Assembly (NCBI RefSeq): GCF_000142905.1
Contig: NW_013657677.1
Span: 124,001-188,000 of the forward strand
DNA length: 64,000 nucleotides
Source: Thecamonas trahens ATCC 50062
Taxonomy: Eukaryota; Protista; Apusomonadida
Direction of reading: 5' to 3'
Part shown: piece by piece, positions 1 to 64,000 of the stretch
Layout: each line of letters opens with the position of its first letter
Numbering within the stretch: position 1 is the first letter of the stretch
The notes under the pieces: generated by a model
The model's input: only the letters and a program-made list of their open reading frames with translations
Database searches by the model: none
What the model was told of the DNA's origin: nothing
Translations under genes and position numbers: made by a program

Positions 1-3000
1 CGAGATCGAGGGTGCAGGCGTAGTTCACATGCTCAACAAGGTCCTCCGCCGAGTCGAACCCGCTGCCAACAACATTGTCCTTTCGCTTGTGGTCGGCGTT
101 GTTGTCGCGATCGTCAAATCGCTGCAGCTGGCCAACTTGAGGAGCCAGCATAAGGAGTTTGTGACGAGCGTGCTCAAAGAGCACAATGCCCTGCACGATG
201 CCGACTGGCGCGGCGCTGCTAGCCTCCTCGCCGCTCTCAACAAGGCGCTTCCAGCACCGCCCGACGGCTGGGTCGCCTCACAGGACGCCCACGCTCTGCG
301 CTCGGTCAAGTCCTCGGCCTCGCTTGCCACGCTCACTCTCGAGACCACCCCGCGCAAGCGCCACATCTCGCTCAGCGCTCCAGCAGACGCCGCAGGCGGT
401 GCCGTCCTCGGTCTCTCGACTTCGCCCGGTGCCGGCGTCAACCTTGTTCGGCCCATCGCCCAGTACCTCGAGGAGATGGAAACCCTCATCCACAACCTCT
501 GCTCGCTGCATTCGCTCAGCAGCCCCGCGCCCGAGCCATCGTGGGGCGCACTTCTTCGCTCCGCCTTTGGCATTCCGCTCTCGCAGGAGGACGCCATCGA
601 GTCCAAGGACAATGCCATCACTGTCATGCGCTTCTACATGACCCACAAACAGCTCTCGTTCCTCCGCGACTATACCACCGCAACCCAGCTCGAGACGCTC
701 CAGCTCGCGTTCAAGGCTGCATCGGCTACGTCGACTTCATCCGACGCCTTTCTGGAGACGCTTTCGGCGACGACCGGCGCGGCGTCAATCCTGTTCCACG
801 GCCATGCCGACGTTTCCACCGCTCAGCTCTTTGCCGAAGCCATCCAGCAGTGCCTCTGCCGCCGCATGCAGCCGCCGTCGCCGCTCGTCTCCATGTTCAG
901 CGGTGTGATGGAGGCACTCCACACCCGCAGCGCAGGCAGCCGAGACAGCTGCAACAAGCTGTCGGCCGCTGCCCTCGTTGTCCGCGACGAGCTCTTCGAC
1001 CTGCCGTGGATCAACCAGTCGCGCGCGCTCCAAGGCCTCGCTGCCGAGCTCGCATGCAAGGTTGAAGCTGCGGCGCCAGGCTCGCTGCCGCTTCCAGCCT
1101 TTAAGGCCTTTACTCATGAGGTGATTCAGGTGCTTTCGGCTCTGTGCGAAGACGTCCGCATCCTTATGGGCCCACCGCCGTTTTCGGCGCCGTTCATGGT
1201 GGTCGGCCTCGACGAGCTGGCGCTCGGCCTCGTCAATCACTCGACAGCCCTCACCGTCGGTGTCATCTACGAAGCTGCGTCGTCCAACACCGAGTACTCG
1301 GCCGCACTCAGCTCTTCGACTGGCGACGTCGATGCGCCGGGCGTGCCGAGCTACAGCGAAGTCCTTGGCGAGTACTTTGCCCGCTTCCTTGCTCTCCTCA
1401 AGATGAAGCTCGAGGCAGCTTGCGTCACACTTGGATCGTCGATCCGACTCGGCATCAAAGCCACGTCAGTCTCCAGTAGCTCGGTGCTTGTTGGCACTAT
1501 TGACTCCATCTCGGACGCCATCCGCACACTCACCGGCCATGTCCGCGATGACCCGCTTGCGGCGCAGCTCGCGCTACTCTGCGACGCTGTTCCGGTCTTT
1601 GCCACCAAGCATGCCGCGACGCTCCTGCCGCGGCTGAATGCTGCGATTGGCGCAGTCCTCAACGGAGCCCACCAGCTGCTGGGCGGGCGCGTCCGCGACG
1701 TCCTTGCCCATGCCGTCCTGCGCGCTGGGCGGCACACGTTTTCACCTGTTCTCTTCGAGTCGTCGTCGCACGCTCTTGACGTCGGTGTCCACCTCGCGGC
1801 TCTGCCGGCGGCTGTCATTCGTGGCCTCACCCTCCGGTTTGGTGTCGAGCAGCCGTATTCGACCCAAGGCCCGCGCATTGTCGGCGGCTCCGCGCTCGAC
1901 CTCGGCGAGCCGTCGTCACCGGTCGGTGAGCCGCTGCCGATGCTAGTCGACGCTGGCCGCGGCGCGAAGGCGGCGAGCGGAGGTGCGGTCGGTCTCTTTG
2001 ACGTCGCTTCGCGGCTGCGGACCATGGAGGACAAGACGCTTATTTCGGCTGGAAACTCGGGCCTCATCTACTCCATCCTTGTCTTTGCAGCCACCCTCAC
2101 TGCCAAGGCTGGCCTCCACTCCCGCACCGTCGGCCAGACGCTTGTCTATGAGACGCAGAGCGAGAAGGACACAAGCGCGCAAGCTGTGGTCTCCGCCGAT
2201 GGAAGCGTCCACATCACACCGGCCTCGTATGTACTTGCATCGAGCACTCAGGAGCAGCTCGAGTGTGTGTTCCACACCCAGCTCCTTCCGCTCTTCCTCA
2301 CAACCTCGGACTTTCTTGTCCGCGAGCGCAAGGCCGGCTACGGCGTGCCGTGGCAGTCGGACGACGGCACGCCTCTCCTCTCCTCGCTCCCGCCAGCCGA
2401 GGGCATGCTTGACAACTCGCGGCATGTGGCCGGGCACATCGCGTTTGCGCTCGCGCCCGCCACCCAGGCCAACGACGTGCTCTCACTCGTTGGTAGCATC
2501 GAGCATGCGCTCCACGACTTTGTCCACGTCTTTCCGCTCCACATTCCGGCAGCTGTGGCGTATCCACGGGCGGCGTCGCTGCAGGCGCAGGTGGCTGAAG
2601 ACGCCCAGGTGCTTGCCGGCGAGTATGGCGAGCTTAATCACGAGTTGCTCACTCAAGCCTGTGCCTGCGAGACGCACCTCGACGAGGCTAGCGACGTCAA
2701 GGCACCCGAGATGCTGCGCAAGGCGCTCGGCGAGTTCACCGATCTCCTCCTCGAGTGGGCCGTCAAGGCACCGCACATGCCGGGCAACATTGCGCCGTCG
2801 CTGGCCAAGGCACCGCTCCTCCTCACCGAGGTCAAGCAGCTCAATAAGTGGCAACATGCGCTATCCGAGTTCCGCAAGCTCTCATGCTTTGATGGACTCG
2901 CCGCCGACATGACCGCGATTGAGCATTCGCTTGGCGAGCTCTCCAAGATCTACTTTTCTCTCCTTGACATGTTCGAGCTCGCGCGTGAGACCGGCGACAA

Positions 3001-6000
3001 TGACGAGGTCGAGACTGTCGTTGCCAAGCACCTTGCGCCGCCGACAGTGTTCAAGGGTGCGCTCTCGGGTGTGCGGGTTCTCAAGAACGAGTGGACCGAC
3101 AAGGTCTTTGGCAGCGAGGGCTTCCTCAACACTGTCGCCGACGGTGTCCGGCGGGTCAACAACGCGCTCGGCTCGGTGTACCTCAAGAACTCGCCGGAGC
3201 TTCCTGGAAACGAGTATGCAGTCGGTCTCCTCTCGCACCTCATCATGGGTGTCAACGCATGTGCGCCGATCACCGAACTGCTCAAGGTCTCGCACGCGCG
3301 CAGAGTTTACGTCACGCTGGCGTCAATCACGGTTCCGGGCGTGTCGCTGGAAAAGGTGATGCGGAGCTCGCCGGCCGTGCTCGACGCCTGGTCAGCGGTC
3401 CAGTACTCGCAGTCGGTGCTGATGGCGATGCTGGTCAATCCGGAAGACGGCAAGCCGGACAACTTTGTGGTCACCCGTGACGGCGAGTCGGGCGCGGTCA
3501 AGGTGGTTTGTATTGACAACGACCATGCGTTTGTGGCGGCGCTTACCAACAAGAAGGGCGGAGGCGGGTCGTCGCCGCGCCGGTCCGGCTCTGGCAACCT
3601 CTCGTCGCCGCGCAACATGCTCAATGCGCGGCACCGCAACTCAATCGACGTAACAAATGGCGTCGGGTCTGCTGGTGACGGAGCTGGGGCACCAGGTGAG
3701 TCCGGCGATCGCGTCTTTGTCAAAACCATCCTGTACTGTTTCGACCGGATGTACGACGCGATTGAGCCATCTGTGGTCGACGCGTTCCTGGCGCTCAATC
3801 CTGGAGCAGTCATCGAGTCGTGGCTGACAGCACTGGCACGGTACAACCAGCGGTTGGAGTGCATGTTCACGCCAGACCAGATTGAGCGGTCGTACCGTGG
3901 CGGGTCCGGCATGCGGCTGCCGTTCTTCATCGCGCCCAAGGCGGTCAAGGTTCTGTACTCCAAGATGTGCCGGATGCAGCGCGAGCTGCGGCTCAACCGC
4001 AAAATGACGCACCTGGAGCTGCTGGCGACTGTCGAGCGGCGACTGGCAATGCGGTATGAGGAGGAGCTCAAGCTGCACGACAAGAGCCCCTACGCGCGGT
4101 TTGCCTCGCTCACTGCTGGCGCTTACCGCAAGATCAAGACATCGCTGGTGACCAAGACGGCCTCGTCGCGAATCTCGTCGGCTATGGTCTGCGCGGCGCT
4201 GCCCAACTCGATTGCGGGCTTTTACGCCAACAACTACGTGCCCGAGGCTGCGCTGGAGGAGCTGTGCCAAGTGACCCGGGTGCGCGAGGACTCACTGGTG
4301 GCGTCTGCGCTCGATGCGCTCTACCGTGGTGATGTGAGCCTACTCGCTGATCTCCCGGCTGTCTCGCTGCAGGAGCAAGTGGTGGCGCAGTACGATTGGG
4401 CGATTCTGGATGCACGGCAGGGCGAGGCGTCGCTATCGAGCTCGTTCAGCTCGTCAAGCTCGTCCAGCTCGGGCTCAAGCTCAGAGAGTGACGGCGATGC
4501 GGCAGGCGGAGCTCGAGTGGTCGACGTGCCGGCCGGCGCCAGCAATGAGGCGCTTGCGGACGTTCTGTGCACGCTCTCGATGCGCCGTCTGGTCATCCGC
4601 GGCGCGTCGTGCCTCACCTCGGGTCGTCTCGCGGCCATTCTCAAGGGCTCACCGGAGCTTGTGGTCCTCGAGCTGTACGGCTGCTCGGGCATCCAGCACG
4701 GCGGCGTGGCGTCAATGGCGCCGCACCTCGAGGTGCTACGGATGCACAACATGGCGGATCTCCGCGATGTGGTCAAGCCGCGCTCGCTGCCTGCTGCGCG
4801 GTACTTTCCGCAGCTGCGGGAGATTTTGCTGGCCGGCAACCCGTTGCTGCAGACAATTGACCTGCCGCGGTACGTAACTGGCCTGGCCGAGTCGTTGGAA
4901 GTGCCAAACGTGCGTGTGCGCGGCGAGGCGTTTTCACCGGAAATGCTGCGGCTTCTCCTGGAGATGCGGGCCGAGTCGCACTCGCCGTCGATGGAAGGCG
5001 CAAGTGACCCCGAGGCCGAGGCGTACATCCGGGCCGAGCTTGGCGACGTCGGCACGTCGTTTGAGCCATCGCCTGGCATCATTACCAACTGGGAGGTGCT
5101 CGGCGAGGCGCTCAGCTCATCGACTTCGCTCACCCGGCTGGTGCTCAAGCAGCAGGCGCTCGAGCAGACCGGAGTGGCGGTGCTGGCCAAGATCCTGCGA
5201 TCGCGGTCGGTGCGGTGGAAGCATCTCGCGCTGCAAGAGTGTGGGCTGAACGACCGACTGGCGTCGGAGCTTGTGGACACGCTGCGGACGCGGGCTGGAG
5301 TAACGCCGGGCGGGATTCGGCGGCCGCGCGGCGAGAGCGCCGGGAGTGCAGTCTCCGGTGTGCTCAGCATCCTCGATCTGCGGTACAATGCGCTCGGAGG
5401 ACACGCGGCACGGTCGCTGCGCAACCTGCTGCGAGCAACGCCTGAGACGAGTCGTGTGGCGCTTCGCGAGCTGAATCTGCGGTACAACGCGCTTGGCGAC
5501 AGCGGAGTCCAGGTGCTGGCGGACGCGCTGGTGGGCTCACGGCTCGAAGTGCTCAACCTCGACCGCAATGGGGTGACCTACCGTGGCGCGTCGGCGCTGG
5601 CCGCCGTGCTGGCGAATCCTGGCTGCCCGCTCACCTCGCTCTCGCTCTTCAACAACGAGCTGGGTGACGCCGGCGTGGCAGTCCTTGCCTCGGCCGGGCT
5701 GGCTAACAACCAGCGACTCAAGTCGCTTACGCTGCGCAAGACCGGAGCGGGCGCCGACGCGGCATCCCAGCTGGGTGTGGCGCTGCAGGCCAACACGTCG
5801 CTGACATACCTAGACCTCGACGACAACGGGCTCGGCGACCGCGGAATCGCGCTGCTGGCAGACGGGCTCTTCTTTAACAGCGGCTCACTGCGCGAGCTCA
5901 AGCTCCAGTTCAACGACGTTGGCGAGGCTGGAGCAGCGGCGCTGTTCAAGGCACGCAACGGACGGCTCTCGCTGAGCCATCTCGATCTTGGGCACAACGC

Positions 6001-6559
6001 ACTCGGCGCTGATGGGGCGCGGCTGGTGGCGCATGGGCTTCTCGACAACACCGCGCTGCAGTGGCTTTCGGTTCGAGCCAACGGCCTGGGCGACGTGGGA
6101 GCGGACCACATGACGATGGCGATCACGACGTCGCGAACGCTAATTGTGCTCGACATGTCGGCCAATGGCATCTCGCCACGCGGCGCCGAGGTGGTGGCAG
6201 CTGCAGTCGAGTCGCGGGTCCCAGGCTCGGCGCTCACCGAGCTCAACCTCCGTGACAACGCGGTCGGCTTTGCCGGCATGCGGTCGCTCCTCAAATCGTC
6301 GCGCGGCAAGCCGCTCGTCTCGTGGCTCTCGTCATCGGTCGACGCCTCGGTCCGCAGTGACGGCGGCAGCGAAGACCAAGACGCAGCAACAACCGCGGCC
6401 ATGGCGCGGCTCTCGCTCACCGCCTCGCCGTCCAAGTACTCGGTATCGCCGGGAATCGCCAGCGCCAACCGCAGCCTCGACGGCGCCGCACGGTTGTTTG
6501 ACCAGGGCGAGGCCGAGTGCAGCGAGGTCAACCACTCAGTGGTGGTCAAGCTTGAATAG
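1..6559 (+). CDS. Large protein, 5'-truncated by the window: helical N-terminus, atypical (PI3K/PI4K/HipA-like) kinase-like domain, C-terminal RNI-type leucine-rich repeats
   Basis: The 2176-aa ORF 29..6559 stays open back to position 2. Motifs VYLK..P..EYA (~3177), DGKPDN (3446-3463) and IDND (~3512). Many LxxLxLxxNxLGxxG repeats at ~5080-6290. Confidence 0.8.
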   Translation, partial: EIEGAGVVHMLNKVLRRVEPAANNIVLSLVVGVVVAIVKSLQLANLRSQHKEFVTSVLKEHNALHDADWRGAASLLAALNKALPAPPDGWVASQDAHALRSVKSSASLATLTLETTPRKRHISLSAPADAAGGAVLGLSTSPGAGVNLVRPIAQYLEEMETLIHNLCSLHSLSSPAPEPSWGALLRSAFGIPLSQEDAIESKDNAITVMRFYMTHKQLSFLRDYTTATQLETLQLAFKAASATSTSSDAFLETLSATTGAASILFHGHADVSTAQLFAEAIQQCLCRRMQPPSPLVSMFSGVMEALHTRSAGSRDSCNKLSAAALVVRDELFDLPWINQSRALQGLAAELACKVEAAAPGSLPLPAFKAFTHEVIQVLSALCEDVRILMGPPPFSAPFMVVGLDELALGLVNHSTALTVGVIYEAASSNTEYSAALSSSTGDVDAPGVPSYSEVLGEYFARFLALLKMKLEAACVTLGSSIRLGIKATSVSSSSVLVGTIDSISDAIRTLTGHVRDDPLAAQLALLCDAVPVFATKHAATLLPRLNAAIGAVLNGAHQLLGGRVRDVLAHAVLRAGRHTFSPVLFESSSHALDVGVHLAALPAAVIRGLTLRFGVEQPYSTQGPRIVGGSALDLGEPSSPVGEPLPMLVDAGRGAKAASGGAVGLFDVASRLRTMEDKTLISAGNSGLIYSILVFAATLTAKAGLHSRTVGQTLVYETQSEKDTSAQAVVSADGSVHITPASYVLASSTQEQLECVFHTQLLPLFLTTSDFLVRERKAGYGVPWQSDDGTPLLSSLPPAEGMLDNSRHVAGHIAFALAPATQANDVLSLVGSIEHALHDFVHVFPLHIPAAVAYPRAASLQAQVAEDAQVLAGEYGELNHELLTQACACETHLDEASDVKAPEMLRKALGEFTDLLLEWAVKAPHMPGNIAPSLAKAPLLLTEVKQLNKWQHALSEFRKLSCFDGLAADMTAIEHSLGELSKIYFSLLDMFELARETGDNDEVETVVAKHLAPPTVFKGALSGVRVLKNEWTDKVFGSEGFLNTVADGVRRVNNALGSVYLKNSPELPGNEYAVGLLSHLIMGVNACAPITELLKVSHARRVYVTLASITVPGVSLEKVMRSSPAVLDAWSAVQYSQSVLMAMLVNPEDGKPDNFVVTRDGESGAVKVVCIDNDHAFVAALTNKKGGGGSSPRRSGSGNLSSPRNMLNARHRNSIDVTNGVGSAGDGAGAPGESGDRVFVKTILYCFDRMYDAIEPSVVDAFLALNPGAVIESWLTALARYNQRLECMFTPDQIERSYRGGSGMRLPFFIAPKAVKVLYSKMCRMQRELRLNRKMTHLELLATVERRLAMRYEEELKLHDKSPYARFASLTAGAYRKIKTSLVTKTASSRISSAMVCAALPNSIAGFYANNYVPEAALEELCQVTRVREDSLVASALDALYRGDVSLLADLPAVSLQEQVVAQYDWAILDARQGEASLSSSFSSSSSSSSGSSSESDGDAAGGARVVDVPAGASNEALADVLCTLSMRRLVIRGASCLTSGRLAAILKGSPELVVLELYGCSGIQHGGVASMAPHLEVLRMHNMADLRDVVKPRSLPAARYFPQLREILLAGNPLLQTIDLPRYVTGLAESLEVPNVRVRGEAFSPEMLRLLLEMRAESHSPSMEGASDPEAEAYIRAELGDVGTSFEPSPGIITNWEVLGEALSSSTSLTRLVLKQQALEQTGVAVLAKILRSRSVRWKHLALQECGLNDRLASELVDTLRTRAGVTPGGIRRPRGESAGSAVSGVLSILDLRYNALGGHAARSLRNLLRATPETSRVALRELNLRYNALGDSGVQVLADALVGSRLEVLNLDRNGVTYRGASALAAVLANPGCPLTSLSLFNNELGDAGVAVLASAGLANNQRLKSLTLRKTGAGADAASQLGVALQANTSLTYLDLDDNGLGDRGIALLADGLFFNSGSLRELKLQFNDVGEAGAAALFKARNGRLSLSHLDLGHNALGADGARLVAHGLLDNTALQWLSVRANGLGDVGADHMTMAITTSRTLIVLDMSANGISPRGAEVVAAAVESRVPGSALTELNLRDNAVGFAGMRSLLKSSRGKPLVSWLSSSVDASVRSDGGSEDQDAATTAAMARLSLTASPSKYSVSPGIASANRSLDGAARLFDQGEAECSEVNHSVVVKLE

Positions 6560-6620
6560 CTACCTCGATGAGTTCTGTTGCCAGGTTAAAGACTGACGAC
6601 CGCCAGCATTGACTTGGTTG

Positions 6621-6872
6621 TCACGCCGACGGCTGCGATGAGGCGATAGACTGGACCGATGCACGCTTGAGAGTGCGGAGATGCTTGCGACCGTCACGGA
6701 TGGAGCGCTCGATGCGGTTAAAGGCGGTGCGCGGCATGGAGCGGCCGGCCTCAAACCGGGCCCGGACGTGGGCTTGCATGGCCGGTTGGGCCTCGAGTGG
6801 CTTGGTGCGAATGACTCTCAGAAAGGCCCGGTACAGCCCGAGCACCTCCAGTTGGAGTCCCGAGTACCGCAT
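6621..6872 (-). CDS. SDHAF1: LYR-motif protein, succinate dehydrogenase assembly factor 1 (Sdh6)-like, 83 aa
   Basis: MRYSGLQLEVLGLYRAFLR...RARF...IE...GRK.L matches the SGLQxxVLxLYR signature. ATG at 6872 within ORF 6621..7340. Confidence 0.8.
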   Translation of the reverse strand: MRYSGLQLEVLGLYRAFLRVIRTKPLEAQPAMQAHVRARFEAGRSMPRTAFNRIERSIRDGRKHLRTLKRASVQSIASSQPSA

Positions 6873-6999
6873 GCCGATAGCTGACAGTATGGGTGGGAGA
6901 GTGGGGTGAGGGGCGAGTGACACGCTGACGCTGACGCGCACCGATGGCTGACGGCAGGGGGGGGGGGGGGGGGGGTCTGATTTATCTGGTGGGGATCCG

Positions 7000-7955
7000 C
7001 TACAATGTGGCGCGGAGGCGCTCGACATAGGCGCGGACAACACGCTCGTACTCCTTCTTGTCGTCGCGGAAGGAGACCCAAGCAGCTTCCTGGGCCGGAT
7101 CCTGGATGTTGGGCTCGGTGAGGAGGGTCTGGATGCCGAGGAGGATCTGCTTGATGGTGATCGACGGCGACCAGCCCTTGTCCTCAGCGAGAATGGAGAG
7201 GCAGACCTTGCCCGAAGGGTACACGTTGGGGTGGAAAAGCGGCGGGTTAAACCGGGCCACCGGCGGCTTGGACGGGTAGTCTTCGCCAAAGGTGAGGGTG
7301 AGCTTGAACACACCTCCCTCCCAGATCGATCCCTCGGCACCAGGGATTCCGCAGTTCCACGTCAGCATGTCCAATGTCCCATCCTCCAGCTTGCGTGGCT
7401 TGGCAAAGAAGCTCTATTGACCACCCGTGATCCCGCCATCGCCCGTCCCCATCATCGTGCCGCACACACAGCCACGCCATCGTCCACCGTCCGTCCATCG
7501 CGCACAGGCCAATCGACCGCATGGCAGCACAGCACAGCACATACCACAACAACAAGTGCACAGCATCCCACGTCATCATTAAGTCAGTAAGAGCATGATC
7601 ATGATCATGATCATCACCCCACTGCCTTTCCCCATGCCCCTGTTGGTGTTCCTGACGGTGTCCCTGTCGTCTCGGGTCCCTGTGTCCCTGCTGACGCACC
7701 AGCCAGCCACACACAGCCACACACAGCCAGCCACACACACAGCCATACACACAGCCATACATACACATAGCCACGCACACATATACTCTCTCTCTCTCTC
7801 TTTCTCTCTCTTCCTTCCCCCCCCCCCCCCCCATCCTCCCCCACCACCACACCCGCCACCACCACCACCAGCACCTCTCCACGTACATGCGGGTGGTCCT
7901 TCCGCCAGCGCTTGCGCTCTTGCGTAAGTCTTCCCCGTGCAATGCCTGAAGCCAT
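7000..7955 (-). CDS. UBC9: SUMO-conjugating E2 enzyme Ubc9; exons 7955-7887 and 7413-7000, 160 aa
   Basis: [23 protein letters not shown] joins SFFAKP...[21 protein letters not shown] donor and TAG acceptor are in phase 0. Confidence 0.95.
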
Positions 7956-8169
7956 GATCACTACAGGTCTTCTGTTGGTCCACTGTATCAGTACGAGTGC
8001 GGTGGGTGGCGGTGGCAGTGAGTGCGACTCGGTCCGGTGACGGGCCATGGAGCGACGACGACGAGACACTGACTCGCGCGGCGATGGTAGAGGGAGAAGG
8101 AAGAGGTGGGAGAAAAAGAAAAGGTTCAATTTCCCAAGCCTTGGTTGTGGTCGATGGGGACTACCTTAA

Positions 8170-9383
8170 CTACTCGTCGGCGTCGTAGACGGAGACCTGC
8201 GGCATGTGGAAGTGATGGGCCTCATCCTGATCCATGACAAAGTGGAGAACACCCTTGCCGTGGACAACCTCGCAAGTGCCGGCCGAGCGCCAGAGGGCGG
8301 AGAGGAAGTCGCCAAATGAGTTGCCGCGCTGAACGTAGTACTTGCCGAGCGCCTCCTTGACGTACGGGGTGCCTCAAGGGCGTTGTAGAAGGGCATGGAG
8401 GAGAAGATGTGGTGGACGACGTGCGAGTCGGTGATGTGGTGGGTCTTGTAGTCAAGCCACGGGCCGAGAGTGCGGTCAACGGTAGCAACCGCGCCGCGGA
8501 GCCAGGTCCAGGTCTCGGCGTCATAGTGCGGGACGTCCGGGTCGGTGTGCTGGAGGAAGGTGATCGAAACGAGGAACATGTTGCAGATGGCAAGCGGGAT
8601 GACGTAGGTGCGGACAACGAGGGCGGTGCCAAAGGCGTAGCAGGCCCAAACGATGGCGGCGGTCCAGACAAGGAGGCCGGCGTTGCCGAGCCAGATCTTC
8701 CACGAGTGGCGGCGCTTGACGAGCGGGGTGGCCGGGTCGTAGTGTGAGACGACGCCGTCCGCCGCCGGGCCTGAAGCGTTGACCGCGAGGTAGAGCGGCC
8801 AGCCAATGGTCTCCATGATGAGGACGTTGGTGAGGGTGTGGAAGAACGAAGGCGGGGAGATCGAGTCGACGGCCTTGACAGGTGCGCCGGCCGCCTCGAG
8901 GGCAACCACCTCGTCGTCGCGGAGGCGCGAGGGGACAAAGGGCTCATCCATGGTCAGATGGTTGGTGTAGTGGTGGTGCTTCGAGTGCGATGCCTGCCAC
9001 GCGGCGTAAGGAACCATGAGCGCGGTATGGACGAGGTAGCCGACGGTATCGTTGACGATGGTGTAGTCAGAGAAGCCGCCATGGCCACACTCATGGGCGA
9101 GGACCCAGAGGCCGGTAAAGGTGGGGCCCTGGAAGGCCCAGTAGGCAGCATAGAGAGCCCAGAACGCAAGCGGGTTCTCCACCTTTTCAATGAGGAAGAG
9201 AGCCACCGCAAGAGCAAGGCCACCTTCCACAAGATCCACGCAGAGGTGGAACATGGAGCGGAGGAGCGAGCGCTGGAAGAGGTGCGGCGGGATGGCCCGC
9301 TTGAGGTCTCCCACCTTCAGCCCGTCCTTGGGAAGGACGGGCACGGGCTTCTGCGTCAGCGGCACCACACGAGGCGTTGCCAT
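8170..9383 (-). CDS. Delta-12/omega-6 fatty acid desaturase (FAD2-type); one base apparently missing near 8372
   Basis: Three His boxes: HECGH, HSKHH, HVVHH. After YNALEA the natural continuation TPYVKEALGKYY... lies in the -1 frame and stops at 8170. Confidence 0.9.
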
Positions 9384-9939
9384 TTCTCAACTAAAGTGCA
9401 ACAAGGAGTGCGAGGGAAGAGAGTTAACGAACTGTGTGTCCGTCAGAGGAGTGGTGCCGTCCTCTTACCCCCCCCCCCCCCCTCCCTCTCCTCGGACTTG
9501 TGTGGATGGCTGTCAAACGTTGCCGCAGGTGCCACGTCGCTGCGGATGAAACGAAATAGAGTGCTGAAAAAGAGGGCGAAATGGCGCGTAGAAGCCAGGA
9601 GGGACGTGGGTGACTGGGTTAGTTTCGGCAACCATGATTTTTGCCACGGTGTTGTTGCACAGATGAACTTGCACATCGATGAATCACGGAGAGGTAGGAT
9701 CAATTGAAGTTGGGGGAGGGAGGGAGGAGGGGGAGGGGGCGGTGGGGGACTCTCGGAGCTCTGGTTGGATGCTAATCGAGTGGAGATCGTAGTGGGCGAC
9801 GGGACATCGGCAACGTGGCTAACCGCGTTCTGGCAGACGCAAGACCGCTGAGATGCGGGTAGCGGGAGGTGGAAGCGGGCAGGGGCGGAGGGAGACAAAA
9901 TCAAGAGCTTCATGGGGAGGGGGTAAGACCACAACTGCT

Positions 9940-11704
9940 TCACGCAGCCATGGCAGCGGTGAGGATGGCGGCAAAGTTGGGGGTGCCGAGGCCGGACGCC
10001 GGGTCCCAACCCTTGGTGGCCTCAAAGCCATACTTTGTGCCGTCGTCGTTCTTGCCCTGGGTGATGTCGTTAAAAGCCTCGGGATGGGCATAGAGGAACG
10101 GGTTGAGGAAGCCAAGCGGGCGCGAGCCAGCGTTGATGAGGTGGGCGTTGACGTTAGCGATGATACCGGCAAAGGTCGGAGAAGCAGCGCTGGTGCCGGA
10201 GACCGGCTCGCGGATGAGACCCATGACGACCTCAAAGTCGACACCGAGGGCGGAGACGTCCGGAAAGCCCGTGCCGTGCGAGTCGTAGTAAGCGACAGGC
10301 GGGAGATCGACACCCGACGCAAAGTAGGCGTGGATGGCGTCGACCTGCCACGGAGCCTCGGTCGCCGACGCAAAGTACTTGGACGGAGCAAAGCCGCCGC
10401 CGGACCAGTCAGTGCACGAGTTCTCGTCACCCGAGTCGGTCATCTGGGTGGCCCCGACGGCGGTGACCGCCGGCAGCGACGCAGGGTATGTGGGGTAGAA
10501 GATGCCGCCGGTCGGGTGGCCGCGCGAGTACACGCCGGTATCGCCGGCGGCCGCAATCTGGGTCACGCCGAGCGAGCCGAACTTCTGCAGCTCGGCGTTG
10601 TACTGCTGAGCCTCCGAAACCGAGATGGTCTCGATGGCCTCGCCGTAAGACATCGACCACACCAGCGGGATGTCGCTCGATGCGAGCACGTCCTGCGCCC
10701 ACTTGACAAGGTTGAACGAGAGGCCGGACTGGAGCCACATCTCAGCCTCGACGCCCTGCGCGAGTGCCATGATGTACTGGATGTCGAGGTTGGCCTCAGT
10801 GTGGCCGAGCCCGTCGTTGGGACCCACCACCTTGGACACCTTTTGCTCGGCAAGCTTAAAGTCGCGCTGGAACCGGGTAAGGTCACGGGGCGAGAACGAC
10901 TGATGCTCAAACTCGGCGCACGCCATCGTCAGGTTTGCCACCTTGGGCGCAGGCTCGGTCACGTTGTAGTGCTTGTACAGCAGCTGCGGCGTGACCTTGG
11001 GCGTGCCAAGGGACACTCCCGACTCGCGCCGCGACCGGCGCGCACCGAGCGTGACAGGGAACGAGGTCAGGCCGACGACGGCAGTGACCAGCGGCGCGAC
11101 AGTCGTCGGCACCGTCACCGCCTCGAGCGTTCGCAGAATGCGCGCGTCCGAGTCGTCCGTGGCCCAGGTAAAAGCCTCGATCTTGGCGCCAAACAGAGTC
11201 TCGGCCTGAGCCACCGTCATGGTCGTCTCGAGCCAGTCGCCCGTTGCCGTCAGCCGCGGCTCGGCCCCGGCCTCGGCCATCCAGGCAGCAACAGCCTGCA
11301 CATCAAGCTTGTCAGCAGCCACAGCAGCAATCAGCTCCTTCCGGCTCCAGAAGTTGCGGTAGTCGGGCGATGCCGGGTCACTGTCCATCTCGCGTGATGA
11401 TGAGTGTAGGGGGGGAGGTGGTCTGGGGGAAGGGGGGGGGGGGGGGGGGTACGTACGACACAGCGAAGAACTTGGCGCGAAGGGCACGGCCACCATCAGG
11501 AGCACGGAGGCCGACCATGACAGTGATGCGTTCGGCCGGAGTGGGGCTGCCAGCTTGGAGCCACAGCTCGGGCGTCTGGGCCATGGAGGACCAGGTGGAG
11601 GAGGCGTCGGTGCGGGAGCACATGGCAATGCAAGTCCTGTCCTCGGCAGAGGCCGCAGTGGCAAGGGCAAGGGCCACACCAGCAATGAACACAAGTACCT
11701 TCAT
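9940..11704 (-). CDS. TPP1: Tripeptidyl-peptidase I / sedolisin (S53) with signal peptide and prodomain; exons 11704-11457 and 11380-9940
   Basis: Signal MKVLVFIAGVALALA. The splice junction restores VSDPASPDY. Catalytic motifs EANLD, AGDTG, GTSAASP. C-terminal GWDPASGLGTPNF. Confidence 0.92.
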
Positions 11705-11819
11705 GGTAGTGGTGGGAAGGTAGGAGGGGAGTAAAGTGAGAATAAAGTGGTGAGCCTGCGGGGGGACGAGGTCGTGGTGGCTGTCATGTGACCCGTGACA
11801 GCGGCAAATTCCCGCCGTG

Positions 11820-11985
11820 TCTGGCAGGTGGGGGAGGGGGGGGGGGGGCTGATCACCTTCCTTGGCGGATGGGGGATGACGGCAGGGGAGGGGGGGGGGG
11901 GGGGGCGTGATCACCTTGGCGGAGGGGGATGACGGCACAGGTGGGGAGGGTGAAGGAGGGAGGGTGACGGGGGGGGGGGGGGGCC
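11820..11985. repeat. Imperfect tandem repeat of ~55 nt with G-runs, in the divergent TPP1/KCTD9-like spacer
   Basis: GATCACCTT(CCTT)GGCGGA(T)GGGGGATGACGGCA occurs twice, separated by long G tracts. Confidence 0.7.
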
Positions 11986-12091
11986 CTCCTCCTCTGACCG
12001 ACACACTTGTTGAGCCCTCTCACCTGATACTCGCACCACCTCTCGAAGCAGTCCAGTTCGGGCAACCCACACTATCTCCTCTTCCTATCCT

Positions 12092-13168
12092 ATGGCCGTC
12101 GCAAACGTCACCGTCGCAGTAGCCGAAGTCGAGGCCGACGACGCTGCCGCCTCGTTGCCTCAGACCCTGGCCAACTCGTGGCTCCGCCTCAACGTGGGCG
12201 GGCAGATCATCACCACGTCGCGGACAACGCTGACCATGGACGGCGAGTCGGTGCTGGCGAGGATGTTTGCACCGGACACTGAGGAACGATTTGAACATGC
12301 TCGTGACGAGTCGGGCGCCATTCTCATCGACCGCGATCCGCGCTACTTTCTCCCGCTGCTCAACTATCTCCGCACAAGCACTGTCATCATCGATCCCGGC
12401 ACCGCGCGAGAGGGCGTGTACGAGGAGGCCGTGTTCTTTGGTGTCACCTCACTCGCGACTGCTCTGCATCCGTCCGCCCGCGCTGATCTCACCCGCAAGG
12501 ACATCATCCTTCGCAGCGCCCCTTCCTACAAGGGCGTCTCCATCCGCGGCCTCGATCTTTCTGGCCTCGATCTGACCGATGTCGACTTTTCTGGCGTCGA
12601 TGCCCGCAGCGCCTGCTTTGACGACGCACATCTTGCCCCGACATTCTTTCGCAACGCCGAGCTCGGTGGCTGCTCGTTCCGCACCGCGAAGCTGGAGCAG
12701 GCCTCGCTCGCCGAGGCTGTCGCCAATGAGGTGGACTTTACCGGTGCCACGATCAAGCGGGCTTACTTTCTGAGCGCCTCACTGCAGCACGCACTGTTTG
12801 ATGAAGCCGATGTGAGTGGATGCAACTTTCAAAAGGCGATTCTCCGCGGCGCCTCGTTCTCCGGCGCCTCCTTGGTCGAATGCCGACTCCAGCGGTGCGA
12901 TCTGCGCGACATTGACTTTACCACCACCACTCTCACTGGCTCTTCCTTCTCGTGCGCCGACATCCGCGGCGCCTCGTTTGATTGGGTCACCGTGGCACAA
13001 ACCGCTAACGTCGAGTCGTCATTCCACTCGCTCTTTGACCGAGCTCGGGTGACTAGCGACCAGCTGGCGGCCATGCCGCTGAGTGACGAGGACAAAGCCG
13101 GACTCAACTTTCTTGTCGTCGCCGACAACGAGCAGTACCGGCCAGTCATCCCGACCGACGGCCAGTGA
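12092..13168 (+). CDS. BTB/POZ (T1-type) plus pentapeptide-repeat protein, KCTD9-like
   Basis: WLRLNVGG...TTSRTTL...SVLARMF...IDRDPRYF..LLNYLR followed by A(D/S)(L/F)xx pentapeptide repeats. Confidence 0.9.
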   Translation: MAVANVTVAVAEVEADDAAASLPQTLANSWLRLNVGGQIITTSRTTLTMDGESVLARMFAPDTEERFEHARDESGAILIDRDPRYFLPLLNYLRTSTVIIDPGTAREGVYEEAVFFGVTSLATALHPSARADLTRKDIILRSAPSYKGVSIRGLDLSGLDLTDVDFSGVDARSACFDDAHLAPTFFRNAELGGCSFRTAKLEQASLAEAVANEVDFTGATIKRAYFLSASLQHALFDEADVSGCNFQKAILRGASFSGASLVECRLQRCDLRDIDFTTTTLTGSSFSCADIRGASFDWVTVAQTANVESSFHSLFDRARVTSDQLAAMPLSDEDKAGLNFLVVADNEQYRPVIPTDGQ

Positions 13169-13209
13169 GCTGGCATTACATCAGTTTACAAAGAGCGATC
13201 TGGCGCGGC

Positions 13210-14319
13210 TCACAGCGTCCGCAGCCGAGCCTTGAGCTCGCGAAGCACAAACCGGACGTCATGGTTCATCATGGCACCCGCTTCGAGAATGTCATCGACA
13301 ACAAGGCCGTCAACCGCCGGCGAGACCGAGAGGCTCGCTAGCTTGCGTGAGGTCTCGTCAAAGAACAGCGTGACAACCGGCCGGAACGACGGCGTGATCT
13401 CCATCTCCACCTCGAGGCTGTGCTCGCCAATGGCTAGCAGTGCCAGGCCGGTCACCAACTGGAGCTTCTCGAGCGCGTTCTCGTACCACGCCGCCATCGA
13501 CGCTAGCTCGGTGGTAGGCGAGCCGTCGGCGCCAATGCCGCTGCCGCCAGGCACCGACGCCTGCAGTTCGGTGATCTCAGCCGTGGTCTCGGCCTTGACC
13601 GCATCCAGCCGCGCCATTTCGTCCTTCAGCGCCGCCGACGCGCCCTCCAGCTCCTCGGCTCGCATCTGCTCATCCGCCAGCCGCTGGCGCAGCGCCTCGA
13701 CCTCCTCGGCGGGCGTCATGTCAGCGTACGGTCCGGCCAGCCCGGCAACCGGATGGGTGGCCACCGCTGCGGCCTCCTCGGCCTCCTCCAGCCGCTCCAG
13801 CAGCGCCGCAATGTCTGTCTCCAGCTGCGGCAGCGCTGCTGCCGTCTCGCTGTACTGCTTTGCGTAGGTGTAGGTCATCTCGGTCAGCGCGTCCTTCTGG
13901 GCCACAATGTCGGCCCTCAGCTCGCGGACTGACGCCTTGGTCTCCGCCAACTCCCCGTTGAGCTTGGTCAGCTCCTCACTCGTCCTCACTTCCATCGCCC
14001 GCTCGCTGCTGACCTCATCCAGGAACCCGCGCTTGGTCTCCAGCTCGATAAAGTTGAACTTGAGCTTGTTGAAGTGCTCCTTGGCCTGAGTGATCCGTGC
14101 TGCCACCTGATCAGCCGCCTCCACCTCTTCCATGGGATAGCACTCAAGCTTGTTGAGGTCCACACGCCCCAGCACCCTATTCCCACGAATACATGCAAAG
14201 CCATCCAGACCGTGTCATCCTCTTGCATTAGTTCATAACCCGTATCCACCCTCCTTCCCCTCCGTCCGGCCTCTTCCCCAGGCCATGTCGCACTCGCCGT
14301 CGTCTCGTTTTGGCGCCAT
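13210..14319 (-). CDS. Kinetochore protein Sos7/Kre28/Zwint-like; probable exons 14319-14294 and 14176-13210
   Basis: EHFNKLKFNFIELETKRGFL resembles the Sos7 motif FSKLRFSY.EQ.TKE.FL. A coiled coil is followed by a beta-rich RWD-like C-terminus. The first exon is inferred from a phase-matched GTGCGA...ACTAAT...TAG intron. Confidence 0.65.
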
Positions 14320-14646
14320 CGAGCCGCCAACCTCCCCCCCCTCCCTGCCACCCTCCTTCCCGTGCCCCCCCCCACACAAGCCCGTTCAACCACAAGCCAT
14401 GGAAAGTCTACAAACTTGTTAAACGTACTGTGCCTGGTCTTGAAGTGATGGAAGGTCCGGCTCATCCTGCTTCAACTGCTCACCGATGGACAGTCTGCGC
14501 CGCATGGTGGGTCGAGGGGCGAGTGCGGTGGCGCCAGCCAGCGGACCCTTCGCCACTCGCCTGCTCGCCGGCTCGCCGTACCGCCCGGCCAAGCGCCCGG
14601 CTCCATGACATGGCCATGGTAGTTTATACAGGCTATTGCAGGATCT

Positions 14647-16048
14647 TCATGCGTGGCGGGATCGCTTGGCCGGAGGCTCAGAGGTGGAAGGATCAGCTGC
14701 CGTATCCGACCGAGGCGCATCACCTGAGGATGCAGTCGCTGGCGTAGCCGCGGGCGCAGCCTCGGACGCCGTAGCGGGCGCGGCCCCGGATGCAGCCTCG
14801 GTCGTTGGTTGCTGGGCATCGGACGAGAGACTACGACGCCGCTTACGCGACAATGAAGTCTCATCGGCACGACTCTTCTTGACCTTGCCCTTACCCTTGG
14901 CCTTGCCCTTACCCTTGCCCTTACCCTTGCCCCTGCCCTTGCCCTTGTCACGGCTCTTGCCCTTGTCACGGCTCTTCTCCTTACGCTTGCCCTTACCCTT
15001 GCTCTGGGCCTTGCTCTTGCCCTTACCCTTACGCTTGCCTTTCCGCTTGTCCTTGCGCTTGTCCTTGCTCTTGCTCTTGCTCTTGCTCTTGCCGTCCGAG
15101 TAGCCATCGCCCGAGTACGGCGGATACGAGTAGTCCGAGTACGGCGGATACGAGTAGTCCGAGTACGGCGGGTACGAGTAGCCGTAGCTCGAGTACGGAT
15201 ACGAGTAGCCATAGCCGTAGCCCGAGTATGGATACGAGTAGCCATAGTCGGAGTAGTATGGCGAGTATGAGCCCGCGCCGGTGGCAACGCCGGTCATGCG
15301 AGCGACGTGGGCGACGGTGGCGGCATCAGGCCGCGGAACAGGCTTCGGCTTGGTCGCCAGCCACGCTTGGACATCGTCGGTGAGGCTGCCGAGGCCGATA
15401 GCGATGAAAAAGTTGACAGCGAACCGGGTGTGCTTGAGGTCGTCGCGCGGAAAGACGTTGACAAGGCTTTCGGCCACGTCCGGCTCGGCCAGCCGCGTCT
15501 TGAGCTCGGCAAGGCCCATGGTTTCGGAGAGCTCAATGAAGAGGAACTTGACAAAGATACGCGACGACGGGTTGGTGTCGAGTGCGGTGATGCGGACATG
15601 CTGGAGGACCGTCCACGAGAGTGCACGCGTCCGCAGCATGTGCGCAAACAGCTTGGCCACGTTGCGAATCCGGACAGTGTCCAGCTCGTGGATCGAGTCG
15701 TACGCCTTGCAGAACGCCGCGGCGAACGCATTGTGCAGCTCGGTCGAGACTTGACAGAGCTGCGCGCAAAGCAGGCCGTAGTACCGGTGGAACGTTCGCC
15801 TCTCCGCGCACGCTTCCACAAGCAGGCCGGCCACAAGCTCCTCGTCGCCGTGGATGCCGGCTTTCAGCAGCTTGTGCGCAGTCTCCTCGTGCGAGAGTGA
15901 CGACATCACGATCATGTACAGCTCCTTTTTGCGCTGCTTCAGCTCGTCCTCGGTGTAGTCCTCGGTCCGGGTCTTGGTCCCACGCCCAAGCCCGAGCTGC
16001 GGCTTCTCCTCAGTCTGGCGCGCTCTGCCACCCGAGTACGAGTACGAG

Positions 16049-16079
<31 letters not shown>

Positions 16080-17250
16080 CGCTTGAGCCCGAGCCCGAGC
16101 CCGACTCGGTGTAGCCGTGACCGAGAATGGCCCGGCGCAAGGCGACAAACCGGACTTTGTTCTCGGCGTACGCCGGGTCGTAAGCAAAGGTGTCGAGCTC
16201 GTGCTGTGGATCGGCGTCGTCGAGCAGCGAGAGCTCAATGTGCGGGATCTGGTCGTCCTCGTGGACAAAGTCAAGCTCCGAGTGTGGCCCAGTGAAGCGG
16301 AAGCCCCTGCGATGGATGCCCAGCACCTTTTCGACCTCTTTGCACGTCCGTGCCGACTGGATCGAGCCCTCCTGCAGCGCGTCGCGCAGTGTGTCCAGCA
16401 ACGCCACCGTCGGCGCGCTGGCCACCTCCATCAGTCGCCCGCCGGCGGCGCAGAGCAGTCGGCTGGCGACTCCAAACCCAGCATCGCGCTCGGCATCAAT
16501 AAGCATGGTGAGAACCTCGAGGAGGAGGAGCTCGCCGGCGACGCCCTGCAGGAACAGATGCGCAATGATGCCGCCGTAGGCTGCTGCAGGCCGGAACGAC
16601 TTGCGCCCGAGCGCATGGTTGAAGCCTCCAGCAGCCCGGATGAGGACCAGCTCGCCCAGGGCAGGAATCTTTGAGTTGAGAATGGCCACAAGCGCTGCAG
16701 CCTTGGCCGCCGTCCCCAGTGATGCAGCCGGCGACGATGATCCGCCACCGTCGCCCAGCCCGCCTCGGGGCCCATGCCCGCGCCTACCCTGCGACCTCAC
16801 ACCGGCATGCACCAGCACCTCGGCCGCCACCACGCCGCGGAACTTGACAACATCAACCTTGGCCAGCAGCCGTGTTGCAGCCTCGGCCACTCCGCGCGAT
16901 GGTCCGCGCAGCGCAGACTGGACCGTCTCGCGGACGAGCTGGCACATAGCGGCGTGCTCGGCCCGCTGTGCCGCCTCGTCGGCCGCCTTTTCAAGCCGCT
17001 TCGTGTCGACCAGACTCGGGGGCGGAAGAACTTTCTCCTCTTCGTTGCTTTTGTTGTTCTTGTCTGCTGCTCCTACCATTGCAGAGGTTGTCGCGGCTGT
17101 GGCGACCGACGCAGTTGTTGCCGCTGTCGCAGTCGCCTTCGTCTCCGGCTCTGTCTCCACCCCACCACCTGCAAGCATACCTGCAGATTCGGCTGGACTG
17201 CTACTGGCAGCACCCTGTGCAGCTCCGGCTGCGCCACTCGGTTCAGCCAT
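14647..17250 (-). CDS. CWC22: Pre-mRNA splicing factor CWC22 (MIF4G and MA3 domains)
   Basis: AALVAILNSKIP.LGELVL; YMIVMSSLSHEETAHKLLK; RIRNVAKLFAHML; SSRIFVKFLF.EL; TRFAVNFFIAIGLGSLTD. Confidence 0.93.
14880..15270 (-). repeat. Coding low-complexity repeats in the CWC22 tail: Tyr/Ser/Pro units of 24 nt, then Lys-Gly/Lys-Ser repeats
   Basis: GAGTACGGCGGATACGAGTAGTCC tandem copies at ~15113-15180. CCCTTA/CCCTTG/CTCTTG hexamer arrays at 14880-15092. Confidence 0.85.
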
Positions 17251-17474
17251 GGGCCTTGAGGAGTTGGGTGGGAGAGTGGAGCACAGCCGTAAAGCCGGGA
17301 GAGGGCGGGGGGTGGGCGGACAACGAGTCGCCTTGGTGGGATCATGCCGGGCGGGGTGGGGGAGGCTGGTGGGCGATGGTTGGCCCGCAAGTAGGTATGT
17401 ATGTGTTTGTGGATGGAGAGGGGCGGTAGGGGGGAGGGGGAGGGGGGAGGGGAGGAAAGGGGGACTGGCGTGAG

Positions 17475-18604
17475 CTAGTCCTCGGCCTCAGCCTCGGCCT
17501 CGGCCTCGATGACGTCGACGAGGGCCGAGATGGCGTCGGCCTCAAGGAACTCGATGGCACCACCGGGACGCATGACGCAGATATCAATATTCTTGCCCGA
17601 ATCGACAATCTCGAGAAGGGCCTTGACGGCCAGCTTGATGACGTCCTCGTCGGCAGCGTCGGCGTCATAGTTCTTCTCGAGGTACTCGCGAACCGACTTG
17701 GACGAGCGGCCGGTGGCGGCGGCCTTCCATGCTGAGAACGCGCCCGATGGGTCGGTCTTGTACAGATGCGGCTCGTTGGTGACGAGGTCAAAGCCGACAA
17801 TGAGGGTGGAGATGCCGAACGGGCGCATGCCACCACGCTGAGTGTACCGCTGCTGGACGCCGGCGACGTAGCGGGCGATGTACGGCACGGTAGCCGGAAC
17901 CTCCATGTTGAGCTGGTACGACTGGCACTCGACCCGGGCCTTGTCGATCAGCACGCGTGCATCGGCCCGGAGGCCGGCAAAGGCCACGCAGATGTGGTCG
18001 TCGAGCTTGACGATCTTGCGCACCGTCCGCATGTCCTGCAGCTTAGCCGACGCCTTCTTCTCCACGCCCAACACCACCGCAGTCTTGCCACGCACTCCAA
18101 CCTACAATCCCACAGTCTCCTTGCCCGGTGAATCTTCCTCTCCCTTCGATGGCACTCCCGCCTGCCACAGGCCCTTGGCCTGGCTCCGTGGCACCGCCGG
18201 TCGCCGTGGGGGCGGGGGGCACCACTGGCGCCACCTGCGCCTGCACCTGCACTACCCCACGCATCGCACCACCAGCCCGTCCACAACCAGCCAAGATCAT
18301 CCTCTACCTGCTACACTGCCTACACTCTGCAGCAGAGTTCCACTCAGTCCACCCTACCCCGCTCCGTCCACCCTTCCATGCCGTCGACCTGTCGGCAATT
18401 TTTGGGTCGCCTTCGGCAGAGCCATGACGGTGGGACCGACACACACACAGACCCACACACAAGCACACACACTATCTCTCCACCTCCCCACTTATGGTCA
18501 CATACTGCAGCAGTTCCCTGGCGCACAGCCTCACCAGCATACTCGACCTGAAACAGGTGGCCGTCCGGTGAGAACACCGTCAGCGCCCGATCGTACTTGG
18601 CCAT
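17475..18604 (-). CDS. PSMA7: 20S proteasome alpha-4 subunit; exons 18604-18506 and 18101-17475
   Basis: [23 protein letters not shown] joins VGVRGK...[19 protein letters not shown] donor in phase 0. Confidence 0.95.
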
Positions 18605-18627
18605 GGTGGGTCTGGAGTCGGGTGGTG

Positions 18628-18920
18628 GGCCTGATCGGCTGTTCGGGCAGAGTGGCCCGAGTGCGGGAGGTGGGGTGGCACCGCTGGCCGGGGGAGGCCG
18701 GAAGCGAGGGTGCGGATGGGGGATGGGCATGGATGCAGACGCGGATGGCAGTATACGTTATTGGACGTGGGTGTAGGAGCCTAGATTGGGGATAATGCCT
18801 TGTCTGTGGCCTGATCGGCTGTTCGGGCAAGGGGACAGAGTGGGCGAGGTAGCCGGCTGGCCGGGGGAGGCCGGAAGCGAGGGAGCGGATGGGGGATGGG
18901 CATGGATGCAGACGCGGATG
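18628..18920. repeat. Imperfect direct duplication A1 (18628-18747) / A2 (18808-18920)
   Basis: Both copies share GGCCTGATCGGCTGTTCGGGCA and GCTGGCCGGGGGAGGCCGGAAGCGAGGG.GCGGATGGGGGATGGGCATGGATGCAGACGCGGATG. Confidence 0.9.
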
Positions 18921-19231
18921 ATTGTCGATCTCTATAGGTACACATCCAACTGTGCGCCGAGGCATGGATGCTTCGATGTCTAGCCCAGCCCCCTGATGTC
19001 CGAGTCGTCCCATCCCTGTCGCTGTGGCTGGACCATCTCTGATTAACCTCAAAAGCTGTATGGTCAAAAGGTAATGTAGTCTGATGATTGTCGATCTCTG
19101 TAGGTACACATCCAACTGTGCGCCGAGGCATGGATGCTTCGATGTCTAGCCCAGCCCCCTGATGTCCGAGTCGTCCCATCCCTGTCGCTGTGGCTGGACC
19201 ATCTCTGATTAACCTCAAAAGCTGTATGGTC
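18917..19231. repeat. Near-perfect 149-bp direct duplication B1 (18917-19065) / B2 (19083-19231)
   Basis: GATGATTGTCGATCTCT(A/G)TAGGTACAC...AAAAGCTGTATGGTC occurs twice with one mismatch seen and a 17-bp spacer. Confidence 0.95.
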
Positions 19232-19520
19232 GATCCGATTCCAGAGTCTCTCTTCAACTCAGCTGCGCGCAAGTCGCCGTATCATCGACCGAACCGCTAC
19301 ACTACATCTCGATGACGGTCAAGTCGTGTGGTTGATCAGAACTCTCTAGCCAGGTAGCCAAGTCGCCTTGTCGTTGTCCGCCAATGATCAAGCGACAGTG
19401 TCGCTTGATCATTGGCGTGTCAGTACCGCCTTCCAAGCCTCCCCCCCCCCCCCCCACCCTCACAAGCAGACCACTCACCTCACTCTCACCATCCCCCCCG
19501 GACGTGTTCCATATATCTAC

Positions 19521-20426
19521 ATGAGCACACCGTCAAGCAGGGCTAGTGCCGTGTCGGCGGCCCGGGGTAAGGCCTTTGTGTTTGGAGGTGCGGCAAGTGG
19601 GTCGGGCGGGGCAACAACTTCGACGACGACGGCAGGAACAGCGAGTGCTGGTGTGGGAGATGGCAAGGCTGGGGCCAAGCCGGGCTCGGCATCTGGATCG
19701 GAAGAAGGATCGGGTGCTGCTGCCATCCAGCCGCCGACAGACATGACGCACGCACAGCAGAGGCTCTTTGAGCTGCGGCTGCAAACGAACGCATCGCGCG
19801 AAGCCAACCTGGCTGTTGTCGCCGCCGAGCAGGCTGGCGAGAGCGCGGTGACAACCGCGACCCGGTCTGCGCTGGAGGCGGCCAAGGCGGCCAAAGACGA
19901 GGCGCGGGCGGCGGCCAAGGCGTCGTCGACGTCGGAAAAGGTTCGAGCGATGCAGGCCAAGCTGTTGAACGATTCGGTCGATGCGGCGGCGTGGCGACGG
20001 AGCAAGTCATCGGCAGTCAAGGCGCTGGCGGCCAACGACAAGCGGGCGTCGCTCGCCGAAGACGCCGATCTTGCGGGCAACCAGGTCTACCGCCACTATG
20101 CTAAGCGTGGCGCGGCCAACTCGCTCTCGCTCGACGACTACCGCAGCAGGCACGGTCCGGCGTCGGCCGCCGCCGCTGCTGCCGATCCCGCCGGCATGTC
20201 GTCGTATGCAGACCCGGCACGGGTTGCAGCCATGCGCGCCGACCTCGCCAAGCAGGCTCAGCGCGCTGCCAAGAATCGCAAGCGCAAGCGCCGTGCCATT
20301 AATCCCGACGAGGACGTCGACTACGTCAACGCCAAGAACCGCAAGCTCAACAAGGATCTCGAGGCTGCGTACGGCAAGTACACCGAAGAGATCAAGCGCA
20401 ACATTGAGCGCGGGACAGCGCTGTGA
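19521..20426 (+). CDS. SYF2: Pre-mRNA splicing factor SYF2
   Basis: C-terminus DEDVDYVNAKNRKLNKDLEAAYGKYTEEIKRNIERGTAL is the SYF2 signature. The start at ATG 19521 is tentative. Confidence 0.9.
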   Translation: MSTPSSRASAVSAARGKAFVFGGAASGSGGATTSTTTAGTASAGVGDGKAGAKPGSASGSEEGSGAAAIQPPTDMTHAQQRLFELRLQTNASREANLAVVAAEQAGESAVTTATRSALEAAKAAKDEARAAAKASSTSEKVRAMQAKLLNDSVDAAAWRRSKSSAVKALAANDKRASLAEDADLAGNQVYRHYAKRGAANSLSLDDYRSRHGPASAAAAAADPAGMSSYADPARVAAMRADLAKQAQRAAKNRKRKRRAINPDEDVDYVNAKNRKLNKDLEAAYGKYTEEIKRNIERGTAL

Positions 20427-20450
20427 GAGCAGAACAAGTTTTATCAAACT

Positions 20451-22920
20451 CTACGGCGCAAGGACCTGTGCTACGAGCGACGGCGGGACCGGGCCGTACT
20501 CCTTAAAGGCAAGCGAAAAGGTGCCGTTGCCTTGGGTCAGTGAGCGGATGGCGGTCGAGTAGCCGGCGAGCGAGGCAAGTGGGACGGTGGCCCAGATCCG
20601 TTGCTGGCCGCCGGGCAGCGGCTGCATGCCGCTTACCTGGCCGCGCCGGAGCGGCGAGTTGAGGTCGGCAATGACCTGGCCGACGTAGTCCTCGCCAACA
20701 TCGACCTCCATCTCCATCAGCGGCTCCATGACGCTGACGGCGTCGGCATGGGCGGCGAGGAGAGCCATCATAGCCTTGGAAATGCCAACGGCAATCACGC
20801 CCGCCGGGACGGCGGAAAAGTCGCCGTCGGCGGCCTCGATGCCGACCAGCTCGACGGCGTTGCCGGTGAGCGGGAGCGAGGCGACGATGCCACGCTGAAG
20901 CGCGAGCTCGAGGCCAGTCTCGACAGCCTCGCGCTGCTCGCGGTTGAGGCCGTCAAGCGCGCCGTCAGCCACTGTCCACGTCTCGACAGCATCAGCATCG
21001 GGCGCAAGTGCAGGGCCGACAGCCGAGACCGCGAGCTCGATGTTGAGCTGGTGGGCTGGCCCAGGAGCAGCGAGCGAGCCGGCCGAGAGCGGACCGGTCG
21101 AAAAGGTGTACGCCATGTGTGCATCAACCGAGAGATGCTCCTTGTATGCTACGCGCGGCTCCGAGATGGTGCATGAGACGCCGAGCTCGTCACGGAGCCG
21201 CGTCGCGATGTACTCGAGATGGAGCTCGCCCATGCCCGAGAGAATGGTCTCGCCGGTCTCTTCGTCGATCGAGACTGAGAGCGACGGGTCTTCGCGGGTC
21301 ACCTGGGCGAGTGCCTTCTCCAGCTCAGGCTGGACCGCGAGCGACTCGGGCTCGACAGCGCAGAAGAAGACCGGCGGCGGCATGGAAACGCCAGCGAGGA
21401 CGACCGGGTGCTTGTCGTTACCGGCCACCACAGTGTCGCCGGTGGCGGCGTCGCGGAGCCCGAGCGCAGCGCCCAGCGCGCCGGGCCCGATCTCCTTCAC
21501 TTCCTCCATGTCGTCAGCATAGACCTTGTACAGCTTGGAGACCCGCTCCTTGACACCCTGCGTCGAGTTGAACAGCGTCGACGCCGAGCGGAGGACGCCC
21601 GAGTAGACCCGAAAGTAGACAACAGCGCCGCGCTGCGGAATGTGCGCAACCTTAAAGGCGAGGGCCGTCAGCGGCTCGCTCGCCTGTGGGGTGCGGGACA
21701 CGGATTGGACGCCGCCACCGTCAGGATCAGACGCCCCGGACTTGGCCACAGGCTTGTGCTTGTGCTTGTGCTTGCGCACAGACGTGACGCCCCCGCCACG
21801 GCGCGAGACACGGACAGCCGAGACCGGGCCGACATCGACCGGCGACGGCATGTAGTCGACGATGGCGTCAAGCAGTGGTTGGACGCCCTTGTTCTTGAAC
21901 GCCGAGCCGAGGAGGACGGGGACTGCTCGCCGGGATCGGGTGGCGCGCGCAAGCGCGTCGCGCACAAGATCGGGCTCTACGGCGCACGGCGCAGCCTCAT
22001 AGTCAATGTCAGCCTCAAGGAGGGCATCAAGAAACGCGTCGTCGAGTCCGACAAGCTCATCGACCAGACCGAGGCGGGCGGCGGCCATGTCCGCAGATTC
22101 GCGGGCGCAGCCCGGAGTCACCTCCTCGCCCCACTCACCACCAAAGGTCAGCTCCTTCATGGAGACCAGGTCGCGGACGGCACGAAACTCGCGATGCATG
22201 TCGCCTGAGACGACCGGAGCGTGGACAGGCACGAAAGAAGCGTCCGAGCCGAGCCGCTCGCGGAGCGAGGCCACAGCGGCGCCAAAGTCGGCGCCCTCGC
22301 GATCCATCTTGTTGACAAAGACCACAGTGGGGATACCGTACTTTTCGCACTGTGCCCACACCCGCAGTGTCTGTGCCTGCACGCCGGACACAGCGTCGAC
22401 AACCAGGACGGCGCCATCAAGCACACGGGCCGATCGCTCGACCTCGGCGGTAAAGTCGACGTGACCGGGCGTGTCGATGACGTTGATCTCATGTTCACGC
22501 CACGGAAGCGTGATGGCTGCGGCGTTAATGGTGATGCCGCGCGCCATTTCCTGCGGCAAGTAGTCCATGGTAGCGTTGCCGTCGTGGACCTCGCCCGGCC
22601 GACGGACCAGATTGGTGTAGAGCAGCATGCGCTCGACCACCGTAGTCTTGCCATGGTCGACATGGGCAAAGATGCCGACGTTGCGCATGCGTGCCCTGTC
22701 CCCATCGCCGCATCCAGGTTGTTTGAGTGAGTCTGTGATGTGATCAGGGGGGGAGGGGGAGGGGAATGCAGAGACAGAGGCAGAGAGAGACAGAGGGAGA
22801 GAGAGAGTCGCTCCTCCACACATACGCAGCATCATCCAGACTGCCACCCGACGAGGCCCACCGACGGGCCACCAGTGAGACCGAGAGAAGGCGGGCAGCC
22901 CGAGCGGGCATCCGCAGCAT
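20451..22920 (-). CDS. GFM2: Mitochondrial EF-G-family GTPase, likely EF-G2 / ribosome-releasing factor 2; exons 22920-22826 and 22695-20451
   Basis: Arg-rich presequence MLRMPARAARLLSVSLVARRWASS. Motifs AHVDHGKTT, RGITI, DTPGHVDF, NKMD, SGMGELHLE. The divergent domain IV favours EF-G2 over EF-G1. Confidence 0.85.
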
Positions 22921-23245
22921 GGCAAAGGGGGTAGGTGGTACGGTGGGTGGGTGGGGTGGAGTAGCGGGGGGGGAAGAGGGGGGATGGGTGTGGGAGAGTG
23001 AGTCCGTGGTGGTCCCTGCCTGGCCTGCTCGTCTACAGTTGAGCACGCTGGCTGCCAAACCGGGCTCGAACCCGCAAGTGGGTAGCGGCCGGGCGAGGGG
23101 GGGGCAACCGTGTTGCTCACCAAGATATTGGGTGAGTTCGCTCGAAGCGGACTGCGGTGGGGCAGCCGTGTCAACGACAACGGGCAGGGTATTTGACTCT
23201 GGACTCAGAGAATCATAGTGGAGAGAAGCAGAGTACAAGCAGAAC

Positions 23246-24517
23246 ATGAACGTTGACGGATACGTGGCACGGGGAATGGTGGGGAGGCCCGTGGAGGATC
23301 CCTCGGTTCCTCAGCGGGTGCTGGTGGCCGGTGGCGCAGGCTTTATCGGCTCGCACCTGGCGCAGCGGCTGCTTGGGGAGGGCCACTTTGTTCGCGTCGC
23401 AGACGTTGTACCCAACGAGTACTTTGCGCCCGAGGAGTACTGCTCCGAGTTTGTGGAGGTATGTATGAGAGGGTAGGGGGAGGGGGGGGAGGGGGGCGAG
23501 GGGCAGGCCTGTACCCGTCCAGGTGGGCGGCGAGTGGCGGGCGGCTGGCGGCTCATGGCACGACTCACAAAGCTTCCACGCCCGACGCGATGGCACTGCC
23601 ATCATGCCCAGGCCGATCTTCGCAAGGTTGAAGCTTGCCGCAAGGTGTGCGAGGGAATGGACTGGATCTTCTGCCTCGCGGCGGACATGGGCGGCATGGG
23701 CTTCATCCACTCGAACAACTCGGTCATTCTTTACAACTCGACCATGATCACTCTGTCGATGATCGAGGGCGCGCGGCAGGCCGGGGCCAAGCGGTTCTTC
23801 TTTGCCTCGTCAGCGTGCGTGTACAATGAGGCCAATCAGGAGGATCCCAACTCGGCCGATCTGACCGAGAACCTGGCCTGGCCAGCCAAGCCGCAGGACG
23901 GATACGGCCTGGAGAAGCTGTACGGCGAGGAGGTGTGTCTCTCGTACGGGCGCGACTTTAACATGGAGACCCGCATCGCTCGTTTTCACAACATCTACGG
24001 CGAGCGCGGAACATGGAAGGGCGGTCGCGAGAAGGTCCCGGCCGCATTTTGCCGCAAGGCCATCGCCTCGACGTCCACCTTTGAGATGTGGGGTGACGGG
24101 CTTCAGTCGCGCTCGTTCTGCCATGTTGACGACTGCGTCGAGGGCATCCTGCGCCTCTTCTACTCGCCCTTTGTCCTGCCCATCAACCTGGGCTCGTCCG
24201 AGATGGTCAACATGCGCCAGCTGGCGCAGCTCGTCATGTCGTTTGAGGGTAAGGACCTCGAGTTGGACCACATCCCCGGTCCCGAGGGCGTGCGCGGACG
24301 CAACTCGGACAACACTGTCATCAAGGCCGTCCTCGGGTGGGAGCCGCAGATCTCGCTTGCTGACGGCATGCGTCGCGCTTACAATTGGATCAAGGCTCAG
24401 ATCGATGCCGAGATCGAGGCCAGCGGCGAACTCGACATTGAGACTCTTTATGCTACCTCGAGGGTCGTCGCCCAGCAGGAGCCCGAGGGCGACGAGTTTG
24501 CTGCCCGCGCCGAGTAG
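23246..24517 (+). CDS. GME: GDP-D-mannose 3',5'-epimerase; exons 23246-23458 and 23612-24517
   Basis: GGAGFIGSH; [10 protein letters not shown]; SSACVY; YGLEK; [16 protein letters not shown]; [12 protein letters not shown]; [12 protein letters not shown]. Confidence 0.92.
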
Positions 24518-24601
24518 ACCCCGTCTGTACCCCACACTTGCGCCATTGAATCAATGTAATTCTCTTGCTCCTATCGTCATCTGAGTTAGCAACTTCATTG
24601 T

Positions 24602-27600
24602 TTACGCGCGGATGGTTGACCGCGCATGTCCGCCCATGCCGCCGCCGCGGGCCGAATCGGCCTCAACATACCCGCGAAGGATCGGGGTGTCGGTGGCGAT
24701 CATGTCGAGAACGACGTTACCGCGGTAGGTAAAGCGCTCGCCGTGCTTGCGCTCATAGTCAACAAGAACAGTGTTGAGGTGAGCGTTGAGCTTGAGCAGC
24801 TCCTTCCACAGCTTCTCGCGCTCCGCAGCTTCGCGCTCGAGCCGCGACGCGTCCGAGCCGCCGGTCCGCGACGACGACTGCACATACTTGTGGATGCACT
24901 CGAGACGGTACTTGATGAACTCGCGCCGTGTCACGTGCTGCATCAGCGGAAGTCGGTCCGTGAGACGGGCCGACTCGCGCTCGTAGAGGGCAAGCAGCTT
25001 GTCTGAGTCGTTGGCTGCAGCATGAACCCGGTTGAGGAACGCCGAGATCTCAGCCTGATCAGCCTCAAGAGCCTCCCACATCTTCTCGATCGACGACTTG
25101 AGCATCGAGAGCTTCTGCTGCTTCGAGACCGCTGACTTGAGGATCTTGGCCTGGCTCGCCGCCGCTGCCGTGCGCTGGCTCGCCGCTGCAGAGTGCATGG
25201 TCATGCGCGCCACTTCGGCTTCACGGACCTTGAGGTTCTCCAGCGCCTCCATCTCCTTGAACGACGCCTTGTCGCGGGCACGCGCCTCAACCTCACCGAG
25301 GTATCGCGCGTGCAGCTCCGAGATGACCCGCTCGTACTTGGCCTGCATGTGCGTCTGGTAGTCAAACTTCCACTTGGCAAACGAGATCTTGGCCTTGCGG
25401 AGGCGTGTCTGCCACTCGCGCTTGTCCGACTCCTGGTCGGTTGTCGACGCCGCCACTGCAGCCTCAAAGTGCGCGAGCTGGTCCTTGTACAAAGACTCGT
25501 ACTGCACCAGCATGGCATCGTACTTGGCCTTGAGACGCTCTTCAAACGCCGCCGCAACCTCGGCGTTGCGCGCCTTGAGGTCCTCCATCGCTGATGACCA
25601 CTCGGCCGCGTGCTTGGCGTCGGTTGTCGAGGCCTCCGTCGACAGCGCCTCGAGCTCCTTGTCCTTGGCTGCGAGCAGAGCTTCGTAGTGAAGCGAGAGC
25701 CGCTTTTCAAGCTGCGACTCGCGAAGTTCGTAGTCGTCCTTGAGGATGGCCGAGTACGCTTCCAGCTTCTGCTCGTAGAACGCCTTGACCGATGCCTCGG
25801 CCGCCGCTCGTGCCTCCTGCTTGGCGGTAAAGAGCTCCTGCTCGCGCCCCGCAGCCTTTTCCATGATCTCGGCATGCATCTCCTGCGCCTCCTCTTGAAC
25901 CTTGGCCACAGTCTCTTGGTGCTCGTCAATGAGCGCCTCGTACTTGGAGTAGAGCGCCTTCTCGAACGAGAGCCGCGCCTCCTCCTCGGACGCTTCCAGA
26001 GACCGCAGCTTCTCGTCGCGCTCGTTGATCATTGCCCGGAGCGAGCCCTCCAGCTCGTCCTTGGCCGCAGCCGCGGACGTCCGCTGCTCCTCCAGGAGCA
26101 CGAGGTACTTCTGCTCCAGCGCTTCCTCGCGCTTCGCTTGAGATGCGACCGTTGACGCCAGCTCGGTCCGCAGCGCCTTGAGCTGCTCCTGCAGCGCCGC
26201 CGTTGTCTCGCTCAGCGTCGATTCGGACGCCGCCGTCAGCTCGGCAAGCTCTTCAGCAGCCTTGGTCTTGACCGCAGCAATCCTGTCCTCGTACTCGCTC
26301 TGCAGCGCCGCGAGCGCAGCCTCATGCTCGTGCCGCGACGCGAGAAGCTTGGCTCCCGCCTCGGACGCCGCCGCAGACATCGCCTCACGATGCTCGCGCT
26401 TGAGGTCCAGAATGTTCTCGTTGAGCGTCTCAATCTTGGCTTCGTACTCGGCGCGCTGCGCCTCGACCGCCTGCTCAGCTGCAATTCGCGCCGCAGACAT
26501 AGCCGACTTGAGCTCGAGCACCGCCGCCGCATGCTCAGCCCGAAGCTCCTCCATCGCTGCATCGGATGCATCCTTGGCCGCGGCCATATTGCGCCGCAGC
26601 CCAGCAGCAGCCTCCTCGTATGCCGCCTTGGTCTCGGCGAGCCGAACCTCGGCCGCGGCCTCAGCCTCCTCGGCCGCCACCGCTGCAGCCTTGAGCTCGG
26701 CATCCTTGGCCGCCACCGCGTCGGCCAGCTTCGCCTGCCACGTCGCCTTGAGGTCGTCAGCCGCCCACGCCGCTGCCTCCAGCTCGCCCTCCAGCTTGGC
26801 CACCAAAGCTGCTGACGCCTTTTCAGCCTTGGCCAGCCGCTCCTCAAACTTGGCGGCAAGCGCAGCTTCTGCGGCCGCACGCGCCTCCCGCGCCTCCTCT
26901 AGAGCGTTCTGGTGCGCGAGCGCGAGCTCTTCCTTGTCAGACGTGAGCTTCTCAATAGTAGCCACGTAGTTGGACGAGAGCTCGTCGTACTTGGCGGCAA
27001 GCGCAACCTCAAATGCCGCCCGCTCCTCAGCCATCTCCTGCTCGCGCTTCACCTTGTCTGCGAGCAGCGCAGCAAGCTCGGTCCGATGCGACTCGTCGGC
27101 GGCCTCGCGCTGAGCACGTGACTCCTCCTTGTGCTCCTTGAGCATGGCATTGAACTTGGTCCGCACCTCGTTCTCCGACGTCGCAAGGAGGTCTTCGTAG
27201 TATGACCGCAGCTTGTCCTCAAACGCGACGCGATCCTTGAGGTCGGCAACCCGCGCCGTCCGGTGCGACTCCTCCACCTGCTCAAGGATCTTGGCCTCAA
27301 ACGCCGCCTGCTCCGCCGCATACGCTGCCTTGAGCTCGGCCTCCAGCTCGGCCTTCTCCCGCTCCATGGCCAGCGTCCGCTCGCGCTCCATAGTCGCAAC
27401 CTCGTCCTTGTACGCCTCCATGGCGCGGTCGCGGGCCACAATAATCGCATTGAGCTCGTTCTTTGTCGCCGAAGCCTCGGCCGATGCTGCCGCCAGAGCA
27501 TCCGAGAGCTCCTTGGCATGCGCCACGTTGAGCGACGAGAGAGCGCCTTGGTGCTCGGCATCGGCCTCGAGTGCCGCAGCCTTCACTGACGCAATTTGAG

Positions 27601-30600
27601 TGACCAGCGACTTGTTGGTTGCCTCCATCTCTTCCAGCTCGTCGCGGAGCTTCTGGAGCGTGGCACGAATCTCCTCCTCGTACTCGGCCTGCTGCTTCAG
27701 GAGCGCCTCCTTCTTGAGCAGCTCCTCCTCGGCCTGCGCCTCCAGGGCAGCCTGGACCTCTGCCGAGCGCTTGGCAGCCGCGGCCTCAACAGACTCGCGG
27801 TGCTTGGCCACCATGCTCTGGTAGTTCTCGTACATCTCCTTCTCCTTGGCCTCGAGCGCCGCCGTCCGCTGCACGTTGGCTGCGTCCTGGTCGGCAATGA
27901 GCTTCTCGTACTTGGTCCGCAGCGAGTTCTCGTACTCGAGCTTGTCAGCATCGAGCTCGGCCTCGCGGTTGCGGAGAGCAGCCGCATCCTCTTCGGCCTT
28001 GACTTCAAGCTCCTCGGCCCGCTCCTTGTACGACGCGTCGAGCGCTGCAGCCTCGGCCTCCAGCTCCGCAAGCTTGGCCTTGGTCATGGCGCGCATCTCC
28101 TCCATAAACGCCTTCTTGGACGCCTCGTTCTCACGCTCGCGCTCGCGCAGCTCGCGCATCTTGGCATCGTGCCGCTCGGTGAGCTCACGGTCAAAGGCGA
28201 TCTTCTCGCGCTCAAACTCCTCCTTGAGCGCCTTGAGCTCGACCTCCTTGGCCTCGTACGAGCTCCGCAGCTCCGACTCGAGCTTCGCCTGCTCCTCATA
28301 CAGCGAGTGCTCCTTGGCCGCAAGCTTGGCAGACTTCTCCTCAAAGTCCGCCAGAATCTTGGCCTTGAACGCCACCTTTTCGGCCTCGCGCTCGTCGTCG
28401 CGTTCCACAAGCGACTGGCGCAGCTCCTCGGTCTCGGTCAGAAGCCGAATCCGGAACTCATCCTCCTGAGCCTTGAGCTCGCTTGCCTTGGTCTCGTACA
28501 TCGCAATCGACGCGTCCATGGCTGCCTTGCGCGCCTCGGCCTCAGCCTCGAGGTTAGCAGCGTGCTCAGCTGCGAGAGCCTCAAACTTTTCGTTGAGCGC
28601 AGTCTCGTACGTCGCAAGCTCAGCCTTCTGCGACTCGAGTGCAGCGGCGTCAGCATCCTTCAGCCGCTGGTACTGAGCACGAAGGTTGGCCTCAAACTCG
28701 GCCTTCTCCGCCTCGATGGCGTTCGCCCGAGCATTGAGCTCGGCAAGCCGCTCCTCGTGCTGGGCACGCAGCTGCGCCTCGGTGGCAGCCTTGGCCTCGT
28801 CCATCCGCGTCTTGGCATCGCGCAGCTGCTCCTCCTTGAGCTTGTAGCTCTGAATGAGAGCAAGCTCCTTCTCGTTGACCCGCTGCTCAATGGCGGCCTC
28901 GCGCTGCGCAACCTCGGCGAGCTTGGCTGCATGGGCCTCGTCGATGGCTGCCCGCAGCTCGGCAAGCTGCGCCTCGCGCGCCTCGTGCTGCCGCAGCAGC
29001 TCGGCCTGCATATCCTGATGGCGCTCCATGACTTCGCGCTCCATCGACTCCTTTTGCGCCAAGAGCTCCATCTGCTGCTCCTTGATCTGGTCGAGGAACT
29101 TGCGGTCAGTCTCGGACCGCTGCGCCATTTCGGACTTGACCTGCTCGCGGAACTCGCGGACCATGGTCTCGTAGTCGGCCTCGAGCTTCTCCTTGTACTT
29201 GTCCAGCTCGGCACGCCGGGCCACCAGCTCGAGTTCGTCTTCTTCGCGCTGCGCTTCAGCACGAGCGCGGACGCCATCTTCAAACTTGGCCTTCTCGGTC
29301 CGCATCTCCTGCTCGCGCTTGTGCAGCTCCTCGAGCTTGAGCGAGAACCGCGCCTCCAGATCGGCCTTAAACTTGGACTTGACCGCGTCGAGCTCGGCAG
29401 ACTTGGCCTCAAACTGATCGTTAAGCTCACGACGAAGCTTGAGCATGTCCGCCTCGAGCGCCGCCTTGCGCTCGCGCAGCTCGCCTTCCAGCCGCTCCTT
29501 GTTGTTGTGCAACGTCGTCGCAAGCTCAATCTGCTGCTTGTTGAGCTCGTCTTCACGCTCGCGCAGCGACTCCTCGTACAGCGCACGCGTGGCCTCAACC
29601 TCGGCCTTGAGGTTTGCCTCAAACTCCTTGTTCGACTCGTCGTACTTGGCTCGGACCTCGGCCTCGATCTCGCGCTGCGCACGCTCGACAAAGATCTGGT
29701 ACTCGCGTTCCCACGACGCGATCTGGTCGCGGAATTCAAATATCTGCCGGTCGCGCTCCGCAATCTCGGTCGAGAGCTGGATCTTAAGTTCAGACATTTT
29801 CTGGTGGTGATCGGCCTTCATCTCCTCCAGGTTCTTCTGGTGGACAAGCTCAGCCTCGAGGGCCAGTGCCTTGAGCCTGTCAATCTCATCGGAGAGCGCC
29901 GCCTCAACCTCGGTCAGCGTCACCAGCTGCTCCTTCATCGACATCATTGCTCGAGCCACATCCTCGCGAGCCTCGGCCTGGTCAGCCTCCAGCGCCTCAC
30001 GTTTGGCAAGTTCGGCTGTTGCCACTGCCTCCATGGCGTCGCGGGTCGCGTTGGCCGCGTCACGAGCCGCGGCATCCGCCGTCGCCTTGGACTCCTCGAT
30101 CATGGCCTGCACCCGCACAAACAGGTCGCGCTCGTATGCCTCCAGCTCAGCCTTGCGCTCCCGCAGCAGCGAGTTGTCCAGTTCGAGCGCCTTCTCGTAC
30201 TGTGCACGGATCTGGCGCTCGTACTCGAGCTTCTGCGCCTCGAGGTTAGCCTCCAACGACTTGGCCTCCTCCATTTTGGCATCGTACTTGTCGCGGTACT
30301 GCGCCTCGTACTTGGCGCGGTCGCGCTCGAGCGCCAGCTCGGCTTCTGCCAGCGCCTGCTGCTTGTTCTGGTACTTTTGGACAAGATCGGCCTCAAACGC
30401 CTTCTTCTCGCCCTCCAGCTCCAGCGCACGGGCCTCCAGCTCAGCCGCACGGGCCTCCAGCCGCTCGCGAAGGGTTGCCTCCTGCTTGATGAGCGAGACC
30501 TCAAGGTCGTGCTCGCGCGCCTCGAGCGCCGCCAGCTTGTCGGCAAACTCGGCCCGGAGCTTGGCCTCGGTCGCCGTCTTCTCCTCGTGAAGGACAATCT

Positions 30601-33600
30601 CCTTCTCGCGAAGCTCGGCACACTTGGCATCGTACGATGCGCGGAGAGCACCCTCGTACTCCTTCTTGTCTGACTCAAAGACAGCCTCGCGGTCCTTGAG
30701 CTCGGCAAGCTCGCGCTCGTAGTGAGCCTCGAGCTCGGCACGGTACTCGGCGTTTTTGGCATCGTTTGCCTCAGACCGCTGGATGAGCTCGAGCTTGAGT
30801 GCATCGTACTTGTCCTGCAGTTGCCGCTCGAGCGTCGCCAGGTTGGCCTGCATCGCCTCCTGCTGGTCGTCGAGTGAGCGCATCGCCTCGCGGAGCTTGG
30901 CATCGCGGTCGGCCTGCTCGGCCTCCATGTCAGCACGATGGCCGGCAACCATCGACTGATACTTGTCAAAGAGCTCGTGCTCGTACGCGTCCAGCTCGGC
31001 CTTGCGCTCGCGGAGCTTGGCCTCGGCCGCAGCCTGGAGCTCCTCAAACTGGTCACGGAGTGAGGTCTCGTATGCAGACTTGGCCGACTCGAGCGCAAGC
31101 TCACGGTCCTTAAGGTCGGCAAGCTTCTCTTCGTACTTGCGGACAAGCATGAGCTTGAACTCCTGCTTCTCAACATCGCGCGCACGCTCAGTCTCGATAA
31201 GTTGCTCCTGGAGAGCCTGGTGCTTCTCGATCATCTCGCGCTCAAACTCGGAACGAGCGTTGATGAGCTCCATCTCGTCGGCCTCGCGACGTGCCTCCAG
31301 CCGCGACAGCAGCTCCATCTCACGCGAGTGAAGCTCGGCCTCAAGCGACTTGAGGAACGAGCGCTGGTTGTTCTGGTTCTCCTCCACAGACGCCAGCAGC
31401 GAGGTCTGGAACTCCTTCTCCTTGGCCTCAAACTGCGACCGAAGGTCATTCTCGATCTCGGTTTGTGCCCGCTCGAGCCAGAGCTGGTACTCGCGCTCCC
31501 ACGTGGCATTCTGCTCGCGCAGCTCCATGATGGTTCGATCCCGCTTGGCGATCTCGCCGTTGAGCTCGTTTCGCGTCGCTGAGAGCTTCTCCTCAGCCTC
31601 GGTGAGCAGGTTCTCGCGGTCGGCCTGATGCTCGGCCTTGAGCGCAATGCCCGCCGAGCGCAGAAGCGCAATCTCCTCACGGAGCACCTTGTGCTCGGCC
31701 TCCATCGACTCGAGCTGGGAGACAAGCTCCGAGAGTGTCGTCTGCACCTTGGCCTCGTACTCGGCATGCTCCGACCGGAGCGTGTCGTGGATGCGCACCT
31801 TCTCGCGAGTCTGCGCTTCCAGCGTTGCTGCATGGTCGCGCAGCCGCGCACGGAGCTTGTCCTCGATCTCACGGTTGTGCTTGGCCATCAACTGATCCAT
31901 CTCGTCGGCAAAGTCGAGCTCGCGTGCCTCGAGCTCACGCTTGAGACGAGCGACTTCGGCCATGTCAGCCTCGCGGGTCTTGAGCGCCTTTTCGCGGGTC
32001 TCGCGCTCGTGCGCCGCCTTGGCCGCGGCAAACGCCATCTCGCGCTCCGACGCCGTGTTGTCAAGCTCCTCCTCACGTGCACGGAACTCAGCCTCGAGCG
32101 CTGCCCGATCGTGCACCAGCTTCTCGCGATCCTTGCGAAGCTGCGCACGCTCTGTATCGAACCGGTCACGAAGCTCCTTTCCAGCGCACGCGCATCCGCC
32201 TCGAGCTGAGACTCGCGGACCTTGAACTCATCAAGCTCGGCATTGTACTTGTCACGAAGAGATTTTTCGTAGGCAAACTTGTCGGACTCGAGCTGCACCT
32301 CGTACTTGCGGAGCTCCTCGAGCTTGGCATCGTGGAGGGCACGCAGCTCGGCCTCCATCGTCGCACGTGACGCCTCAAGCTCGTGCTCCTTCACACGCAG
32401 CGACTCAAGCTTGGCATCAGACGCAGCACGGAGCTCATCCTCGTACGCCCGAGCCTTGGCGTCAAAAGCAGCTTCCTTCAGCTTGAGCTCCTCCATCTTG
32501 GTCAGGTACTGCTCTCGCAGTTCACCTTCAAGCTTTTCGATCCGCGACTGAGCCTCGACCTCGGCGAGCTTGAGCTCAGAGTTCTTTGACTCGTACTTGA
32601 TCCGCAGCTCACGCTCATACGCCGCCTTGGACGATGCGAGCTCAACCTGTGCCTCAGAGACGGCTGCCAGACGCGCTTCGTGCTCGGCATCAAGCTGGAG
32701 CTTGTACTCGTTCATCTCGAGCTCCCGGTCACGGTCGCGGGCAAGAAGCTCGCTCTGAAGCTTCTCGTACTTGGCCAGCGACGCGCGCTCAAGCTCCGAC
32801 TTGTGTGACATGAGCGCAAGCTCGCGGTCGGCAAGCTCGGCGAGCTGAGCCTTGAGCTCCTCAACCTGGGTCCGCGCCGCATCTGCCGCCTTGGCCTGCG
32901 CCTCTGCCAGTGAGTCGGCAAAGTCGGCGTGAAGCTTGCGCTCGTACGCCACCAGCTCGTCCTGAGCAGCCGCCAGCGAAGCCTGCGAGTCGGCGAGGGC
33001 CGACTCGTAGCGGGCACGGACCGAGGCCTCGTACGCATCCTTCTCGCGGACAAGCTGCGCCTCGCGGGCCTTGAGCTCGGCAAACTGCTCGTCATACTTG
33101 GCAACGAGTGCATCTTCGAACATCGACTTTTCCTTCTCAATCTTGAGCTCGCGTGCCTGGAACTCGTGAGCAAGTGCGTCGGCACGGCGACGGTAGGCCT
33201 CCTCGTGTTCGAGGCGGTCGGCGAGGAGCTGCGCCTCGCGATCCTGCAGCGCTGCGAGCGCCTTCTCGTACTGCGCATCGAGGAACTGCTTGTGGGAAAG
33301 CTTCTGTGCATCGCGCTCGCGCTCGCGTGCCTCTGCCGCTGCCGCCTGATCGGCAGCGGCGGCTAGCATCTCGTCTTCGATGTGCTTGCGGAGCTGAGCA
33401 ACCTCAACGAGAAGAGCCTCGCGCTTCGAGTGCATGGCAGTGACAAGGTCCTTCTCGCGGGCGAGCAGCTCAGCCATGCGCGCGTTAAAGTAGTCATCAT
33501 GCTGAGCCTGGACGGCAGCAAGCTGCGCCTCGTGCTCGCGAAGAAGCTCGTTGTGCATCTTCTCGTACTTGTCGCGAATCGAGATCTCCAGCTCGGCAGC

Positions 33601-36600
33601 CACCGAGTCGCGGATACGCGATGTCTGATTTGCTGCTGCTGAGAGCTCGTTCTTGAGTGCTACAATGCTTGCATTCTTGTTGGCAAGCTCGCGCGCAAGC
33701 TCGGCCTCGCGGGCCGCGAGCGTGTTGGCAGCCTTGGTCTCGGCACGCGCCACCGCCGCCACCGAAGACGTCTGCTCCTCCAGCAGCTGTGCCTTGAGCA
33801 ACGCCATCTCGGCCAGCGACGACCGGTGTGCCTGCTCCATGGCATCGAGCTTGGATGTCAGATCGTTGAGTACACCCTGCATTGACCGCTCATACTCGAG
33901 CTGCTCAGCACGGGCAGAGTCACGCTTGGCAAGTTCGGCACGGGCCTGATCTGAGAGCGACGACGAGAGTGCGTCACGCCGGGCGTTGTACTCAGCCTCG
34001 AGGGCTGACTTACGTTGAGCGACCTGGTTCGCAACTTCAGCATCGACAGCGTCCATCTTGGCACGCAGCTGGCCCCGTAGCTTATCCGTCTCAGCCTGCA
34101 GTGCGCGCGCCCGCTCGTCAGCGGTCTGGCGGAGCTTGGCCTCGTAGTCGGCCTTGTCCTTGTCAAGCGCCGCAGCCTGAGCCTGAAGGTCGGCAAGCTG
34201 ACCCTGGTACTTGTCAAAGAGCTCGCGCTCGTACGACTCGGCGCGGGCGAGAGCCTCGCGCGCCTTGGCGGCCTCATCAGCAGCCAGAGCATCAAACTTG
34301 GACCGAAGTGAAGCCTCGAGCTCGCGCTTGGCATCCGCCGTCTCGCGCTCGCGGGCGGCAAGCGCCGCTAGCTTGGCATCATACTTGGCCTCGAGCTCGG
34401 CTCGGAGGCGTTCCGACTGCTGCTCACGGAGACGAACCGACTCGAGGAGCGCTGTGTGCTTGGCCTCAAACGAGGCACGAAGCGCAGACTCCATGTCGGC
34501 CTTGGCATTCGCCACTTCAGCCGCAACCTTATTGCGGGACTCGGTGAGGTTCTCCAGCAGCTCGGCCTCACGGCGCGCTAGAGCAGCTTCGCGCGAGGCC
34601 AGCGCAGCCTCTTGGAGCTGGGTCGACTTTTGCACAGAGGCAAGCATCGCACGCTCAGTGTCCTTGGCCCGCGACTCGAGCGATGAGACGAGCGAAGCCC
34701 GGATCTCGGCAGCCTTGGCCTCGCGCCAGGCAGCAGACTCGGCGTCACGAGCGGCAGCGTCCTGCTGCAGCTGGACAATCCGCGACTCGCGCTCGGCAAT
34801 TGCCGCGTGCAGCTCGTTGCGGGTAGCCGAGAGCTCACTGGCGGCGGCGGCATTGGCATCGGCCATCTTCGACTGCCATTCGGCATCGCGCTGAAGCTGG
34901 TACGCATTGAGCCGAGCAATTTCGGTAGTCAGCATCTGGTGCTGGTCCTCCATGGCCGCAAGCTGGTCGTTAAGCTTGGAGACAAAGCTCTGGATTTCAG
35001 CCACGTACGCCTCCTGTTGGCGGTTAAAGGCACGCTTCTTCTCCAGCGACGCACGCTCCTGGGCCTCAAACTCGGAACGAGAGGCGGTTGCTCGCGCCGC
35101 AGCCTCCTCATCAAGCTCGGTCTTGTGCGACTCGACCATGGCCTGGAACTTGGCGAACAGATCCTGCTCGACTTTTGCGCTGCGGCGCGCTGCGATCGCA
35201 GCTGGGCAGCAGCTTGAGCCTGCATCTGCTCGTACATCTCGCGTAGCTCCATCTCGTACGCCGACTTTTCCTGCTCAAGCGCAAGCTCGCGATCCGCAAG
35301 CGCCTGCACCTTGGCCTCGTACTTGGACCGGAGCGAGGCTTCAAAGTCAGCCTTGGCCCGAACAAGTGCCTTCTCGCGCTCAGCAAGCGCCGCCGTCCGC
35401 GCTGCAAACTTCTCCTCGAGCTGCGACTTGAACTGGAACTTTTCCTCGTCGAGCGCGCGAGAGCGACGGAGCGCCTCGTCCTGCAGCGCCTCCTGCTTGG
35501 CCAGCAGCTGCGCCTCGAGCGCCTCCTTCCGCTGGGCATACTCGGCCTCGAGCGCCTCACGCTGGCGCTGGAGCCGGTTCATGAGGTCCGACTCGCGAGT
35601 CGAGAGCGTCTGCTCGCGCTCGCGCAGGAACGACTCCTGCGAGCGGCGCGCAGCCTCTACATCCTCCAGCATGCGCATTTCGAGCTCCTTGTTGATGAGC
35701 TCGTACTTGGAACGGACGTCGGCCTCGATTTCGACCTGGGCACGATCAAGCCAAAGCTTGTACTCGCGGTCCATGGCGGCAATCTTCTCACGGAGCTCGA
35801 CTAGCGCGCGGTCCTTCTCGGCGAGTGCCTCGTTCATCGAGTTGCGGACGTCCGACAGCTTGGCCTCGGACGACGCCAGCAGCGCTGCAGTCGCCTTCTG
35901 GTGCTCAGCCTTGAGCTGGAGCTCGGTCGAGCGAGCCGAAGAAAGCTGTGCAGAGAGCTCTGCGTTCTGCGACTCCAGCTCGGCGAGCTGGTCGTGGATC
36001 GACTTGAGGAATGCCTCCATCTGGTTCTGGTACGCCTCCTGCGACTTGATAAAGGCATCCGCTTTTGCACCTCTTCGACAGCAAACGACTCAAAGGTCGC
36101 CCGTGACTCCTGGGCCCGCTCCGCCACAGTGGCGTCAGCAGCAGCCTTGTACTCCTCAAGCATCGAAGTGAAACGCGCAAAGAGGTCCGACTCGTACGCC
36201 TCCAGCTCCTCGCGCTTGGCCGACAGACGTGCTGTCGACTCCGCCTGCAGAGCCTCAAACTGACCACGGAGCTTGTTCTTGTACTCAGCGGCGTCGGCAT
36301 CCAGCGTCCTCTGGTGCTCCTGCAGCTCAGCAAGCCTGCTCTCGTAGCGAGCCTCAAGATCCTCCTTGTACGCCAGCTTCTCAGCTTCGCGCTCGCGTTC
36401 GCGAGCGGCAAGCTCAGCCTCCTGCTGCTCAAACTGCGCCATGAGTGTCCGCTCCATACCGAGCCTGCGCTCGTCCAGCTCCTCGGCCGACGCCGCGCGA
36501 GCCGCCGCAATCTTGTCGAGGGCTTCCTTCTCGCGAGCGAGAAGCGCAGCCTCGCGCTCGCGGAGGTGCGCCTCCTTAGAACGGCGGGCAGCGTCGACTT

Positions 36601-39600
36601 CAGCATGCAGCTTCTCGCCGAGCTCCTTGTTCATGGCCTGGAACCGGTCCATCATCTCGACCTCGAGCTCGGCCTTGGCCCGCTCGACGAGCAGCGCGTA
36701 CTCGCGCTCCCACAGCGCAACCTGCTCCTTGAGCTCCAAAATGGTCCGATCACGAGCGGCAAGCTCCTTGTTCGACTCCATGCGGAGCGACGAGAGGGTG
36801 TTCTCGGCAGCGGAGCGGAGCTCCTCCTCACGGCGGGTCTGCACAGCATCCGACTCGAGCAGCCGAGTCCGGAGCATGGCAATTTCCTTGCGGAGCGTCT
36901 TGTTTGTCTCAGACATCTCCTTGGTCTGCAGGTGAAGGTGCGCGAGGAAAGACTCCATCTCCTGCTTGTAAGCTTCCTGCTCGCGGAGAAGCGCGTCTTG
37001 TTGGGCCATTTCGGCAGCAGCGTGCTCCTCGAGCTGAGCACGGGCTGCCTGGGTCCGAGCGTACGCCTCGTCGGAGGACTGCGACCGGAAGTGGTCGACC
37101 ATCGACTTGAACTTATCATGCAGTTGCTTCTCATAGTCGGCGAGCTTGTCTTGCCGCTCGCGGGCGCGGTCAAGCTCTTCCTGTGAAATGGCCTCGTACT
37201 GCGAGCGGAGCGAGGCCTCAAACGCATCCTTCTCGGCACGAACGCGCTCCTCAAGCTCGCGAAGTTCGCGCATCCGGGTCTGGTACTTGGTCTCCAGCGT
37301 CTCCTTATAGCGAGTGAGGTCGTCCTCGCGGGCGCGCTCAGCCTCGGCGTTGGATGCCATGAGCTCGTCGCGCGAGCGAATGAACTCGGCCATAAGTTCC
37401 TCGCGCTTACCAGCGAGCTCGCGCTCCTGCGCCTCGCGGGCAGCCTGGAGCCGCTCGAGCATTTCGGTCTCGCGGGCGGCGAGTGAGTCCTCGCGCTCCT
37501 TGAGAATCGAGGCCTGCAGTGCCCGAGACTTTTCGGCCTCGGACTTGAGCTGGGTCGAGAGCTCCTTGTTGAGTGCGTCGTACTTGGAGAGGACGCCGGC
37601 TTCGATCTCGCCCTGGGCGCGCTCGAGCCAGACTTGGTACTCGCGCTCCCAGGCGGCGAGCTGGCCCTGGAGGTCGATGATGGCGCGGTCGCGCTCAGAG
37701 ATCTGAGCGGTGAGCTGCGAACGGAGCTCCGACAGCTGAGCGGCATGCGAGGTAGCGGCTTCGTCCTCCTTGCGGGCGGCGGCAGCCGCAGCCTCGAGTG
37801 CCTGAGTGCGGAGCAGCGAGTTCTCCGCAGCAAGCGACGCGTGCTTGGCCTCCATGGCCTCGATGTGCTCATGCATGCGCTTGAGGAACGCCTCCATCTC
37901 CATCTTGTACTCCTCCTGCTGGAAGAGGAATCGGTCCTTGGCCTGGATGTCGGCCGAGGCCTGCTCTTGGAGTGCAATGCGGGTCTCGACGGCGCGGTTG
38001 GCAAGCTCAGACTCAAGGTGAGCGTTGTGCTGATCAACCATGGCGGTGAAGCGCGCGTTGAGATCGGCCTCGTACGAGGCGAGCTCGCGCTTGTGGGCCT
38101 CGAGCTTTTTGGCGTCGGACTCTTGGACCGACTCGTACTGGGCGAGCAGGTGCGACTTAAACTCGTCCTTCTCGCGGTCGAGGGCGGCAGCCTTGGCGCG
38201 AAGCTCCTCCATCTTCTTGGCCACCTTCGATTCGAGCTCGAGCTTGGCCGAGAGGAGCTCGGCCTGGAGGTCAGCCTCCTTCTGCAGGTACGTGGCGTTG
38301 AGCTCCTCGTGTTTGGCAAGGAGATCTGCCTCCATGGCTCTGCGCTTGGCCTCGAGCTGAGTCTCGAGCCTGTCGCGGGTGAGCGCCATGCCAGTGATGA
38401 CGTCACGTTCCTTCTGGTCGAGGGTGACCTCGCGATCGTCGAGGGCAGCGGCGGCGCGCTTGATCGACTCATCTTGAAGCGCGCGAAGCTGGGCCTCGAG
38501 GTCCTTGGAACGGGCCTCGTACTTTTCGCGGAGCGAGGCCTCGAGCTCGACGCGAGCGCGGGCGAGTGCCGACGACGCCTCGCGGTCCTTGGCAGCGAGC
38601 TGCGAGCGGAGGCTGACAATCTCGGCATCGCGAGCAGTTACCTCGGCGTTAGCAGTGTCCTGGCATGCCGAGACGCGAGCCGACCACTCGTCGACAAGCG
38701 AGCGGGCGGTGTCGGCGGCGGCCGCCTGGGCCTCAAGCAGCTGGGCACGGAGCGAGGCGACTTGGAGCGACGACTGACGGCGGGCCTCCTCCACAGCAAG
38801 AAGCTGCCGACGGAGGCCCTCAAGGAACTCGTTCATCTGCGATTCGTACGCAGTGCGCTCAGCGGCCATGTCGGCAAGGACACTGGCGTCCGACGACGCA
38901 ATCTTGGCGAGGTCATCGGCGTTTTCGCGGAGCCGCACCGAGGTCTCCTTAGCAACTGCCGACTTGTGCGACTCAAGCAGGGCCTTAAAGCGTGCGGTCT
39001 GCTGGGCCTCGAGCTCATCGAGGGTAGCCGCGCGCTCCTCAAGCGCCTTGGCGTCGAGCTCAAACTCGGCCGCATACTGGGCACGGATCTGAGCCTCGTA
39101 CTCCTTCTTGTCCTGAACGAACCGTGCCTGAAGCGACTGCAGCTGTTCGAGGCGGGTCTGGTAGGAGTTGTCGAGGGCGGCGCGGTAGTCGGCGAGCTGA
39201 GCCTCACGCTCGCGCTCGCGGGCAGCATACTGCGCCTCGACATCCTGAAGCTGGGCGGTGAGTGCACGCTCGCGTGCCATGTACTCGCGCTCACGAGCGT
39301 CCATGGCGGCCTTGTGCTCGGCGGCGGCGGCAAGGAACTTGGCCTGCATCTCCCGCTCGTAGTCGGAGAGCTCATCCTTCTTGGAGGCGAGGAAAGCCGA
39401 GTCGGCAGCGAGTTCAGCCTGGTACTGCTCACGGAGCGACGCCTCGTAGGCGAGGCGGTCCTGAGCCATTGATGCTTGTGCGGCCTGAAGCGCCTCGAGC
39501 TTCTTCTGGTACGCCAGGTTGAGCTCTGACTTGTAGTTCTGGTACTCGAGCTCGCGCGCCCGGTCGCGGTCGATGAGCTGGGCTTGGGCGGCATGAACCT

Positions 39601-42600
39601 GCTCCATCAGGTCGCGCTCGCGCGAAGCAAGAGCAGCCTCGCGCTCGAGAATGTAAGCCTCATGCTTGGCGCGGGTCTCAGCGACGTCATCGCGAAGGGC
39701 GCGCTCGTAAGCCGAGAGCTCGTCGCGCTGCTTGGCAACGGCCTCGGACTTGGAGGCCAGCGAGCGGTCGAGAGCGGCGCGGGCCTTGGCCTCGAACGCC
39801 TCGCGCTCGTCCTGTAGCTCGCGCTCACGGCGGTCGAGGGCAGCGGCGCGGGAGCGGTAGTTGGCATCGCAAGTGGCCTTGTACTCGCGCTTGTCAGCCT
39901 CGAGAGCGGCGATCCGCTCGTCCATCTCGAGCATAGCGATGCGAAGACGCTCGTCGGCCTCCTTCTCCTTGCGAGCGAGTGCGCGCTCACGGTCGTGGAG
40001 CTGGGCCTTGAGCGCGTCAAGCGCGTTGCGGTTGGCCTCGCGGAGCTGGGCCTCGTAGTCCTCAAGCTCGGACTTTTTCTCTTGGAGGAAGGCAACGTCA
40101 AGCTGGAGCTCCTGGGCGTACTGGTCGCGGAGCGAGGCTTCGTAGCCTGCCTTTTCGTCGCGGAGCGAGGCTTCCAGCCGCTGAAGCGAAGCGAGCTTGC
40201 GCTGGTAGGTCGCGTCGAGCTCGGCCTTGTAGGCAGACTTTTCCTCGTCGCGGGCGGCATCGCGCGAGGCAGCCTCTTCGAGCAGCTGGTTCTGGAACTC
40301 GCGCATCTGCTTGGCGAGCTCCTTCTCGCGGGCGTCGAGGGCGGCCATGCGGTCAGCAACCTGGGCCTTGGCCTGGGCCATGAGCTTGGCGTTGAGCTCC
40401 TGCTGGGTCTTCTCGTGCTCGGTGAGCTCGTCCTTGCGCGAATCAAAGGCGGCGCGCTCGAGGGCGAGGTCGGCCTCAAATTGGGCGCGCAGCTCAGCCT
40501 GGTAGCGGGCACGGTCATCGGCCATGCGAGCCTTCTCGGCCTGGAGCGCCTCGTAGCGACGCTGGTACGACTTGTCGACTTGAGCGCGATAGTTGGCCAT
40601 TTCTTGCTCACGGGTATGGTCGCGGGTGGAGGACTCGGACTGTGCGGCGGCGAGCTGGTCGAGCAGCTGGGTCTCGCGCATGCGGAAGAAGTGCTCGCGG
40701 TCGGCGAGCTGCTTCTTGTGACCGGCAATGAGTGTCTGGAACCGCGACTGGAGGTCGTTTTCGTACGTTGAGAGCTCCGAGGCCTTGGACGCCAGGTTGG
40801 CGCGCTCAAGCTCAAGCTCCTGCTGGAGACGCTCCTCGATTTGAGCCTCATAGCGGGAGCGCTCAGCGCGGAGCTGGGCCTCCGAGTCGTTGAGGGCCTG
40901 GAGGCGGGCCTGGAGCTGGCGTTCGAGGCGGGCCTTGAGGTCGTTCACCTCAGCATTGCGGGCGGCCTCGCGAGCGTTAAACTGCGACTCGAGCTCGTCC
41001 TTGGCGTCGGCCACCTCGTGGCGGAGCGCAGCCTCGCGCTCACGGAACGCGGCCTCGCGCGCGGCGAGCGTTTCCTTGTGCTGAGCGAGGACGCGCTCGA
41101 ACCGAGCCTGCTGCTCCTTCTCGTAGTCCTCGAGCTCGGCGCGCTTCGAGTTGAGGAAGGCTGCGTCAACAGCGAGCTCCTGCTCGTACTGGTCGTGAAG
41201 CTGCTTCTCGTACTTGACCTTTTCGGCACGGAGATCCGACTCGAGCTGGCGGAGAGCCGCAACCTTGCGCTGGTAGGCAGCGTCGAGCTCAGACTTGAAC
41301 GAAGCCTTTTCCTGCTCACGGGCATCGTCGCGGGCGGCAGCCTCCTGCTCGATGGCAGCAGCGCGAGCGGCAAGGTCCTGCTCCTTGCGGTCAACGGCAG
41401 CCTGGCGGGTGCGGAGGTAGTCCTCCTTACGAGCGAGCGAAGCGAGGAGGCGGTCATGCTGGTCCTTGTGGAACGCGTCGAGCTGTGCCTTCTTGGACTC
41501 GAGCAGCTGGATATCGTTGTCGAGCTCCTCGCGGTACTGTGCCTTGAGCGCGCGCTCAAAGTTGAGCTTGTCCTCTTGAAGGGCAAGCTCGAGCTTCTTC
41601 AGCTCCTGGGCCTTGTTGCGGGCGGCCTCCTCCAGCTCGCGCTTGGCGGCGTTGAGCTCAACGTCGCGCTGGTGGTCGCGGGCCAGGAACTCGTCCTGGA
41701 GCGAGGCCTCGAGGGCGTGAACGCGCGAGAGAAGATCCTTCTCCTTGGCAAGGTATGCCTGCTCGCGGGCAAACGACTCGGAGCGGAGACGCTCGTTGAA
41801 CGAGGCGACGGCTTCGTCGAGGGCGGCGCGTTCGGCGGCGAGGGCGGCGCGGGCCGTGTTGACCTCGTCGGCCGCCGCGTCCTTGGCGGCGTGGACCTTG
41901 GCACGGGTGGCGTCATCAAGCGCGGCCTGGCGGGCAACAAGCTGGGCCTGGGCCTCGCGGAGCGCGTCGGCCTTGGCAGCGTACTCGGCCTCGAGTGATG
42001 CCTTGGCGTCAAAGTAGGCACGAAGGCGGTCCTGCTCTGCGGCATCAGCCTCGGCACGGAGCTGCGAGAGCTGAGCGGCGAGGTCCTGCTCGCGGCGGAG
42101 AGCTTGGGCCTGCGACTCGCGAATGAACTCGTCCTTGGCCTGGAGCGAGCCCTGCATGGCAGCGCGAACCTTGTCGGCCATTTCTGCCTCGATGGTGGCG
42201 CGGAGCTGCGACTCGAGTTGGGCAGCCTGGGCGTCCATGCGAGCCATACGAGAGCGGAGTGCTGACTCGCGGGCGTCCAGCTCGCGCTGCTGGGCGGCGA
42301 GGAGGGTGGCGACCTCGGCCTCACGAGCGCGGTCGCGGGCGATGAGATCGTCCTCAAGACGCTTGACCGAGGCAAGAAGCTCCTCGCGCTGCTTGGCAAA
42401 GCGAGCCTCGCGCTCGGCGAGGTACGCCTCTTGCGACTTGGCCGAGTCCTGGGTGTAGGCGAGAATGCGAGCAGCATACTCGGCCTCGTAGGCCTCGCGG
42501 AGCTCAGACTCAAACTGGACCTTGGCGTTCTCTAGCTCGGCCTCCTTGGAGCGGAGGTCGCGGAGCTTGCTGTCGAGCTGGCCCTGGAGCGAGGAGCGGT

Positions 42601-44022
42601 ACTGGGCGAGCTCCAGCTCACGCTGGCGCTCGCGAGCCTGCAGCTCGTCCATGATCGAGGCAAGCTTGGCTTGGAGGGCCGACTCGCGGGCGTTAGCCTC
42701 GGCTTCTTTGTCAGCCAGGAACCGCTCCTGGGCAGCGATGAGCGACGAGGTCTCGCCCTCGACCGATGCGGCAAAGGCGGCCTCGTACTCCCTGCGGAGC
42801 TCGTACTCAAAGTTGACTTTGGCTTGCTCAAGCTCCGCCTCGCGGGCCGAGAGCGCTTGGACCTTGGAGTGGTATGCGTCTTCGAGCTCCTTCTGGAAGT
42901 GCCATTTTTCGGCCTCGCGGTCGCGGTCGCGGGCGAGCAGCTCCTCCTTGGCGGTCTGCATCTTGGAGTACAGCTCGGCCTCGAGCTTGGAGAGCGCAAT
43001 CTGTGCCGAAGCAAGGTCGGCCGGAGGGGCCGAGGCCGAGAGCAGCGCGTTGGTAAGCGACTTGGTCGACGCGAGCCGACGAGCGTTGAGCTCGGAAATG
43101 TCGGTCTCGAGCGCCGAGAGTCGGGCAGTAAAGCCCGGGTCTACGGCAGTATGGGACATGCCGGGATCAGCGTCAATGTGCGGGGGCGCTGAGGTGAGGG
43201 CAAGCGGTGTGAAGCCCTGAGCGTTGATGGCGTCGGTGTTGGCGCCTGCGGAAATGAGGAGATCAGCGACAGAGGTGTGGTCGTTGATACACGCGCAGTG
43301 GAGCGGCGTCCAGTCCTTGGCGTTGGTGGCGTTGGGAGATGCGCCTGCAGTTAGGAGCGCCTTAACAGTCGAAGTGTGACCTGAGAAGGCAGCCCAGTGG
43401 AGAGGGGTGTTGCCAAAGGCGTCAGGCGTCGAGGGGGAGGAACCCTGGTTCAGTAGTTTCCTGTCGCCGTCACCCGTGTCCGGTCGTTGTCCGACAGGCC
43501 CAAGTTGACCAAGTGTAGTGTGTGTGGTGCCCGTGCGGAGGGAGAGGCGAGATGTGTGTGTAAGCGTGGGTGAGTAGCAATATCTGTGCAGGGTAGCCGG
43601 CAGGAGAAGCCAATGAGGAGCACGGGGGCAGCGGGGAATGCCCGGCGTCGTGTGCGGGAATACCAAAGGAGCCGAGTGGAAAATCTACGAATTTGGCGCG
43701 AAAAATGCGTGTGCCAGGGCGGAGCTCGACTGCGACCAGAAAGTGGTGTGGCGAGGACATAAAGAGCTTCAGCTGCTTGTCGGACGTTGACCGGTAAAGC
43801 ATAGAAGGCTAGCTGTGTAGGGGTGCGGGAGAAGCTCGTCAGAAACCTGGTATAAAGCATGCCAGTGCCGGCGCAGGGGGCGAGTGTGGGGGGCGTGGCG
43901 CGATTTTGGCGCCAATCGCCGCGCGACAGGGCTGGCGGGGGAAGGGAGGGGAAGGGAGGGGGAAGGTGGTCATACCTTACGAGGTGTGTGTCTCCGTCTG
44001 ATGCAGCAGCGTGCAGGCTCAT
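24602..44022 (-). CDS. Giant (~6,300 aa) protein: ankyrin repeats, 29-residue-repeat helical rod, MAP65/Ase1/PRC1-like C-terminal domain; exon 44022-43976, intron, exon 43460-24602 with three single-base shifts
   Basis: ORFs 35834..43666, 34929..36020, 31888..35139 and 24602..32116 join seamlessly if one base is added at ~36064, ~35174 and ~32179. The spliced start gives MSLHAAASDGDTHLVR-KLLNQG...GNTPLHWAA (ankyrin). Confidence 0.85.
43692..43916. promoter_or_regulatory. Two E2F-type sites in the first intron of the giant gene
   Basis: TTTGGCGCGAAA at 43692-43703 (reverse complement TTTCGCGCCAAA) and TTTGGCGCCAA at 43905-43915. Confidence 0.45.
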
Positions 44023-44239
44023 GCACCAGGAAGGGAAGGGTACAAGAGGTGGTGAGCCAACGGAGAGGAGTGGAGGTGTTATGTTGTGTGTGGGGCAGGG
44101 TGACGGGTAGCTTGGGAGGGAGGGGGGGGCGGCGGAGTTTGTTGGCCACTCGCCAGGGCGGGCGAAAAGGGGGAGAACAACTGTTGAACACCAGGTACAC
44201 GATGCATGTTGCTTCAGTTTATCCTGGGCAAGTCCTGGT

Positions 44240-45202
44240 CTAGTCGATCCAGCAATGGGTAGCCTGGTCCGGACACGAGGGGTAGAGCTGCAGCCGCGGG
44301 TCGTCGAGGAGGTCATTGCGGACACAGACGCAGCGCTTGGAGCCTGAGACCTTGTCGTAGAACTGGCGAATGACGCCGACGTAGTCGCGATTGATGCCGC
44401 CGGACATGTTCTCGCACCAAATCTCGCCCTTTTGGCCGGCGGAGCGGCGGATGTTGCAGCCGGGGAAACGGGTGCGCAGGTCCTGCTCGGCAGCCTTGGC
44501 GGCAGCGGCGCGGGCGACGGCAGCGGCGACGTCGTGGGTCAAGGCTGGGGTTGGCATGCCAGTGGCCGTGTAAAACGCACCCTCCACCACACCGACGCGG
44601 ACATACTGGCGCTCGTAGGTGTCGAGCCACTCGGCAATGCCCATGATGTCATCGTCGGAGAGGCCGGTGAGGTCATCGGTGAGACCAGCGGTGGTAAAGT
44701 CGCCTGTGACAAAGGCAGCCGAGCCATCGCGGCCGGTGAAAAACGAGTACGCGCCATCCTTAGCGTAGTGGCGAGCGCCGGTAGAGACGTCGTAGACCCG
44801 GCCCAGGATGCCCAGCAGGAGCGGGGCGTCGGGATCCGAGCCGTCGCCGGCCGCGAGCTCGGCCTGCGAAAAGACCCGGACTGCAGGATCGGCATCGGCG
44901 CCGACAGAGAGTGGCGACGGGGTAGGCGAGTCCGGGCGGCTCGGTGACGGAGACGGGCCGGACGACGACTTGAACGTCAGTGCCAACGCTGTGGCTGCCA
45001 GAATAATAACCAGGCATGAGAGGTAGGTGACGAGTTTGCGCCCAGCTGCCCGCTTCTTGCGCAGGCGCTCGGCGAGCTCGGCCTTACGGGCGGCTGCAGC
45101 TTCAGGAAGCGCCTCATCGTCCTGCTTGCGGAGGGGCGGCTGCGACGATGCAGCTTTGCCGCGGCGGGCCCGGACGCTAGACGAGGTATTTGTTCCCGTC
45201 AT
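44240..45202 (-). CDS. CYB5D2: Neuferricin-like membrane-anchored cytochrome b5 / steroid-binding (MAPR) protein
   Basis: A TM segment, then LLLGILGRVYDVSTG..HY...Y.FFTGRDGS.AFVTGDF, then FPGCN...WC...RCVCV...LYPSC. Confidence 0.88.
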   Translation of the reverse strand: MTGTNTSSSVRARRGKAASSQPPLRKQDDEALPEAAAARKAELAERLRKKRAAGRKLVTYLSCLVIILAATALALTFKSSSGPSPSPSRPDSPTPSPLSVGADADPAVRVFSQAELAAGDGSDPDAPLLLGILGRVYDVSTGARHYAKDGAYSFFTGRDGSAAFVTGDFTTAGLTDDLTGLSDDDIMGIAEWLDTYERQYVRVGVVEGAFYTATGMPTPALTHDVAAAVARAAAAKAAEQDLRTRFPGCNIRRSAGQKGEIWCENMSGGINRDYVGVIRQFYDKVSGSKRCVCVRNDLLDDPRLQLYPSCPDQATHCWID

Positions 45203-45547
45203 GTGGAGGTCAAGTGGTGTCTGTCCACGGCTGGAGGTTTGGTTTGGAGAGTGGGGACGGCTGACGAGAGCTTTGGCAGGTGCCGGGAGGCAGAGACGGA
45301 CGCCCAGCCATCCCAGGGCCCGGCAGTCATCAACTGAAGGGGCGGTATCGGTTTGGCCGTATGCTTGCACCGTAGCCTTGATGCGCATGCTGGTGAGAGT
45401 ATTTTGCTGCTACTCGGTGTGGACGGCCAAACGGGTGGCGGGCACAGCGGGCGGGTGGTCGGCCAGCAGTCGCGTCGGTCCCGACTCGCTGACTTGTCGA
45501 CGGTCAACTGCTGGCGCGGGCAGGCAGACTTGTCTTCTTGGCCCAAC

Positions 45548-47342
45548 ATGGACGAGGCGTTCACGTTCCAGATCCTCACAGATGACGAGATCCTGGCATG
45601 CACCGACGAGCTGTCAATTCCTCTGACGCTGGAGAACCTCAAGCGGCCCAACATGGCAGCCATGACACCGGTGTACGAGCGGTTTGTCATGTTGCTCATG
45701 GGCGAGCCGTCGGAGCCGCACCCGGCGGCCGAGGAGATTGCCGCAGAGCTGTTCGACCACCCGGAGCTCTACGAGCATGCCATCTGCCGCGGCGAGCTTC
45801 GCAAGCGACTGTACGTTGTGTGCCGCGGATGCTGGGTGGGGAATGGGCGCGGGGGTGAGGCTAGGGTGGGGGGGGGGGGGGGGGGGAGGAGGGGGGTGAC
45901 GGTGGAGGGTGCAAGAACGATGGCGCGCGCGAAAGCCCAAAATTTCAAATTCAAGTCAGGCGAGCGAGGGAGGCGGCGCAAACTCACGGAGCAACTGATG
46001 GCGTACGGTGCCATGATGTGACAGGATCAAGCTTATGAACGCGTGCGGAGTGGACGACTTTTCGCTGGCGGACGTCATCAAGCCGCTCTACAAGCGGACG
46101 CGCAAGAACCTGTCGGGACTGATCAACTTTGCCAAGTTCCGCGAGGACCAGCTGCCTGTGTACCAGAAGCACGCCGACGCGGCCGAGGCGCGGCTGGCGG
46201 AGCTCGACCAGGTTCGCGATGAGGAGGATGCTGCGCGTGAAGAGCTTGCCATGCTCGAGGAGGAGCAGGCGGCAAAGGAGCCGATGCTGGAGGCGCTGCG
46301 TGAGGAGAACAAGGCTGTTGTCGCTGAGCTCCACGCCAAGTACGCCGAGCAGCAAGAGCTTCGCGACAAGTCGAAGCAGCTCAAGGATAAGCTCAAGTCG
46401 AGCAAGGATGCGGTGGCCAACCTCGAGTTCCAGGTTGTGGCCGAGAAGCAGACGCTTAACGCGCTCAAGCTGCAGATTGTGTCGTCGCCGGAAAAGCTGG
46501 AGACGCGGATCGGGCAGCTGAAGCAGGCCGAGGTGGAGGCCAAGGAGGGTCTTGCAGCGGCCAAGGCCAAGACCAGCGGGTACCAGGCCAAGCTGGACGC
46601 GGTGGAGCAGCTGACGGCGTCGTTTGAGGCACTGCTGAGTGTGCTCGACGGCGCCGAGGCTGAGGCGGCCAAGGCCGCTGGCCTCGTTGACAAGATCTCC
46701 GGGCTGGAGGGCGCGGCCATGGAGGCCGAGGCTGCCAGCCGCGAGATGGAGATGACCCAGCGGCATGCCGAGGCCACGCTCGAGTCGACGGTTGAGAAGC
46801 TTGCGCGGGTCGAAGCCCAGTCCGAGGCCAAGAAGGCCGCAGCCGAGGCTGCGCTGTTCAAGGCTCGCGACGAGCACGCCGCAGTGGAGGCCGACTTCCA
46901 GTCGGCGCGCGTCCAGATCGACGAGAACTCAGCAGTCATTGCCCAGCTTCGCGAAAAGATTGACCGCAAGGTTGCTGAGCACAATGCCGAGATGGCCGAG
47001 ATGGAGGGCAACTATGACAAGCTCCGCGAGCACGTCAAAAGCTACCACGAGCAGCTCTTCGAGTGCATTGCCACGGGCATTGTTCCGGCCGCTCCCGGCC
47101 CTGCGCTCACCACTGCCGAGCTCGAGTCTGCCCCGGCCGCGCCCGCGCCGGCCGCAGACTACAAGCCCGCACCCGCACCTGCGTTGAGCAAGCGCAGCTC
47201 GCGCGCCTCGCTCTCGGGCTCGCTCACCCTCTCGCAGCACCGCGCCTCGCTCTCAGGCTCCACTGCCTCGTTGCGCGCCTCCCTGCTGGGATCGGGCTCG
47301 CAGGCCAAGCGCCGGACCTCGTTTGTTGCTGAGCTCCGCTGA
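45548..47342 (+). CDS. NUF2: Kinetochore Ndc80-complex subunit Nuf2; exons 45548-45810 and 46025-47342
   Basis: FQILTDDEIL...L.RP; LMNACGVDDFSLADVIKP..KRTR..LSGLINFAKFRE; QIVSSPEKL; long coiled coil. Confidence 0.93.
45921..45955 (-). promoter_or_regulatory. E2F-like plus CHR-like elements in the NUF2 intron
   Basis: The minus strand reads CTTGAATTTGAAATTTTGGGCTTTCGCGCGCGCCA (CHR TTTGAA next to TTTCGCGC). Confidence 0.4.
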
Positions 47343-47426
47343 GTCTTCAACCCTGTAAACTGAGTCAACCACAGCCGCCACTTTTCACGACACTCGACCG
47401 TATCTCGCTCAACACAACTGCGTCGC

Positions 47427-47781
47427 ATGGCAAGTACGTACTACACAGACATAGTAGCCCGCTGTGCGGCTGGTGGCGTCCGACAAGTGCGGCAAGGAGC
47501 CCGGGGGCACTCACAACAGCATGAGGTGGGTGGGGCGGTGGGCAGGCGGGGATGGCGTCGAGCGGGCAGGAGCGAGCAGCGCGAGCGAAGAGCAAGAAGT
47601 GCTGAAAGTTCATCCCGAGTACATTGTGCGAGTGTACATGGTGGTGCTTGTGGTGACGGGCGTGCTGCTTGCGATGGACGTGGGCGGGCTGGTGGAAGGG
47701 GTGGAGGGCTGGTGGATTGTGGGCGCGCCGTTTATGCCTGCACTGGCGTGGGTGTGGTGGTCGCACGGGCTGATTGTGTAG
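47427..47781 (+). CDS. Putative small (~70-80 aa) two-TM membrane protein with a 7-nt first coding exon
   Basis: ATGGCAA|GTACGT at 47427-47439. Phase-matched CAG acceptors at ~47545 or ~47568 lead into ...YIVRVYMVVLVVTGVLLAMD...WWIVGAPFMPALAWVWW. Confidence 0.45.
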
Positions 47782-47806
47782 ACGGCCGCCAGCGGCCTGC
47801 CAGGCT

Positions 47807-49479
47807 TTAGTCGATGGTCCACTCGCGGACGCCCTTCATGCCACGGCGCAAGTCGACGACCTTGAGCTGGAGCGGCTTGGCGGCGACCATGACGTGGCGG
47901 GCGTGGTCGTAGATCTTGATGTGCGACGGGTGCGGGTGGAAGCCGGTCTTGCGGCACTGCTGGACGGTCTTGAGGCCGCGCGGCGTGGTGAGCTGGAAGA
48001 TGCCGTAGTTGGGGCGGTACTTGGGCGCCATGACGATGGCGATGGCCTCGGGCAGCATCGACTGGTACGCACAATGTGTGTGGACATCGACCGACGACAT
48101 AAAGCACTGCTGGGTCGGGTGGGTGTGGATCCATCCCAGCGTGAGGAGGTCATGCGTCATCTGGTACTCCCACAGCGACTCCTCGTCGGTGGTGTGGACC
48201 GTGTCAGTGGTGGCTTCCTGGGCCGGGATGATGAGCGTAGTGATGTAGAGAACATTCGAGACGCAGACGCCGGCAAGGATGCCGCAGAACTCGAGTGCCC
48301 GCTTGGTATTGGGCTGCGCCACACGGAGGAACTCGCCCATCATCGAGTTGCATACAACCACATTGCGGAAAACGTCCTTTTCCTTTCGCTTACGCCGCTT
48401 CGGCTTGGCCTTGGCAGGTGCCACCGCAGGCGCAGACGCAGGCGCTGCGCGCGGAGGCGCCGCGCGTGCGGGCACTGCCGCTGTGGAGGCTGCAGCGGCG
48501 GATGCAGCGGCGGCGGCGGCGGCGGCGGCGGCGGCACGCTCGCGCTCGGCTGCAAGAGCAGTCTCGAGCTTGGCCAGTTCAGCCTCTTGGTGCGCAATGC
48601 GAGCGCGAGCCGCCTCTTGCTCAAGCTCCTGCTGCCGCAGCTTGGAAATGTACTCTTGTTGCTTGGCGTGCGGAATGTACGGCTCGATGTCGGTCACCGA
48701 CATCGACTCGGCGTCGGGATAGACCCGAGCGGCAGCAGCCGCTGCCGCCGCTGCCGCCGCTGCCACCGCTGCCGCAGCGTCTGCAGCTTCATCGCAAACG
48801 ACAGCAGCAGCAGCAGCGGGCGCGCTCGCAGCGAACGCAGACGACGCCACCGGAGACGCCGCCGCTGCCGTGCCGTATGAAGTGCCTATGCTCAGCCGGG
48901 CCCGCATCTGCGCGAGTGTCAACTGCGGAGCCGCCGCTGGAGGCGCACCGCTTGCGCCTGCAGATGCGCCGGCAGCCTCGGCCTCGGCCGCGTCGGCTGC
49001 ATCCGCCGCGTCAGCGGCGGCGGCGAGCTCGTACGCGCGGGCGAGAACCTTGTGCAGCGCCTCGAGGTCAGCCAGCGCTGCCATGGCCCGCGCGCGGAAC
49101 TCCTTGCGCTCCTTGGTGTACCGCGGGTTCTTGTACTCGTCATGGCCGGGCAGGTGCGAGACACAGAGGCTGTGGAGAACAGGGAGGAGGGAAGGTGTGA
49201 GTGTGCCTGACAAGGAAGGTGGCGGGAAGGGGGGGTATGACAAGAGCAGCACACGTACGTTGTGAACCGCAGTAAGTAGATGTACTGGTACTCGTAGTTC
49301 TCTTCGAGGCCATACGAGTCAGCCAGGAGCTGCAGCTGTGCTGCGGTGCGGTAGTAGTGCTTGAGCGAGACTGCCGAGTCGATCGGTGGCGGCTTGGCCC
49401 GCTCCTTGAGTTCGTCGATGTCGTCGAACGCTAGTTCCTGGGCGACCTGTTCCGGGTCGGGACCCCTGGTTGCCGCCAT
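47807..49479 (-). CDS. STAMBP: AMSH/STAMBP-like JAMM deubiquitinase; exons 49479-49259 and 49169-47807
   Basis: N-terminal USP8-dimer/MIT-like region (YYRTA...YIYLLRF...LP.H.EY). MPN+ domain with EFCGILAG and GWIHTHPTQQCFMSSVDVHTH. Confidence 0.92.
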
Positions 49480-49879
49480 GTCACGGCTCGTAGGTGGGCG
49501 GGGGGCGGCACAAGAGGGTGGGGAGTGATACGGAGGGTGAGGTGCGGTCTTGGGGGTCAAGTGTTCCGAAGTTGGCTGCCCGGAGTTCAGCGGCGCGGGG
49601 CGATGGCTAGAAGAGCGACTTGGCAGCGCCGCGCATGCGACTCTTGATGCCGTCAAGTGCCGCAGTACAACCAGTGAGCAGGCCTGTGGGTGGGCGATAT
49701 TGGGATCGGAACCATGGACGATGGATGTGAGTGTAGGAGGGGGGATGGAAGGTGGCGATGGACCGATCCAAGCTGTGTGGCGGAGGATGGGGAATGGTTC
49801 TCACATGTGGCGGGGACGGGCCCCGCGGCGGCGGGCGCACGGGGCGGGTTGTCGACTATTCTGGGCGCTACAGTAGAGC

Positions 49880-50185
49880 TATGAGTCTGCCAAGCAACTT
49901 GCTAGATTGCATACAGTATAGATAACCAGCAAGTGTGCTTGACATGGAACTGGTGTGTGTATAACGAGTTCACGGGCAGCCGAGGGAGAATCGGGTGATT
50001 TTGGACTCCAGAGTAATTTCTATGTGCCAGCTATATAAATATATAAATATGGTATTAAAATAATATATGTGTATAGGTCAAAAGCTAATTTGGGTAATTT
50101 ACGACAAGAAAACGTATACATTTATGTAAAAGTAATATTTTTAGTCGGTTGGGTGCCATTTGTTCTCTGTTTTTTATGTTTTCAT
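49880..50185. promoter_or_regulatory. AT-rich island in a divergent intergenic region
   Basis: TATATAAATATATAAATATGGTATTAAAATAATATATG... is the only strongly AT-rich stretch in the window. Confidence 0.5.
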
Positions 50186-50316
50186 CTCCAACAAACCGGG
50201 ATCACCGCGTGACGTGCCGCCAACGGCGGCACGTAGCCCGAGGCCGCACGCACCAGCCCGGAACAGTGACCTCGTCTTTCATGTATTCTCCTCTCCCCAC
50301 GAACAAGAGACGGAAC

Positions 50317-52877
50317 ATGCACGTGCTCACCCTTCTCGTGCTACTGGCTCTCTCCTTGTCCCTGGCTCTCCCCACCGTGGCCGACTCGGTCATCGGCGCT
50401 AACCCCGCCATGCGCCAAGCATGGCTGGACCGTACGTGCATCACCCTTTTTCCGCATTGGCAATGACCCCTTTTTTCGCACCCCACTCACAGCACGTCAC
50501 CCACCTATACAGGCCACAACGCATGGCGCGCCGACCGCGGAGTCCCACCCGTGGTCTGGGACGAGACCATTGCTGACTATGCCCAGAGCTGGGCTGACAC
50601 GTACGTTCTTTCGAGTGGTAGAGGGCGCAGAATGGGTGGGCGTGTGTGGCTGAGCGGCGGTGGAGCGTGAACCAACCAACCCAGCACTAACCCGCAAAAC
50701 CGAGGGCCTCCTCCATGTGCAGATGCCCGAGCGGACACTCCAACTCGTACGCAAGCGGCTATGGCGAGAACATGTGCTTCAACTCGCAGACTGAGGACGA
50801 GGGATGCGTCGACCGCTGGGGCTCGGAAAAGGCCAACTGGGACTGCCCGTCGAACACCTGTCCGGGTGGCGTTTGCGGCCACTACACCGCCATCATGTGG
50901 TCGCGCGATCCTCACCCCAACAGGATCGGCTGTGCAGTGAAGAGCGGATGCCCTGGCTGGTACTCGGTCGCCGTTTGCAACTACTCGCCGCCCACCAACT
51001 ACATTGGACAGCGCCCGTTCCCGGTCTCCCAGTGCAACCCTGCCCCGACGCCGTCGCCGACCCCATCGCCGACTCCGGCTCCCACTCCGGCCCCGACTCC
51101 GGCTCCCACTCCGGCCCCGACTCCGGCCCCGACTCCGGCCCCGACTCCGGCCCCGACTCCGGCCCCGACTCCGGCCCCCACTCCGGCCCCCACCCCGGGC
51201 CCCACTCCGGCCCCGACCCCAGGCCCCACTCCGGCTCCATCTCGCCCCTGTGGCCCTTGCGCACCTGCCAAGTCGTGCTCCAACCTTGGCCGGTGCTGCG
51301 ACGACAAGTGCGAGTGCAACTTCGGCTTCCAGCCCGACTCGGCAGCTCGCGACGACTGCGTGCCGACTCCACAAATCAAGGTCTGGGCTGGCACGCCGGC
51401 ATCGCCGATCTCGTCGACGTCTTCGTCTGTGTTTGGCGGGCACTTTGCTCTGTTTGAGTACCATCCGTTTTCTAGCAGCGACGCCGCGCGCCGGCGGCTG
51501 CTGCAGCAGGGCGGTGGGAACGCGCCCGAGGAGATGATGATCTTGGTTTCGCCGCAGGGTGTCCCTGCGACCACCGTCACTGTTTACATGAGGAAGGGAG
51601 GCACGCCCGCCTCACCGACGGCCTACGATGCCATCTCGACCCTCAGCAACGACGGCAACGCGCAGGTGATTCGCTGGATGCCGGCGTCGACCGACCCCGA
51701 CAGCATCATGATGGTGACCGTGACGAGCGAGAACGACGCCACGTTCACGATGTCGGTCGCACCGTCCTCGGTCGCTGCCGGTGTGAGCTCGGCCACCAGT
51801 GGGCGCATCATTTCAAGCTCGCCGCCCGATGAGGGCGTGACTGATAAGTCCTGGTTCCTCGCTGTCATTGCTCTTGGCGCCGTAGTGGTCCTCGGCGCTG
51901 CCGCCGCTGTCGCTCTCGTCGCTTATCGCAAGTCTCAGGACACTGGCTTCCGCGGCAACGACTTTTACACGTCGGCTGTCGACTTTGTGCCGGCGAGCAA
52001 CGCCAGTCACGGCGCTGGATCATTTGCCTCGCTTGGCGCAGGCACCGAGCTCGCCCCGCTGCCGATCGTCTCGGCGCCACTGCCGCCGACCAAGTCGGCA
52101 TCCAGCGGCAAGCGCGTCGTCAAGTTTGCTTACCGTGCCACAGCTGCTGACGAGCTTTCCTGCGAACGAGGTGACGTCATCCAAGTTCTGGAAGAGTACG
52201 ACGACGGCTGGATGCTTGGCCGCCTGCCGAACGGCCGCGAAGGCGTCCTCCCGCTCTCGTACACCGAGGTCAAGGCTTCTGCTGGCGCCTCCACAGCCGC
52301 GCGTCGCGCGCCGCCGCCGCTGACTCCCGTCGTGGCTCCCGCCGCGACTCCGGCTGCTCCGATGTCGCTTCCTCCGCCGCTGCAAGCCAAGAAGGCCCCG
52401 GTTGTCGAAAAGGTGGCCAAGTTTGCGTTTTCCGGCTCGGCAAACGATGAGCTCACTTTTGCGCCCGGCGACCGCATCGAGGTTCTGGAACAGTACGACG
52501 ACGGGTGGGGCCTTGGCCGCATCGTCGGCACTTTGGGAGAGGGAGCGTTCCCCCTCTCCTACGTCAAGGACGCTCCCAAGCTACCGCGCCCGCCTGCATC
52601 GACTTCGTCCAAGCCCAAGCCAACCCCAGCCCCGGCCCCAGCCCCGGCCCCAGCCCTGATGCAGTTTCCCAAGCTTAGGCCAACGCCCAAGTCGGCGCCC
52701 AAGACGGCACCAAAGCCAGCACCCAAGCCGACCTCGGCGCCAAAGCCTCTGCCAAAGCCTCTGCCAAAGCCTCTGCCAAAGCCCAAGCTCAAGCCGGCCC
52801 CTATGGGCGGCGTCAGTGGCCGCGGCCCGCGGCCCAAACCCAAGCCCAAGCCCAAGCCGAAGCCGGGCCACTGGTAG
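50317..52877 (+). CDS. Type I membrane protein: signal, CAP/SCP(PR-1) domain, Pro-Thr stalk, Cys-rich EGF-like module, TM, two SH3 domains, Pro/Lys tail; exons 50317-50431, 50513-50600, 50723-52877
   Basis: HNAWRA...[15 protein letters not shown]; YGEN; GHYTAIMW...IGCA...[34 protein letters not shown]. Two SH3 domains of the form FAY/F...DEL...GD.I.VL..YDDGW...G..P.SY. Confidence 0.9.
51040..51240 (+). repeat. 12-nt coding tandem repeat encoding (PTPA)n
   Basis: CC(G/C)ACTCCGGC(C/T) repeated about 16 times. Confidence 0.9.
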
Positions 52878-52931
52878 CCACACTCACACCCCCGCTCTCT
52901 CCCTCTTCTTCACAAACTCCTTCTCCTGTCA

Positions 52932-53926
52932 TCATCCCTGTAGCCGCAGCTCCCGCAGATACGAGGCCATATAAAACCAGTCGCCGCCGCACGCTGGCAC
53001 AACCTCGACAACGTCGGGCTGCCAGCACGCCACCGCCGCCATCGTCACCTGGTCCTTGCCCACAAACCGACCCTCGCCCAAGAACCTGCCCATGAGCTCG
53101 TAGTATGCCTTGCGCCACCGTGCAATCGCCGCCGCCGTCCCACCAATGAACCCGCCGCCGACGCCGCGCTTGGAGAACGAGCCATACACTGCATCGGCGT
53201 CGGCGCACTCGGCCGAGCCGGGCACCACCGGCGCGACGCCGAGGACGAGCACCCGTCCTGCGTCAAACACTTGCGTCCGCGACGCCGCAGGCCAAGCCAC
53301 CTTGTAAAACGCCGCCCGCTCGGTGTGGTACTCGGGTCCGCGAAAGTATCCGATGTCGATCCACGCAAAGTACTGCGTGCCAAACGGGTTCTTGCGCGCC
53401 ACCTCGTCGAGCCAGGCTGTCTTTTCGTTCCAAATCATGTACAGCTCGGCCGAGTGCCCGATCTTGGCCTCGGGATCTTCATGCGCCTGTGCATGGAGCT
53501 GCTCCTGCCACTGTGCAGTGTAGAGGTCGGCAAAGCCATCGACGACGTTGACCACAATATCGGCGCCGTCTAGGCAATCCTCGCGGATGCCACGGATGAC
53601 CTCGGCCGACGCCGCGTCCGCAAACACCACCAGCGGCGACGCAATGCACACCATCGTCTCCATCCACTCGCGGTACTCTTCGATCGAGTGCTTGGCGTTC
53701 TCCAGCGCAATGTACGACGTCACAAGCGTCGTGATGTGCTGCGGGATGTTGCGCGGCACAGCCGGCGCAGCCGCTGCGTACACCGAGCACGGCTCAAACG
53801 GCGCGTGCACCGGCCCGCCCGCGAGTGACGCCAGCAGTGCCACAACAACCACGCCCACCGCGACCGTGTACGCGTGTGCACTCGTCCACCCTGCTCGCCG
53901 CACTTCCCCGTCTCGCCCTCTAGCAT
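52932..53926 (-). CDS. HtrL/YibB-family putative glycosyltransferase with N-terminal membrane anchor; probable frameshift just after the start
   Basis: TLVTSY; LYMIWNEK..WL..V...NPFGT.YFAWIDIGYFR; GGGFIGG; GKDQ. The nearest ATG (53926) needs one extra base near 53917. Confidence 0.7.
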
Positions 53927-54046
53927 GGTCGAGTCGTGCCAAGTCGAGTGCAGTCGCGCCTCTCCCCCACACACACACCTTCACTCCCCAGCCACCGAAC
54001 TCTCCCACGTCACCCCACCTCTCCCCCTTCTCCTCTCGCAAACCCC

Positions 54047-54905
54047 ATGCTCAGCATGCTTGCTGTACGGACAGGAGTCGCGGCCGCCGTCCGTCTGGCC
54101 AGACTCTCCACTGCGGCCACGGCCGCGAGCGACTCGCCGCATGCGCTCCCGCTTGCCGAGCTCGCCGACGACCATCGGGCCTGGCTGGCACGATCGGACG
54201 AGGTCCTTCGGTCGCCGTCGACGAACTCGACGGACTACCTAAGTTCCGCGACCTCTCGCCGCAAGTTCACTCGGCGGTCGGCATCCTGCTCTGCGAAAAG
54301 GCGTCTGCGCCGCACCTCCTGCTCCTGCATCGCGCCGCCCACATGCGCTCGCATCCGAACCAGCTCTCGCTCGTCGGTGGCCGCCGCGACAACGAGGACG
54401 CGTCTCTGGCAGAGACACTTGTGCGCGAAGCCGAGGAAGAGATCGGCGTTATCCGCGGCGGCGAGCACGCCCTGCGCCTCCACGGCGCGCTCCCAGTCGT
54501 CTACCCGTCGCTGGCCGGCCTCGCCGTCGGTGTCTTTGCCGGTTCGCTCCATCACGGCGACTGGAACGTTGCCGCCGACGAGTCGCAAGCTTTGCTCGAA
54601 ATCCCGCTCGCAGATCTGGTTCGTCCGGACGCTATGGTCGTCGAGAGCATCCAGGGCTACCCCGGCCCTGTGTGGCACCTGGGCATCGACGGTGTGGACG
54701 TCCCGCTGTGGGGCCTCACTGCTCGCATCCTCTATGACTACTTTGTCCTTCTCGACCCCGCTGGCGCCACGACAAAGATGATGGGTTTGCCCGCCGCCCA
54801 CGCGCCAACGACATGGCTCTCGCCCGCCGCGCTCGCGTCATGGAGCGTCTGCGCGCTGCCCGCGCCGCCGCCGAAGCTGAGACCGAAGCCAAGGCCGGAT
54901 ACTGA
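54047..54905 (+). CDS. Mitochondria-targeted Nudix hydrolase, CoA pyrophosphatase (NUDT7/8-like); two probable frameshifts
   Basis: Presequence MLSMLAVRTG...RLARLS. LLHRAAHMRSHPNQLSLVGG precedes the Nudix box GRRDNEDASLAETLVREAEEEIG, then WGLTARIL. Frame changes at ~54210 and ~54770-54800; stop at 54905 is inferred. Confidence 0.75.
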
Positions 54906-55121
54906 GCCAAGGCTGTTGCCTGAGTCGACACCGTCACGTACACGCCAACACAACATCACAGAAAACCTAACACCAGCACCTGGCGTGGATGCCGTGTCCC
55001 CTCCCTCCCCCCCCTGCCCACTCCCGCAGATCCATTCCTTGCCATGCGTTCATTCGATTCCTTCTCCCCAGGCCACACCCACACTGCCTCTCACCACCCT
55101 CGCGCCACACTCGACGCGAAC

Positions 55122-56039
55122 ATGGCGGACCTGTCGTTCCTCCACGCGACCAAGGCGTCTGCCGCGCTGCCGGCACAAGAGATGGAAGAGGCGAGCTTTG
55201 CGCTGCCTGCGGTTGCCGACGTACGTTGAGGAGAGCGGGAGCAGGGCGGTGTGGGGAAGAGGCCGAGTGTGGGTGGGCGAGGGCAGCGGGTGGCGAAGGC
55301 GACCCAAAAACTGACCACCTCCTGCACACAGCCTGCCGCCTACCAGAGCCAGCTTTACGACCCGGCGTCGGCCACGCCGTTGCACATGGCACACGGAACG
55401 ACCACGCTTGCCTTTGTCTTCAAGCATGGCGTGGTGGTGGCCGTCGACTCGCGCGCCACCCAGGGCCAGTACATCGGCTCGCAGACGGTGAAGAAGGTGA
55501 TCGAGATCAACCCGTATCTGCTCGGCACCATGGCCGGCGGTGCCGCAGACTGCATGTTCTGGGAGCGCGAGCTTGGCCGCCAGTGCCGCCTCTACGAGCT
55601 CCGCAACAAGGAACGTATCTCCGTCCGCGCCGCCTCCAAGATCCTCGGCAACATTGTCTACAACTACAAGGGCATGGGTCTGTCCATGGGTACTATGGTC
55701 ACTGGCTGCGACGCCTCGGGCTTCTCGCTCTTCTACGTCGACTCGGACGGCACCCGCCTCGAGGGCCAGCGCTTCTCTGTCGGCTCTGGCTCCACCTTTG
55801 CCTACGGTGTCCTCGACTCGGGCTTCCGATGGGACATGGAGCCCGAGGAGGCCTACGACCTCGCTCGCCGCGCCATCTACCACGCTACCCACCGCGACGC
55901 GTACTCGGGTGGCCAGGTCAACCTCTACCACGTCCGCGAAGAGGGCTGGGTCAAGATCAGCGCAGACAACGTCTTTGACCTCCACTACGGCTACGCCGCC
56001 GAGGCCGCCGCTGAAGCTGACGCTGAGGCCGCCGCCTAA
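55122..56039 (+). CDS. PSMB5: 20S proteasome beta-5 subunit; exons 55122-55220 and 55332-56039
   Basis: HG|TTTLAF...[35 protein letters not shown]; [10 protein letters not shown]. Confidence 0.96.
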
Positions 56040-56422
56040 CTTGCTGATGACCCGTCCCACCCGTGGACCCGTGGCCTCCCATCTCCTCCCTCCCGCTCGC
56101 TCTCGCCCTCCCGCCAACCAACCCTCCGCCACCTCTGACCACCGACCACCCTCCATCTCCATTCTCCTCATACATCACATCCCCTACCTACCGGTTGCCT
56201 CCTACCCTCTCCCATCCGATCTTCTCTTGTCCTCAATGAACAGCAACCTGTGCCTATGCCTGCGCCTGCGCCTGAGCCTGCACGTGTCAACACAGCGCGC
56301 ACCAGCCCACGTCACGCGCCTCTCACACAACGCGCCACACCCCTCCACCCATTCCCAAAACGCCACACCCTCCCACCCCCACCCCCACCGCACCACACCA
56401 CACCACACATCCCACACACGCC

Positions 56423-57457
56423 ATGCTCCGTGCTGCCTTTGGAAGCTCTGGCCTGGAGGTCGCTGCAGAGTTCACCACCCTCACCGGCGAACCCCAGTCG
56501 ACCACGACATCACCCAACAGGCTTCCGCTCTACATTGGTGATGAGGACATCCGCGGAATGCTGTACATTACCGCTCCTTTGTCTGCGCCCGCATCTGCTG
56601 CTGAAGCAGAGCCCACATCCGCTGACATAGAGCCCTCCGACGAGCACGCGACTGACGCCGTCGCAGCCACCGCTCCGCCCGCCGCCGTCCAGTTCGTCCA
56701 CGATGGCCTGACCCTCGAGCTTGAAGGCGTGGTGACGACCACTACTGGCGATCGCATCGTCTTTCTCTCAACTTGCGTCAAACTCGCCCGCGCTGGTACC
56801 CTTGCTGCCGTGCCCGGCGGCGATCCGCTAGTCTTTGGCTTTCAGATCAACAACCTCGACAAGCCGCACGAGTCGTACGTCGGTTCCAACGTCACTGTCG
56901 CCTACCTTCTCCGCCTCGTTGCCTCCAAGCCACGCAAGCTGCTTGGTAGCGCCGGCGCTCGCGCCAAGCACGAATTCTCCATCTGGGTCGCAAACTACCA
57001 GGTCCCGCCCGAGCGCAATCCCCCTCTCGTCATCGAGTTTGGCTTTGACGACGTCCTCAAGGTTGAGCTCGAGTACGCCCAGTCCAAGTTTGCCCTCGAC
57101 GACGTCCTCGTCGGTCGCCTCTACTTTGAAACCGTCCGCATCGCCATCGACTCGATTGCGCTCTCGCTCGTCCGAGTTGAGTCGGTTGTCCACGGGCCAG
57201 GCACCCTCCGCAAGTCGCGGCCCATCTTCTACCACGAAATCACCGACGGCGCGCCCGTCCACGGCGAAGCGGTCCCCATCCGCATCTTTCTCGACGACTT
57301 TCCGCTCACCCCGACCTACAAGAACATCCACAACGTGTTCTCGGTCAAGTACGTCCTCAACATCATCGTTGTCGACGACGCTGACCGTCGCTACTTTAAG
57401 CAGCAGGAAATAGTACTCTGGCGGCCGCCGCCGGGCGACCTCATTGAACTCGAGTAG
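56423..57457 (+). CDS. VPS26: Retromer subunit VPS26-family protein
   Basis: KPHESYVGSNV.V.Y.LR; EITDGAPVHGEAVPIRIFL; LTPTYKNIHNVFSVKY.LN; DRRYFKQQEIVLWR. Confidence 0.92.
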   Translation: MLRAAFGSSGLEVAAEFTTLTGEPQSTTTSPNRLPLYIGDEDIRGMLYITAPLSAPASAAEAEPTSADIEPSDEHATDAVAATAPPAAVQFVHDGLTLELEGVVTTTTGDRIVFLSTCVKLARAGTLAAVPGGDPLVFGFQINNLDKPHESYVGSNVTVAYLLRLVASKPRKLLGSAGARAKHEFSIWVANYQVPPERNPPLVIEFGFDDVLKVELEYAQSKFALDDVLVGRLYFETVRIAIDSIALSLVRVESVVHGPGTLRKSRPIFYHEITDGAPVHGEAVPIRIFLDDFPLTPTYKNIHNVFSVKYVLNIIVVDDADRRYFKQQEIVLWRPPPGDLIELE

Positions 57458-57591
57458 CAGGCGTGTGTCCCCTCTGTGCGCCCACATCGGTCTCATGCTG
57501 TCTGCTGACGCAGGGAAGCCCATTGGCGGCGCTCGTCTAGGCTGCGGCGCTCCTCGCATCGCACCCCGTCACAGCACCTCCCATAGGGTTC

Positions 57592-60500
57592 TCACCACGA
57601 AAAGCCCATGTTGGCCGCCACCGACTCGTCGACTTCGGCAAACTCGGCCGCCATTCGCTCGCGGAACGCCGCGTCGGCCCGAGCAGCCTCCTCCTGCGCT
57701 CGCTTGAGGTGCTCGCTCTCAGTCTTAGCCAGCCGCTGCCGGATGACCCGAAAGTCGAGCGCCCCGTTCATGCCAAAGTCAATCGAGCCGCGCGACTTGG
57801 CGTTCCACACCCGCTTCTCGCTCGACGATGGCGAGAGCGACGCAATGCGCCGGTTGACCGGAGTGGCTGGCGTCGACGGCGCCGACGAGCTCGACGCCTC
57901 GCCGTTGGAGATGCTTGGCCCGCGAACCTGCGTCCGCCGCGCCTCGGCCAGGAGAGCCTCGAGCTCGACAATACGCGCGTCGCGAATGGCTACGTCTGCC
58001 TGAGCGTCTTTCAACGATCCGTTGGCCTCCTTCAGCTCGGCACGCGCGAGCGCAAGCTCACGCTGGGCCTCAGCAAGCCGCTCCTCGTGTCGCTCATCCG
58101 CATCAGCCTTAGCCTTAAGCTTGGCCTCGGCCGTCGACGCCAGCTGCTTGGCAATCATGACCTCATGCTCAAGCTTGGACTTTTCTGCCGCCGTACGTTG
58201 TGCCTTGAGCTTGGCCTGCACAAGTGCACCCTCGGTCTCCATAGCCTTGGACACCACAGCCGCAGCCTCATCGAGCGGCGCCACAGCCTCGATCGTCGCC
58301 ACTTTGCTCTTCATCGACGAGATCGTCGCCTGTAGCTCGGCAATCTGCTTGTGGAGCTCCTCATTGCGCTTGGCTGCAAGCTGTGCCACACGGCCCTGCG
58401 TTGCCCATCCGGCGCCTCCGGTCTTAGTCAGCTCATCAACTTGGTCTTGCGACGCCGACAGCGCAACCTTGGCCTCGGTCAGCTCCGCCCGCAATTCTTC
58501 AACCGTAGCCGCGTGCACCTGTCCCTCCTCCTCGAGACGCGCCTCAAGCCCAGCCACTTGCTCTTCGAGAAGCTTGACCCGCGCCGCATCGGCCTCGGCA
58601 GGCGCCAACTCCTCGGCAACCTTGCGGTTGACCTGCGACGTAAGCTCCTCGACGCGCGCGGCGAGCGCATCGCGATCGCGCTCCGCCTCTTCCATCTGCT
58701 CGATCACGCCGTCAATGTCGGTCTGTGCCTGCTCGCGGACTTCAGCGGCCTCGGCACGCACCTCAGCGAGCTCGTTCTGAAGCTCAGTCACCTGCGCCTC
58801 TACCTCGGCCTGGACCACCCCGCCGCCGCCGCCGCCCGATCCGGCCCCATCGCCAGCCTCGGCCGCCTCCAGCGCTTCCACAAGCTCGGCCTCACGTGCC
58901 GCCAACGTCTCTTGCAGCTGCTTGACCTCCGCACGGAGCTCCTGCACTGCAGACTCGTTCTGTGCGGCCTCTTGCTTCTCTGCAAGAAGATCGCTGAGCT
59001 TGGCCTGCACCTTCTCCAGCTCAGCCTCTGTCGCGTCGGTGAGCTCGGCCATGTCGGCCATGTCCTCATCCTTCTCCTCAAGCGCTGTCATAAGCTCGGC
59101 CTTGTCGTCCTCCAACGCCGCAATCTGCGCCACACCGTCGGCCACAGCGGCCTCCAGCTCGGAGATCTTAAACTGAGCCTCGTTCGCCGCCGCCTCGGCC
59201 GCTTCCTCAGCTTCGGTCATCGCTGTGTGCAGCGCCTCCATCTCCTCCTCGAGCTCCCCCACCATGGTCTGAAGCTCATCGGCCTCCTCCCTGGCCTCCT
59301 CAGCATCCGCTCGCGCGTTCTCCATCGACTCGGCCATCTCCTCCAACTCGGCATCGGCCTTGGCTTGGAGCTCTACAAGTTGCATCCGCAACTCGGCGAC
59401 CACACGCGGGTCAGCACCGCTGTCGTCATCCTCGCCGTCTTCGCCAATTTCGTCACCTTCGGCAACCGAAGGTCCTTCGCCATCGTCCTCTCCGTCCGCC
59501 TCCTCGGCCTCGGCAGGATGCACACCCGCGTTGGCCTTGTACCACGCAAGCTCTTGGCCAGCGCTGCATTGCGGAGCGTCAGCGCCTCGACTTCCTTCTT
59601 CAGCGCTTCAAGCATAGCCATCAGCTGGTCACGGGTGTACTGCCGGTTGACCTTGACGACATTGACCAGCATCTTGGCCCGCTTGGCAAACTCGAGCGTC
59701 GAAATCGTCTCCAGCAAGTTGTACCGCGCTGGCGAGCACGCTACCACCAGCGTTGTCTTGGTGTTGCCCACCAGCGAATCCTGCAGAATCCGTGTCAGCT
59801 GCGAGTCGCGGAACGGCACTTGCGGGAGCTTCTTGCGCGACGGCTTGTACTTTTGCCGCGCGCCATCGCCTCGCGCTCCCGCTCTTCTTCCTTGCGCTTA
59901 AACGCTTGGATGTCGCCAATGACCTTGATGCACCGCCCCAGTGTCGACAGCGACTGGTTGATCGACTTGGCCTCGTGCGCAGCTGCCCCGGTCGCCCCGG
60001 TCTTGGACAGCTTCTCTGAGCCGGCAAGATCCACCATGTACAGCCGCCCCTCCCGCTCCATTCGGCTTGGATCGTCACTGCTCATCTTACGAAGCTTGAG
60101 CATAAACACGCAGTGCGAGCGCGACGACTCTTGGTTCATCTTGGTCGCCGCCTGCGCACGCGCCATCTCGCCTTTGACAATCAGCTCGTACACCTCGTTG
60201 ATGGTGTGCACGCGCTCCTCGTGGAGGTCACGGACGTAGACCTGCTTCTGTCCGTTCTCCATCTTCTCCATCACCTTGAGGTCCTTGCCTGCTGTGTTGA
60301 TCAGGTCGTTGATCCGCTCGTTGTACAGCTCCAGATACGAGACATACACCTGCCACACGTTCTTCTTGTCGTTGGTCACCATCTCCAGGATGTCCATGCA
60401 TGCCCGCGGAATGATTCCTCGAAGCGACGCGTCGCCAATTCGCGGGCCAAACATCGAGAACGTCTTGCCCGACCCGGTCTGTCCGTACGCAAACAACGTG

Positions 60501-60947
60501 CCGTTGTACCCGGCCTTGACATCCTCAATCGTCGCCTTGGCCGCACGCTCGTAGATCTCAGACTGCGGCGACTGGTCATAGAACACGTGGTCAAACTTGT
60601 ACTGCTTCGGCATCTCATCCTTGGACAGCGAGATCGAGATCTGCCCGTCGTCCGAGCAATTCACCGCAGACTTCTTCCCGCCGTCCTCAGCCCTCTCGCG
60701 GTCATTGACTGGCCGGAACCGTACAATGACCTACATCCGCACATCCACACACATGCACCGTTTTCCATCCAGTGTTCCCCATCACTGTGTGAGCTTACTC
60801 CGCTTCCCTGCTCGCCACCTCCCATTCCCCCGCACCTCTCAGCAGCGCTCCCCCCACACGCTCCTGACACGCCTTCTCCCACTCCCTGCCGGCCCTCTTC
60901 CAACCACATACCTTGACCCCTGCCTCTTCTGCCGACCTTGCCGACAT
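57592..60947 (-). CDS. Kinesin-1-like heavy chain; exons 60947-60912 and 60730-57592; two probable frameshifts
   Basis: VK|VIVRFRP; GQTGSGKT; NQESSRSH; DLAGSE; PFRDSQLTRILQDSLVGNTKT; neck AKMLVNVVKVN; long coiled coil. Frames join at ~59852 and ~59552. Confidence 0.88.
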
Positions 60948-61295
60948 GTTTTGACTCTTCTGCTCGCCGCCTCCACACCGTCCACTCTAGGCTCAGCAGA
61001 GTCAGATGTCTGCCCCTCTCCTTCCTTCCTTCCTCTCCTTCCTTGCTCCACGCCCGAGTCGAACACCCGCCGGTTCCGTGTTCGTCTCGTGGAGAGGACC
61101 TTCCCACTGCTCCAAAATTCTCGGGAATGCACGCCAGGCGGCTGCTGCTGCCACCGACACCAACGGTGCTTGCTGCAGGCTCGCAATCAGGATCCTGTCT
61201 CCTCACTCCTGAACTCACCTCTTCTCCACCACACACAAGCTCGCTCGCTCACTCGCTCTCGGTCTCTCTCTCTCTCTCTCGCATTTGTATTGCTC

Positions 61296-61793
61296 ATGGA
61301 GGAGCTCGACGCCGACATGGTGGCTGACTTTAAGGAGGCATTCTCGGTCTTTGACGTCGACAAGGTTGGCTCCATCACCGCCGGCCAGCTCCGCCAGCTC
61401 CTCGCCGCCGCGGGCATGGAGCTTCCGTCCCCGGCTCCTGGCTCTCCGCCAGGCTCGTGCGAACTGCTTGACCTGGTCAACTCGGTGGTCGGCGACATTG
61501 TGGGCGAGCAGGTCTCAGACACAACCCCGCTCACCTTTCCACAGTTTGTTCAGCTCATGGCCAACCTCGTCCCGCCGGGTAAGTCCTTTGAAGACGAGGT
61601 TGATGCCGTCTTTGACACCATGGCCGCTGGCGCCGACGCTGTCTCTGCAGACCATCTGGCTTCCACCGCTGCCCTCATCGGCGATGCTGTTCCCGATATC
61701 GACGAGCTCAACGATGTCGTCGCCGCTGTCGATCCGGCTACAGGCAACGCTGTCTCGCGCGATGCCTTTCGGGCTCTCATGCAACACTCGTGA
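61296..61793 (+). CDS. Calmodulin/light-chain-like EF-hand protein, 165 aa
   Basis: DFKEAFSVFDVDKVGSITAGQLRQLL; LTFPQFVQLM; VDPATGNAVSRDAFRALM. Later EF loops are degenerate. Confidence 0.85.
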   Translation: MEELDADMVADFKEAFSVFDVDKVGSITAGQLRQLLAAAGMELPSPAPGSPPGSCELLDLVNSVVGDIVGEQVSDTTPLTFPQFVQLMANLVPPGKSFEDEVDAVFDTMAAGADAVSADHLASTAALIGDAVPDIDELNDVVAAVDPATGNAVSRDAFRALMQHS

Positions 61794-62161
61794 CCAAACG
61801 GGCCTGAATCCCAAATCATACATTACTCGCCCCGTGTCGTGTCTTGTGCTGCTGCGGGCGAGGTCTCTCTCCCATCCCATATCCTGCTCTGTTGGGCAGA
61901 GTGGCAACGAACTGCTCATCATCGCCAGATCTGGATCACAAACCAGCACCGCCAGCACGATCGCCACGGCAGTCAATAACTACATACAGCTCCATTGTCT
62001 CCTTTTCTTCCCCCCTCCCCCTCCCCGCTCCATCTTTTCCCGCCTCTTTCGCGCCATTTTGTTGATCAGGCACGCAGCCACCTCTCACAACCTTTTGCTC
62101 TTCCTACCCCCTACACTCGACGCTCACCGCCGCCCACCGTCACTTCCAGGCCAGACAGACC

Positions 62162-64000
62162 ATGTCTGTTCGCCACATTACGCCGACGCTGCTGGAAAAG
62201 GCGGCAGGCGTGCCACAGAGCAGATTCAAGACGGTGACCAGCCTCAGCCTCCGCGGAGCCTCGCCGCTCTCGCCAAGCCACCCCAACCGCGCAGCCTCGC
62301 GCCGGCCGTCCATCCGCTACATCGAGAACCTGGAGCCGTTTGTCGCCCTCACCTCGCTTGACCTCTCGCACAATGCCATCGCCAAGCTGAGCGGGCTCAC
62401 CCATCTGCGCTCGCTCACCACCCTCAATCTCGCCGACAACAAGCTCACCTCGCTGTCCGCACTCACGTCGCCGGCGCCGGCCAAGGGCGCCACCACCCTC
62501 CGGCCGCGGGTCTTTTCCGGCGCTGACCTCGCTCAACGCGTCCGGCAACTACATCAAGCGCATCCCGCCATCGATCTCGGCCTTGCCCGCGCTTCAGGTC
62601 CTTCGCCTCGCCCGCAACGACATCGGCTTCCTCCGCGATGTCGAACACATGGCTGGCAATCTCAACCTGGTCAACCTCACCCTCCACTCAAACCCTGTTG
62701 CCGACCTCCCGCACGCTCGCGCCTTTGTCGTCTTTACCCTTCCCGCCCTCGAGGTCCTTGACGGTGACGCCATCGAGCCGGGCGAGCGAGCTGCCGCCGC
62801 CACGCGCTTCTCCAAGACTGAGCTCCAAGTTTTCCAGGACGCGCTGGACTCTCAGGCGTCGGTCAACCACGAGCTGGAAGACGAGAATGCTCGTTTGCAC
62901 GACTCGCTCGAGTCGCTCAAGGCTCGTGCTGCCGAGCTGGAGGCTGCCGTCAACGACTCTCGTTCCGAGGCGCAGTCAGCGGCTGCCGCCGCCGCTGAGA
63001 AGGCTGCCCTCCTCGCCCAGACCACTTCGGAGCTGAACAAGACTTCCGAGCTGCTGTACGAGGTTGAGCAAGAGCTGGCTTTTTACAAGATTGACTCGTC
63101 GTTTTCATCACGTCTTCCCTCCCACCATCCGCCCACCAACGTCTCTGCCATCGCCAGCAAGCCCGGCGGCTCGACTGATGGCTCGGATGGTTCTGGCCCC
63201 GACGCCGACTCGCTCAACATCTCTGCTCTCAACCTTTCCCTTGAGCTGCTCAACCTCCACGACTCGCTGCGGAATCTGGCGGCTTCGTCTGAGCTGCTGG
63301 AAGAGCGCCTTCTCGCGGCCAACACCCAAAAGGCATCCGCTGAAGGCCTTGCCCAGCTCCACTCACAGAGTGCGGCTGCTGCCAGCGAAAAGGTCTCTGC
63401 TCTTCGACGCGAGCTCGCCGAGCTTGACTACCGCTCGTCTGAGATGGATCTTGCTGGCTCGCCGCATCCGCACTCGGGACGCTCCGAGCTTGAGGCTGCC
63501 ATCGCCCACCTCTCTGCCGAGCTCTCAGCTGAGCTGGCCACCGGCGACAAGCTCCAGGCACGCTCAACCCAGCTCAAGGCTGACATTGCCTCACATCGGG
63601 ACTTGCTCCATCTTCGCGGTGAGTCGCCGAGCTCGTCCTCGCCCGAGTCGCAGATCCTTGCCAAACGGCTCGCCGACGCTGAAGCAGCTTACGTCGCCAC
63701 TATTGACGCACTCGAGCTCTGTGTCGCTCGCTCGCGCGAGCTTGAGGATGAGCTTGCCGCTGCAAAGACTGCTCTGACTGCTGATGGCCTGCCTGGACCC
63801 GAGCCGGCCTCCAAGGCGCGCGCCGCCATATTGTCATCGCTTGCCGCTCGTCGCAACGCATTGTGCGCCGCTCTAGATGCTGCTCTTGAAACCAGAGCCA
63901 CGCCGCCGCGTCAGCGACTGTGCACGAGCAAGCACTGGCTCGGCTTCAGCGCGAGACGCTCGAGTACAAAGCCACGCTCGAGGCTCTTGCTGCCGATCGC
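62162..64000 (+). CDS. CNTRL: Centriolin/CEP110-like SDS22-type LRR plus coiled-coil protein, 3'-truncated by the window; two probable frameshifts
   Basis: IRYIENLE...LDLSHNAIAKLSGL. After a shift at ~62485-62516 the frame gives LNASGNYIKRIP...NPV...FVVFTLPALEVLDG and YEVEQELAFYKID (centriolin has YELEQELAFYKID). Second shift at ~63889. Confidence 0.8.

Follow-up and report, generated by a model that had tools for sequence, protein, structure and literature searches.

A giant gene of Thecamonas trahens encodes a predicted straight coiled-coil rod of conserved length with a PRC1/MAP65-type end

Gene structure and frame breaks

We analyzed a stretch of 64,000 nucleotides of Thecamonas trahens DNA, referred to below as the window. 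Its reverse strand carries one gene for a protein of approximately 6,302 aa (24605..44022, (-)), which we delimited from open stretches and their frames. The gene starts with ATG in exon 1 (44022-43976), followed by an intron of 515 nt (43975-43461) with the donor GTATGA and the acceptor AG. The remainder is a single long exon made of four open pieces. A genome search found one copy of the gene.

The four pieces are separated by three frame breaks, the only interruptions of the reading frame of the gene. Breaks 1 (36063..36066, (-)) and 2 (35173..35176, (-)) each fall in a coding-strand A4 run that is one base short, and break 3 (32178..32180, (-)) in an A3 run that is one base short; on the + strand all three are T-runs. 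The orthologue described below reads through all three sites with no shift and has Ala opposite break 1 and Lys opposite break 3. The base reported as lost near 36064 in the preliminary description corresponds to break 1. The deposited sequence does contain three real frame changes, as a recently broken pseudogene or programmed frameshifting would require, but such a biological origin is very improbable: every break is one base short and lies inside an A-run of at least 3, while such runs make up only 1.1% of the gene, the downstream pieces are each open and conserved over thousands of codons, and the orthologue is colinear with the gene. We attribute the three breaks to homopolymer errors in the assembly.

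Terminal domains

The protein begins with ankyrin repeats (43229..44022, (-)), which run from residue 1 across the intron, exon 1 encoding the beginning of an ankyrin repeat. They were matched by Pfam Ank (E 6.6e-18), Ank_2 and Ank_4, with E-values from 1e-15 to 7e-18.

At the other end (24605..25603, (-)) we identified a PRC1/Ase1/MAP65-type C-terminus, in which a helical rod is followed by a spectrin-fold microtubule-binding domain. When the C-terminal 333 aa were used alone, PF03999 matched with E 4.4e-8 (32.7 bits, cut-off 26.9), over profile positions 179-439 of 477 only, positions 1-178 being unmatched; it was not reported with the whole 2,524-aa piece as query. Profile A2, compared with the PDB, matched only the PRC1 chains 3nrx and 5kmg (E 1.5e-4). 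Foldseek ranked PRC1 chains first for the AF2 model of the C-terminus (pLDDT 80), with TM 0.56-0.62 on the domain, although the E-values of these fold matches were weak (0.1-0.9). A PRC1/MAP65-type, predicted microtubule-binding domain at the C-terminus is thus well supported, and it gives independent, sequence-based support to the link to microtubules that had been suggested earlier. A weak test detected no canonical MAP65 elsewhere in the genome. The genome contains IFT57, therefore the organism is flagellate.

The rod and its hydrophobic seam

Between the terminal domains lies a continuous alpha-helical rod of approximately 5,750-5,800 residues (25780..43021, (-)), recognized by the absence of proline, a period of 3.636 and 29-residue units. 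Pro is absent between residues 221 and 6247, that is over 6,026 residues. The rod contains 0.5% Gly and 19.7% Ala, and strongly hydrophobic residues account for approximately 23%. Its Fourier spectrum has a single sharp peak at 3.636 residues (power 148, shuffle maximum 13) and no heptad peak at 3.5 residues, and the same peak, with no power at 3.5, was found in the orthologous sequences L009, P0001 and P0016. According to the phase map, the phase of this hydrophobic seam drifts slowly over approximately 5,800 residues with no abrupt resets. AF2 modelled the 313-aa unit, as a monomer, as one unbroken helix (residues 2-312, pLDDT 84).

An undistorted helix has 3.63 residues per turn, and dimers built on hendecads are rich in Ala (PMC9858780). 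A hydrophobic period near 3.63-3.67 instead of 3.5 would place the rod among the non-heptad, hendecad-containing coiled coils. We regard it as well supported that a single unbroken amphipathic alpha-helix makes up the rod, with a narrow hydrophobic seam at the pitch of an undistorted helix. Most likely, two such helices pair, and the predicted two-stranded coiled coil would be nearly free of supercoiling and approximately 0.87 μm long.

29-residue units

We calculated the BLOSUM62 autocorrelation of the rod and compared it with shuffled sequences (999 lags x 100 shuffles; mean -0.355, SD 0.028, best -0.228). It reached 0.210 at lag 29, approximately 20 SD above the shuffles, and 0.097 at lag 313, approximately 16 SD above them. 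Lags 58, 116, 342 and 371 were also far above them. The 29-residue periodicity inside 313-residue super-repeats, first noticed from the sequence alone, was therefore recovered with both peaks. Lag 29 was the top local lag in 29 of the 53 windows of 232 aa, and a loose 29-mer core motif recurred at spacing 29 between 26 and 28 times (0.03 expected). The strongest array of units, with a lag-29 score of up to 1.04, lies at 32107..33246 (-), and a second array at 30427-31177 (-).

The unit can be written as 11+11+7, with eight core positions in the pattern 3-4-4-4-3-4-3-4 and the consensus E.EK..YE..LR..YE..L..L. Its register is held within blocks only and changes between them, so that it is not rod-wide, and a rod-wide 29-residue charge period was not found. 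The periodicity supports the view that the rod is a segmented helix of non-heptad coiled-coil type based on a 29-residue unit.

Landmarks and super-repeats

An iterated HMM, together with alignment A1, located nine landmark motifs, RDRxI..L..Q.A.WEREY..W.ERA..EIE and degenerate versions of it, which bound eight super-repeats (27338..38632, (-)). The landmarks start at window positions 38632, 37693, 36754, 35816, 34791, 33678, 31543, 29755 and 27433 on the (-) strand. All nine had been listed before, and each start is exactly 55 nt above the coordinate given then. The spacings are 939, 939, 938, 1025, 1113, 2135, 1788 and 2322 nt, which, with one base added per break, give super-repeats of 313, 313, 313, 342, 371, 712, 596 and 774 aa.

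Compared with copy 2, copy 4 contains one clean insertion of 29 residues and is 342 aa long, and copy 5 contains one insertion of 58 residues and is 371 aa long. The proposal that the spacings grow in steps of 29 thus holds for the series 313, 342 and 371, but not for the three longest intervals. None of 712, 596 and 774 exceeds 313 by a multiple of 29, yet 712 and 596 differ from each other by 116, or 4x29. Expressed in seam turns, the intervals are 86.08, 94.05, 102.03, 195.8, 163.9 and 212.85. All of these values are close to whole numbers, and the landmarks therefore share roughly one face of the rod. The unequal lengths of the landmark intervals speak against a ruler of simple periodicity.

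The N-terminal third of the rod (39220..42931, (-)) is organized differently. Motif spacings and HMM hits (at model positions ~85-215) revealed modules of approximately 99-120 aa (~4x29) marked by RDxxRExE, with motif spacings of 99, 99, 219, 116, 236, 120, 232 and 116.

Conservation of length in relatives

The orthologue is represented by contigs L009 and L011, which come from one sequencing run. Its identity to the T. trahens protein is 53% (46-54%), and its landmarks follow one another at 313, 313 (with a 50-nt intron in addition), 313, 342, 371, 712 and 596, identical to our first seven spacings. The net indel is zero over residues 181-1251 and 1679-4892, approximately 4,280 residues of the rod. 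Four-fold sites are only 27% identical, therefore synonymous sites are saturated. Hydrophobic positions remained hydrophobic in 88% of cases, Trp was kept at nine of nine positions, and the WEREY-type landmarks were 79-97% identical.

In a more distant orthologue (L010/P0001, 30% identical), which is much shorter overall, the intervals are 506 and 450 aa, therefore the exact length is not a family-wide feature. The family is rare: a search of 1.84 billion representative proteins yielded only 57 matches, most of them fragments from the environment.

From the two aligned sequences we infer that selection keeps each landmark interval to the residue. A length that is residue-exact in an orthologue of 53% identity fits a ruler, as the preliminary description had suggested, or a spacer.

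Discussion

We consider it probable that this giant cytoskeletal gene encodes a straight, two-stranded rod of approximately 0.87 μm which is anchored to microtubules and serves as a spacer or ruler of fixed length. The C-terminal domain would tie one end of the rod to microtubules and the ankyrin end would bind another structure, the rod keeping the microtubule and the ankyrin partner at a fixed distance. The landmarks, at fixed axial positions and roughly on one face, are candidate docking or self-association sites. The 29-mers are built into modules of approximately 116 aa in the first third of the rod and elsewhere into super-repeats of at least 313 aa. Each of these super-repeats is opened by a Trp-containing landmark, and they became longer when whole 29-mers were inserted into their array part. 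Further, we tentatively raise the possibility, which we hold with less confidence than the spacer itself, of an undescribed "bar-code ruler" class anchored to microtubules, in which a near-micron straight coiled coil has both its length and the axial positions of its conserved one-face Trp docking sites fixed to the residue by selection and determines how far a microtubular root lies from the ankyrin partner in the cell architecture of a little-studied lineage of flagellates.

The rod invites comparison with SF-assemblin and beta-giardin, whose rods follow a 29-residue repeat principle with eight core positions per unit (PMC2119799). SF-assemblin is small and consists of a short non-helical head and a rod of 253 residues, and Weber et al. 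raised a match to the 4-nm tubulin spacing for it (PMC2119799). The 29-residue repeat, the alpha-helical rod, the eight core positions and an association with microtubules, here predicted, are common to these proteins and ours. Our protein differs from SF-assemblin in the length of its rod (approximately 5,800 residues), in its super-repeats and in carrying a PRC1-type domain as well as ankyrin repeats. PF06705 gave no match at E<=0.01 in the four open pieces or at E<=10 in five segments rich in 29-mers; across the whole genome it gave none either, a weak search in which the control was silent. We rejected membership in the SF-assemblin/giardin family on the basis of sequence, given the missing PF06705 match and the size of approximately 6,302 aa. 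The likeness noted in the preliminary description thus stands as a shared 29-residue principle, an analogy and not membership, and this principle apparently arose independently here.

Rods lying side by side might nevertheless form a striated microtubule-associated fibre of SF-assemblin type, with cross-striations of approximately 46-47 nm set by the 313-aa super-repeat. Besides the shared principle and the predicted microtubule-binding end, three consecutive 313-aa intervals would each measure 46.5-47 nm, given a rise of 0.1485-0.15 nm per residue, and strict conservation of length is also expected for packing in register. We find this reading rather unlikely. PF06705 was unmatched in the protein and, in the weak search, in the genome, and no 29-residue charge period extends along the whole rod, as it does where myosin-type rods pack in a staggered fashion. 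The uniform striation of approximately 46 nm proposed earlier is itself unlikely, as only three of the eight intervals are 313 aa, five are not, and the N-terminal third consists of ~99-120-aa modules. Bundles in register would produce an aperiodic bar-code instead.

We also considered a ruler bound to the lattice, in which the rod, like the axonemal 96-nm ruler proteins, would run along a microtubule or a microtubular root, with the 29-mers following tubulin subunits. The 4-nm match raised for SF-assemblin by Weber et al. (PMC2119799) would speak for it. A straight seam would let one face track a straight protofilament, the landmarks are on roughly one face, and a PRC1-type predicted microtubule-binding domain is present. 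The tubulin monomer is approximately 4.1 nm long, while 29 residues of straight helix span approximately 4.3-4.35 nm, a mismatch of 4-7% that accumulates. The register of the 29-mers also shifts between blocks, and the narrow hydrophobic seam suggests pairing of helices and not binding to a polar surface. This makes such a ruler improbable, more so than the striated fibre. That the amphipathic helices of the rod form an array like that of apolipoproteins or perilipins and coat a lipid surface is hardly credible, for although its period is close to 11/3 and the super-repeat profile has apolipoprotein A-IV (E 1.8e-6) and apolipoprotein E as its best PDB matches, these matches lie in the periodic part only and are probably driven by periodicity, the rod has no proline punctuations, strongly hydrophobic residues are confined to ~23% and a narrow seam, and the ends are ankyrin and PRC1-type domains.

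Nested repeats tied to filament geometry, with length under selection, occur in the myosin II rod (28-residue zones in 196-residue super-repeats) and in nebulin (35-residue modules in 245-residue super-repeats). Our rod likewise has a short unit nested in a super-repeat, but the units, fold and partners are different and the super-repeats are unequal. The hendecad-rich bacterial rods Scy and FilP (PMC9858780) are similar in being long, dimer-type, non-heptad (~3.64) and rich in Ala, and they share lags 11, 18, 22, 40 and 51 with our rod. Neither sequence nor domain context relates them to our protein, and Scy, at just over 1,000 residues, is without landmark super-repeats.

In summary, a rod of approximately 0.87 μm, if extended, would to our knowledge be one of the longest uninterrupted coiled coils predicted in any protein. 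Its seam period matches the pitch of an undistorted helix, which would make it a natural case of a straight, unsupercoiled rod at a cellular length scale. The zero net indel over approximately 4,280 residues, in sequences that are 46-54% identical and whose synonymous sites are saturated, is a strong signature of length and register as a selected trait, the indel frequency expected at 50% identity being taken from general knowledge and not from a matched gene pair of the same two species. Because length and register themselves appear to be selected, the idea of a molecular ruler is directly testable. The antiparallel microtubule cross-linkers PRC1, Ase1 and MAP65 share with our protein, by profile and fold rank, the C-terminal ~280 residues, whereas their N-terminal dimerisation part is replaced here by approximately 6,000 residues of ankyrin repeats and rod, in a protein approximately 10 times longer than theirs (~600 aa overall). 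The PRC1/MAP65 family would thus be widened to a very different architecture.

Gene model

The product of the giant gene has approximately 6,302 residues and is encoded by one gene on the minus strand. We observed four consecutive long open stretches, in frames 1, 0, 2 and 1 (window 43684 to 24605, minus strand). An upstream exon, with its ATG at 44022 (minus strand), is joined to them by a GT..AG intron of 515 nt (43975-43461, minus strand). The frame is broken at three T-runs of the plus strand (36063-36066, 35173-35176 and 32178-32180), which are A-runs on the coding strand, and exactly one base is lost at each. Such A-runs make up merely 1.1% of the gene. The repeat register continues unbroken on either side of each break, and the orthologue found on L009 and L011, contigs of one sequencing run (SRR23274481), is uninterrupted at all three sites, where its residues facing the breaks are Ala, Arg and Lys. 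Introns at these positions were ruled out, because a single base was lost in an A-run each time and the orthologue is colinear. The breaks are very probably assembly errors. The preliminary description had explained the 938 nt across the 36064 shift by one lost base; this was correct, and the same applies to the intervals of 1025 and 2135 nt. A joined reading, carrying X at each of the three breaks, served for script statistics only. Database searches were performed with unbroken pieces, and orthologue exons were aligned separately.

Nested periodicity of the rod

We located the landmarks, the Trp-containing motifs that open the super-repeats, with an iterated profile seeded with one 313-aa interval. 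Its position 1 fell at residues 1685, 1998, 2311, 2624, 2966, 3337, 4049, 4645 and 5419 of the joined reading, which map to window 38632 (first) down to 27433 (last). All nine landmarks described before were present, each starting 55 nt above the coordinate first assigned to it. The intervals are 313, 313, 313, 342, 371, 712, 596 and 774 aa. Growth by steps of 29 was right for 313 to 342 to 371, but not for the last three intervals, whose excess over 313 (399, 283 and 461) is in no case a multiple of 29. Relative to copy 2, copy 4 has one insertion of 29 residues and copy 5 one of 58 residues, both within that part of the unit which forms the 29-mer array.

The periodicity is nested. Peaks at 29 and 313 residues had been set as the test of the repeat hierarchy, and both were found in the autocorrelation of the rod (BLOSUM62; 0.210 at lag 29, 0.097 at lag 313), above every shuffle (mean -0.355, SD 0.028, maximum -0.228 over 999 lags). 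The best local lag was 29 in 29 of 53 windows of 232 aa, and a loose core motif occurred at spacing 29 26-28 times (0.03 expected). The 29-mer register is maintained only inside blocks, and we did not observe a rod-wide charge period of 29 residues. The first third of the rod is built on a different module, with RDxxRExE motifs spaced 99, 99, 219, 116, 236, 120, 232 and 116.

Recent tandem repeats at the DNA level were rejected: Tandem Repeats Finder detected no long-period array, and protein identity among the super-repeat copies is merely 21-40%. Therefore we consider the duplications ancient.

Geometry of the rod

The consensus of 48 in-register units is E.EK..YE..LR..YE..L..L, with hydrophobic positions 4, 7, 11, 15, 19, 22, 26 and 29 (pattern 3-4-4-4-3-4-3-4, or 11+11+7). 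The unit had been described as four heptads plus a skip; its length is right, but two hendecads and one heptad describe it better. Lags 11, 18, 22, 40 and 51 were also enriched. The hydrophobic Fourier spectrum of 5,780 rod residues gave a single sharp peak, at a period of 3.636 residues, with a power of 148 against a shuffle maximum of 13, and no period of 3.5. The phase of this peak changed only gradually over the rod and was nowhere abruptly reset. An undistorted helix has a pitch of 3.63 residues per turn (PMC9858780), therefore the hydrophobic seam is almost straight. Measured in seam turns, the landmark intervals are 86.08, 94.05, 102.03, 195.8, 163.9 and 212.85, all near whole numbers, which places the landmarks on roughly one side of the rod.

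The composition is that of helix only. Proline is absent between residues 221 and 6247 (6,026 residues), Gly amounts to 0.5% and Ala to 19.7%. For a 313-aa unit, AlphaFold2 predicted a single helix from residue 2 to residue 312 (pLDDT 84). A chain of spectrin-like folded bundles was ruled out by the Pro-free length, the scarcity of Gly and this single predicted helix. With a rise of 0.1485-0.15 nm per residue, the expected length is approximately 0.87 µm for the rod and 46.5-47 nm for 313 residues.

Known families and terminal domains

SF-assemblin and beta-giardin have a 29-residue repeat and build microtubule-associated striated fibres, as the preliminary description had stated correctly (PMC2119799). 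Homology to them was rejected, as no 29-mer-rich segment matched PF06705 at E<=10, and size and architecture differ. Judged by sequence, the giant protein is not a member of this family. Scans of the whole genome, a weak test, detected neither SF-assemblin (PF06705) nor tektin. Among PDB sequences, the rod profile matched apolipoproteins A-IV and E and lamin best, which we take as a likeness of periodicity.

The protein has two terminal domains. Ankyrin repeats stand at the N-terminus. When the C-terminal 333 residues were scanned alone, their match to MAP65_ASE1 (PF03999) exceeded the curated cut-off (E 4.4e-8, profile positions 179-439). We also built a profile from this domain and five homologues, and its sole PDB matches were to the microtubule-binding spectrin domain of PRC1 (3nrx and 5kmg, E 1.5e-4). 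PRC1 chains also ranked top among 350,542 chains for the predicted model of the domain (pLDDT 80), with weak E-values. The protein belongs to PRC1/MAP65 by its C-terminus. Unlike PRC1/MAP65, it does not have the family's N-terminal part. We detected no canonical MAP65/Ase1/PRC1 gene elsewhere in the whole genome (again a weak test), and the giant protein may be the sole PRC1-type protein of the organism. Literature searches yielded nothing usable on a giant MAP65/ankyrin protein or on the organism's ultrastructure.

Conservation of rod length

The super-repeat profile matched only 57 of 1.84 billion representative proteins, mostly short environmental fragments. In the L009/L011 orthologue (GC 53%, short GT..CTAAC..AG introns) the landmarks are spaced 939, 939 (plus a 50-nt intron), 939, 1026, 1113, 2136 and 1788 nt, seven intervals that are the same as in the window. 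Identity between the two proteins is 46-54%. Four-fold sites are 27% identical, therefore saturated. The length of the rod is conserved to the residue in this diverged relative: over residues 181-1251 and 1679-4892 there was zero net indel in the rod, and the sole departures were a single-residue gap in the pre-rod linker and one compensated +1/-1 pair. Hydrophobic positions remain hydrophobic in 88% of cases and Trp is kept in 9 of 9. Between the orthologues, identity is 79-97% in landmarks of the WEREY type and 24-41% in degenerate ones.

The relative's gene has several introns of approximately 50-54 nt (GTAAGT..CTAAC..CAG; L009:3183-3232 and L011 near 2486-2550, 3223-3278 and about 3490-3546) that are absent from the gene in the window, which suggests that either the window's lineage lost them or the relative gained them.

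A more distant orthologue (L010/P0001; GC 35%, 30% identical) retains the 3.64 seam and a lag-29 signal, with intervals of 506 and 450 aa in a much shorter protein. An 886-aa protein of an unclassified eukaryote has in common with the giant protein its C-terminal domain and a rod of 29/22/51 periodicity. For homologue P0016 the ESM Atlas gave weak leads only.

Genome context

The window is eukaryotic (GC 62-66%), and ORFs neighbouring the giant gene carry Nuf2, MA3, SH3 and EF-G domains. IFT57 is encoded in the genome (28.7 Mb in 131 contigs), therefore the organism is flagellate.

We also observed a second giant coiled-coil gene in the same genome (G000:C26:320000-329999, plus strand, from about 3359 of that stretch). 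Two open stretches, 1,257 aa and 1,115 aa long, lie in differing frames. The hydrophobic period is again 3.636, with a power of 49, the lags are 51/11/33/40, and the super-repeat is matched weakly (E 4e-6). Giant rods of the non-heptad kind seem to be a recurring theme in this genome.

An EF-G-type GTPase (window 20451-23180, minus strand) adjoins the giant gene. A single eukaryote-like relative is 59% identical to it; otherwise it shows approximately 40% identity to bacterial EF-G. Public data cover this lineage poorly. In a 2,176-aa ORF (window 29-6559, plus strand), leucine-rich repeats (LRR_6, E 9e-28) are restricted to the vicinity of the C-terminus, with no Pfam match in the remainder.

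Proposed role

The preliminary description had suggested a striated fibre with a period of about 46 nm. A uniform fibre of this kind is less likely, because the landmark intervals are unequal. We suggest instead that the rod may pair into a two-stranded, unsupercoiled rod, which the C-terminus would anchor to microtubules, while the ankyrin end would bind another structure. The giant protein would then be a fixed-length spacer, and its landmarks may serve as docking sites.
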